Of a stretch of 64,000 nucleotides of DNA, positions 1-64,000 are shown piece by piece. Below the pieces are notes generated by a model. It worked only from the letters and a program-made list of their open reading frames with translations. It ran no database searches and was not told the DNA's origin. Both the position numbers and the translations under genes were made by a program. The stretch's first letter is position 1. Each line of letters starts with the position of its first letter. The stretch is from an uncultured Gammaproteobacteria bacterium (GTDB lineage: Bacteria > Patescibacteriota > Microgenomatia > JAMCZE01), in contig CAZXMM010000001.1 in the NCBI GenBank assembly GCA_964641255.1, positions 681,795-745,794 on the forward strand, written 5' to 3'.

Positions 1-9431: not shown

Positions 9432-11321
9432 ATGTCAAAACCCGAAGTTAAAGAAGTAAAAATCACCAAGACAGCCAGATATCAACCTTCAGAGCGTGAG
9501 CAGGAGCTTCTGACTAAATGGAAAGCTAGATTCAAACGTGCCAAGGAGTTTCGGGATCCGTATCAAGCCAAATGGCTACGGATGTACAGACTTTATCGAG
9601 CCTATCAACACAAACAAAACTACGCTTACAACACCCGTCTCATGCCTCCGATCGCTTTTGAAATAGTCAAAACTGTTGTATCCAGGCTGGCCACGGCAAA
9701 ACGCAAAACAAGAGTCATCCCAAGAGAAAAAGCAGATATTCAATCGACATCCCTCGGATCTTGGGCCGATTTAGTGAATTATGACTTTGACATCATCGAG
9801 TTAGCAAAGAAGCTGCCCAACTGGATTGAGTCATCAGTTTTGTACGGGAACGGGATAGTTAAGCTTGCTTGGAAAATAATTAACAGAAAACGGTCAAACG
9901 GCTCAATAAAAACTATTTACGATGACCCCACCATGATTCTCTGTGACTTGTGGGATTTTCTACCTGCTCCGGAAACTGAAGACCTCCAGGAAGGATGTCC
10001 CTGGCTTATTCACCGTATTGTTAAACCAAAAGAAAAGATTACTAAAGAAGAAGAAAAACGGGGTGATAACAAAATCTACAAGAATCTTGAGTTTTGTGAG
10101 CCTAAAGTAGTTGAGGACTGGAAGAAAGAGCGCTACGAGATTAACACCAAGAAAATGTCCCAAATTGATGGCGATATCAAAAAAGCTGAAACGGGCGAGC
10201 AAAAAGTGCTTCAGGTCAAAAATGATCAGGAAAAACAACTGGAACTCTGGGAGTGCTGGGACTACGAAGAGGATCAGCTGATAGTGATCGCCAATGGTGA
10301 AGTAGTTATTCGCGATGACGAGAATCCTTATCTTGATGTTAACAACGGCCACATTTTTGTGGATCTTCCTGATATGTCACTCCTTTGGGAATTCTGGGCA
10401 ACCGGCCACGTTGAACCCGTTGAAAGTACAATCATGGAAATTTCTGACCTACGGAACCAAAGAATGGATGATGTGGTGTTAATGCTCGACCCAGTGGTAA
10501 AAATCCGCAAGGATACCGGCATTACCAAAAATGACATCATTTTCTCTCCAGGGGCAGTTTGGGAACTACGAAAAATGGATGACGTGGTGATTGAACGACC
10601 GCCAGACATTAGCTTAATGGGCGTCAACGAAGACAAGTTGCTCCGTGATGAAATCTCAAGAACTCTTGCCCTAGGAGAATACTTGCAGGGATTACCACAA
10701 TCATCCGGTGAGCCACTTGGCAAAGTAGCAATGCTGTTAGGTCAGAGCAATCTAAGACTAAGCATGAATGCCCAAAACATTTCAAATGCTCTAACCGTTG
10801 TAGCAAACATTCTTATTCAGCTTAACCGTGAATTTATCGGAGAAGACAAACTCTATCGCATTGTTGGCAATAGTGTCGACTTTAAGGAGTTCAAGTCTGA
10901 GGATAAGAAAATCCAGGTAGACGCGATTGTTGAAGTTGAGCCGGTCATCCCACCGGATAAGCAGGCCAGACTTAACCAGATATTGCTTCTTTATGACAAA
11001 TTCATAGCTCAGGATAAACCTGATCCAAATAGTGTGGCTGATGTAAAACGTTGGTTAGTCCGCAAGCGTGCTCTACAGAAAATGATTCTGGAGGAACTCG
11101 ACCTCGACCAGTATGTCGACATTCTCCTTGGACCGGAAGTAGCTAAAATTGAGGAAGAAACCGAAGAAGTATTACCAAAAGGGGCGCCGGTAGCCCCTGT
11201 AGCGCCTTTTGAGAGGGATTTACCACCTCAGCCGACTAGTTCACCATCCAAATCAACAAACAACAAGATTCGGCAGTTAATAGGTAAAATTCCGCTCCTT
11301 GGCAAGGCATTGAGTTCTTAG
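9432..11321 (+). CDS. Phage portal (head-tail connector), T7-like
   Basis: 629 aa. N-terminal RDPYQAKW..YRLYRAY and LVNYDFDIIELAKKLPNWIESSVLYGNGIVKL resemble T7 gp8 regions (RAPYETRA..., NYIESNSYRVTLFEALKQLVVAGNVLL), recalled from memory. Confidence 0.55.
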   Translation: MSKPEVKEVKITKTARYQPSEREQELLTKWKARFKRAKEFRDPYQAKWLRMYRLYRAYQHKQNYAYNTRLMPPIAFEIVKTVVSRLATAKRKTRVIPREKADIQSTSLGSWADLVNYDFDIIELAKKLPNWIESSVLYGNGIVKLAWKIINRKRSNGSIKTIYDDPTMILCDLWDFLPAPETEDLQEGCPWLIHRIVKPKEKITKEEEKRGDNKIYKNLEFCEPKVVEDWKKERYEINTKKMSQIDGDIKKAETGEQKVLQVKNDQEKQLELWECWDYEEDQLIVIANGEVVIRDDENPYLDVNNGHIFVDLPDMSLLWEFWATGHVEPVESTIMEISDLRNQRMDDVVLMLDPVVKIRKDTGITKNDIIFSPGAVWELRKMDDVVIERPPDISLMGVNEDKLLRDEISRTLALGEYLQGLPQSSGEPLGKVAMLLGQSNLRLSMNAQNISNALTVVANILIQLNREFIGEDKLYRIVGNSVDFKEFKSEDKKIQVDAIVEVEPVIPPDKQARLNQILLLYDKFIAQDKPDPNSVADVKRWLVRKRALQKMILEELDLDQYVDILLGPEVAKIEEETEEVLPKGAPVAPVAPFERDLPPQPTSSPSKSTNNKIRQLIGKIPLLGKALSS

Positions 11322-11474
11322 TGGTAAATTTTTGCCTGAAGTCGTGTTACTTCTTTTGTATTTGTTTCCAGAGCCAAACACCCAAGAGTACTAAATCAAC
11401 CAAAACGATGATTGTAAAGAGACTTCCGAAAAGTCCGAATCCTCCCATCATACCTCCATATCGGCCAAAACCCA

Positions 11475-11699
11475 TCATAAATGGTCACCTCCTTTTATTA
11501 TTGCCTCCGTCTGTTTTGGAGGACATTTTGTATCTGCATAGGAACAAAAGACACAGCAAACACCTTCTTTGGGTTTCAACATGTCGCCGCAATTCTGACA
11601 TTTATAAAAATGCTGGCAGGCATCAGTTGGCATCTCGGCCTCCTGTGTCGTGTGGCAATTGGGACAAGTAAGATGTGCTTTTGTAACAACTTGATTCAT
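11475..11699 (-). CDS. GDCCVxC-domain small metal-binding protein
   Basis: 74 aa with CPNC, CQNCGD, GVCCVFC, a GDCCVxC-type cysteine pattern. Confidence 0.6.
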   Translation of the reverse strand: MNQVVTKAHLTCPNCHTTQEAEMPTDACQHFYKCQNCGDMLKPKEGVCCVFCSYADTKCPPKQTEAIIKGGDHL

Positions 11700-11711
11700 A
11701 AGCCAAGCAGA

Positions 11712-12176
11712 TCACTTCTGACTTTCCAAGTATATTTTCAAATTTATTCCCTCTTCCCGGATGTGCTTTCTGGCAGCAGCCGGTTCTACGAACAGGTTTG
11801 CAAGTCTATCAAGAATTCCGTATTTATCCCCATACTCGACATACGCAATCAGTCTCGATTTATTATCCGAAATTTTTTCTATCTGAAAATAGCCTTTTCC
11901 GGTTTTCAGTAGCGAGAAAGGGAAAGCCGGCTTATATTCTATATATTCGTTCGTCTTAATATCCGTAACTCTTGCAATCAGGTACAGGGGAAAGCCGCCG
12001 ATACGTTCCAGAAAATGAAATACACAACCCTTCTTTGATAATGTTCCTGAAATTGTTTTGCAGAAAACGTGGTCTTTGTGGTGCCATGTTTTGTAAAGCA
12101 GATCAATATGGGTTAAAAATCCGAAAACTGATTTGGCAGGAGCATTAATAAAAGTTTCTTCTTTTAGTGTAATCAT
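11712..12176 (-). CDS. SRPBCC (Bet v1/START-like) family protein
   Basis: 154 aa. Size and pattern fit a polyketide-cyclase/AHSA1-like fold. Weak call. Confidence 0.4.
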   Translation of the reverse strand: MITLKEETFINAPAKSVFGFLTHIDLLYKTWHHKDHVFCKTISGTLSKKGCVFHFLERIGGFPLYLIARVTDIKTNEYIEYKPAFPFSLLKTGKGYFQIEKISDNKSRLIAYVEYGDKYGILDRLANLFVEPAAARKHIREEGINLKIYLESQK

Positions 12177-12200
12177 ATTCTTATTTTCTCTTATCGGACA

Positions 12201-14420
12201 TTACTTTTGAATAGGTTCCGCGTTATTATCCGACGGTGCCTGTGGCTTGGGAATCTTTTTTAATGTTCTCGTATAAATCACCACTTTTGCATCCTTCATA
12301 AGTTTTGAGGAAAGCTGCTCGGAAAGCTGTGCGTGCTTCTCCTGAGTCAGACGTTCTTTAATAAATTCCTTCGAGTCTTCAAAGCTCAATTGTTCCGGCT
12401 CCGAACGGTCAAGGACTTCAACGATATAGATGTAGCCATTGGCCTCAAACGGCGTACCGATTTCTCCTTTGGGAATAGCCTGAACCTGCTCATGATATTG
12501 ATGTTTAACAATTTCTCCCATAAGATCCATTTCTTCCTCAACCCATTCTGTTACCTCGCCCCCCTTATCTTTGGTTTCTTCGTCTTCCGAATATTGCTTG
12601 GCAACAGAGGCAAAATCCTCTCCTTTTTTTAGTGGACCGGGAACGAGCTTTTTATATGCTTCGTTAGCTTTGTCGAAGGCTTTTTTATGCTCATCGTCGG
12701 TTGCGTTATCAGAGCCACCCGCACGGATGACAATCTGGCGGACTCTTGACTTAGCAGGTTTTATAAATTGTGATTTATTACGGTTGTAGTAATCCTCGAT
12801 TTCTTTATCTTCGATTTTAATTTTCTCATCGACTTCCTCCTGTTCAAGCATCTGAGCCAGGACTTTCAGGCGCATCTCATCTTTGCGCTCCTTTGTTTCA
12901 GTCTGGGATACCTGGCTTAAACTGTCTTCGTATAACAGCAGGCGCTCGATAATTTTCTCAACCAGTGCCTGCTTACCTTCAGTGCCGGCATATGAAGACA
13001 GAAACGAAAGCGGTAGTTCCTGATATTCTTCCCAGAATTCACCCAAAGTAAACCGTTTACCGTTGACGGTAAAGAGTGTCCTGTCGGCATTATCGGTATA
13101 GTATTTCTTTTCCGTCTCGATCAGGACTGCCGTTTGCACCTGTGAGCGGACTTCCTCAAAACTCTGCTGCCGTTCCGGCTGTTTGGAACTAAGTCTGGCA
13201 ATAACAAATGCGTCTTTGTCGGCAATAACATCGCTTATCTGCTCCGGATCCAGCCGGAAGATAGCTTCTTCATAACCAGGATCGTTTTCTCCTTTTGTCC
13301 TGGTTACTCCGGTCTGGGGAAGCGGAGAGCCGGTTATTTCCTGATACACCTGACCGAAGTCGCTTCCGGAGCGGATTTTGGATAAAGTCTGTTCGGCTTT
13401 TTCTTTAGCCTTCTTTTCATCAGTGCCTTTCGGAATGCGGATTTCGTAAACAACGGCTTGGGCTTTGACTAGATATTTATCTTTATTGGCATCATAGTAG
13501 TTACGCAGTTCCCAGTCGGCAGGGTCAGGAATAGCCAACACTGCCGGATCGCGGGTAATTGAGGCTCTATTTTTCAGGCCGGTAATGTAGTTCTGGACAA
13601 ACTGATCTTCCTTTTCGCTTTGCAGCTTCGTTTTTATTTCCTCACGTACGTCGGTCAGCGTTTTATCTCCGAAATCTTTTCTGTTGGCATCATAGTAGGC
13701 GCCGATATCACCCTCAGTTACTCCGAGTTGCCCTTTGTGCATCTGGGCATGAAGTTCATTCAGGTTTATTTCCTCAGTGATATGCTTCATCACATGGGAA
13801 AATTCTTTATCCTGGTCGGGTTTGCGGGTAGCCTGCCAGCGTTTGACGATTTCATCGGTGATCATTTCCTGGACGATCAGTGCATACCCTTGGGGAGACT
13901 TTAGCTGCTTTTGCGTTTCTTCGTCCTCAACAAGTGAAACCAGGTGTTTTTCAACATCTTCAATGGTGATTCTACCCCCGTCATATGCGGCAACGACGTC
14001 GGGAGCGGGCGGCCAGGGAGCAAAAATGTCTTCACGGAATCTGAAAACAAGGAAAGCGAGAACCACAATGACACCCAAAATAATTTTCTTCTTTTTAGAT
14101 AAGTGAATTTTGGGTAGAGGTAACCGTAATGGCTTACTTTCAGGCGGTTGCTCTCCGGCTTTTGTGGGTTCTATGGATTGTTCCGGATGAACTTCCTGAG
14201 GAGTAATTTCCTTCGGAATATCAACAACCTCCTTATCAAGTGTCTTTTTCCCGGATTGAATCCGCTCCGGTTTTTTTGGCAGAGGTTTCTGCTTCCGATC
14301 ACCACCGGAAAAACCCAGAGACTGCCGGATGTCAGTAAATACCTGACCCCAGCCCTCACCGGATTTGTCTTTAGCGGCTGCTTTCGGTTTGTGGTGGGAA
14401 GACATTGACTTTTGTTTCAT
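12201..14420 (-). CDS. Membrane-anchored periplasmic chaperone, PpiD/SurA-like (tentative)
   Basis: 739 aa, N-terminal TM helix (ILGVIVVLAFLVF), K/E-rich. Operon context with hflKC. Parvulin motif not clearly seen. Confidence 0.4.
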   Translation of the reverse strand: MKQKSMSSHHKPKAAAKDKSGEGWGQVFTDIRQSLGFSGGDRKQKPLPKKPERIQSGKKTLDKEVVDIPKEITPQEVHPEQSIEPTKAGEQPPESKPLRLPLPKIHLSKKKKIILGVIVVLAFLVFRFREDIFAPWPPAPDVVAAYDGGRITIEDVEKHLVSLVEDEETQKQLKSPQGYALIVQEMITDEIVKRWQATRKPDQDKEFSHVMKHITEEINLNELHAQMHKGQLGVTEGDIGAYYDANRKDFGDKTLTDVREEIKTKLQSEKEDQFVQNYITGLKNRASITRDPAVLAIPDPADWELRNYYDANKDKYLVKAQAVVYEIRIPKGTDEKKAKEKAEQTLSKIRSGSDFGQVYQEITGSPLPQTGVTRTKGENDPGYEEAIFRLDPEQISDVIADKDAFVIARLSSKQPERQQSFEEVRSQVQTAVLIETEKKYYTDNADRTLFTVNGKRFTLGEFWEEYQELPLSFLSSYAGTEGKQALVEKIIERLLLYEDSLSQVSQTETKERKDEMRLKVLAQMLEQEEVDEKIKIEDKEIEDYYNRNKSQFIKPAKSRVRQIVIRAGGSDNATDDEHKKAFDKANEAYKKLVPGPLKKGEDFASVAKQYSEDEETKDKGGEVTEWVEEEMDLMGEIVKHQYHEQVQAIPKGEIGTPFEANGYIYIVEVLDRSEPEQLSFEDSKEFIKERLTQEKHAQLSEQLSSKLMKDAKVVIYTRTLKKIPKPQAPSDNNAEPIQK

Positions 14421-15504
14421 TTCCTTCCAGTAATTTTAGATTAACCCGTTCTCCCGGTTTAACAATATACGTAACGATTCTGGGAAATATTTTCTCCATC
14501 CGTTCCAGGTACAGCCGGAAGCGAGTGACCTGCTCTCCGTAAATACTGCTGTTGGTTCTGTACTGCGTCAAAATCTCATTGAAGGCCACCGCTGAACCGC
14601 TGGCTTCATTGATTTGCGCAGTCGCTGAACTGCTGGCTTCGGTGATGAGCTTCTGCGCCTGACCACGGGCTTCCGGAATGACACTGTTTTTATACCCTTC
14701 GGCTTCATTGACAGTCTTGCTTTTATCCTCTCTAGCGCTTGAGACGTCACGGAACGCGTCAGCTACTTCGTCCGGCGGATAGGCCTTTTGAAAATTAACG
14801 CTGACCACAGCCAGACCGCTGTTATACCCGTCAAGCAGGGTCTGTGTCTCTTTCTGCAGCCGGTTCAAAACACTCTGGCGCTCCGAGGTAAGGATGTTAT
14901 CAACAGCTGTCTCTGCGCTCACTTTGGTCACTGCCGCCCGTACGGCATCCCGGACAATCTGATACGGCGCATAGTCAATATTAAACAAATAATCGGCGGG
15001 TTCCCTGATCTGGTACTGGACAATGACCTCGTAATCAACAATATTAGTGTCCCCGCTTAACACCTGCAATTTACCCGGTTGTTCGGGATGTTTGGGATGC
15101 TCCGGTTCGGGGCTCAGGAGGCCGACGCTTTCGCGTCTGACTTCGGAAACATTCACAATGGTTTCGCGGTCAACCGGCCACGGCAGACGATAATGCAGAC
15201 CTTCCGATACTTTGGGACTGACTACTTTGCCGAAACGGGTAACTACCGCCGCTTCTCCGGGTTTAACGATATAAATGCCGGAAAGAAAATAAACGGCCAC
15301 AATAATTTTGACAATATTCCCGGAAATATAGCGGGCATTGACGTGGGCAAAGGCCTGTTTGATGTCAGCCAGGGATGATGATCCGTCGGCTGACCGGATT
15401 TTGGCCATAACAGACTGAATCAACCGCACCAGTATACCGACAACCGTGAGTATGCGTTTGGTGATCTCTGCTAACAGTTGTTTTATTTTGTTCATTTGTT
15501 CCAT
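14371..15504 (-). CDS. hflK: HflK-like SPFH/band-7 protein
   Basis: TM helix then SPFH core (GEAAVVTRFGKV, DEVADAFRDVSSAREDK, YKNSVIPEARGQAQK). Confidence 0.75.
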   Translation of the reverse strand: MEQMNKIKQLLAEITKRILTVVGILVRLIQSVMAKIRSADGSSSLADIKQAFAHVNARYISGNIVKIIVAVYFLSGIYIVKPGEAAVVTRFGKVVSPKVSEGLHYRLPWPVDRETIVNVSEVRRESVGLLSPEPEHPKHPEQPGKLQVLSGDTNIVDYEVIVQYQIREPADYLFNIDYAPYQIVRDAVRAAVTKVSAETAVDNILTSERQSVLNRLQKETQTLLDGYNSGLAVVSVNFQKAYPPDEVADAFRDVSSAREDKSKTVNEAEGYKNSVIPEARGQAQKLITEASSSATAQINEASGSAVAFNEILTQYRTNSSIYGEQVTRFRLYLERMEKIFPRIVTYIVKPGERVNLKLLEGNETKVNVFPPQTESSR

Positions 15505-15568
15505 ATAAAGATACCGACACTTCTTTACTTATCTTTCTTCACGATTTCAGTGCTTCATCTCAATCCGC

Positions 15569-16501
15569 TTACGGATTGAGATATTTTAAGAGCTCTGAAT
15601 CTGAAGGAAGAATAAGCGTTGTGCCCTGATTTATGACCTTGTCGTATGACTCAAGCGTACGCAGGAACTGGTAAAATGCCGGATCCTTACCAAATGCCTG
15701 AGCATAAATCCGGATTGCCTGAGCCTCACCCTCTCCCTTAATCCGGTTTGATTCTTCCTGGGCTTTAGACAAAAGAGTGGTTTTCTCGGCATCTGCTTCG
15801 GCTCTGATCTTTGTTGCTTCTTCAGTACCCTCAGAGCGCAGCTGCCTGGCTATCTGCTGGCGTTCTGCGCGCATACGCTGAAATACGCTTTGTCTGTTTG
15901 CCTCAGGGAAGTTAAGCTGTTTGAGCCGCACATCGGCAACTTTAAAACCGTACGAGCGTGTACGCTCATCTGTTTGCTTGGTAAGACCCGCAAGCATTTC
16001 ATCCAGCTTCATCTGGCTTTGGTCGGTAGTGACCAGATTAGTCAACTCATACTGCGACAGTGCCACTCCGAGCTCGGACGTGAGAATATCGGATAGTCGT
16101 GATGATGCTCCCTGGGCATCTCTGACACTTTTGAAAAACTGTACCGGGTCATCTATCTGCCAGGTGGCATAGGCTTCTACTAAAATATTTTTCTTGTCCT
16201 TGGTCAGAAACTCCGTTTCGGTCAGATTATGGACCTGGATCCTTTTATCAAGTTTGATGAGATTTTGCAGCGGATCGGGAAGCTTGACATACAACCCCGG
16301 CTCTTTAATGGCGCGGACGGGACTGCCGAACTGTGAAACGATAGCGTATTGTGTCGCGTCTACCTGAAACGCAACCAAAGTTGAAAGAATCAGTAAAATT
16401 CCGACTCCTAAACCAATTAACATTTTCGGCTGACGCAGCATCTGCCAACTGATTCTGCTTCTTGCCTGATCTATGAATGATGATTGTGTTCTGTTTCTCA
16501 T
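15569..16501 (-). CDS. hflC: HflC-like SPFH protein
   Basis: Start moved to ATG at 16501 (GGAGGTG RBS, MRNRTQSS). The longer track ORF overlaps the upstream gene. YAIVSQFGSP and RIYAQAFGKDPAFYQFLRTLESY are HflC-like. Confidence 0.75.
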   Translation of the reverse strand: MRNRTQSSFIDQARSRISWQMLRQPKMLIGLGVGILLILSTLVAFQVDATQYAIVSQFGSPVRAIKEPGLYVKLPDPLQNLIKLDKRIQVHNLTETEFLTKDKKNILVEAYATWQIDDPVQFFKSVRDAQGASSRLSDILTSELGVALSQYELTNLVTTDQSQMKLDEMLAGLTKQTDERTRSYGFKVADVRLKQLNFPEANRQSVFQRMRAERQQIARQLRSEGTEEATKIRAEADAEKTTLLSKAQEESNRIKGEGEAQAIRIYAQAFGKDPAFYQFLRTLESYDKVINQGTTLILPSDSELLKYLNP

Positions 16502-16514
16502 AAATTCACCTCCT

Positions 16515-18068
16515 TTACGGCTGGGCAGTTTTTCCATTAGTAATCCACAAATCGGTGGAATTAGTTTCCACCCGCGGATCGAGAATGTATTTTTTAATGT
16601 TTGGCAATACTTTTTCCAGAGACTCAAGGTATAAGCGGGTACGGGTAACCTGGGGAGCATTCTGGTAGGCAGTGAGTTTTTTACTGAAACGTTCTGCTTC
16701 ACCGGTGGCAAGCGCGATCTTACTGGCTTTTTCCGCTTCTGCAGTGGTCACCTGTTTAGTAGCTTCTCCCCGGGCAACAGCGACTGTTTCGTTTTTATAC
16801 GCCAGGGCTTCATTCATATATGTGTTTTTGTCTTCTCTAGCACTGGCCACATCCAAAAATGCGTCAGCTACTTCGCCCGGCGGAGTCACCGAAAGCAGTT
16901 GAACATTGGTTACTTTTATTCCGGTGTTATGTTCTTTGAGTAAATTTTGCGTCCCGCTCGTAGTTTGTGCCAAGATCGCACTTCTTGAAGCGGTTAACAA
17001 ATCGTCGACACCTCTTTGAGCAACCGCGGCTCTAAACGCTGTTTCCGTCTCTTTGGCAAGTAAATTTTCCGGATTTTGGATGCTAAAAAGATAATCGGCG
17101 GGATTCGTAATCGTATACTGAACTGTTAATTTGGTATTAATAAGGTTCGTGTCACCGGTAAGCACTAAAGATGCGTCCGTCTGAACCTGGCGCACTTCGT
17201 CCACATTGACTCTGGCTATGGTATCAACCAGAGGAACCCGGGCATGCAGCCCTGGCCCGAACGAACCGACAACTTTTCCGAATCTGGAAACAACGGCCTG
17301 TTCGCCCATGGGAACGGTATAGACACCGGAAAGCAGGATAAAAAGAACCGCAATTCCTCCGAGGTACGCGAGCATCCGCTTATTATGCAAAAAGGCCAGA
17401 TGATGGTGTCCTTCAATATGATTGGGTAATGCCTGTTTGGTCCGCAGGGCATGAATGGCTGACTCGGCAATTTCCCAGCCGGAAGTAACGATCAGAACAA
17501 TCACAAATATCGCGGCCAGTTTATCCAGAGCAGGAAACCCAACGGCAGCAGCAATAAGCCCTACAACGACAAGAACCGAAGCATACAGATCCATCCGCGA
17601 ATGATATCCGCTGGCAATAAGGGAAAGGGAATTGGTGGCACGACCAACGAACTCTTTGTACCTTGCAGTGAAGTAGGTAATGGCTATAGTTAAAAATGCC
17701 CCGATGGTCACCAGCCAGATATTTCTGAGATCAGGTGTTTCTGAGGCGCCGGTTACTTCCCGGAAAATATCCAGCGCCGAGAAAAACATCAGACCGGAGA
17801 CGATCAGGGCAACGATATTTTCAATTGTTCCCGCCTGCAACCGACGTCTGGCTTCCCAGGCCGCAGATAAAAGCCCTAAAAGTACAAAGACGGAAACAAA
17901 GACATCCCCGACAGAATGCCAGGCACTGGCTTTAAGTGATAAACTACCCGATGAGGAAGCGAGGAAAAACTTGAGAAGGACGAGAATTACATTAGCAACA
18001 ATGGTGACGACAATGGTTTTTTCTTTCCGGTTCATAGTTAGGTAATATGAAATCTCTGGGCAGCACAA
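16515..18068 (-). CDS. Fusion: cation-diffusion-facilitator-like TM domain plus HflK-like SPFH domain
   Basis: N-terminal 6-TM region with CDF-like HxxxD motifs (AWHSVGD, SGYHSRMD). C-terminal GEQAVVSRFGKV...ADAFLDVASAREDK...YKNETVAVARGEATK is HflK-like. Confidence 0.6.
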   Translation of the reverse strand: MCCPEISYYLTMNRKEKTIVVTIVANVILVLLKFFLASSSGSLSLKASAWHSVGDVFVSVFVLLGLLSAAWEARRRLQAGTIENIVALIVSGLMFFSALDIFREVTGASETPDLRNIWLVTIGAFLTIAITYFTARYKEFVGRATNSLSLIASGYHSRMDLYASVLVVVGLIAAAVGFPALDKLAAIFVIVLIVTSGWEIAESAIHALRTKQALPNHIEGHHHLAFLHNKRMLAYLGGIAVLFILLSGVYTVPMGEQAVVSRFGKVVGSFGPGLHARVPLVDTIARVNVDEVRQVQTDASLVLTGDTNLINTKLTVQYTITNPADYLFSIQNPENLLAKETETAFRAAVAQRGVDDLLTASRSAILAQTTSGTQNLLKEHNTGIKVTNVQLLSVTPPGEVADAFLDVASAREDKNTYMNEALAYKNETVAVARGEATKQVTTAEAEKASKIALATGEAERFSKKLTAYQNAPQVTRTRLYLESLEKVLPNIKKYILDPRVETNSTDLWITNGKTAQP

Positions 18069-18083
18069 TAACTTATTATTTTA

Positions 18084-18096
18084 CTACAAATTGTAG
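18084..18096. promoter_or_regulatory. BlaI/MecI-family operator dyad CTACA-AAT-TGTAG
   Basis: Perfect 5+3+5 palindrome, identical 15-mer (TACTACAAATTGTAG) to the site at 31328..31342. Lies between the dsbA-like gene (18139) and the CDF-hflK operon start (18068). Confidence 0.45.
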
Positions 18097-18138
18097 GAGA
18101 TTTATCGGCTGAATTCAAGAGGTTGAAGTATCAGCAGT

Positions 18139-19071
18139 TTACCAAAATTTAAAACCCTTAAGTATCCGTTCATAAACCCGGTAGGGTTTGGGGCCGACTA
18201 AACCTTTACCGTTTATTAACACCAGCGGCGTGCCGTAGATATTGGTTTTCTCAAGCTCAATCCGTTGCGCAACGACGGCCGCCTGGGTTTGGGGAGACTG
18301 ACTGCAGGCATTGATTGCTGCCACATCATACCCCAACTCGCCAAGGATTTTTTCTACAAATTCTTTTTTGGAAATATCTTCCTTGGAGTTGGCAAAGAGT
18401 CTATCGTTTAACTGCCAGTATTTATTCTGATCCTGGTTATACGCACAGTAGCCGATCGGGAGGAGATACAGCATTTCCTCTTTGATGGGATAATGGGCAA
18501 AAGTGTAGTTAACCTGATTTTCAGAAATAAGTTTCTGGATAAGCGGGTATGCTTTTCTGGTATAGTCGCAGCTGTAACAACCAATGAGCACTACCGAATC
18601 CTTGACCCCTTTATCAACAGTTGGGAAAAGACTTAGATCAACGTTGGCAAGAGTCACCTTGCTCTCATCTCCAGCTCCGTCTACACAACTGCCGCCGGTC
18701 TGAGAAACTTTATTGTTTTCTCCTTTAGGATCCAGAGCGCAAAAGCCCGTTTTATTAAGTCCGTTACAGCTGCCGTACATGTAATAGTTGTACAATCCTT
18801 TGCCTGTCCAGAAAATGCTCGCAACGGTCGTGATAAACAAGATCCAGGAAAGCAACTCAAAGTGTCTGTTGACTATCCTGGCTGCAACAGCAGAACGGGA
18901 AAGTAGTGTCCCTACCAACTGTGCTTTCATCTTTTCTTTAAACCCTGTGGTGCAGGGACGAAGTGTGATCCGCCTAAAAACGCAATCAAAAGCCTCCCTG
19001 GCCAACCGCCGGTGAGAGGCGCTGAATATGCTGATAATTGATAAAGCGATAAACGCTAAAATACAAAACAT
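18139..19071 (-). CDS. Membrane-anchored thioredoxin-fold protein, DsbA-like
   Basis: Two N-terminal TM helices, CYSC (CxxC) motif, C-terminal YGTPLVLINGK cis-Pro loop region. Confidence 0.5.
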   Translation of the reverse strand: MFCILAFIALSIISIFSASHRRLAREAFDCVFRRITLRPCTTGFKEKMKAQLVGTLLSRSAVAARIVNRHFELLSWILFITTVASIFWTGKGLYNYYMYGSCNGLNKTGFCALDPKGENNKVSQTGGSCVDGAGDESKVTLANVDLSLFPTVDKGVKDSVVLIGCYSCDYTRKAYPLIQKLISENQVNYTFAHYPIKEEMLYLLPIGYCAYNQDQNKYWQLNDRLFANSKEDISKKEFVEKILGELGYDVAAINACSQSPQTQAAVVAQRIELEKTNIYGTPLVLINGKGLVGPKPYRVYERILKGFKFW

Positions 19072-19075
19072 AGGT

Positions 19076-20272
19076 TCAGAGAATGCTTATTACCTTCCGT
19101 AATTCCTTAACAAAAAGTTCAGCTTCTTCAAGCGTGTTATAAAAATAAACGGATGCCCGTACTGAACCGGGAATCTTTCTGTCCGCAAACCATGAATGGA
19201 CACAATGCTGACCCGAGCGAACCATAATCTTTGAGGAGGAATCAAGCATCAAAGCTATCTGATGGTGGTCAATGCCCGGAATATAAAAAGAAATAATCCC
19301 GCTTCTTTCTTTCGGGTCAGAAGGGCCCAGAATAACCAGGTTAGGAATTTTCTGCAGTTCCTCCGTTATGTAGCTATTCAGTGCATATTCCTGTTTCTGA
19401 ATTTCAGCAATGCCCACGCTTTCAAGATATGAAACGGCTTCGCCTAATCCGATAATGCCGGCATAATCCTGCAGCCCTGCCTCAAATTTTTCCGGCGGCG
19501 GAAGAAACTCGCACGATTCATACGTTGACGAAGAAACAGTATCACCCCCGACCAAAAACGGTGACAGTGTTTCCAAAAGTTTGTATTTACCATATAACAC
19601 CCCAGTGCCCGAAGGTCCCAGTATCTTATGACCGGAAAATGCCAGAAAATCAACATCCAGCTTCTGCACGCCAATTACCTGATGCGGAACCGCCTGGGCA
19701 GCATCAAACAACACGAGAGCTCCGTGTTGGTGAGCCAGACGGACAATTTCGTCAGCCGGAATCGTCACTCCGTCCAGGTTGGATGTCATGCCCAAGCTCA
19801 CCAGTTTTACGCCGTTACCTAACGCCTGTGTGTAGGCGTCCAGGTCAAACGTGTTATCGTCTCTCGATCGCACAATCCGGTGAATAATCCCTGCTTTATT
19901 GTGCAGCATCTGCCAGGGAACAAGGTTTGAGTTATGCTCTTTATCGGAAGTCAGGACTACGTCACCTTCTTTGAGATTTAAAGTGTTTGCTACGAGATTA
20001 ATTCCTTCGGTGGTATTTCTGGTAAAAACGATTTCTTCTTTCCGTTTGGCACGCAGGAATTTGGCAACTCTCGCCCGCGCATCATCACACTTTTGGGTAA
20101 CCTTGGCAGCCAAATGGTGGTTGCTTCTTCCTGCACAAGCAGAATACTCACGATAGTATTCTGTGACTGCATCAATCACGGATTGAGGACGCAGGCTCTG
20201 GCAGGCATTGTCAAAATAGACGCCCTTTTCTGAAAGCACCGGAAAATCGTGTCTGATTTTTGTTATATCCAT
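19076..20272 (-). CDS. sufS: Cysteine desulfurase, class V aminotransferase, group II (SufS/CsdA-like)
   Basis: PLP-lysine motif FSGHKILGPSGTGVLYG. Group-II signature RSGQHCVHSW. Confidence 0.8.
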   Translation of the reverse strand: MDITKIRHDFPVLSEKGVYFDNACQSLRPQSVIDAVTEYYREYSACAGRSNHHLAAKVTQKCDDARARVAKFLRAKRKEEIVFTRNTTEGINLVANTLNLKEGDVVLTSDKEHNSNLVPWQMLHNKAGIIHRIVRSRDDNTFDLDAYTQALGNGVKLVSLGMTSNLDGVTIPADEIVRLAHQHGALVLFDAAQAVPHQVIGVQKLDVDFLAFSGHKILGPSGTGVLYGKYKLLETLSPFLVGGDTVSSSTYESCEFLPPPEKFEAGLQDYAGIIGLGEAVSYLESVGIAEIQKQEYALNSYITEELQKIPNLVILGPSDPKERSGIISFYIPGIDHHQIALMLDSSSKIMVRSGQHCVHSWFADRKIPGSVRASVYFYNTLEEAELFVKELRKVISIL

Positions 20273-20274
20273 AA

Positions 20275-22179
20275 TTAGTTCTTTTGAGTATCGAAATTAA
20301 ATAATCGTAAACTGTTGGCCACAACCAGAACGGTAACCCCAACGTCAGCAAAAATGGCTAAGGCTAAACTACTCTTTCCTACCAGGGCCAGTGCCAGGAA
20401 TATTGCTTTAACCGCAATTGCCGCGCCGGTATTAATGCGGATCGTACTGCCCGAGACTCTGCCTAGTTTCACTAAGAAAGGAATGAGTCCGAGATTATTA
20501 TTCATGAGAGCAATATCGGCATTCTCGACTGCGACTTCTGAACCGATCGCTCCCATGGCGATACCGACAGAAGCGGTTGAGAGTGACGGCGCGTCATTGA
20601 CCCCATCACCGACCATGGCCACGTCTTTGTGTTTATTAACGAGGTTTTTCAATTGAATGACTTTCTCATCAGGCAAAAGCTTGGCGTGAACTTCATCAAT
20701 ACCGACTTCTTTGGCGACGTAGCCGGCAGCTGACGCATTGTCGCCGGTAAGAATAGCGGTCTTAACTTTCAGCTTATGCAATTCCCTGACAGCACCAGAA
20801 CTTTCCGGCCTGATCTCATCGACAATTCCTAAAATACCTTTGAGCTTTTTGTCATCGCTGATGATAATGGCGGTTTTCCCTTCTTTCTCAAACCGTTCCA
20901 CAATATCAACAGCCCGTTTATCTACCTTGTGTTCCTCCATCACAAACTGCAGCGTCCCTATACAGTGGTGTTTATCAACACAGACCAGACACTCACCGGA
21001 AATACCTTTGCCCAGGATTGCCTTGAAGTTAGCATATTCGTGATCTTTGATATCGGGGAAACTTTTTGAACTCTCAACAATACTTCTGGCAATCGGGTGT
21101 TCTGAGAAGGCCTCTGCTCCGGCCACACAGGCCAAAAGTTCACCTTTGGAATACCCGTTCAGGGGAATAACGTCAGAAACGATAGGCTCGCCTTTCGTGA
21201 GCGTTCTGGTTTTGTCAAAGGCAACAGCCTTAATTCTGCCCATTTCCTCCAGAAACTGACCGCCTTTAATCAGGATTCCGCGTTTGGTGGCGTTGCCAAT
21301 AGCAGAAAAGATTGTGATCGGGGTGGAAATAACCAGCGCGCATGGACAGGCAATCAGAAGTATGGTTAGGCTTTGGGCAAACCACGGGGTAAACGGCTGA
21401 CGTAAAAACAGTACAGGTATTACAGTCAGTAAAGCAGCAAAAACTAAGACCCCCGGTGTGTAGTAAGATGCGAATTTTTCGATAAACTTAGCGGCCTGGG
21501 ATTTCCGTTCTGCCGCCTGAAAGGTCAGATCCACGATTTTAGCCAGCGTCGTATCCTTGGAGGTTTTGGTGACTTTGATTTCCAGGTATCCCTGACTGTT
21601 TAAAGTTCCGGCAAATACCAATTCGCCCTCGTATTTATTTTTTGGCAGCGGCTCTCCGGTGATACTGCTTTCATCAACCAGGGATTCACCTTTTACTACC
21701 ACTCCGTCCAGTGGAATATAATCACCCGGTTTGACCACCACAATATCGTTGACCGTTATTTTTTCTATCGGCGTTTTAGTTTCCTGCCCCTTAAGTAACG
21801 CCGTTTTGGGAGCTTTCTCAACCAACTCTTCCAGGGCATTCTGGCTTCTTTCGATACCGAATTCTTCCAGAGCTTCACTAACGGCAAACAGAACGATAAT
21901 AATGACGGCTTCTTCCAGTTCGCCCAGGTAGACTGCCCCAAAGGTGGCTACAGTCATTAAGAGGTTAATATTGGAGAACCTGAGTCTGACCAGACTTTGC
22001 AGACCACCTACAATGACATCGCGGCCGAAAAAGAAAATGATGGCTGCAAACAGAGGATACTCGACAAATTTGGGCAGATGAACCGAAAAAAGTGATAGGA
22101 TTTCAAGAGGAATAATGAGAAGGAGAGTGGCTGCTAGCCGTCTGAATTTGGTTTCTTTGAGAATCTCTGATATAAGCAT
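20275..22179 (-). CDS. P1B-type heavy-metal (probably Cu+) translocating ATPase, no N-terminal metal-binding domain
   Basis: CPCALVISTP (CPC), phosphorylation motif present as DKTRTLT, TGDN, GDGVNDAP. Confidence 0.75.
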   Translation of the reverse strand: MLISEILKETKFRRLAATLLLIIPLEILSLFSVHLPKFVEYPLFAAIIFFFGRDVIVGGLQSLVRLRFSNINLLMTVATFGAVYLGELEEAVIIIVLFAVSEALEEFGIERSQNALEELVEKAPKTALLKGQETKTPIEKITVNDIVVVKPGDYIPLDGVVVKGESLVDESSITGEPLPKNKYEGELVFAGTLNSQGYLEIKVTKTSKDTTLAKIVDLTFQAAERKSQAAKFIEKFASYYTPGVLVFAALLTVIPVLFLRQPFTPWFAQSLTILLIACPCALVISTPITIFSAIGNATKRGILIKGGQFLEEMGRIKAVAFDKTRTLTKGEPIVSDVIPLNGYSKGELLACVAGAEAFSEHPIARSIVESSKSFPDIKDHEYANFKAILGKGISGECLVCVDKHHCIGTLQFVMEEHKVDKRAVDIVERFEKEGKTAIIISDDKKLKGILGIVDEIRPESSGAVRELHKLKVKTAILTGDNASAAGYVAKEVGIDEVHAKLLPDEKVIQLKNLVNKHKDVAMVGDGVNDAPSLSTASVGIAMGAIGSEVAVENADIALMNNNLGLIPFLVKLGRVSGSTIRINTGAAIAVKAIFLALALVGKSSLALAIFADVGVTVLVVANSLRLFNFDTQKN

Positions 22180-22220
22180 AATTTTATTGTACCGCGTATT
22201 GGTTTCATAGGTCTAAACTA

Positions 22221-22697
22221 TTATTGTTTTAAGTCGCCGATATAGAAACCTTTTAATAACTCTCTGGCCTGAGCCGGATGCGGACCTTTGTTATTGGTTG
22301 GGCGTTCGTTAAACAGTGTCGTAGCATCCTTCCCACAACCTCCGATTATTGCCTTGCCACCCGGGTGCTTCGGAATAAACTCAGTCACGTTATAGACTTT
22401 GCCCTCAATAGCTAACCAACAATCATTTTCAGAGTTATGAATTGCAATCTCCTCCAACGTGTATGTCTTTGCTGCTTGCGAAGGGCTGCCGGAAATCTGA
22501 GATTCCCCCTGAACAGCAGTCGTTGGTGAATTCTGTAAAGTTGAACCTTCAGGCTGAGGGGAAAATTTGGATGGTTTATTGGAAAATAGTGCATATCCAC
22601 CCAGAAGCAAAATACCGACTACTACTGCACCTATTATTAAAGGATTCGTCGGTTGTTTTGGTTGGTCTGGATTAGTGTTTATATCCATAATTTCCAC
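22221..22697 (-). CDS. Membrane-anchored cytochrome b5-like heme-binding protein
   Basis: N-terminal TM, then EEIAIHNSENDCWLAIEGKVYNVTEFIPKHPGG (HPGG motif). Confidence 0.6.
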   Translation of the reverse strand: MEIMDINTNPDQPKQPTNPLIIGAVVVGILLLGGYALFSNKPSKFSPQPEGSTLQNSPTTAVQGESQISGSPSQAAKTYTLEEIAIHNSENDCWLAIEGKVYNVTEFIPKHPGGKAIIGGCGKDATTLFNERPTNNKGPHPAQARELLKGFYIGDLKQ

Positions 22698-22703
22698 CTC
22701 CTC

Positions 22704-23624
22704 TCACAAAATCTCTTTCGGCGCCGAAATGAGAGATGAGATAGAATATTCACTGACAATAAATTGCTCGCCATCTGACTGGCGCTTCACCAGATAATCG
22801 GATGCACCTTTATAAAACTCGAGGGTTTCCATCTTACCGTCGTATTCAACTGTTAAAATCAGGTTGGGTTGTTTCGGATAGGTGTTTCCACCCGCAGCAT
22901 CATAAAGAGACTGCGCGGTTAGGCTACTAATTTGAGAAAGAATGGGGTCCACCTTATCTTTTCCGACTTCTTCATTTTTAGAGCCGCCTTTCCATTTATC
23001 TCCTTCTTTAGTGAGTATGGTTATCGAGTTTCCTTCTCTGAAAGTAATTTTCGTGGCTTTAGTCTGATCGAAAGCAAGAATGGTTTTGTCGTACCACTCG
23101 GATACAGTTGAAGTAACTGACGGATTGTTTTTAAGAAGGTACACAGCGGGGTCATTATCAAACCGGGTATAAATTCCTGATCCGGCGGTTTTTCCGGTAA
23201 GCAAGGTGAGCTTGTTATCAAGCTTTATTTGAGTGGCCGTGTCGTCGGTCAGTTCTAATTCTTTGTGGCGCTTATCTGTCTGAGCAATTTGTTCGGGGGC
23301 AATTTCGGGAAGCAGGGATGAGAGAAGGCTGTTTACTTTAGCGGTATCTGCCTTTTTGCCGTTTACTTTCCAGGCGTCTCCCTCCTTTTTTAGCTGCACG
23401 GATCCGGAGGAATTGCTGATTTCAATTGCAGAAACGGTCTTAGCGCTTACGTCTTTCGTTTTTTGGGCATAGGCTGAAGTCGGCTGCGATAAAGAGGGCG
23501 CATACTGTTTAAAAGCCAAAAGGCCTATGAGAACAACAAAAACCGCCAGTAGTAATTTAATATTTTTATTTGACATAGGTTCTTTGTGTGAGTAATTTTC
23601 TTCTCCTGAGGTAATAAACGGCAA
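22704..23624 (-). CDS. DUF4340-like secreted protein (accessory to ABC/GldG transporter)
   Basis: N-terminal signal anchor. Position downstream of the GldG-like gene. Weak call. Confidence 0.4.
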   Translation of the reverse strand: MPFITSGEENYSHKEPMSNKNIKLLLAVFVVLIGLLAFKQYAPSLSQPTSAYAQKTKDVSAKTVSAIEISNSSGSVQLKKEGDAWKVNGKKADTAKVNSLLSSLLPEIAPEQIAQTDKRHKELELTDDTATQIKLDNKLTLLTGKTAGSGIYTRFDNDPAVYLLKNNPSVTSTVSEWYDKTILAFDQTKATKITFREGNSITILTKEGDKWKGGSKNEEVGKDKVDPILSQISSLTAQSLYDAAGGNTYPKQPNLILTVEYDGKMETLEFYKGASDYLVKRQSDGEQFIVSEYSISSLISAPKEIL

Positions 23625-25749
23625 AGCCGATCACTAGAACCGGAGGAATGAGTAGGTTCCCGTACTGGACAAATAAAACATCAGTAGGCGACCTAAACTC
23701 AAAGACTGCCCGCCCTGAAGATTTACTCGGTATTGCTGCCAGGTCCTTGTCGGTAGCCAGATAATCGATGGTGTTTGACAGGAAGGCTACATTGTCGCGG
23801 TTGTTGCCCAGGAACTGATCGTCTGCCAGAGTACTGGAACCCACCACAACCAGACGGGTGTCTCCTTTTTCAGCAAGTGCGGCAAGAGTCACTTCCTTGG
23901 CATTCGGCTTCAGGCTTGCTACCATCTGCGGGGAGATATTAAAACTTCCTTCTGTTTTTCCCGCATTCGGACCGGTCGCAAGAAGTTTCTTCTGGGTTAT
24001 TCCGTCTTTTGTCTCAAGCGTGACGGAGCTTGGCCAGCCCAAACTGATACTCTTGACCGTTGCCAGTGGTGAAAAATTAGTATCCGCCGGAAGAGCCCGC
24101 AACCAGTAGGGATACTGAGCCAGATAGCGCTGACCACCCTGCCCTCCGAAAGCCAGGGTTTCTGAAAGCTGCAGGTCATATACCAAATCGGTATTAACGG
24201 TGAGGCCATACTCTTTAAGTACCCCTAACATCGGTGAAGTGCTGGCTTGAGCCGAAAGAGTCTGCTGGCTGACATTCACACCGCTGACCATTACCAGAGC
24301 TTTTCCGCCGTTATTCAAATATTCCTTAAGGGTGGCGGAAGCAGTACTTTGGTTTTGACTGCTGCCGTCATCTATGACCAACAAAGCTGATACATCTTTG
24401 ACAGCTGCCGCATCTCCTTCCGAAATAGTTTTAGTCTGGTATTGTGTTGAAAGCAGTTCATTTAATATCTGATTCTGCGAGTATCCGCCTTGCATGATAC
24501 CAATCGTCTGCTCTTTCTCGTTTGTCAACTTTCTGATCCTGCGGGTCAACTGATATTCAAGGTCCGAAGAATCCGACACAAAAGGAATGCTTTCGGTTTT
24601 GTCACCGTAACGCACGGCAATTCCCAGAACTCCTGCCTGGACTTCAAATTTTCCCGAACCAACGCTATTGAACTGCACTTCCCTGATACCCGCTGATTGA
24701 GCTTCGGAAATGTCCTGGCTGCTTTCGGGATAAACCACACGCGTTTTAACGTTCCGGCTCAATTTTTCATAATCCTTCAGAAGATCAGTAATGTCCCTGG
24801 CAACCAGCTGGATCTGAGCGGGTAACTCACGGGATTGATAAACCGTAATAGTGACAATGTCCGGCAGGTTCCTGATGGTCTGCCTGGTGCCGGCCGACAA
24901 AGTGAAAAGTCTGGCCTGGGTAATATCCAGACGGATCGGATACGAAGACAAAAGAATGTTAGAGACAATACCGATGCCTGCGATAAGCCCGAATGCAAAA
25001 TTCAGTTTTCTCTTTTCAGCAGGATTTTCCAGCGTCTTTCTTTCGGAAAGCTTGGTGACAGCGGCTGCTAAGAATAAACCGGTTATGGTAAGAAAATAAA
25101 AAACGTCACGGATGTCCAAAAGTCCCCGGGCAATGTTTTCTCCATGGGTTAATACTGACAATTCCGCCGCAATTCTGCTGAAAGGAAACGGCAGCATCTG
25201 GGTGACAAAATCCAGTCCGATAATAATGAGTACAAACCCGACTGCAGCCGAAAGTAGAAAGCTGCTGATGGCGTTTTTAACATAGGCTGAAGCAGCAATG
25301 CCGATGGATAAGAATGTAGCCCCGATGAACAACGCACCTATATACTGTCCGGCAATCTGTCCAATATCCGGCCGGGAGTAGGCTACTAGGGTCAGCGGTA
25401 AACCAATAGTTGTCAGCAGTATGATGATATAAAAAGAAAGCGCGCCGAAGAATTTTCCCAGGACAATTTCCAGCTCCGAGATCGGGTGAGCAAACAAAAG
25501 CTCCAGCGTCTCAGAGCGGTGCTCGTCGGTCAGAAGCTTCATTGAGAGGGCAGGTGCCAGAAGCAGTAAAAACCAGGGTAGGAGTTCAAAGTAAGGCCGC
25601 AAACTTGCCTCGCCTCCGACTAAAGCAGTACGGGTATAAATAAATATCGAAAGCAGTAAAAACGGCACGATTACCGTGTACGCCAACGCGCTGTTAACGT
25701 AACCGAGAAATTCTTTTTTGGCAATTCTTTTAATCAGATTTAGTTTCAT
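23566..25749 (-). CDS. ABC-2 permease fused to GldG-like auxiliary domain
   Basis: Six N-terminal TM helices, large extracytoplasmic domain, C-terminal TM. Follows the ABC ATPase gene with a 4-nt gap. Confidence 0.5.
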   Translation of the reverse strand: MKLNLIKRIAKKEFLGYVNSALAYTVIVPFLLLSIFIYTRTALVGGEASLRPYFELLPWFLLLLAPALSMKLLTDEHRSETLELLFAHPISELEIVLGKFFGALSFYIIILLTTIGLPLTLVAYSRPDIGQIAGQYIGALFIGATFLSIGIAASAYVKNAISSFLLSAAVGFVLIIIGLDFVTQMLPFPFSRIAAELSVLTHGENIARGLLDIRDVFYFLTITGLFLAAAVTKLSERKTLENPAEKRKLNFAFGLIAGIGIVSNILLSSYPIRLDITQARLFTLSAGTRQTIRNLPDIVTITVYQSRELPAQIQLVARDITDLLKDYEKLSRNVKTRVVYPESSQDISEAQSAGIREVQFNSVGSGKFEVQAGVLGIAVRYGDKTESIPFVSDSSDLEYQLTRRIRKLTNEKEQTIGIMQGGYSQNQILNELLSTQYQTKTISEGDAAAVKDVSALLVIDDGSSQNQSTASATLKEYLNNGGKALVMVSGVNVSQQTLSAQASTSPMLGVLKEYGLTVNTDLVYDLQLSETLAFGGQGGQRYLAQYPYWLRALPADTNFSPLATVKSISLGWPSSVTLETKDGITQKKLLATGPNAGKTEGSFNISPQMVASLKPNAKEVTLAALAEKGDTRLVVVGSSTLADDQFLGNNRDNVAFLSNTIDYLATDKDLAAIPSKSSGRAVFEFRSPTDVLFVQYGNLLIPPVLVIGFAVYYLRRRKLLTQRTYVK

Positions 25750-25753
25750 AACT

Positions 25754-26662
25754 TTAATTACTGGTTAGTTGGCTAAAGACATCCTCAATAGCCCGCTCTT
25801 TGGCCACGAGGGTCAAAAGCGTCCATTTATTTTTAACGGCCAATTTATAAAGCTTTTCGCGGATATCCAGCTTCTTTTCAACTTCGACCACGAAGTAATC
25901 CTTTTTGGTTTCGTGAACATCAATAACTCCGTCAACCTTTTTCAGAGTCGACAAAACATGGTTTCCCTTAACTTCCATTTCAACGGTTTGAGACGAACTG
26001 CCCAGGCGACGCAGATTATCCGGTGTTTCATCGGCTACAATAGCGCCTTTATGGATAATAACCATCCGGTTTACGATTTTGGCCAGCTCACTTAAAACAT
26101 GGGAAGAAATAATAACGGTGCGCTCTTTTCCCAGGTCGCGGATAAGTGCGGCTATATCCTGGCGCTGATTGGGATCCAATCCTTCGGTCGGCTCATCCAG
26201 AATCAGAATATCTGGTTTCGTCAGAATTGCCTGAGAAAGCCCGACCCGTTGGCGGTATCCTTTGGAAAGCTCGGAGATCGGACGGTAATACACCTCTGCG
26301 ATTCCGCAGCGGTCGACCACAAAATCAATTGCCTCCTGCCGCTCACTTTTAGGAATCTCCTTCATGTCCGACCAAAATGATAGGTATTCCTCAACCGTCA
26401 GTTCCTCATATAACGGATTATTTTCCGGTAAAAATCCGATCCGCTTTTTAACGATTCCGTCTGTCTCGATATTCGTCTCATCAATAACGACCGTGCCCTT
26501 TGACGGAGGCAGGACTCCGGCGACCATCCGTAAGGTGGTTGTTTTTCCCGCACCGTTTGGTCCCAGAAGTCCAACAATTTCCCCTTGTTTTATTTTGAGG
26601 TTGACATCACTGACAACAAACTGCCTGTCAAACCGCTTTGATAATTTTGTCAATGTAATCAT
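25754..26662 (-). CDS. ABC transporter ATP-binding protein
   Basis: Walker A GPNGAGKTT, signature LSKGYRQRV, Walker B ILILDEPTEGLD. Confidence 0.85.
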   Translation of the reverse strand: MITLTKLSKRFDRQFVVSDVNLKIKQGEIVGLLGPNGAGKTTTLRMVAGVLPPSKGTVVIDETNIETDGIVKKRIGFLPENNPLYEELTVEEYLSFWSDMKEIPKSERQEAIDFVVDRCGIAEVYYRPISELSKGYRQRVGLSQAILTKPDILILDEPTEGLDPNQRQDIAALIRDLGKERTVIISSHVLSELAKIVNRMVIIHKGAIVADETPDNLRRLGSSSQTVEMEVKGNHVLSTLKKVDGVIDVHETKKDYFVVEVEKKLDIREKLYKLAVKNKWTLLTLVAKERAIEDVFSQLTSN

Positions 26663-26667
26663 ACGTT

Positions 26668-27795
26668 TTAATCACAATCTGTTCCTAATCCTCCGACACA
26701 GTTTTCTGTCGGCGGTTTACCCCGCTCGGGACATTTTTCAGAATAAATACACGCTCTGTCCGTTACTTCCGAAAGCTGTTTGCCTGAGATTTCGGCAGCC
26801 GCAGTATTAAAGCTCATAACAATTCTGTCCAGGTCCTTAAACTCGTACTCCCTCCAATTACCGGTTTGTTTATCTCCGTTTACATACCAACTGACTTCGG
26901 ATGGCAAGTTTGCCTTCCAGGAGTCAATAAGCTGACCCAGGGTGACGCCGGTTTTATGCTTATGGATTACTTCTTCAGTGTCTTTGTGCGAATGAATATC
27001 GGGGTCTTTTTCAAAATATTCCGGGCGATCCTGAAGCAGAACTCTTTTCCCATTCACATATAAAGCAAGGTCTGCGTGTTCATGAACTTTTTCACCAGTT
27101 GATTGCCCGGAGGGCTTCGGAGCTTTAAGAATGGCGGCATTGATAAAGGTTTTAAAGTCCTCAGGAGTTTTGGGATTAGGAATTTTGTCACCGTTGAGAA
27201 AGAAGGTCGGCGTACCGGAAACGCCTAGCCTGGTACCCGAGTTTTTATCCCGTTCAACCCTGTCTTTTACCTCTTTTGAAGCCACATCCTTTTTAAATTG
27301 GTCCATATTAAGTCCGATTGCTTGGGCATAACCTTCGAATATTTTCGGATCGGCGGCTGGTTTCTCGCCCCAATTTTTCTGTTCATTAAATAGCTTGTCA
27401 TGCATCTCCCAGTATTTACCCTGCCTGGCAGCGGCTTCAACGGCAAGGGCGGCCGGCAGACCGTTTTTGTGTCCGGGGAGCGGGAAATAGCGATTGACAA
27501 AACGGACATCGGTCTTAAACTCCTCTGCCAGTTGTTTTATGAGAGGGTAATATGCACCGCAGGCCTCACATTCAAAATCCAGATACTCAACCAGAGTTAC
27601 AGAAGCTTCCTTGTTACCTTTAATATAATCGTCAGATACTACTTCAAGTAACTTTTTCTGCTCATCGGAAACGGGCGTGGAGTTATTCGTGGCGGAGGAT
27701 GGTGACGAACCCATTTTGCTGGCAAAAAATACTCCGCCCACCAAAACAACAACTGTAACGAGCATTATTCCTAATACAAATTTATCCTTAAACAT
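26668..27795 (-). CDS. Membrane-anchored DsbA-like thioredoxin with C-terminal Cys-rich extension
   Basis: CEAC active site, GTPTFFLNG cis-Pro region. About 140-aa C-terminal extension ending CVGGLGTDCD. Confidence 0.6.
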   Translation of the reverse strand: MFKDKFVLGIMLVTVVVLVGGVFFASKMGSSPSSATNNSTPVSDEQKKLLEVVSDDYIKGNKEASVTLVEYLDFECEACGAYYPLIKQLAEEFKTDVRFVNRYFPLPGHKNGLPAALAVEAAARQGKYWEMHDKLFNEQKNWGEKPAADPKIFEGYAQAIGLNMDQFKKDVASKEVKDRVERDKNSGTRLGVSGTPTFFLNGDKIPNPKTPEDFKTFINAAILKAPKPSGQSTGEKVHEHADLALYVNGKRVLLQDRPEYFEKDPDIHSHKDTEEVIHKHKTGVTLGQLIDSWKANLPSEVSWYVNGDKQTGNWREYEFKDLDRIVMSFNTAAAEISGKQLSEVTDRACIYSEKCPERGKPPTENCVGGLGTDCD

Positions 27796-27841
27796 ATTTT
27801 GTTATTTTACTATGTTTTGTAGTAATTTTTAAACCCTTTAT

Positions 27842-28057
27842 TTATGAGGCGACTTTCACCTCATATTCCAGTGATTTAATAACTTCAATAATTTTTCCCA
27901 GGTTAACCACATTCGGGTCAAAGGTAACGACTGTTTTTTGCTTGGCGTAATTTGTACTGGCCTCTTTGACACCTTTTAAGTCTTCCAGCTCAAAGTCAAT
28001 ATTCATGGCACAGCTCGTGCAATGCATACCGACAATTTTTAATGTTACTGTCTTCAT
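27842..28057 (-). CDS. copZ: CopZ-like heavy-metal-associated (HMA) copper chaperone
   Basis: 71 aa, GMHCTSCA (MxCxxC) ferredoxin-like HMA fold pattern. Confidence 0.8.
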   Translation of the reverse strand: MKTVTLKIVGMHCTSCAMNIDFELEDLKGVKEASTNYAKQKTVVTFDPNVVNLGKIIEVIKSLEYEVKVAS

Positions 28058-28065
28058 AGTTTTTA

Positions 28066-29100
28066 TCAGATGACGTTAATGTTTCCTTTAAACATGCCCA
28101 TGCTGCACATAAAGGCAAGCGGTCCCGGTGTTGTCGGTGCTGTAAATTCAATTACGTCAGACTGGCCGATCGGCACAACCCTTTGCAGTCCCAGCTTGGG
28201 AATCGTAAGCGACTGAGCACAGCCACCACCGCCCTGGTTAACAATCTTAAATTTTATTTTAGAACCAGCTCTGACATTGACAATTCCCGGATCCGTACTG
28301 TAGCCGTTTCTGGTAATAAAAATCGTCGCCTCCTTAACCGCCGTGGTGGTAGCTCCGGCCACTTTCCCTTCATCACAAAAACTAATCGTGCAGTTAATAC
28401 CCGTTAAAATACCATCAAGGGTAAAACTGCTGCCGCTTAGCGCTAACGCGCCGTTAAAGTTATACACGGCGACTAAAATAATTGCTCCGGCAGCAACCCG
28501 ATTAAACGTTCCGCTTAAAGTACTACCAAGCTTTCGGGCGGCGTAGCCGAGAAGAAAAAATAAAGGAGACGTCCCCAGCATAAAGACAAACATGGTGGTA
28601 GCTCCGGCAAGAGCAGATCCGGTTGAGATGGCATATGCCATCATCGCCTGCGTCGCTCCGCAGGGTATAAACACAGTCATGGCCCCGAGAAGTGCCGGAC
28701 CAAAAACAGCCTTACTCTTTGACTGGTTGCGCACCAATCGGGTGAGAAATTTTGGTGGTTGAATGACAAAGTAGCGGAATATCGGGTGAACCTGAAGTAA
28801 ATTCAGCGCCGTGCCGACCATAAATACAACCGCTGCAAATTGCAGAAAAACGCGGGCAGAAAGTGAAAGTTGGAACACTGATCCGAGTGATCCTAATAGT
28901 AATCCAAGCAGGGTGTATGCAATCAGCCGTGTGAACAGAAATGAAACTATCGGGAGAAGGTGACCAAACCGCTTGGCTTCCTCCTCAAGTTTATTCTCTG
29001 TCTGTTGGGCAACTGAGGTAGCGAGAAGTCCTCCCTGAACTGCCAGACAGGTAAGCCCGCCTGCAAATAATCCGGTGACAAATATTGTAGTTATATCCAT
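28066..29100 (-). CDS. DsbD_2/CcdA-like thiol-disulfide membrane protein fused to C-terminal cupredoxin-like domain
   Basis: TM region with GGLTC and IPCG cysteines. The C-terminal FMCSMGMFKGNINVI resembles the type-1 copper loop C-x-x-H-x-x-M with Met substitutions. Confidence 0.45.
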   Translation of the reverse strand: MDITTIFVTGLFAGGLTCLAVQGGLLATSVAQQTENKLEEEAKRFGHLLPIVSFLFTRLIAYTLLGLLLGSLGSVFQLSLSARVFLQFAAVVFMVGTALNLLQVHPIFRYFVIQPPKFLTRLVRNQSKSKAVFGPALLGAMTVFIPCGATQAMMAYAISTGSALAGATTMFVFMLGTSPLFFLLGYAARKLGSTLSGTFNRVAAGAIILVAVYNFNGALALSGSSFTLDGILTGINCTISFCDEGKVAGATTTAVKEATIFITRNGYSTDPGIVNVRAGSKIKFKIVNQGGGGCAQSLTIPKLGLQRVVPIGQSDVIEFTAPTTPGPLAFMCSMGMFKGNINVI

Positions 29101-29120
29101 AGTTCATATTTCAAGTTAGC

Positions 29121-29900
29121 TTACGATTGAAGTGCCTTGTCAATCATCGGCTTGATCTGATCGAAAGGCAAAGCACCGGGAACGAGCTGGGTATCACCTT
29201 TGGCGTCAATAATAATCGTACCCGGCGTACCCGTTACCCCTTCTTCTGATCCTTTAGCCATCTGATCTTTAACTTTCTGTGCCATTTCGCCGGAGTCCAG
29301 ACATTGCTTAAACGATGACTCGTTTAGTCCCAACTCCTTCGCCAACGGTACTAGCTTGTCCAGCGCAAACCCTGTGCCATTCCCTGATGTACGGGAAAAT
29401 ATCGCGTCTGCATATTTCCAGAACGACTCGTTTCCACCAAGTTTGCCGGCACATTCAGCCGCTTCGGCTTCTTTTTGAGCGTTAGCATGGAAAGAAAGCG
29501 GATAATGACGATATACCCATTTTACTTTATCTCCATACTCTTTCATGACTTGTTGCATTGTGGGGTGAAACCTAATACAAAATGGGCATTCTAAATCAGA
29601 ATATTCCACCATTACGACTTTGGCATTTTTGTTACCCCGATACCAGTCAGCATTGGTTACTTCCGGTTTCTTGGCTGCAGCTTGGGGTTGGGGTGCGCCT
29701 GCAGCAGCCGGAGCACCGGCAGCCTGATTGGTACCTGTCGTGGTTGTTCCAGCCACCGCAGCGCCCTTTTCAAGATACTTAACTTTGGTATACAGAGATC
29801 CGATGACAAACGAGGCAACTATGAGGATAAGTACCAGAACAATATTAAAATTACCGGAAAGTACATTTTTTAGGGGAGATAAGTTTTTTTCTTCTGTCAT
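29121..29900 (-). CDS. Membrane-anchored DsbA-like thioredoxin
   Basis: CPFC active site, VTGTPGTIIID cis-Pro region, N-terminal TM, Ala/Pro linker. Confidence 0.65.
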   Translation of the reverse strand: MTEEKNLSPLKNVLSGNFNIVLVLILIVASFVIGSLYTKVKYLEKGAAVAGTTTTGTNQAAGAPAAAGAPQPQAAAKKPEVTNADWYRGNKNAKVVMVEYSDLECPFCIRFHPTMQQVMKEYGDKVKWVYRHYPLSFHANAQKEAEAAECAGKLGGNESFWKYADAIFSRTSGNGTGFALDKLVPLAKELGLNESSFKQCLDSGEMAQKVKDQMAKGSEEGVTGTPGTIIIDAKGDTQLVPGALPFDQIKPMIDKALQS

Positions 29901-29921
29901 AGTAAAAGTATAAACTAATAT

Positions 29922-29940
29922 TACTACAAAGTGTAGTAAA
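29922..29940. promoter_or_regulatory. BlaI-family operator dyad TTACTACA-AAG-TGTAGTAA
   Basis: Perfect 8+3+8 palindrome with TACA/TGTA core. Lies between blaR1-like (29956) and dsbA-like (29900). Confidence 0.45.
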
Positions 29941-29955
29941 GTGTTATACCAATTG

Positions 29956-30960
29956 TCAATAGGAAACTGAAGTGAATATCACGGGGCTATAGAGGCGGGA
30001 AGACTGCGGGGATAAATCTTTTGAAGAAGCGTTCTGCTGACACGCATTGGAACAACTACCTGAACTAAAACAGGCCATTACCGCATCCTGACCGGATTGA
30101 TGGTATTCGACAGCCTGAACCGGAGCCATAGCCAAACTGCCCAGGACCATTACGGATAACGCACTGATGATGACATTTTTAACTGAAAGGCGGGGTGTTA
30201 AAGAGGTTTTTTGAATGAGAGTGTTGATTCTGGTTTCCAGCGTGTGGGTATCGGCAAAACCTGGTGCAGTTACATAAGCGGGGTATATATCATGGCGCAG
30301 AAGTTTAACTAAAATAGATCTAAGATGATCTTTACCCTGCTCCATTGCCATGATTGCACTCTTATCTGCCTGTAATTCTCTATGAGTTTGGTAATGAGAA
30401 ATAAAATCAGTTAGTAAGGGGAAGAACGGAAAGAGAGATTCGGTAAAAACTGCAAAGAGCATCACCAAAGTATCATTGTTTTCCAGGTGATATTTTTCGT
30501 GCCGGAGCACCGCTTCTATCTCAGATGATGTGGCCAGTGAGATCATCTGTGTAGAGATATATATTTTAGGTTTAGAAATCCCGAAACAAAATGCACCCAT
30601 CCGTTTGTCTTTAATAACACAGACTTTATGTTGCAGATCGAGTTTATTAATTATCGGGAGAATGGCACGATTATCCGTTAGCTTTTGTTCCAGCTCTCTT
30701 CTTTGCTGAACTATCCGCCAGGCTGTCAGAAGAACTTTTATCACTATATATAAGGCCAGGGCAGCTAACCCCCACAGGGTAAATTGCTTCATATTTAACT
30801 GAATCGCTTGGGGTGAAACAGATTGAATAACCTGCCTGCAGTAATAAACCGTGTTATGGAGAAAAAAGGGGATGTATTTGGCGCAGGCATTGTATGAGAG
30901 CGTTGCGAGTACAAGAAAGATTCCGGCAAAGATCCATAAAAATTTATTTGTTTTTATCAT
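29956..30960 (-). CDS. BlaR1/MecR1-like M56 metalloprotease (sensor-transducer) lacking the C-terminal penicillin-binding domain
   Basis: 4 TM helices. HEKYH zinc motif. 334 aa with Cys-rich tail (CFSSGSCSNAC). Overlaps blaI-like by 17 nt. Confidence 0.7.
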   Translation of the reverse strand: MIKTNKFLWIFAGIFLVLATLSYNACAKYIPFFLHNTVYYCRQVIQSVSPQAIQLNMKQFTLWGLAALALYIVIKVLLTAWRIVQQRRELEQKLTDNRAILPIINKLDLQHKVCVIKDKRMGAFCFGISKPKIYISTQMISLATSSEIEAVLRHEKYHLENNDTLVMLFAVFTESLFPFFPLLTDFISHYQTHRELQADKSAIMAMEQGKDHLRSILVKLLRHDIYPAYVTAPGFADTHTLETRINTLIQKTSLTPRLSVKNVIISALSVMVLGSLAMAPVQAVEYHQSGQDAVMACFSSGSCSNACQQNASSKDLSPQSSRLYSPVIFTSVSY

Positions 30961-31324
30961 ATTCGTGTAAGAGCTTTAGGAAATACTCTTTCTTTTCCTT
31001 CGGTAAACGGTCAATAGACTGGGCAAATGAAGCAAGCGCCGCATCCCCGAACGTCCCGAAAAATCTGTCCAACAATGTTCTGGCCATTTTCCGGCTGAAT
31101 TCCTCTTTAGTCTGCTTTGGAACAAAAACAACGGTGAATGCAGAAGTATCTTTATTTACTAACCCCTTATCGTGCAACCGTTCTAAAATCGTGGCTATTG
31201 TCGTATAAGCAAGATTCTTTGTTTTGTTTGTCTCTTCCACCACTTCGCGGATGGTACATTTTCCCAATGCCCATACAACATCCATAACTTCCTGTTCGAG
31301 CTCGCTTAAGGTTTTAGTCTTCAT
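30944..31324 (-). CDS. BlaI/MecI/CopY-family winged-helix repressor
   Basis: LSELEQEVMDVVWALGKCTIREVVE...AYTTIATILERLHDKGLV. No C-terminal CxC metal motif, so not CopY-type. Confidence 0.8.
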   Translation of the reverse strand: MKTKTLSELEQEVMDVVWALGKCTIREVVEETNKTKNLAYTTIATILERLHDKGLVNKDTSAFTVVFVPKQTKEEFSRKMARTLLDRFFGTFGDAALASFAQSIDRLPKEKKEYFLKLLHEYDKNK

Positions 31325-31329
31325 AGCTA

Positions 31330-31342
31330 CTACAAATTGTAG
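31330..31342. promoter_or_regulatory. BlaI-family operator dyad CTACA-AAT-TGTAG immediately upstream of the blaI-like start
   Basis: Perfect palindrome 6 nt from the blaI ATG (31324). Same 15-mer as at 18082..18096. Confidence 0.5.
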
Positions 31343-31448
31343 ATAAATTGTTGATAAATTTCAATGCTTTGTAAATCACCACAAAGTTACAGAAACTTTA
31401 TTGAGAACTATTTTCCCCTTTACTAGACTGTAGCTATTAGGAAGTAAA

Positions 31449-31525
31449 GCCTAACGAAACAATCGGGGCTGTGACTTCTGGATATACGCATAATCGCGTG
31501 TGTTTAGAAGTTGCAGCCCTCTTTT
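31449..31525 (+). promoter_or_regulatory. Conserved phage leader element, copy 2
   Basis: GCCTAACGAAACAATCGGGGCT at 31449..31470 (20/22 identical to 9347..9368). CGGGGCTG pairs with CAGCCCT at 31514..31520, followed by CTTTT. AGAAGTTG block at 31506..31513 matches AGAAGTAG at 9388..9395. Lies 16 to 92 nt upstream of the first structural gene. Confidence 0.4.
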
Positions 31526-31540
31526 AGTTACTAAGAAGAA

Positions 31541-31939
31541 ATGAAAACACTTAATCAGAATATCCATCCGGCAACTCTCCTCCCCATTGGAGTAATTACT
31601 GAAACGACTCAAGGTTCAGCAGTTGATAGTTATCTCTCCGGCCGACCGGCTTATGACTCCGGTCTTATCGACGTCGCCATCGGGAACCTCGGCGATCAAA
31701 CCTCTACCAAAGTAAAGATTGAAGAATCAGATGCTTCCGATTTTTCTTCAGGAGTAACTTTGGCCAAAGGCGGAGAGGAAATCACTGTTGCGGCAGACAC
31801 CGGCTACAAGATGCAGATTGAACGGAAGAAAAGATATCTCCGGGCAGTTGTAACTATTACTGCGGGCTCCGCTCCATCTGCTGAAGCATATGTCGGAGCA
31901 TTACTGTGGGACGCGCAAAGACCGTTCCCAATTACTTAA
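31541..31939 (+). CDS. Hypothetical phage protein
   Basis: 132 aa, first ORF of the co-directional structural block. Confidence 0.4.
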   Translation: MKTLNQNIHPATLLPIGVITETTQGSAVDSYLSGRPAYDSGLIDVAIGNLGDQTSTKVKIEESDASDFSSGVTLAKGGEEITVAADTGYKMQIERKKRYLRAVVTITAGSAPSAEAYVGALLWDAQRPFPIT

Positions 31940-31948
31940 AGGAAAACT

Positions 31949-32275
31949 ATGGAACCAGATCAAAACAAACAACCAAAAGTACCAACACAGGATCCAAATC
32001 CTGCGGACAAAAAACCTGAAGCTGGTGCATCAGCTCAACCCAATGAAGCTCAAATGTGGGACAAGGTTGACTCCCTATTCACAGTCGCCCGTAACACATT
32101 TTTTCAGGGCAATTCCACCTTTGTAGAAGTGCTGGATAGCTTAATCGCTACCTTGCAGGACATGAAGGAAAACGAGGTACGCCCTCTTGGTGGGTTAACT
32201 CAGAAAAACAAAATGAAGTTAGAAGATCAGGAACAGCCGGAGAAAGAAGAAGAACCGGCTAATCCGAACTTATAA
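31949..32275 (+). CDS. Hypothetical phage protein
   Basis: 108 aa, 9-nt gap to the previous ORF. Confidence 0.4.
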   Translation: MEPDQNKQPKVPTQDPNPADKKPEAGASAQPNEAQMWDKVDSLFTVARNTFFQGNSTFVEVLDSLIATLQDMKENEVRPLGGLTQKNKMKLEDQEQPEKEEEPANPNL

Positions 32276-32279
32276 AACT

Positions 32280-32534
32280 ATGGCAAGCAGTATTGACGAA
32301 AAACTTGATCAAGGCCGGGCAGTTTGGGAAATGACCCAAACTGAAGGATGGCAAATCATCAAAGGCCTAATCGACCAGGAGTTAGAAATTGAAAGCAAAG
32401 ACTTACTCGACTGCCCTATAGAAGAAGATCTTGAGCATAAACAAATGATCAAGGCTTACAGAAAAGTTTTGAGCATGGTCGACAGCGTTATTAAAGAGCG
32501 CGACGAAACTGCTCAGGATTTACGAAAGGAATAA
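32280..32534 (+). CDS. Hypothetical phage protein
   Basis: 84 aa, tightly packed. Confidence 0.4.
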   Translation: MASSIDEKLDQGRAVWEMTQTEGWQIIKGLIDQELEIESKDLLDCPIEEDLEHKQMIKAYRKVLSMVDSVIKERDETAQDLRKE

Positions 32535-32538
32535 ACAT

Positions 32539-33411
32539 ATGGACGAAGAACTACTGAAACAAAAAGAGCAGGAAGAATTACGAGCCCTTCTTGATGCACC
32601 GGATGAGGAGGAGTCTTCTGATGCCAATAAAGACACGACTCAGCCGACTGAAGATATCGATAAAGATAAGGACAAAAAACCGGAACCTGGCAAAGACGAG
32701 AAACCTAACACCGAAAATGCTGAGGATGAGTCAGGTAAAGATGCTAAAGACAAAGATAAGGATAAAGATAATAAAGACCGCTGGAATGGCAAAAGCCGTG
32801 AAGAAGTAATTAAAGAATACGAAACTTTGGAGAGTCGTGTCGCTGCACTGGAAAACAAAGACCCTGACAAAAAAGATCAGCTGGAAGATGGCAAGACCAA
32901 AGACAAAGAGGAAGAAAACTTAAATCTTCCTTCAGCAGATGAACTTCAGAAAATGACTCCTTCTGATTTTGCTAAATGGGTTATTTCCCGAATTGACGAT
33001 GGTGTCAAAAAAACCATTGAGACTCAGGAAAAGATCCGTGAGTCAGTTCGCAAAGAAATTGCAGAAGCCAAAAAAGATCATCCGTTGCAGGATCCTGATT
33101 ATCGCAAGATGGTGCAAACCATCATGGATGCTGCCAGTGCTAAAGGAACCACGATTTCTCTAAAAGAAGCATGTGTCCAAGTAGATGCTTTCCTCGGCAA
33201 GCATAAAGCCAAAGACACAGTCGAGAACAACGATGGATCTGAGGAATTATCAGATGAAGAAAAGAGCAGGCTCAAAAAAGCCAAAGCTCAAGTTGAGAGT
33301 GGAGCGGGCGCTCCGACTCAACCCGACGGCTCGGATGCCGAAACAAAACGCATCCAGAAAGCCCTCGCCGGAAGCGGGTCAAAAAGCCCCTTAGGAGGGT
33401 TAGGAATCTAA
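32539..33411 (+). CDS. Scaffolding-like protein (acidic, K/D/E-rich, coiled-coil)
   Basis: 290 aa, low-complexity KDKDK stretch, immediately precedes the capsid gene as in T7 gp9/gp10. Confidence 0.45.
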   Translation: MDEELLKQKEQEELRALLDAPDEEESSDANKDTTQPTEDIDKDKDKKPEPGKDEKPNTENAEDESGKDAKDKDKDKDNKDRWNGKSREEVIKEYETLESRVAALENKDPDKKDQLEDGKTKDKEEENLNLPSADELQKMTPSDFAKWVISRIDDGVKKTIETQEKIRESVRKEIAEAKKDHPLQDPDYRKMVQTIMDAASAKGTTISLKEACVQVDAFLGKHKAKDTVENNDGSEELSDEEKSRLKKAKAQVESGAGAPTQPDGSDAETKRIQKALAGSGSKSPLGGLGI

Positions 33412-33450
33412 CTCCCTACGTTATTAAAAGAAGGGAGGTGAAAAAAATAT

Positions 33451-34620
33451 ATGCCAGCATCAGCAACAGGAATCAGAGGTTCAGGTAATCTAGGGGCAAC
33501 CCGAAAGTATGACGTCGCAGACGTTGTATCGCTATTGGATGTCAACCGATATCCATTGATGGCGATATTAACAAACGCTGGTAAAGACCCAGCAACCGGC
33601 GAGGGCGAAGCACTTAAAAAGAAAGAGTCTACTGACCCGGAATTTAAATGGTTTGAAGATGAGTTTGGAAAGCGACAGCTTACCGGCTCAAGCACTGTCG
33701 ATCCTGATGGCGGTAACTTAACTGTCACAGGGCAATCGCAGTATCTTCAAGTCGGCGACATCATCTTGGTGTCCTCACAGAAGTGGGTCTTTCAGGTAAC
33801 CGCTATCGTAGACGCAAACACAGTAACAGTTGGTCCCGAACTCGGCGGTGCAACGGGCTCGGCTGCGTCAGCAGTCGGAGACGTCTGGCTCATTGGTAAC
33901 GCCAATGAGGAAGGTGCAGGTTTGCGAGATATCAAATCGACCACCATTGCCGAAGTGTCCAACTACTGTCAGATTTTCAGAACTCCAGTCGGTATCACTG
34001 AAACTGCCCGAAATACTCAAGGATGGGTGAAAGAAAATGACTTTGATTACCAGAGGCGCAAAAAAGGTATTGAGCACTATGTTGATATCGAGCGCACATT
34101 TATCTTTGGTAAGAAAGGAATCATCACTTCCGGAACTCACCCCAAGAGGTTTACAAGCGGAATTCTAGGAAGGATTGCTACTTACGCAACTGCCAACGTT
34201 GACACCGAGTCTGAGTTTGACTCATGGCTTGAAAGTCTCTTTGCGCACGGCAACACAGAAAAGTATCTCTTCGCTTCAGCTTCGGTCGTTTCGATGATCA
34301 ATGGCTGGGCAAAAGGGAAACTCCAGGTAGTCAATCCAACTAAAGCCTACGGGTTAAGAATCGTTACTTACGACTCTCCACACGGCACTCTGCACATCAT
34401 CAAGCATCCACTATTAATTGGAACAACCTATGGTAACTACGCCATCGGTTTAGATATGGAAGCTTTGACATACCGCTATCTGACCAATCGTGACACCAAG
34501 CTTTTGACTAACCGTCAAAATCCAGGTGAAGACAGTCAGGTTGATGAGTATCTAACCGAGTGTGGATTACAGATGGAACAAGAGCAACGCCACGCCATCA
34601 TGAGTATCGGCTCGCTCTAA
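33451..34620 (+). CDS. Major capsid protein (putative)
   Basis: 389 aa, strong RBS AAGGGAGGTG, position after scaffold-like gene, followed by a hairpin cluster. Confidence 0.5.
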   Translation: MPASATGIRGSGNLGATRKYDVADVVSLLDVNRYPLMAILTNAGKDPATGEGEALKKKESTDPEFKWFEDEFGKRQLTGSSTVDPDGGNLTVTGQSQYLQVGDIILVSSQKWVFQVTAIVDANTVTVGPELGGATGSAASAVGDVWLIGNANEEGAGLRDIKSTTIAEVSNYCQIFRTPVGITETARNTQGWVKENDFDYQRRKKGIEHYVDIERTFIFGKKGIITSGTHPKRFTSGILGRIATYATANVDTESEFDSWLESLFAHGNTEKYLFASASVVSMINGWAKGKLQVVNPTKAYGLRIVTYDSPHGTLHIIKHPLLIGTTYGNYAIGLDMEALTYRYLTNRDTKLLTNRQNPGEDSQVDEYLTECGLQMEQEQRHAIMSIGSL

Positions 34621-34672
34621 ACCGGAGTGCATTACTGAAACCTATGACTAACAAAGCAAAACAACGAAAGTC

Positions 34673-34748
34673 ACTACACACTTTCTTACTCAGTGTAGTC
34701 GCCTAGGAAGGGGTGAGCGTTATCACCCCTTCAACCCAATCTGGGGTT
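34673..34748 (+). terminator. Cluster of three stem-loops downstream of the capsid gene
   Basis: ACTACAC/GTGTAGT (7 bp, 13-nt loop), AGGGGTGA/TCACCCCT (8 bp, 6-nt loop), AACCC/GGGTT. No strong U-tract. Confidence 0.3.
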
Positions 34749-34774
34749 GTTAATCAGATAAAAAAGAAAGCGAG

Positions 34775-35395
34775 GTGAAAAACATGACAGACGAAAGAAT
34801 TACAAAATCAGTAGACGAAATGTCAATGGCAGAGCTTTGGAGTGTTGCCAAGCTACTCGGCATTTCAAAAGACGGCAAGCGGGATGAACTGATTGCCCGA
34901 ATCAAAGAAGCACAGGAACAGCAAGGAAACGCTGGTTCAGAACCAACGCAGCCTGAACAGCCCAAAGCAACTAAGAAACAAGTCACGAAAGAGGCAGTCT
35001 ATATCTCCCGTTATTACGAGCTTAAGTTGGTAATGGCTTCCTCCTATCTGAAAGAGGTTGGTGGCAAGGTGTTAATCATCCGAGGTTCATATATTCAATT
35101 CCATGACGGTGTGTACAAAACGGCAAATCCTGAAGAAATCGAGTATCTCGACAACCATCCAAACTTCGGTAGCGTCTTTAGAAAAGTTGAGACTTCCGAC
35201 TTAAAAGGAGGTAAAAGTGTCGACCAAATCTATCAGGATAAATTCAAAACTCTTGAAGAACGCGAAAAAGAAATTGAGGCCCGAGAAGCAACACTTCGCA
35301 AGAAAGAAATTGAGCTGAACGGATCAGCAGAAGGAGCTACCCAGCCAAAAGCAACAACAGGAATTAGAAGTACGGCCGACCAGCCGAAGTTTTAG
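34775..35395 (+). CDS. Hypothetical virion protein with N-terminal SAP/Rho-N-like motif
   Basis: MSMAELWSVAKLLGISKDGKRDELIARIKEA resembles a Rho_N/SAP helix-extension-helix. RBS AGCGAGGTG. Confidence 0.4.
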   Translation: MKNMTDERITKSVDEMSMAELWSVAKLLGISKDGKRDELIARIKEAQEQQGNAGSEPTQPEQPKATKKQVTKEAVYISRYYELKLVMASSYLKEVGGKVLIIRGSYIQFHDGVYKTANPEEIEYLDNHPNFGSVFRKVETSDLKGGKSVDQIYQDKFKTLEEREKEIEAREATLRKKEIELNGSAEGATQPKATTGIRSTADQPKF

Positions 35396-35403
35396 AAAAC
35401 CAT

Positions 35404-35700
35404 ATGTCCAGCAATAGCAGACCGACATTTACCACGGCCCAGGTGACTATAACCAACGCCGACACCTGGTATCCGCTACCGGATATCAAAGTCGGTGAAG
35501 GTTGTGAAGTGGTTATTAAAAGTAAGGTTTCAAATACAGCAGCTATTAAGGTGGCTCACGACGATACTGACAGTAAGAATGCACCGTTGATGCTGGATAA
35601 CCCTGGTGACAGTGTTTCCCTGCGTATAAAAAACACGGCACAGATTGTAGTTAGTTCAGTAACTACCGGACAGGTTGTTGAAGTTATTACTGAGTTGTAA
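35404..35700 (+). CDS. Hypothetical phage protein
   Basis: 98 aa. Confidence 0.35.
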   Translation: MSSNSRPTFTTAQVTITNADTWYPLPDIKVGEGCEVVIKSKVSNTAAIKVAHDDTDSKNAPLMLDNPGDSVSLRIKNTAQIVVSSVTTGQVVEVITEL

Positions 35701-35705
35701 ATATA

Positions 35706-36292
35706 TGGCTAAATTCAAACCATCACAAGCGAATATCAAAAGAATGTTTACGAAGCTGAGAATTATCGTTAACACTGATGATGGCGAGGAAGACTATGAT
35801 ACAACCTGGTATCCGAACGGATTTGCCAGTAACCAGATATCAATCGGCCATGACGGCACGGGAAGCAATGATGCCGGATTAAGATTTTTACGACCACTTC
35901 TCCCTAATAACATCAAGATTACGAAGGCCATCCTGCGGGTAAAGTCTGCCGTCAACTCCACAAAACGTCCCGTCTGGGTAATAAAGGGTATTAAGCAACC
36001 CAGCACTCTGAGTTTTGACTCAACCCATAGACCCTCCCAGCAGCCAAAGACGACAGCTACTGTTGCCTGGGTGCCGGGAGCCGATTGGGTACTTAATACC
36101 TGGTATGAAAGCCCTGACATAAAATCAATCATTCAGGAAATTATCGACCAAACAGAGTTCACCAATAAAGCGATTGGCATAGCGATTGAAGACAATGCCA
36201 GCCCATCCAATAACTATGAAAACATCTGGGACTTTAACAGTGGTGCTGCAAATGCTCCACAACTCATATTAACTATAGAACCGGATTTATAA
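35706..36292 (+). CDS. Hypothetical virion protein carrying one copy of a repeat domain shared with the 36541 gene
   Basis: Start set at ATG 35706 (MAKFKPSQ). The DDGEEDYDTTWYPNGFASNQISIGHDGTGSNDAGLRF domain recurs twice in the next large ORF. Confidence 0.4.
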
Positions 36293-36296
36293 GGAG

Positions 36297-36617
36297 GTGA
36301 AAACTATGCAAGAAAGCGATGTAGCACTACTAGAACAAATCATAAAAGCCATAGTCGCAAAGCCAGAGAAAGTTGTTATCGAAAGAAAAGTAGACGAAAT
36401 GGGAGTCCTGTTATCAGTTCGACTAGATGACAAAGACGCGGGTGCATTAATCGGCAGAGGCGGAGAAACCATAGCAGCAATTCGAAGAATTATGAAGCTC
36501 GTAGGGGTCAAAGCCAATGCCCGAATAAACATCAAGTTAGATGTTCCGCGCAGAAGCAAAAACGACTATGAAAAACCAAGTATTGAAGATCAAAGTAACA
36601 ATCCAAGAGAACTCTGA
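36297..36617 (+). CDS. KH-domain RNA-binding protein (UPF0109/YlqC-like)
   Basis: 106 aa. GXXG loop in DAGALIGRGGETIAAIRRI. RBS AAGGAGGTG. Confidence 0.6.
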   Translation: MKTMQESDVALLEQIIKAIVAKPEKVVIERKVDEMGVLLSVRLDDKDAGALIGRGGETIAAIRRIMKLVGVKANARINIKLDVPRRSKNDYEKPSIEDQSNNPREL

Positions 36618-38232
36618 TGATGGCAGAGAAGCTGGGTCTTCGACTTGGAATAAAGATGGTAATGCGTCAAACGTTATAACTTTGGGAAACTTCACCGGCG
36701 CTCAAACCGGTGCATTGCGATTTCGTGCTATCGATATTCCAAAGTTTTCAAAAGTTCTCCTGGCCAGGCTTCGTCTTCGCCCTGCAATCACCGATGAAAC
36801 TGACTTTACAGTTAACCTGAAGATTAAGGGAATTAAAGAACCAGACCCTGCCCCATTCAAACCAAACGGCTCAAATCGTCCATCCACTAGAACCAAAACA
36901 ATCAACGCAGTCGATTGGGACATTATCAGAAAATGGAACGTCCACGAATGGGTTCAAACACCAAACTTGAATCTAATCGTGGAAGAACTCATTTCTCAAA
37001 GTGGCTGGAAGCCAGGTAATTCATTAGCCTTTGTCATTGAGGATGATGGTAGCCCAGCCGATCAATCAAAAACCTGTTATGACTCCAGCAAAGGTGAAGG
37101 TTACCAGGCAGAACTTGAAATCTATTATCTACCTCAAGGACTACATGAACAAATCACGATCGGATTAATCCAAGGCAACGATCGGGATGGTGAAGAAGAT
37201 TATAAAAGCACTTGGTATCCCGGTGGTTTTCAGAACAACATGACCACCTTTGGAGATGACGGCAGTCTGGATCCAGAGCAGTCACCTAACGATGCCGGTT
37301 TTATTTTCAGTCCGATCGCCATTCCCAAAAGAGCCGAAATCATCTCAGCAAAGATATTAGTAACTAGCCCTTTCCAAAACAACGGCATGCCGAATGTTTT
37401 GATTAAGGGACTAGCTGAAGATGATGCTGCAGTCTTTGCCTCCAATGGATCAAATCGTCCTTCGCTACGCAATAAGACGAACGCAAAGGTTCAGTGGAAC
37501 TTAGGACATGCCGAAGCAGGTGTGCTTATAGGAGATCACTGGACTGCAGAAAGTGCCTACGAATCACCAGAGCTCAAAGATATTATTCAAGAAATTGTTG
37601 ACCGCCCAGGTTGGGCAGAAAGCAAGCTTGGACTTGTGCTGGAGAACTATAACTCCGGACACGGAAACACAAAATACATTTGGGACTATAACCAAGATTC
37701 AGGTAAATACGCTCCCCGACTACTTATAGCCTGGACAAGAGAACGCAGAGTAACTAACAGGGATAAAGACACGGAAGTCTTCAACAAAGCCAACTATCCA
37801 GAGTTTATTATCGTCCACCATTCAGCCACTCCCCGGGATAACACCCGTTTTGAAACCATCAAGAAGGCACATATCGGCTTTGGTTGGGATGATATCGGGT
37901 ACCACAAATGGATAGCCGGAGCACTAGATGGAGATGGGATACTTATCTTAGGCCGACCAGACAACGTCATAGGAGCTCACACTGACAGCAACAAGATGAA
38001 CTATCGCTCCCTAGGAGTTGTTCTCTGCGGCAGCTTTCATAACAGCGAGACTCCGACATCAGCCCAATTAACCACCCTTCAGAAAGTTCTCGATGACCTG
38101 CGTCAGGAAAGAAGCATTCCCAAAGAACGTGTCTTTGGTCATGGGGAAGTTCCTGAATCAGCAACAGACTGTCCGGGTAACGCCATCTTGCCTTATGTCC
38201 AGAGATATAGAGCAACAGGGAGTTTGCAATAA
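36541..38232 (+). CDS. Virion-associated peptidoglycan hydrolase: two N-terminal repeat domains plus C-terminal N-acetylmuramoyl-L-alanine amidase (Amidase_2/PGRP)
   Basis: C-terminal FIIVHHSATPRDN...GWDDIGYHKWI...ATDCPG are PGRP motifs. N-terminal DGREAGSSTWNKDGNASNV and DRDGEEDYKSTWYPGGFQNN repeats. True start may be ATG 36568. Confidence 0.65.
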   Translation: MFRAEAKTTMKNQVLKIKVTIQENSDDGREAGSSTWNKDGNASNVITLGNFTGAQTGALRFRAIDIPKFSKVLLARLRLRPAITDETDFTVNLKIKGIKEPDPAPFKPNGSNRPSTRTKTINAVDWDIIRKWNVHEWVQTPNLNLIVEELISQSGWKPGNSLAFVIEDDGSPADQSKTCYDSSKGEGYQAELEIYYLPQGLHEQITIGLIQGNDRDGEEDYKSTWYPGGFQNNMTTFGDDGSLDPEQSPNDAGFIFSPIAIPKRAEIISAKILVTSPFQNNGMPNVLIKGLAEDDAAVFASNGSNRPSLRNKTNAKVQWNLGHAEAGVLIGDHWTAESAYESPELKDIIQEIVDRPGWAESKLGLVLENYNSGHGNTKYIWDYNQDSGKYAPRLLIAWTRERRVTNRDKDTEVFNKANYPEFIIVHHSATPRDNTRFETIKKAHIGFGWDDIGYHKWIAGALDGDGILILGRPDNVIGAHTDSNKMNYRSLGVVLCGSFHNSETPTSAQLTTLQKVLDDLRQERSIPKERVFGHGEVPESATDCPGNAILPYVQRYRATGSLQ

Positions 38233-38237
38233 AACAT

Positions 38238-38942
38238 ATGCAATTACAGGAATTTAGACAAGATTTAAACGCCAGAATGACAGCCGCAAAAATAAGCGGT
38301 TTCTGGAAGGATGCTGATAAAGATCGTTGGATTAACAAAGCGATAGTACGCGCGTGCAATTTTGCCCGTTTTAAGTTCCTCAGCAAACACGCCAGTCAAC
38401 TCACAGAACTAAATCCCGATGGCTCGGGGAAAGAGTCATACTTTCTTCCCTTTGACTTTAAGCCGGGTGGCATGGTTTTCCTCTCCGTAGATGGCGAGGA
38501 GCATCACAAGGCTTCCGAGAACCAATATTTAAGCCGTAAATCAGATAACAAGATAGCTCCTACTTTTCATCCCTCTCTCGACATAGTTCACCCCTCTCTT
38601 CATACAGACTGGCGATGGCAAAAAATCTATGCCGTAATCGGAGATCAATATTTTATAGATCCTCCGGCTGATGTGGCTGGCAAAGTAATCGACCTCTTTT
38701 ATAAACGCCGCCCGGTTCGACTGGTTGAAGAAACCGATGAACCAATTACTCCGGAAGAACTTGATGAACCTATCTTGAAACTGGCATTAGCCACCTGCCT
38801 TGCAAAAGAGCCAGGGAGAAAAAACGAAGCAGAAAAAGAAGTTATTGAAGCTCACGCCTTATTACAACAAACCAAAGACCGCGAGGACGAGGAACCATCG
38901 GCCGTCTTCGTGGGACAGGCAAAAAGCACCCGATGGTCATAA
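38238..38942 (+). CDS. Hypothetical phage protein
   Basis: 234 aa. Confidence 0.4.
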   Translation: MQLQEFRQDLNARMTAAKISGFWKDADKDRWINKAIVRACNFARFKFLSKHASQLTELNPDGSGKESYFLPFDFKPGGMVFLSVDGEEHHKASENQYLSRKSDNKIAPTFHPSLDIVHPSLHTDWRWQKIYAVIGDQYFIDPPADVAGKVIDLFYKRRPVRLVEETDEPITPEELDEPILKLALATCLAKEPGRKNEAEKEVIEAHALLQQTKDREDEEPSAVFVGQAKSTRWS

Positions 38943-38946
38943 ATAT

Positions 38947-40392
38947 ATGAACGCATACAGAATACAAGGATTTCGAGGAGGAATAGCCGATGACCCATTC
39001 CAAGGGGTCAGAGAGGCTTTCCGTTTCGGCTATGGCTTAAATATCCGAGGCGAAGAAAACACTCTTAAATGCAACCAACGATTAAAAGAAGATCTCGGTA
39101 GCGATACAGTTATCACAGACCTCATTCTCTTCTATGTTCCAGCTTCAAACGGCAATTTATATGGTTTTGGTGACACAGGCAAGATTTATCGAAAAGTTGG
39201 TGGAGCTAGTGCATGGGAGCTGGTCTATACCGACCCAAATGGCAAAATCACCGGAGCGGCTGAGTACACCAACAATGATGGCAGTGACAACTATATCCCT
39301 TACCTCTATTGGGCGACTGAAACAAAAGTCAGCAGAATTAAACTTTCCGGTACATGGCCGACTGACGTAGAACATGATTGGCAGACTCTGGATGGTGACC
39401 CGGCATGGCACACAATGGCTGAAGCTTTGGGAGTGTTGCTTATCTGCGACAGCAAAGATTTAGCGATGGTCGACTTCGAAGGAGGATTTAATCGGGATGC
39501 CATTGATCTGCCTCGAAGCCATAGAAACAAATGCTTACTAGGACTGGATCAGTTAGTTGTATTCGGCTCTACCAAAGGTGACAAAGTCGAGGAAGGCTGG
39601 CTCTGGACTTGGGACAAGATCCAACCCTCTTGGATCCAAAGAAGAATGGTCGCCGAAAGAGGCATAAACGCCCTTCTGCAAGGCGAATTCTTAATGATCC
39701 AAGCAGGAGTGCGCGGTGGTCTCTACTTCTGGGATACCTCCAACTTACTGAGGATAAAAAAGCTTCCTGGTGAGTTTGGGTGGGTAAACCCTGGCGGTGT
39801 CACTATTATGGGAGGTTTACCTTTGTTAGGAGTAAATGGAAGCGATAAATGCGGCATTTACTCTTACGGCCGACTGAACAAAAACGAACCCTATGCTCTA
39901 AACCTTGAGCACATTCCTTCTCACGGCAAAATGGAAAATGTCCTCATCGGGGCTTTAACCATGTATGAGGACAAAATCTACTGCTCCTGGAAAGACGGAA
40001 CTACTTTTGGAACGGATGTCATCGATCCAGATAACAAAGCAGAAGCCCGCTATGAAGGCTTGGTGTTTGATGGTGGTGAATCATTTACCCAGAAGGGATT
40101 CAGACATATCAAGCTGGTCACAAAACCTCTCCCCAAAGACTGCACGATAGAAGTTTTCTACAAAGTGAATCAACAAGCGGAGTGGCAACTGGCCACTATG
40201 CAGGATGGCTCAGAGCTATTTGACCAAGAAGGAAGATCAAAGGCAATTTTTACCATCGAAACCGGTGGAGACGAAGATGACCCAGGTACTGGAGAGGAAT
40301 ACGAATTGGCAATGAATCTACACCCCAATGGGAATGACACTCCGGAAGTTATCTCAGCAACAACTTATTTCGAGCCTTTAGGAGTCTTATAA
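38947..40392 (+). CDS. Hypothetical tail-associated protein
   Basis: Start trimmed to ATG 38947 (MNAYRIQGF) to remove overlap. 481 aa. Confidence 0.4.
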   Translation: MNAYRIQGFRGGIADDPFQGVREAFRFGYGLNIRGEENTLKCNQRLKEDLGSDTVITDLILFYVPASNGNLYGFGDTGKIYRKVGGASAWELVYTDPNGKITGAAEYTNNDGSDNYIPYLYWATETKVSRIKLSGTWPTDVEHDWQTLDGDPAWHTMAEALGVLLICDSKDLAMVDFEGGFNRDAIDLPRSHRNKCLLGLDQLVVFGSTKGDKVEEGWLWTWDKIQPSWIQRRMVAERGINALLQGEFLMIQAGVRGGLYFWDTSNLLRIKKLPGEFGWVNPGGVTIMGGLPLLGVNGSDKCGIYSYGRLNKNEPYALNLEHIPSHGKMENVLIGALTMYEDKIYCSWKDGTTFGTDVIDPDNKAEARYEGLVFDGGESFTQKGFRHIKLVTKPLPKDCTIEVFYKVNQQAEWQLATMQDGSELFDQEGRSKAIFTIETGGDEDDPGTGEEYELAMNLHPNGNDTPEVISATTYFEPLGVL

Positions 40393-40396
40393 ACCT

Positions 40397-41731
40397 ATGT
40401 TGACCAAAGATATTAAAAAAATATTAACAAACAGAGAGGTTGAAGACCAACCGTTTCCTGAGGTGATCCCTCATTCTCACAATGGCATGGACTCACCATT
40501 GTTAGCCCCGAACTCTGTCGATACTGTCAATATCAAACCTGGTGCAGTTGGCGATAACGAACTGGATGACTTCTCCGTAACTGAACAGAAACTGGCTGAT
40601 GCTGCAGTAGCCACTGGCAAAATCAAAGAAGATGCTGTCACCGCCGCAAAGGTGTACAAAGCAGGATCTGTTATCACCCTCTCAGCTCAGATCGCAGAAG
40701 CAATTATTCTGACGGCTCATATCGGACTTGCCCAAATTACTAACTCCCGAATAGGAAACGCCGCTATCTCCACAGCAAAAATCCAGACAGCCGCAATCAC
40801 AAATGCAGAAATAGCAGATGCAGCGATTACGAATGCAAAAATAGGAGCTTTAGAAGTCGGTAACTCACGAATAGCCAATGCTGCTATCAGCACTGCCAAA
40901 ATTCAAGATGCAGCCGTGACAAATGCCGAAATTGCTGACGCGTCTATCACTAATGCCAAAATTGGTGCGCTAGAAGTTGGCAACTCTCGCATTGCAAACG
41001 CAGCCATAAGCACAGCCAAGATTCAGGATCTGGCAGTTACAGATGCCGAAATCAACGACTTAAACGCTGGGAAGATCACTGCTGGCTCAATGAGCGCTGA
41101 ACGTATTTACGGAGGGACCGGATACTTCACCAGAATTAACATCTTGATGTCGGGATTAGAAGCGTTGAATGTGGCTGGAAATATAAATAAATCCGGAACA
41201 TCAAACTTCTCAATTCCTCATCCATTGAAAAAGGGCCATAGATTGGTTTATACTGGTATTGAGGCAGCAGAAGTTCTCCTCGTTCATCGAGGAACAGCCA
41301 CTCTACGTAACGGACAGACACGAATTGACTTCCCAGACCACTTCATAGCGGTCAGCGATCCCAGAAACATTACCGCATATCTGACTCCCAAGCAAAACTG
41401 CAACGGACTTTTCATTGTCGAAGTAACAAACGACCATCTTGTCGTGCAAGAACTGCAAGGAGGAATATCCTCCGCTCAGTTTGATTACATGGTCGTAACA
41501 GTCCGTGATAAATTCTTCGACTTTGACTTTGAACCAGAAGGTGAAATCGCCATCAAACGTAATGACGAAGACGAGGAAACTTTCAAGCAACGCTATCTGG
41601 AACACAGAATAAACGAGATCACCAAAAAAGGTGGTCCCAAAGTCCAGGAGCAAATTGACCAACTGCGGAGTGAATTTATCACCTCAGTTGGCAGAAAGGA
41701 GGTCACAGGCAATGTCAAAAAAACAAACTAA
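40397..41731 (+). CDS. Tail fibre/spike protein with tandem 40-aa repeats
   Basis: NAEIADAAITNAKIGALEVGNSRIANAAISTAKIQDAAVT repeated, beta-helix-like 10-aa periodicity. Confidence 0.5.
   Translation: MLTKDIKKILTNREVEDQPFPEVIPHSHNGMDSPLLAPNSVDTVNIKPGAVGDNELDDFSVTEQKLADAAVATGKIKEDAVTAAKVYKAGSVITLSAQIAEAIILTAHIGLAQITNSRIGNAAISTAKIQTAAITNAEIADAAITNAKIGALEVGNSRIANAAISTAKIQDAAVTNAEIADASITNAKIGALEVGNSRIANAAISTAKIQDLAVTDAEINDLNAGKITAGSMSAERIYGGTGYFTRINILMSGLEALNVAGNINKSGTSNFSIPHPLKKGHRLVYTGIEAAEVLLVHRGTATLRNGQTRIDFPDHFIAVSDPRNITAYLTPKQNCNGLFIVEVTNDHLVVQELQGGISSAQFDYMVVTVRDKFFDFDFEPEGEIAIKRNDEDEETFKQRYLEHRINEITKKGGPKVQEQIDQLRSEFITSVGRKEVTGNVKKTN
40706..41100 (+). repeat. Intragenic tandem repeats (~120 bp unit, about 3 copies) in the tail fibre gene
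   Basis: Amino-acid repeats nearly identical, nucleotide copies diverged at synonymous sites. Confidence 0.6.
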
Positions 41732-41945
41732 ATTAGATAAGTCAGATTTAAAAGAGCTGCAATTAAGAAAGCAGATGATTAAGCAACATCAGCTGACAAT
41801 CCAAGCGCTTGATTCTCAGTTAGTCATGTGGCTTCTCGGCAAGTTTTTCAAATACGGCTTGGATAGTCAGAAAGAATACAACTTTGATGCTGTAACCGGT
41901 GAAATAACTGAAGTTACACAGTCCCAGAAAGGAGGTGGCTCCTAA
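41712..41945 (+). CDS. Hypothetical small phage protein
   Basis: Start at ATG 41712 after AGGAGGTCA. 77 aa. Confidence 0.3.
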   Translation: MSKKQTKLDKSDLKELQLRKQMIKQHQLTIQALDSQLVMWLLGKFFKYGLDSQKEYNFDAVTGEITEVTQSQKGGGS

Positions 41946-43012
41946 TGGCGACAAAACAATACGGCGGTTGGTATTGGCAACCTGATCAAAATAAAGCTCT
42001 CAGATGGTGGGGTACTGATTCTTCCGGCAAAGACATTTACACAACCGGCGATGAACCAGGCAAGCAACAATCCGTCAGCAATTTAAGTAGCGGTCTTTCT
42101 CAGGTTGGTGGTTCTAGTATCTTGGGTTTTGATGTAGGAACGCTCAATACTCGATTTCAAGACACTTATAAACAAGCTCAAGATTTATCATCAGATCTCG
42201 AAACCTATCAAACAAGGCGCTACGACGAAGAATATGGCAAAGCGGAACTTGGCAAACTTAAAGATACCATTAGCTCTTTGGATACAAGTATCGCAAGTGA
42301 AAAAAATGTTCGTGATGAGTCAGTCAGCAAGATCCGCAAAAATCCGGGCTATTCCGCAGCCACAATAACCGGTGAATCCGGAGAGGTTCAACGACTTGCC
42401 AATGCAAAAATTGGAAATCTCATTGAAGAACGCAATGCAAAAGCTGAAGATTACAACGCCCGCCTCGGAGAAATAACACGCAAAGTAACATCTGAAACTC
42501 AAGGCAAAGAAGCCAAACTTAACAATCTGCGCTATGACCTTCAATTTTTAGGTGGACTCCTCAATACATACAACCAGATTCGATCTTCCGAACTTTCCTC
42601 CGCCAAAGAGGATGAACGCTGGGAGCGGGAATTTGAACTCAAACTCTATGACGCTCAAACAAGCAGGTTAAGAGCTGGTGAAGGCGGTAGCGGAACTTAC
42701 GCTAAACAACAAGTCAAAGATGCATTTGGAAATGTGGTTGGTTTCTTCGACCCAACTTCGGGCAAGACTAATCTTTATGAGCAACCCTCGAGTCAATCAC
42801 AAACGACCACTGTAAATGAAGGCGACCTAAGAACAGAAATTAGATCTGCTTGGAAGCAGGGTTATAACGCTGACCAGCTCAAAACAAATCTCTCAGGAGT
42901 AAGTACAGATAAAGGAAAGAGTGCCACACAAATTATAGATGAAGAATGGCAACTCAAAAATCAACCAGGTGTGATGGGATTCTTAAGACGCTTATTTACA
43001 CCTGGAGTTTAA
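41945..43012 (+). CDS. Hypothetical internal virion protein
   Basis: 355 aa, coiled-coil-rich. Position matches the T7 gp14/gp15-like internal proteins. Confidence 0.35.
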   Translation: MATKQYGGWYWQPDQNKALRWWGTDSSGKDIYTTGDEPGKQQSVSNLSSGLSQVGGSSILGFDVGTLNTRFQDTYKQAQDLSSDLETYQTRRYDEEYGKAELGKLKDTISSLDTSIASEKNVRDESVSKIRKNPGYSAATITGESGEVQRLANAKIGNLIEERNAKAEDYNARLGEITRKVTSETQGKEAKLNNLRYDLQFLGGLLNTYNQIRSSELSSAKEDERWEREFELKLYDAQTSRLRAGEGGSGTYAKQQVKDAFGNVVGFFDPTSGKTNLYEQPSSQSQTTTVNEGDLRTEIRSAWKQGYNADQLKTNLSGVSTDKGKSATQIIDEEWQLKNQPGVMGFLRRLFTPGV

Positions 43013-43017
43013 TGCAT

Positions 43018-46000
43018 ATGGACAATTTTTTATCACAAATTAAGAAAAACATAACCTCGTCAATTCAAAATACGAGTCAAACTCTTGGTGGTATTTTTGG
43101 GAAATCGCAACAAGCAGCTTCCTCTCTAGTACGTTCTGGCTCTGAAAAAATTCAGGATATTCTAAAACCGCTCGAAAAACTAAAGCCTGAACAATACGAC
43201 ATCGCCATTCCAGGTCCCACAACCGGCTCCTACAAACCATTCAAAAATCTGTATGTAGAAGCGGCAGCACAAACACTTGGATTGGGTGCTAGAGATACAG
43301 ATGTACTTGAGCGATTGCCAAGTGCAACAATCGGAGCATTAAAAGGTGCCGGAGATGGTCTTGCCCAAGCCTTAACTTTTGGCTGGTGGAATCCGGAAAT
43401 AAAGTACGCCAATGACATCGAAAAAATGGCCGGTGACATGACGGAGGTGGAGTTTAATGTTTTAGGAACAATAGGAACTTTTGTGGTAGGAGGAGGTCTA
43501 GTTCAAGGAGCACTCAAAGGTGTTCCACTTCTTGGAAGAGTTGCTACAGTTGCTCCAAGAACATTTAGTCTACTTTCGAATGGACTTACTTTTGCAGGGT
43601 TAACCCAACTGCAAAAAGAAGAATCCTACAAAGATGCGCAGCAACGCGCCAAAGATTTTGTAAGCGATTTTGCCTTAGGTGGAGCTTTCTCCATAGCCGG
43701 AATGAAACCTTCATTTCTTAAATCCTCTGCGATTATCGGGCCAGCGACTTACGTTACTTCACTTATTAAAGGTGACTCCAATGAAGATGCTCTCAAAAAC
43801 ACCGCAGCAATGATTGGACTTCACTCACTTAACTTTGCCGTAGCAAAATACTTACCCAACAAATCTGCGGTAGAAAGTCAGATAGAAAAAGCGGCCAGTG
43901 AACAACTCAAAATAACCAAAAAACAAGCTCTCGAGTATCTTGGAGTAAATGAGACAGCAACTGCAGAGCAGGTCAAGCAAGCATGGAAAAATAAAGTAGT
44001 CGGTATTACTAAACAGTTTCCAGCTCAAGCCAACCAAACACCACAAGAAATGGGTCAATTTAATCAAGCTTGGAATACAGCCAATAGAGCCTATGAGTTT
44101 TTAGCAAAGGTAAGCAATCCCACTGGATATACTGGCAAGTCTTTCAGACAAGAATTTCAAGACCTTTACTACGACCTCTGGAAAAATGTTCCTGACAAAA
44201 GAGCATTGGTCATCAAAGCAGTTCGCAATATGCCTGCAGGGCTCTCAATCAGAGCCACACTCAACGAGGCCCAGAGAAGCGAAATTGTCACAGCTCTTGG
44301 AGGGCAAGAAACAAAAACCAGACTCGGCCGTGTTGCAGAATTAACTGATGCCGATTTGGTAACAGTAGCGATGGAAAACAAAATACCGGTTACTCCTTCA
44401 AAACAATCAACTCAACCAACTATTCAGAAAGAATCGATAATTCCTTCTGAACTAAAATTAAGTAGTCAAGAGCAAAAAGCTTTCAAAGCTACAGAGATTC
44501 GAGATAAATATCGAAGTGATGGTGAAATTGAACTAGAAAAGATTGAGCGAACGAACAAAGATGTATCACAGACAACTCTCATTCAAAAACGGCGCCAAGG
44601 TCAAATAGTTGCACCGGAGCAACCGCGAGCGGATGAGGCGAAAGATCCACCGCCTGGTAGTCCTCCTAGACCTCCCCAGGAAACACCTATTGGTTCTGAT
44701 TCACCACCGCCGGAAGGGAGTGCTTTAAGCCAGATCGATGCGATGGTTGGAAAGCTTTCTCCTGCCGCAAACCTCTTGGACAAGGCTAAAAAAGCAATTC
44801 AGGTTTTCCCACGTCTTTTTACTGACCGCTTCGCTCCTATTCGGGAGTTTGAAAACAAAGTAAGTAAACTGCAAGGCAAGCCTATCGATATCAACTCCAG
44901 TCCTTATGTGGGCGCCCGAATGTACGCGGGACGTTTTGGTATTGTTGAGGGTAGTTTCCGGGATCTGTATACCGCACTTCAACCTGTCAGAAAATTGCGG
45001 GCAGACTTTACCCGCTATGTACTTGCTCAAAGAACGGCTGAAAGAGCCGCCAGAGGTGTTGAAAATCCACTTGAGGTAACTCAAGAAACTGCAGAGAAAG
45101 CACTCCAGGAACTAAAAACTAAAGTGGGCGACAAAGCATTTAAAACATTTGAGCAGGTTGGTAACGGCATGCAAAATTGGGCAGTTAAAGCAATTCTCGA
45201 ACCCATGAGAGATGCTGGGATTTTAAGCAATAAAGCCTTCAACGCTGTTGTTGAGAAAAATAAGAACTGGCTTCCATTCCATGTTTTGGAATACATACCT
45301 ACGCTGGAAGAAGCAGACAAGATGGCGGTCGGCTCCGAAACATTTTCAGTGAGTAAACAAGGCGTTGTGAGTGCTCTTGAAGGAACAGACAAGGTCATTC
45401 GGGATCCATTTATCTCCGTAATAGACAACCTCACAAAAGCGGTCAGTCTTGTTGAACGAAATAAAGTAGCCTTGAAACTGGTAGAGCTTCGCAAGACTCA
45501 CCCTGATGCAACTAAAGGGTTGATTAGATTCTTACCCACCAAAGAAAATGCTCCGCAAGATTGGGAATCAATTAGCGTATTTATCGACGGCAAGGTAACG
45601 CGCTGGGCTGTGCCAAAAGAATTATCTGAAGCCATGCACGCCATGAGCCCTGCAGAGTCAGGTTTGATGGGTAAGTTAGTAATGATGTCTTCAAAAGCAT
45701 TTAAGGCAGGTACAACTACGCTCTATTTTCCATTCACCCTTTCCAATGCAGTACGGGACTATCAAACCGCAACAATGGTTTCCAAATATGGCTTTAATCC
45801 TGCAGTATGGCTATCAGGATTTAAAGACGGCTTCCGCTCGGCGTTTAAATGGGAATCCAAAGCCTATGACGAATTTATGAGAAATCAAGGTGGCTATGGG
45901 AGCTACATTGAATCAACCAAAGGTTTGTCAGTTGCCTCTGATCAATTATTCCGACCCAGATGGATGGAAAGAACGAAAGCTGTTCTTAATCCCTTTGAGT

Positions 46001-47259
46001 TAATAGGTAACTTCTCTGAAGCCATAGAACTTGCTCCGAGACTTGGAATCTATAAAAAAGCGCTCAGTAAAGGAGCCAGTCCTTTGGAAGCAGCATTTGA
46101 AGCACGAAACGTGACGGTCGACTTTGCTAAAGCAGGAGTTGAAGCCCGACTGATTAATATGTGGGTTCCGTTTGTAAATGCACGATGGCAAGGTTTACTA
46201 AATGTCACCCGTGTCATGAAAGACAATCCCGTCCGGACTGCTGCCAGAGCTCTTGCAATGACTGTTCTTCCCGGAATTGCTACTTACTTTTACAACGTTA
46301 TGAATCATGAAGACCTTTGGGACGATATTCCTCAGTGGGCAAAGGATACCTACTTCATCATTATTGTAGGTGAGGAAAAAGATGAAGATGGTAATAAACT
46401 TCCAAAAGTAATCCAGATCCCTAAAGGTGACGTAGGAACAATTTTCTTCAACCCTCTGATGTATTCGTTTGAGTATGTCCGTAAACAAGAACCTCAAAAC
46501 CTCTTCAAGCTCGGTCTGGAGTGGATGAGTCAGTTAGCTCCGGTTCCGTTTACAAGAGATGGTGAATTATCAGCTCAGGCCTTCTTCTCAGGAGCTTTGC
46601 CGCCAATTATTCGCACCCCTTTGGAAATAGCGACAAATACAAACTTCTTTACTGGATTTCCGGTTGTCCCAAGAAAACTGGAGAAGGTTGCCCCGTCAGA
46701 GCAATACGATAGGAGAACACCTGATTTGGCAATCACAATCGGCCGCGCTTTAGGAGTAAGTCCTATGAAACTAACCCATGCTGTCTATGGATTAACCGGA
46801 AGCTTGGCCAGAGAGCTTCTTAGTCCTGCTGATGTGCTAGGACTGACAATGGATCGTTTTTACCGAACTCAGGGCGGTGAGAAGCAACGTAGGGCCTGGG
46901 ACATCAAATATGAAGCAGAGGTAGGCTACAACACCACCCGACTGCAAATGAAGAAGCTGGTCGAAGCAGGTGACCTTCAGGGGGCACAGCAAATGGCACT
47001 AAGATGGAATGAGGAAGCAGAAAAACTAATTCCCCAAGTTGTTCCGCTTCTGATGAAAGATGATCCCAAAGAAGCATCGCTCTTCCAAAGCAGCATAACT
47101 TTTAACGCCAGCGATTTGCAACGCTTATTAAAAACAACTCTTCCTGGTGGTATTCCTCAGGAAACTGACAATGATGAACAGAAATCAACACTAATTCCAT
47201 TGAAGAATGGGTCCAATTCCACAGACAATCAAAGTATTAAGAGTTTGATTTATAGATAA
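43018..47259 (+). CDS. Large internal virion/core protein, 1413 aa, gp16-like by position
   Basis: Largest ORF of the module, before the lysis genes. Contains a J-domain-like segment without an HPD motif. Start trimmed to ATG 43018. Confidence 0.45.
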   Translation: MDNFLSQIKKNITSSIQNTSQTLGGIFGKSQQAASSLVRSGSEKIQDILKPLEKLKPEQYDIAIPGPTTGSYKPFKNLYVEAAAQTLGLGARDTDVLERLPSATIGALKGAGDGLAQALTFGWWNPEIKYANDIEKMAGDMTEVEFNVLGTIGTFVVGGGLVQGALKGVPLLGRVATVAPRTFSLLSNGLTFAGLTQLQKEESYKDAQQRAKDFVSDFALGGAFSIAGMKPSFLKSSAIIGPATYVTSLIKGDSNEDALKNTAAMIGLHSLNFAVAKYLPNKSAVESQIEKAASEQLKITKKQALEYLGVNETATAEQVKQAWKNKVVGITKQFPAQANQTPQEMGQFNQAWNTANRAYEFLAKVSNPTGYTGKSFRQEFQDLYYDLWKNVPDKRALVIKAVRNMPAGLSIRATLNEAQRSEIVTALGGQETKTRLGRVAELTDADLVTVAMENKIPVTPSKQSTQPTIQKESIIPSELKLSSQEQKAFKATEIRDKYRSDGEIELEKIERTNKDVSQTTLIQKRRQGQIVAPEQPRADEAKDPPPGSPPRPPQETPIGSDSPPPEGSALSQIDAMVGKLSPAANLLDKAKKAIQVFPRLFTDRFAPIREFENKVSKLQGKPIDINSSPYVGARMYAGRFGIVEGSFRDLYTALQPVRKLRADFTRYVLAQRTAERAARGVENPLEVTQETAEKALQELKTKVGDKAFKTFEQVGNGMQNWAVKAILEPMRDAGILSNKAFNAVVEKNKNWLPFHVLEYIPTLEEADKMAVGSETFSVSKQGVVSALEGTDKVIRDPFISVIDNLTKAVSLVERNKVALKLVELRKTHPDATKGLIRFLPTKENAPQDWESISVFIDGKVTRWAVPKELSEAMHAMSPAESGLMGKLVMMSSKAFKAGTTTLYFPFTLSNAVRDYQTATMVSKYGFNPAVWLSGFKDGFRSAFKWESKAYDEFMRNQGGYGSYIESTKGLSVASDQLFRPRWMERTKAVLNPFELIGNFSEAIELAPRLGIYKKALSKGASPLEAAFEARNVTVDFAKAGVEARLINMWVPFVNARWQGLLNVTRVMKDNPVRTAARALAMTVLPGIATYFYNVMNHEDLWDDIPQWAKDTYFIIIVGEEKDEDGNKLPKVIQIPKGDVGTIFFNPLMYSFEYVRKQEPQNLFKLGLEWMSQLAPVPFTRDGELSAQAFFSGALPPIIRTPLEIATNTNFFTGFPVVPRKLEKVAPSEQYDRRTPDLAITIGRALGVSPMKLTHAVYGLTGSLARELLSPADVLGLTMDRFYRTQGGEKQRRAWDIKYEAEVGYNTTRLQMKKLVEAGDLQGAQQMALRWNEEAEKLIPQVVPLLMKDDPKEASLFQSSITFNASDLQRLLKTTLPGGIPQETDNDEQKSTLIPLKNGSNSTDNQSIKSLIYR

Positions 47260-47265
47260 ACAGCT

Positions 47266-48333
47266 ATGGCAGATATAACAAGACCAATCGAACCATTTGA
47301 ACTCAATCAAGGCTTTGGAGAAAATCCTGCAGACTATGCCCGATTTGGACTCAAAGGGCATAACGGCTGGGACTTAAAAACAAAATTCCCCGATACACCC
47401 CAAGGCTTCCGCAACATTCTCTCTTCTTGGGCTTCTAAATTTTATGCACAGGGCAACGAAGGCAATGACGGCTTCGGGCTTTACTTTGAAGTTATCGTAC
47501 AGCTCTATAACAGCTACAAACTGACCTATGCCCACTGTAAATCCATTGAGAGTTTTGAAAATAAAAACGAAGGTGACACGATGGCTATCAGCGATAACAC
47601 CGGCAATAGTACCGGCAGCCACCTGCACCTTACGGTAAAACGTGGCCAACTCCAAAACGGAAAGTTTGTAAGTGACAACTATAACAATGGATATTTTGGA
47701 GCAATTAATCCTCAGGAGTTCTTTGATGAACTCAGAAAATATAAGAAAGAAAAAGGGACAGCTTCCGCTCCAGAAGGTTGCTTGGTACCAAACACACCCG
47801 AATGGCGAACCAAGTATGAGCAGGTAGTCTTTTCCGCAACTAAATGGGCCGATACTCTCAAGATTTTAGAGATCGCAGACGACCCTAACACTACCCCCAG
47901 CGACAGAATTAAAAGTGTAGTCGGAGGGTATAAAAGCAGAGAAACTGACCTATCTAACAAGCTAAATGAGAAGTCTATTGAAGTCAGTAAAGCCACCCAG
48001 GAGATAACCAATAGAGTCGAACAAGTTGGCAGACTTGAGAAGGATTTGCTAGAGAAGGATAAATACTATAAAGCCCTGATTGACGCACTGAATAAACAGC
48101 TCAAACACGGCTCAGATGCACTCCCCTTAGCTCAGGCTCGCATAGGGGTACTGGAAGACCAGCTGGACGAGGCAAACAAAGCCAAAGGCAGAGCACTTAA
48201 TGATGCTCAGGAAGCCAAGAGTCAGCTTGATGCGTGCCAAAAAGGTACGCTTGTTCCGACTCCTCAACTCATTTTCTCTCTCGTTGTTCAGTACTTCGGC
48301 AATAAATTACATAAAGGAGGTGACAAGGTATGA
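47266..48333 (+). CDS. M23-family peptidase-domain lysin with C-terminal coiled coil
   Basis: HNGWD (HxGxD) and GSHLHL (HxH) motifs. Confidence 0.65.
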   Translation: MADITRPIEPFELNQGFGENPADYARFGLKGHNGWDLKTKFPDTPQGFRNILSSWASKFYAQGNEGNDGFGLYFEVIVQLYNSYKLTYAHCKSIESFENKNEGDTMAISDNTGNSTGSHLHLTVKRGQLQNGKFVSDNYNNGYFGAINPQEFFDELRKYKKEKGTASAPEGCLVPNTPEWRTKYEQVVFSATKWADTLKILEIADDPNTTPSDRIKSVVGGYKSRETDLSNKLNEKSIEVSKATQEITNRVEQVGRLEKDLLEKDKYYKALIDALNKQLKHGSDALPLAQARIGVLEDQLDEANKAKGRALNDAQEAKSQLDACQKGTLVPTPQLIFSLVVQYFGNKLHKGGDKV

Positions 48334-48593
48334 ACGACTTTTACCCTGAATGGAAAAAAGTAATCTGGCGTTTTGTCAGAATTTTCATTTCCTCATTTCT
48401 ATTTACCGGATCGCTCGTGCTGGTAAACGCCCAACCGGAATCCTTATCCAGTTGGAATAGCTTCCTAAACACTCTGGTAGTGCCATTTGCAGTCTCTGGT
48501 GGAATTGCAGGACTCAATGCGGTAGGGAAGCTTCTACGAGACGTTTTCGGCTCAGAAGATAAAGACAGCCTTATTGATAAATTGATCTTTTAA
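48330..48593 (+). CDS. Holin-like two-TM protein
   Basis: 87 aa, two hydrophobic helices, overlaps the lysin stop (ATGA). Confidence 0.4.
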   Translation: MNDFYPEWKKVIWRFVRIFISSFLFTGSLVLVNAQPESLSSWNSFLNTLVVPFAVSGGIAGLNAVGKLLRDVFGSEDKDSLIDKLIF

Positions 48594-48597
48594 ACCT

Positions 48598-48849
48598 ATG
48601 ACGGAAAACGAGCCAGTAGATACTGTCAAAATGCTTGAGCGCGTAGCCAAACTCGAAGAACGGGTCGATGGCGGGTTTGGCTATGTAAACAAGGAATTGA
48701 AAGAGATAAAAGAAAATCATCTCCACCAACTTCAGGCTGACGTGAGCGATCTGAAAGTAAAAGTGAGTACCTTGGCGGTGAAGATTAGTATTGCGGCTGC
48801 AATAGCGACAATAGCAGGAGACTTTGTTTTTCGCCTTATATTTAAGTAG
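48598..48849 (+). CDS. Small coiled-coil protein with C-terminal TM (spanin/holin-accessory-like)
   Basis: 83 aa, C-terminal ISIAAAIATIAGDFVF. Confidence 0.3.
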   Translation: MTENEPVDTVKMLERVAKLEERVDGGFGYVNKELKEIKENHLHQLQADVSDLKVKVSTLAVKISIAAAIATIAGDFVFRLIFK

Positions 48850-48870
48850 GGTTACTTCTTACCCTTTTTA
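48848..48870. terminator. Bidirectional intrinsic terminator candidate between convergent genes
   Basis: AGGGT-TACTTCTT-ACCCT followed by TTTTT. Overlaps the last codons of the minus-strand AbrB-like gene. Confidence 0.3.
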
Positions 48871-49127
48871 TCAGAATCTTCTTCAGATTTGTTATTGAAC
48901 ACAAGATTATTTAAGTCATCTGTAAAACCTTTAAAGGAGTTGGCATTCAAGACATGGAAATATCCGGATTCCGGATTACCGGTAAAAATCAGTGTGTCGC
49001 CGGGTTGAATGTTCTGAGCTTTACGCAATTTGGCAGGTATAACGATTTGACCGCGCGAGCTTACAGGAGCGGTCCCGAACACTGTCATTTTTGATTGTGG
49101 CTTCTTGCCTTTATTTTTCATAGTCAT
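48852..49127 (-). CDS. AbrB/SpoVT (swapped-hairpin) family DNA-binding protein
   Basis: SSRGQIVIPAKLRKAQNIQPGDTL matches the SpoVT_AbrB domain pattern. Confidence 0.55.
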   Translation of the reverse strand: MTMKNKGKKPQSKMTVFGTAPVSSRGQIVIPAKLRKAQNIQPGDTLIFTGNPESGYFHVLNANSFKGFTDDLNNLVFNNKSEEDSDKKGKK

Positions 49128-49377
49128 CTAAAACGGCAACTACTCTTCCGAGAAATTTATTCCTACAATAAAGAAAAATCTTTAATGTAGGTTACAGGTA
49201 TTATACAATATATCTTACTCGAGATCTTCGCAACATCAGAAAATGACAGAAACAACCTTGTATCCACAGGGGTAAAAGAAGTAAAATGTACTGGTGTTAG
49301 CAAGATAGTGTCATAAAAGATTTGACACCTATGTGTTCTTTAAGAGAATCAAGCTGGAGTTCCAAACTAGGCTCAAC

Positions 49378-49406
49378 AAGAGGTCTTAGGTTCGAGCAAA
49401 GTACGG
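49378..49406 (+). repeat. 29-nt direct repeat, copy A: AGGTTCGAGC-n4-TACG-n4-CCAGCTC
   Basis: 20/29 identical in blocks to copy B at 50061..50089. The two copies flank the HIT-like gene. Confidence 0.35.
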
Positions 49407-49454
49407 TGACCAGCTCCATATGACAATTAAGTACAGAAATGTACACAAAGTTAC

Positions 49455-49952
49455 TTGACAAATAAAAATATTATGGCTGAGCAAGAAATATCTTTTTACA
49501 AAAATGTCTATTCAGAAGGTTGTCCTGGTTGTAATCGCACAGAGCCACAACCCGAAGGATTGGATATTGTCTTGGAAACAGGTAATTTTAGAGTTCATCA
49601 AGATTATGCATTACCCATTCCAGGAATGATGGTTGTTGAAGTAAAAAGACACGTTAGAAGTATGACGGAGTTTACGGCTGGCGAATCAAATGAATTGGTG
49701 AGTGTTTTGATGAGGACTCGAGAGGCCATGAGAAATGCGGGTATTGAAGAGGCTACTTTAGTACAAGAAGAGCGAAGTTCTCATTTTCATGCTTGGTGGT
49801 TGCCAATATATCCTTGGATGAAAGATGCCACAGATGGAAAGATTAGGAATATTCAATTTATCTTCAATCATGCCAAAGAAAATATGGTTACGGAAAGTAG
49901 TATTAAAGAAGTCGAAGACATCACAGGGCGAATTAAACTTTCATTGACGTAA
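49455..49952 (+). CDS. HIT-like superfamily protein
   Basis: CPGC near the N-terminus, VKRHV, and SSHFHAWW resembling the HxHxHxx histidine triad region. Confidence 0.45.
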   Translation: MTNKNIMAEQEISFYKNVYSEGCPGCNRTEPQPEGLDIVLETGNFRVHQDYALPIPGMMVVEVKRHVRSMTEFTAGESNELVSVLMRTREAMRNAGIEEATLVQEERSSHFHAWWLPIYPWMKDATDGKIRNIQFIFNHAKENMVTESSIKEVEDITGRIKLSLT

Positions 49953-50060
49953 GTCTTTGAAACTTCGAATACCAAGTCGGCATTTTAACAAATTTAGTTT
50001 TAAAATAAGATCTGGAGTTATCAGACGGTATAAGTTTAGAAAAAGCCATAATGGTAATGG

Positions 50061-50089
50061 TAGGTCCGAGCTGGTTACGCTCCCCAGCT
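50061..50089 (+). repeat. 29-nt direct repeat, copy B: AGGTCCGAGC-n4-TACG-n4-CCAGCTC, with internal hairpin GAGCTGG/CCAGCTC
   Basis: See copy A. Confidence 0.35.
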
Positions 50090-50121
50090 CAAAATAGACT
50101 CGGCCCGAAGGTAAATTACTA

Positions 50122-50868
50122 ATGAATAAGAAGCAAGGAAATACATTAGTTGTTATTCTCGGAGGGTTATTGGTTGTTACCACTGTTCTGGCTGGGTATT
50201 TTTATTGGCAAACCCAACAGTTACAGCCACGCCAGACGGTGGAAATTTCACCTAAAATAGCCCCGGCACCGAGCCCAAATAGTCCAGCAGAAACTAAAGA
50301 AGCTACAGCTACTCCTAGCGTTCCAGCTAAAAACATACCCCAAGCTGAAGACTTACCCCAATTGAAAATTGCCTATGCTCCTAAGGCCGATTGGGCAACC
50401 TACACCGCAGAAGATCTCAGGCTGACTTTTCAGTACAAGATTGAGTCCAGCAGTGAATTCTCTTATCGTCAGATGGTTCAACCACGCGAATCGGGACAAA
50501 GTATTAACGTCTCAACCTGCAGTATTCCGACCACTGGACCAACAGCTGGTCAAGAGTTCTGCTTACCGTTTTATAGTTATAAACTATATGATAATTATAC
50601 TGGTGGGTCTAGACGTGTTTGGTTTAACACCTACATGAGCTCTTTAAACCATTGCCCCAGGTACTACGCTGACGTTGCTCTCGCTGGAAAAAAGGCGCTT
50701 TTGGTAACCAGTGACTGTTCCTCTTTTGGTGAAACATTCGTACTTATCCCGAGAGTACCACACATGGTAGTGTTTTCCACTTTTGGCTATATTAGAGACC
50801 CACAATCAGGCAAAATTACTTTGCCAGATTACGCATCAGAGGTACTGGCAACACTTAAATTCCTCTAG
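50122..50868 (+). CDS. Membrane-anchored secreted hypothetical protein
   Basis: N-terminal TM, Pro/Ala-rich linker, Cys-containing globular domain. Confidence 0.45.
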   Translation: MNKKQGNTLVVILGGLLVVTTVLAGYFYWQTQQLQPRQTVEISPKIAPAPSPNSPAETKEATATPSVPAKNIPQAEDLPQLKIAYAPKADWATYTAEDLRLTFQYKIESSSEFSYRQMVQPRESGQSINVSTCSIPTTGPTAGQEFCLPFYSYKLYDNYTGGSRRVWFNTYMSSLNHCPRYYADVALAGKKALLVTSDCSSFGETFVLIPRVPHMVVFSTFGYIRDPQSGKITLPDYASEVLATLKFL

Positions 50869-50916
50869 TGTTGACCACAGAGGCTACCTCTCGTATCATC
50901 CAGTAGAGGTTTTTGT

Positions 50917-51627
50917 ATGAATTCGAAAAAATTAGCTTCTAAACCCTTGCCCAAACACGTAGCTATTATCATGGACGGTAATCGGCGCTGGGCTCGGGGC
51001 AAAGGACTGCCAGAGCTACTGGGACACAAGTACGGTGCCGATGCCCTAGAAAAGGTCATCGAGGCCGCCGCCCAGATGGGGCTTAAAACTTTGACTGTCT
51101 TTGCTCTCTCCACCGAAAACATCGTCGAACGCACCCCGGAAGAAATAGCGGCCCTCTTTAAGCTCCTGGATTCGCTTTTTTACGAGCGGTCTAAAGAGCT
51201 CTCGGAAAAAGGCGTCAGAGTCCAAGTTTTAGGAGAAAGAGTGGGACTACCCAGTAATATCACCGAGATCATCGACCGCATCCATGCTATTACTGTCAAG
51301 AAAGAAGTGATCCATGTTAATGTCTGTCTAAATTACGGCGGCAGAGCGGAAATCTTAAGAGCGGTAAAAAATCTTCTCCAGCAGGGGATAAGGGCGGATA
51401 AAGTCACGGAGGAAGTGTTCTCAAGGAATCTTTTTACAGCCGGCCAGGCGGACCCAGATCTGATGATTAGAACCGGGGGACGAAACAGGCTGTCCAACTA
51501 TCTGCTCTGGCAAACCTCTTACGCCGAGGTGTTTTTTACTCCTACCCTCTGGCCTGATTTTGACGGCCGGGGACTCAAGGAGGCTATTACCTGGTTTCAA
51601 AATCAAACCAGAAACTTCGGGAAATAA
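50917..51627 (+). CDS. uppS: Undecaprenyl-diphosphate synthase (cis-isoprenyl transferase)
   Basis: HVAIIMDGNRRWAR, FALSTENIVERTPEE, LMIRTGGRNRLSNYLLWQTSYAE. Confidence 0.9.
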   Translation: MNSKKLASKPLPKHVAIIMDGNRRWARGKGLPELLGHKYGADALEKVIEAAAQMGLKTLTVFALSTENIVERTPEEIAALFKLLDSLFYERSKELSEKGVRVQVLGERVGLPSNITEIIDRIHAITVKKEVIHVNVCLNYGGRAEILRAVKNLLQQGIRADKVTEEVFSRNLFTAGQADPDLMIRTGGRNRLSNYLLWQTSYAEVFFTPTLWPDFDGRGLKEAITWFQNQTRNFGK

Positions 51628-51677
51628 GTTCCCTGGGGACAGGAGAGGTAAATTTGTTAAAATAGCTCTAGAGTTTA

Positions 51678-51751
51678 GCTCCCGTAGCTCAACTGGATAG
51701 AGCAAGTCGGTTCTAACGATTAGGTTCCGTGTTCGAGTCACGGCGGGAGCA
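51678..51751 (+). tRNA. tRNA-Arg (anticodon TCT)
   Basis: Hand-folded: acceptor GCTCCCG/CGGGAGC, D-arm GCTC..GAGC, anticodon stem AGTCG/CGATT (one G-U), loop GTTCTAA, T-arm CCGTG-TTCGAGT-CACGG. Position 32 is G, which is unusual. No encoded CCA. Confidence 0.65.
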
Positions 51752-51756
51752 CCTCA

Positions 51757-52001
51757 TGTGGACAGTCTATATCCTTGAGTGTGCCGACCACTCTCTTTAT
51801 ACCGGCATTGCCCTTGACCCCGTTAAACGCCTGGCTGCTCACAATCAGGGTAGGGGAGCCAAGTATGTCCGTAGTAAACTGCCAGTTAGATTGTTGTATC
51901 AAGAAATTTGCTTAACCAAAAGCTCGGCCCTAAGACGTGAGGCCGTGATTAAACAGCTATCTCGAAGTAGTAAACTAGCTTTAATCACCACACAAACCTA
52001 A
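51757..52001 (+). CDS. GIY-YIG nuclease-superfamily small protein (UPF0213-like)
   Basis: WTVYILECADHSLYTGIALDPVKRLAAHNQG. Start set at ATG 51757 just after the tRNA. Confidence 0.7.
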
Positions 52002-52032
52002 GCGTAGATACTTGTTATAATGTGCTATCCAT

Positions 52033-52105
52033 GGTGGCTGTAGCTCAGTGGTAGAGCGTTAGATTGTGGATCTAAAAGTCGCGGGTTCGATCCCCGTCAG
52101 CCACC
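52033..52105 (+). tRNA. tRNA-His (anticodon GTG) with encoded G-1
   Basis: G-1 pairs with C73. Acceptor GTGGCTG/CAGCCAC, D-arm GCTC-AGTGGTA-GAGC, anticodon stem TTAGA/TCTAA, loop TTGTGGA, T-loop TTCGATC. Confidence 0.75.
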
Positions 52106-52180
52106 CTATAGTATTTTATGGGCACTGGGGGCTAGGTTCATCAATTGTACATCCAACCCGCCCAATGAATTTTTGTCCTT

Positions 52181-52960
52181 ATGGCCTACTTTAAATCACA
52201 TGCAGGGCAGGTTTATTTCGACGAAGCAGGTCAAGGGGAGACCATAGTTTTTGTCCACGGCAGAACACTTGATTCTCGCATGTGGCAACCCCAAGTCGAT
52301 TATTTCAAATCAAAGTTTAGATGTATCATATATGATCTCAATGGATTTGGCAGGTCTGAGGTTCCCAAAGATGAGTACGACCCATCGAGAACATTAAAGG
52401 AATTGATTGATCATGTGAGCCTTAAGAAAACTTTTATTGTGGGGCTATCATTAGGAACATATTTTGCTATAAATTTCGCTCTGGATTATCCAGAATATAT
52501 CAAAAAATTAGTACTTATGTCCGGCGCCGTTCCCGGGACTACATTTAAATTCGAATTTAAGAAGGAATGGCAACGGGTCGCCGATGCTGGTCAAGCAGGC
52601 AACTTCGATTTAGCAAAAAACCTATGGTTGTCCGGAACTGCTTTTAAAACCCTTCCTACTAACAATCTCGAGAACTATAAATTATTTAAATTAATGGTTG
52701 ATGAGTATACGTGCTGGGACCTCAATAATCCGCCGACACAAAGGTCGAGAAAGAATGATGTCAGCAACCTTAAAAAAATTACGGCGCCGACTTTAGTCAT
52801 TTCTGGCAAAAAAGATGCAACTGACTTTGTGAACAATGGCAGGCTGCTAAAAACGTATTTACCAAATGCTAGGTTAGTGGAGATTGAGGATGCTGGTCAC
52901 ATGGTTAACCTAGAATTTCCTGATAAAGTTAACCACGTGGTTGATGAATTCCTAACCTAA
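52181..52960 (+). CDS. Alpha/beta-hydrolase fold protein
   Basis: VFVHGRT, GLSLGT (GxSxG), EDAGHM. Confidence 0.7.
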   Translation: MAYFKSHAGQVYFDEAGQGETIVFVHGRTLDSRMWQPQVDYFKSKFRCIIYDLNGFGRSEVPKDEYDPSRTLKELIDHVSLKKTFIVGLSLGTYFAINFALDYPEYIKKLVLMSGAVPGTTFKFEFKKEWQRVADAGQAGNFDLAKNLWLSGTAFKTLPTNNLENYKLFKLMVDEYTCWDLNNPPTQRSRKNDVSNLKKITAPTLVISGKKDATDFVNNGRLLKTYLPNARLVEIEDAGHMVNLEFPDKVNHVVDEFLT

Positions 52961-53071
52961 GTGTCCTGGACAATCCCACCCCATTCTTGTCTCTCGCCAC
53001 TACACTTGTGCGTAAATCGTCCAACCGGCCACCCTTACAATCCCATAGTTAGTTGACTCTATTAACTTTTC

Positions 53072-53412
53072 GTGCTTAAATACAGCATGGTTGAGGTGTC
53101 CACAGCTATCGATACGCTCAGTTATACAATGCCAATATTGGGGTTACTTCTTTTGGGAGTTACCAGGGCGGTGAGACGGGAAATAATTGCAAGACAACGT
53201 GGAACCTGTTTTGATTGTTATGTTGAGGCTGGAAATCAACTTGAGATTCACCATATCATCCCACAGTCAGCTGGGGGGGGAACGGTCATAATCTTTCTAA
53301 CCTTATAGCACTTTGTGGCTCAAAATATCGGGACTGCCATGAAAGGTGGGATTTAGCAGCTCAAAAAGGGGTTTTTCCGGATGGAACTCCTTTACCGCGT
53401 AGGAGCGGGTAG
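53072..53412 (+). pseudogene. HNH endonuclease disrupted by a -1 frameshift in a G8 homopolymer
   Basis: Upstream frame RGTCFDCYVEAGNQLEIHHIIPQSAGG. After the G8 tract at 53273..53280, the next frame reads NGHNLSNLIALCGSKYRDCHERWD, completing the HNH motif. Confidence 0.55.
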
Positions 53413-53472
53413 CATTCAGTAATTATGTACTCGGTCATCAGGGATTTATAGTCGAAATAACTAGTAAGTAGA

Positions 53473-54369
53473 CTACGAATAAAGTTTACTGAAAAAATTG
53501 GCTACCTCGACTGAGACTCGGTCTTCTGCTCCAAAATAGGTATGTCCTGATCCTGGAATAATTACCGTTTCGCAGTCTTTAAGATACTTTTTTAGCGTGG
53601 CCATATTTCCTTCAACACTCGTACCAAATTGCGAATAGGCAATAAAGGGGTCGTTCTCGCCGATAATTACTTTAACGGGCACCAAAATCTGCGAAAGAAT
53701 GGGGAAATTATAGTCCGGCCGATAAAAATCAAAAACACAACTTAGGTCACTCTGCTCATACCAGGAATAAAATGTTTCATAACTCATGGCGAAGTCTTCC
53801 CACTCGGGAACTGGCACTATCTCTCGGCCCTTTCCTTCCTCAACCTTTTTCTGGGCAATTGTTAGAAATTCTTTCCACTTACGGGGAGCTTTGGCCTCAA
53901 TAAAAGCATTCTTATCAAAAGGGGCTAGGAGTACTAATTTAGAAACTCTGTCTTTATATTTACCCTCAAACAGATATCTGACAGCTTTAATTGTTCCCAG
54001 TGAATGACCAATAAGGGCTATGTCCTTATAGCCGTCTTGTAAAAGAAAGTCGATAAAGCAACTAAGGTCTAAGTGGGCATCGTCTAATTTCTCATAGTAG
54101 GAACCCAAAAAAATCCCCTCTCCGTCAGTCTTCAAAAATTCAGTCACCACACCGGTCCCCCTGGTTTGAGCAAGAATAACGGCGTTTCCCTTATCCCTAA
54201 GAGCGGTTGTTACCTGGTGGTAGAAATCGTGCGAGTAGAAGTCGGTGGTAAAGCCATGGATGAAAATTGAGGCTGTTTTAGACTTGTCACCAGGAGCGAA
54301 CAGCCCGGTCAATTTTAACCCATCAGAGGTGAACCTCTGGATTAAGTTATATGAATTAGTTGTTTGCAC
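53473..54369 (-). CDS. Alpha/beta-hydrolase fold protein
   Basis: IHGFTTD, GHSLGT nucleophile elbow. Confidence 0.6.
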   Translation of the reverse strand: MQTTNSYNLIQRFTSDGLKLTGLFAPGDKSKTASIFIHGFTTDFYSHDFYHQVTTALRDKGNAVILAQTRGTGVVTEFLKTDGEGIFLGSYYEKLDDAHLDLSCFIDFLLQDGYKDIALIGHSLGTIKAVRYLFEGKYKDRVSKLVLLAPFDKNAFIEAKAPRKWKEFLTIAQKKVEEGKGREIVPVPEWEDFAMSYETFYSWYEQSDLSCVFDFYRPDYNFPILSQILVPVKVIIGENDPFIAYSQFGTSVEGNMATLKKYLKDCETVIIPGSGHTYFGAEDRVSVEVANFFSKLYS

Positions 54370-54450
54370 TCTAGGGAATTATAAGCCCGCAGCGTAATTT
54401 AGAAAAGGGCACTTAGCCGCTAGCCCTCAAATTGCTGCTATAATAGTGGT

Positions 54451-55992
54451 ATGGCTCAAGCACCCCTGAAGATTTTGTTTGTTTCGGCTGAAGTGGCGCC
54501 GTTTTCCTCAGTCGGGGGATTGTCCCAAGTCTCCTATTTTTTACCTAGAGCCCTGCTAAGACTGGGGCTAGACGTGCGAATTTTTACTCCCAAATACGGC
54601 ACCATTGACGAGGGTAAATTCCCGATGAAAATGGTTAAAGAGGGGCTACTGGTCCCAACTGGAGAGAAGGAAGCCACTCAGTACCCCAGCGAGTTAGTCT
54701 GTAATGTCAAAATATTTGGCGAGGTAAAAAAATCCGAACCTACCGTCTATTTTCTTGAGAACATGGAATACTATGAAAAGCGGGCCAATGTCTACCGCTA
54801 CGCCGACGACCACATCCGCTTTGGGCTGCTATCCAGAGGGGCACTCGAATTTATGAAACAGGACTACTTTGTCCCCGACGTGGTTCACGCCAACGACTGG
54901 CACACCGGCTATCTGCTCAATTATTTACGTCAGGCTTACGGACAGAGCTCAGAACTAAAACGGATTGCGGCTCTTTTTTCTATCCATAATCTGTACCAGG
55001 GTAATTTTGATTTTGAACACGCTTCAGAAATGGACTTTGACGATGGAAAGAGCAGCTTAGCGCCCTTTTTCTCTGACCGCTTTTTAAAACAAAATCCCCT
55101 CAAAAGGGGAGTGATTAATGCGGATCTCGTCAATACGGTGTCAGAAACTTACGCCCGGGAAATTATGACCGATGAATACGGTCGGGGACTGCAAAGACTC
55201 TTCAAAGAGCTTCGAGGTAAGTTTTATGGCGTCCTAAACGGCCTGGATTACACCGATTTTAATCCCGCGACAGATAAAATCATCAAAAAGAATTTTAATC
55301 AAAATTCCATTTCGGCTCGCAGCGAGAATAAGGCCGATTTGCAACGAGAGTTTGGCCTTAAACTTGAACCCCGAACCCCACTGCTAGCTTACTGGGGCCG
55401 GATGGACTGGCAAAAGGGGATTGACCTGATGATGGATACTTTTGGCTTTATCCTCTCTGAAATGGATATTCAGCTAATTGTGATGGGAGAACCCAGCGAC
55501 GACAAATACCGTGCTTACTTTACGGAGCTAGAGAAAAAATATCCTGGTAAAGTAGGTGCCCACCTGATGGCCAATTTTACTTTGCCTAGGCGCTTAGCCT
55601 CAGGAGCGGATATGTTTATTCTCCCCAGCCGCTACGAGCCAGGAGGGATAGTAGCCATGGAAGCTATGCGCTACGGCTGCGTTCCAGTGGTGCGGGAAAC
55701 AGGTGGACTAGGTGATATTGTCTCTGACTATAATCCCGGAAAAAACACTGGCACTGGTTTTACCTTTAAATCATTTGCCAAGGAGAATTTTTTGGTGGCA
55801 ATTGTGCGAGCACTGGAAACTTACCGTAATGAGGATGCTTGGCGCCGGATTATCAGACGCGGCATGGATCAAGATTATTCCTGGGGCAGCGTCGCCAAAA
55901 AATATCTTGACCTCTATAACCGAGTGGTAGAGTTTAGAAAAGAAGCCCTCCTGGAAAACCCTCCTGAAGCTTTCAAACAAACGGTGAGCTAG
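54451..55992 (+). CDS. glgA: Glycogen/starch synthase (GT5)
   Basis: N-terminal KILFVSAEVAPFSSVGGLSQV signature, C-terminal EPGGIVAMEAMRYG. Confidence 0.8.
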   Translation: MAQAPLKILFVSAEVAPFSSVGGLSQVSYFLPRALLRLGLDVRIFTPKYGTIDEGKFPMKMVKEGLLVPTGEKEATQYPSELVCNVKIFGEVKKSEPTVYFLENMEYYEKRANVYRYADDHIRFGLLSRGALEFMKQDYFVPDVVHANDWHTGYLLNYLRQAYGQSSELKRIAALFSIHNLYQGNFDFEHASEMDFDDGKSSLAPFFSDRFLKQNPLKRGVINADLVNTVSETYAREIMTDEYGRGLQRLFKELRGKFYGVLNGLDYTDFNPATDKIIKKNFNQNSISARSENKADLQREFGLKLEPRTPLLAYWGRMDWQKGIDLMMDTFGFILSEMDIQLIVMGEPSDDKYRAYFTELEKKYPGKVGAHLMANFTLPRRLASGADMFILPSRYEPGGIVAMEAMRYGCVPVVRETGGLGDIVSDYNPGKNTGTGFTFKSFAKENFLVAIVRALETYRNEDAWRRIIRRGMDQDYSWGSVAKKYLDLYNRVVEFRKEALLENPPEAFKQTVS

Positions 55993-55996
55993 TTGG

Positions 55997-56707
55997 CTAA
56001 CGTTTCTTGGGGTCATAACCCAGTTCTTCCTGGGCATTTTGTAAACTTAAAAAACGTCCGGGATTATCAGACACCGCAAAATAGATACCAAAACTAACCT
56101 TGGCCGTCAAACTTTTTTGGGTAAGGCTAACTAAGTCCTCCTCGTACAGCTCGATTTTATCAAGACTGGGATCTCTTTGAGTGTTGCCGGTAGTGTGTCC
56201 GATACGCAAATTGATGGAGGCTATTCCATGCAGATCGCTATACAGCCGCCCAATTTCTTCCCCCACCACTTTTGATAAAGCATAGAAGCCATCGGGTCGA
56301 GTCGGCTCAGCAGTGGTTATTTCCACTTTCCCCGTAATGCCAGCTGGATAACCCGGATAGCTGCCAATCACGTGAGTGGAGCTGGCGAAAATTACCTTGG
56401 GTACTTTAAAAATTCGCGCGCATTCATAAATATTGGCGGTACCATCAATATTGTGCCTAGATACTAGTTCCCAAGAGGCAAAGGGATAGGGGTCAGCGCC
56501 AAAGTGGACAATAGCATCAAGTTTGGGAAGTTTAGCAAAAGCCCCTTTTAAAGCATTAAAGTCAGACAGATCTACTGCCTGGTGGTGGCCACTCAACGCC
56601 TCACTCTTAACGTCAAAGTTCCAAACAGAGTAGTGGGGCATAAGCCCCCTAATAAGCATTTGTCCCAGTTGCCCGGAACCACCGGTGATAAGTAAATTGG
56701 ATGTCAC
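55997..56707 (-). CDS. NAD-dependent epimerase/dehydratase family protein
   Basis: LLITGGSGQLGQ Rossmann motif, YALSK. Confidence 0.7.
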   Translation of the reverse strand: MTSNLLITGGSGQLGQMLIRGLMPHYSVWNFDVKSEALSGHHQAVDLSDFNALKGAFAKLPKLDAIVHFGADPYPFASWELVSRHNIDGTANIYECARIFKVPKVIFASSTHVIGSYPGYPAGITGKVEITTAEPTRPDGFYALSKVVGEEIGRLYSDLHGIASINLRIGHTTGNTQRDPSLDKIELYEEDLVSLTQKSLTAKVSFGIYFAVSDNPGRFLSLQNAQEELGYDPKKR

Positions 56708-57765
56708 TAGAGCAGTGTTTGATAAAAGTCTACATAATTTTTGGCCATGATTTCGTTACTGAAGCGACTGACTACATCGTCACGGCAATCCTGTCTAAAA
56801 AGTGAAGAAGCTTTGGCAACCGCGTCTATTAGTCCGTCTTCGTCTTCAGCTAGAAACCCAGTTTGGCCGTTTTTAACAATTTCTGGCAACGCGCCCTGTT
56901 TTAGGGCAATTACAGGCGTGCCACAAGCCAGGGATTCTATAGCTACTAAGCCAAAGGGCTCGGACCAACGGACCGGCATAAGAGTAGCTTTGGCCTGGGC
57001 GTACTTTTTGATTAACTCGGCCTTAGTTAGTGCACCGGCGTAAGTGATCTGGTCGGATAAAAATGGGGCGATAGTCTTATCAAAAAAAGCCTGATGCTCC
57101 GGGTAGATCGTGCCACAAATAATCAGAGGTAACTTACTCTTGAGAGCTACCTGGACGGCCGTGTCGACTCCTTTTTCTGGCATGATCCGGCCCGAATAAA
57201 GTAGGTAGTCCCCACTACTCTTAGTAAAGGGATATTTGCTCAAATCAAGGCCGTGATAAATCGTTTCTTGCCAACTAAGTCCTGGACAGGTAGCTCTTTG
57301 GGCGTTTGAGATCGAGATAAAGTGGAGATTAGTAAACTGATTAAACTCGGAAAGAATCGCAAAGGCACTATCGGTTAGGGGGTCATGGACAGTAATCACT
57401 ACCGGCAGCGAAACTTTTAAAGCCGCCGGACTAACTATAGACAAAGGACGGGTGTGTGACTGAAAGATATCAAAATGCTGATCCTGCGCCAAATTAAGGG
57501 CTTTGACTAACATAATATTTTCATACTGATAACTTGAGCCCGGGTGCGGATATCGCTTGTAGACTGTGGGGTCTGAGAAGGGGAGCATCCCAAATGATTC
57601 TAGTTTAGCTGTAGTCTTGGTTCCCTCGGGGGCAAAAAAAGTGACATCGTGTCCCAGGGCAGTAAGAGCCTCAGCCTGATTGGCCGCGACTTCCATGTTG
57701 GCATAAATCTGGCCACTGGGAAGGGGGTAAGCAAGATTATTAGTACAGTAAATTCCTATTTTCAT
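56707..57765 (-). CDS. Glycosyltransferase family 4
   Basis: EPFGLVAIESLACGTPVIA. Confidence 0.75.
   Translation of the reverse strand: MKIGIYCTNNLAYPLPSGQIYANMEVAANQAEALTALGHDVTFFAPEGTKTTAKLESFGMLPFSDPTVYKRYPHPGSSYQYENIMLVKALNLAQDQHFDIFQSHTRPLSIVSPAALKVSLPVVITVHDPLTDSAFAILSEFNQFTNLHFISISNAQRATCPGLSWQETIYHGLDLSKYPFTKSSGDYLLYSGRIMPEKGVDTAVQVALKSKLPLIICGTIYPEHQAFFDKTIAPFLSDQITYAGALTKAELIKKYAQAKATLMPVRWSEPFGLVAIESLACGTPVIALKQGALPEIVKNGQTGFLAEDEDGLIDAVAKASSLFRQDCRDDVVSRFSNEIMAKNYVDFYQTLL

Positions 57766-64000: not shown

Follow-up and report, generated by a model that had tools for sequence, protein, structure and literature searches.

The window, i.e. the whole stretch of 64,000 nucleotides analysed here, carries between two alpha/beta-hydrolase genes a small broken gene with the motifs of an HNH endonuclease, which is divided over two reading frames at a run of eight G. 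The locus and its direct neighbours are composed as follows:

52181..52960, plus strand: alpha/beta hydrolase, the upstream neighbour, given as context
53087..53308, plus strand: frame A, N-terminal part of the broken gene, from ATG 53087 to TAG 53306..53308, 73 aa
53273..53280, plus strand: G8 homopolymer, site of the frame change as read from the sequence; its codons make up the conserved Gly-Gly(-Gly) loop that lies after the catalytic His-His and before the structural Asn
53281..53412, plus strand: frame B, C-terminal part of the HNH domain with NGHNLSNLIALC, the second Cys/His cluster (DCH), WD, a PDGTP tail and TAG 53410..53412
53473..54369, minus strand: alpha/beta hydrolase of the DUF1749 type, the convergent downstream neighbour, given as context

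Frame A contains, in this order, a hydrophobic segment, a basic RAVRREIIARQR stretch, the first Cys pair in CFDC, the catalytic motif LEIHH and the Gly-Gly motif. The residues before the junction read ..RAVRREIIARQRGTCFDCYVEAGNQLEIHHIIPQSAGGG, followed by nine out-of-frame, unrelated codons and the stop codon TAG at 53306..53308. An alternative in-frame start is the GTG at 53072, chosen in the original prediction, which would give 78 aa; the ATG at 53087 fits the N-terminal length of the homologues in the family alignments. From 53281, frame B reads NGHNLSNLIALCGSKYRDCHERWDLAAQKGVFPDGTPLPRRSG, carries N..NLIALC..DCH..WD and ends with TAG 53410..53412. The site of the frame change can be pinned to about 2-3 nt within the run: the Gly-Gly residues (53273..53278) are the last invariant residues in frame A and the match of frame B begins at 53281. 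With nine G the two frames form a single ORF of 113 aa from GTG 53072 or 108 aa from ATG 53087, with six G one of 112 or 107 aa, respectively, and with seven or ten G the frames stay unjoined. The proposal that one added or two removed G would restore a protein of about 110 aa is thereby confirmed. The run takes up codons 63-65 of 108, 58% into the gene, and is located in the catalytic core and not near the 5' end. On the opposite strand no competing ORF of more than 36 aa is present at the locus. The 73-aa truncated product is on record (P0001, an exact sequence match) from an NCBI contig of 950,062 bp. A scan of 52900..53520 for promoters and terminators gave two weak promoter-like sites only, both within the ORF and at chance level, and no terminator. 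The sequence TTGACT-17-TTAAAT upstream of ATG 53087, spotted by eye, fails the criteria of the promoter scan and is not claimed as a promoter. A Shine-Dalgarno motif is absent at the HNH gene, which is uninformative, since only 8 of the 33 well-supported genes of the window have one within 20 nt upstream of the start.

The repaired protein passes the Pfam profile PF01844 with 30.2 bits against a gathering score of 21.4, whereas the ORF as encoded (78 aa) stays under this threshold with 18.2 bits. An exhaustive HMMER search of 1.84 billion representative proteins gave 188 relatives at E ≤ 1e-3, with E-values down to 1.8e-19. The top five of them, the truncated protein itself excluded, are intact (101-131 aa, 45-57% identity), and their alignments are continuous across the junction. 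The invariant or near-invariant columns of the family (CxxC, E-HH, P, GG, N, LC, C-H and W-D) are retained on either side of the tract; in the repaired protein they are matched by C41, C44, E53, H55, H56, G63, G64, N72, L76, C77, C84, H85 and D89, split over the two frames. Judged by the Pfam score and the E-values of the homologues, the HNH identity is far beyond chance. The AlphaFold (AF2) model of the nine-G repair has a mean pLDDT of 81 with a core above 90 and places strands at residues 53-56 and 73-76 and a helix at residues 84-93; within the domain the pLDDT drops to 74 only at residues 61-70, the loop encoded by the tract. The best PDB matches of this model in Foldseek are all HNH domains (Cap5, Gme HNH, Cas9 and phage GVE2 HNH) with probabilities of 0.9-1.0 and modest E-values (6e-3 or weaker). 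The family profile matches the endonuclease (En) domain of a group II intron maturase with E = 2.8e-12 and McrA with E = 4.8e-12, and in PHROGs the repaired protein matches many HNH families, a generic similarity. Membership in a named defence system was considered and rejected, NCBIfam and PADLOC giving generic HNH similarity only (IscB, type IV restriction enzymes, ZorE, PtuB), far under the family cut-offs. An intact reading frame for the whole HNH domain is lacking, as the G8 frame stops short of the Asn residues and of the second zinc pair. By score, motifs and predicted fold the locus belongs to the HNH endonuclease superfamily, as an apparent pseudogene rather than a functional member. 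Pfam and the homologue alignments agree with the original prediction of an HNH endonuclease split at 53273..53280 with its motif elements in two frames.

The repaired protein shares the motifs CxxC, (L)E(I)HH, GG, N, NLxxLC and DCH with small stand-alone HNH endonucleases of PF01844, such as the Gme HNH nicking enzyme of Geobacter (PDB 4H9D) and the HNH of phage GVE2 (5H0M), and with the HNH domains of McrA (6GHC) and group II intron maturases (6ME0). It is similar to them in size (~100 aa) and in the beta-beta-alpha-metal fold, which is predicted here. In contrast to these examples, the present gene is frameshifted and cannot make the domain, and no terminase, methyltransferase or intron partner is found at the locus. 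A hydrophobic N-terminal segment of 15-19 residues followed by a basic stretch is present in 13 of the 16 closest family members (homologues P0016-P0034). In the repaired protein the hydrophobic segment comprises residues 11-25 (~53117..53161), with an AlphaFold pLDDT below 50. The combination of hydrophobic N-terminus and basic stretch suggests a membrane-tethered HNH domain; to our knowledge, the solved HNH examples (Gme HNH, GVE2, McrA, maturase) have no N-terminal hydrophobic segment.

The frameshift is real in the DNA at the consensus level in two samples. Proteins of the neighbouring genes occur in Logan assemblies as well. Over 20,780 bp the window is matched at 100% identity by a Logan contig of SRR14932608 (235 kb), and over 11,534 bp by one of SRR14932609 (79 kb; a second run and biosample), in both cases including the G8. 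Both runs are Illumina metagenomes of activated sludge from Uruguay (PRJNA509305; supplement of PMC13403791). In the collection searched only three contigs carry the locus, and the NCBI contig and the two Logan assemblies all have G8 at the consensus level, which is blind to minority tract lengths. As the two Logan samples share their project and country of origin, and as the NCBI contig may stem from the same reads, the three G8 calls may describe a single population. Illumina consensus sequences are reliable at runs of 8 nt. Because two independent assemblies of Illumina runs both have G8, a long-read homopolymer artefact is excluded; an error in the consensus is very unlikely. The protein sets of 5.8 billion clusters and 1.84 billion representatives contain no intact allele, and no other gene in the window is broken at a homopolymer.

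The comparison of orthologs asked for in the original prediction yielded no orthologue. A word-indexed protein search for an orthologue or close relative gave just the truncated protein itself; the GTDB species genomes and the viral contig collection contained no relative of the repaired HNH, and relatives in JGI metagenomes were found at 42-44% identity only, covering residues 42-85. In the seven homologous genes with readable DNA, the Gly motif is encoded by GGA GGA, GGA GGT GGT, GGT GGA or GGT GGT, and none of them has five or more G in a row there. At 13.9%, GGG is the least used Gly codon of the genome. The G tract is specific to the present lineage.

Identity to the top five homologues is 42-56% before the tract versus 42-50% after it, and frame B contains no secondary stop. 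Due to the lack of extra decay after the tract, the break can be dated as recent when set against the divergence of the family. The undecayed downstream half fits a very recent loss; it would fit a reversible switch or occasional read-through equally well. In 103 of 122 homologues the His-His and the conserved Asn are spaced by 13 residues, in three by 14 and in five by 15, compared with 14 in the six-G repair and 15 in the nine-G repair of the present gene. P0117 (HHIIPKAKGGNNNHELSNLICVC), an intact homologue with a spacing of 15, aligns with the nine-G repair across the junction without a gap, with 19 of 37 residues identical. This homologue and the loop-length statistics mildly favour an ancestor with nine G and a single-base deletion over the six-G alternative.

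P0028, which belongs to the same small HNH family, carries a frameshift as well, located between ..NLVGLCG in frame 0 and ..FNDCHDKWDQTAINNHQLPDGTPLE in frame +2 (..FNDCHDKWD..), with no homopolymer at the break. Its locus (L095 264..700) is identical in L096 (GCA_009612915.1), so that the same frameshift is found in a Logan contig and in GCA_009612915.1, which are independent records. The break of P0028 at a non-repeat site implies that loss of the small HNH gene recurs by ordinary mutation. About 70 bp downstream of P0028 a tRNA-like sequence was noticed by eye. Each of the closest homologues stands as a single gene in unrelated surroundings, namely beside tRNA synthetase and RecR genes, beside an EcoRI-like gene (P0020) or after a hydrolase gene; they are found among housekeeping genes of CPR-like contigs. 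From these contexts, the HNH gene can be regarded as a stand-alone accessory gene. The small HNH family with a hydrophobic N-terminus seems dispensable and is repeatedly lost.

The window originates from a genome of the Patescibacteria (CPR); the glycogen synthase (glgA), 1 kb from the HNH locus, shares no more than 72% identity with its counterparts in Patescibacteria-type MAGs. In 80 related genomes, fetched through glgA, the glycogen gene cluster downstream of glgA is shared, and in none of the 80 does an HNH gene or a hydrolase gene lie beside glgA, i.e. there is no syntenic orthologue. The HNH locus sits at a synteny break. Over 52.0-54.2 kb the GC content is 0.40-0.43 versus 0.45-0.50 on either side. 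This low-GC segment (52000..54250) contains the two alpha/beta-hydrolase genes and the HNH pseudogene, and it coincides with the end of synteny upstream of glgA. It is possibly a small accessory island.

Elsewhere in the window, at 51678..52106, a GIY-YIG nuclease gene (Pfam 64.5 bits) is located between tRNA-Arg(TCT) at 51678..51753 and tRNA-His(GTG) at 52034..52106. Its longest ORF (51729..) overlaps a tRNA, and the true start is probably the later one of the Logan gene call (81 aa); an Rfam scan at the gathering threshold reported tRNA-His alone in this region. At 14371..18068 on the minus strand, two adjacent SPFH/Band_7 genes were noted (15569..16711 and 16515..18068), the second of which is fused to a cation-efflux domain. 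A direct repeat of 94 nt with 74% identity (14686..14779 and 16791..16884) joins the second Band_7 gene to the ORF 14371..15504 and suggests paralogy.

We consider it likely that the locus is a recently inactivated frameshift copy of the gene for a small stand-alone HNH (beta-beta-alpha-metal) endonuclease in an ultra-small CPR bacterium of activated sludge, fixed at the consensus level. The intact protein of ~108 aa would have consisted of an N-terminal hydrophobic segment and a zinc-stabilised HNH domain of the McrA / group II intron / IscB type. The G-run encoding the Gly-Gly(-Gly) loop would have changed its length by replication slippage, most simply from G9 to G8; translation now stops nine codons past the run. 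According to sequence and model, the 73-aa product has neither the Asn residues nor the second Cys/His zinc ligands nor the alpha-helix of the beta-beta-alpha-metal finger. A product without these parts presumably cannot act as a nuclease, i.e. the allele would be a null allele. We infer that the ancestor had nine G, that the gene is non-functional and dispensable and that what is seen at present reflects a fixed loss, not one of the two phases of a switch. The locus resembles the homopolymer frameshift pseudogenes of reduced genomes, as in the poly(A) tracts of insect endosymbionts, in the one-base indel within a homopolymer, the well-preserved gene and the small genome (~0.95 Mb here). In those endosymbionts, slippage of the polymerase rescues a part of the frameshifted poly(A) genes' function. 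In contrast to them, the run here is G and not A/T, evidence of rescue is absent, and the gene is accessory and not a core gene.

The original prediction had left the choice between a phase-variable gene and a pseudogene, and the evidence fits the pseudogene, while the switch gained no positive support from three G8 assemblies, an unconserved tract, the lack of tract enrichment and the mid-gene position. As a contingency locus, a slipped-strand G-run under selection would turn the HNH nuclease on (G9/G6) and off (G8/G7) at high frequency within the population. The anatomy is the classic one, since the length of an in-gene G8 sets the frame: G9 and G6 keep the frame open, and G7, G8 and G10 disrupt it. 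By its nature a run of eight G slips easily, and the downstream half of the gene is undecayed. The same anatomy and mechanism, i.e. an in-gene G-run (here G8) that sets the frame by replication slippage, are found in the poly-G/C contingency loci of Campylobacter, Neisseria, Helicobacter and Mycoplasma, including restriction-modification genes. In contrast to those loci, the tract here has no length variation between assemblies at the consensus level, is neither enriched nor conserved and is located mid-gene, and there is no cognate methyltransferase. The homologue P0020 adjoins the gene of an EcoRI-like restriction enzyme, restriction-system nucleases are among the gene classes that vary in phase in other bacteria, and for mycoplasmas it is documented that restriction-modification components undergo poly(G) switching (PMC9465063). 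Against a switch, neither a partner methyltransferase nor a defence gene is present at our locus, all three assemblies from the two samples have G8 with no intact allele on record, and the tract, which is placed 58% into the gene in the catalytic core, is missing from every homologue examined.

Selection for the repeat, which would be expected to leave it conserved in relatives or over-represented, is likewise not evident from the tract statistics. In 72.8 kb, two G/C runs of at least eight were seen versus 0.5-1.5 expected (Markov order 1-5; P = 0.07-0.43), and three runs of at least seven versus 2.3-5.8 expected (Markov order 1-5). Long G/C runs are not enriched, and the G8 tract itself is not beyond chance. 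Moreover, the remaining long tracts gate no reading frame. The C8 at 62187..62194 lies within an intact 180-aa protein (61671..62213) with three Top1-type zinc-ribbon repeats and encodes DDQPPPP, a motif kept at the protein level in 3 of 10 cluster relatives; the remaining relatives end before it. This C8 does not act as a switch of the frame. The G7 at 62860..62866 is real, as the original prediction had stated, and does not serve as support for a switch: it precedes the GTG start at 62866, to which only its last G contributes, and breaks no frame. A TATAAT at 62854..62859 directly precedes the G7, and the protein from the GTG start has 408 aa and no Pfam match. With a run of G8 instead, this ORF would also be in frame with an ATG at 62858. 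However, the N-terminus of the only homologue of the 408-aa protein, P0166 (51% identity), is as long as that of the GTG-start version, so that G7 appears to be the normal state. The geometry of TATAAT, G7 and GTG suggests a leaderless transcript. In the literature searched, no paper joins phase variation, homopolymeric tracts and Patescibacteria. We regard a contingency locus as unlikely, and a working poly-G switch which toggles a membrane-associated stand-alone HNH nuclease in a CPR bacterium, with the sampled populations in the OFF phase, as more doubtful still.

A decaying HNH gene may alternatively have been left behind as a passenger after integration of the neighbouring phage-like element. 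The genes in question are:

31541..31939, plus strand: phrog_5707, phage-like module
33451..34620, plus strand: SU10-type major capsid protein, 152 bits
36541..38232, plus strand: amidase_2 protein, phage-like module
38238..38942, plus strand: SU10 adaptor, phage-like module
40397..41731, plus strand: tail-fibre-like protein, phage-like module
42946..47259, plus strand: LPD38 protein of 1437 aa, phage-like module
47266..48333, plus strand: M23-peptidase-like protein, phage-like module
9432..11321: weak SU10 portal-like match (25.8 bits, under the gathering score of 30), 20 kb from the module and beside a 1113-aa helicase

This structural module at ~31.5-48.6 kb, with SU10-type capsid, adaptor, tail fibre and LPD38 protein, is possibly a prophage or prophage remnant of the Patescibacteria host. 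The tRNA genes between the module and the HNH gene, the GC dip to 0.40-0.43 over 52.0-54.2 kb and the many PHROG families of HNH proteins that match the repaired protein would be compatible with a phage origin of the gene. However, uppS, two tRNAs, a hydrolase and ~4.5 kb separate the HNH gene from the last phage-like gene, and no att-like direct repeat places it within the phage-like element. Moreover, the viral contig collection holds no relative, and the closest homologues stand among housekeeping genes of CPR-like contigs. A phage passenger is therefore quite improbable.

Full-length HNH could in principle still be obtained from the G8 allele by recoding, through -1 ribosomal frameshifting on G_GGG_GGA or through slippage of RNA polymerase on the G-run. 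Frame A reads GGG GGG GGA at the run, formally a heptamer of the type X_XXY_YYZ, and a -1 slip would give exactly the nine-G product; the preserved downstream frame would also be explained. A stimulatory structure after the run is not found: the folding energy of 53265..53380 is no better than that of shuffled sequences (z = +1.19; 181 of 200 shuffles fold as well). The two-frame layout is also not a trait of the family, since the homologues examined are single ORFs, except for P0028, which is separately frameshifted at another, non-repeat site. Of a slippery site, a stimulatory element and a conserved two-frame layout, the features of programmed -1 frameshifting or slippage, the latter two are missing here. 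Heptamers made of G alone, like G-runs in general, are unfavourable for slippage of either the ribosome or RNA polymerase, and the bacterial transcriptional slippage known to us uses A/T runs of at least nine. Read-through of the G8 is expected in traces at most, and recoding as an explanation of the locus is highly improbable.

Least probable of all is the error that the original prediction had allowed for, i.e. an intact gene with nine G and a homopolymer miscall in the consensus: homopolymers are the commonest sites of indel errors and the repaired gene appears perfectly healthy, but two k-mer assemblies, made independently from Illumina runs of different biosamples, both reproduce the G8 in contigs of 235 kb and 79 kb with zero differences over 20.8 and 11.5 kb, and the window contains no further homopolymer-broken gene.

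In conclusion, the appropriate annotation of the locus is that of a frameshifted HNH pseudogene; it should neither be listed as a 73-aa hypothetical protein nor be "corrected" to nine G as though the G8 were an assembly error. If there were heterogeneity in tract length, it would be evidence for contingency loci in CPR bacteria, and a poly-G switch, if true, would be the first homopolymer phase-variable locus described in the CPR, as far as the searched literature shows. As a recent frameshift pseudogene, which is the reading we prefer, the locus matters little beyond its correct annotation and would represent one further case of gene loss by homopolymer slippage in a reduced CPR genome.
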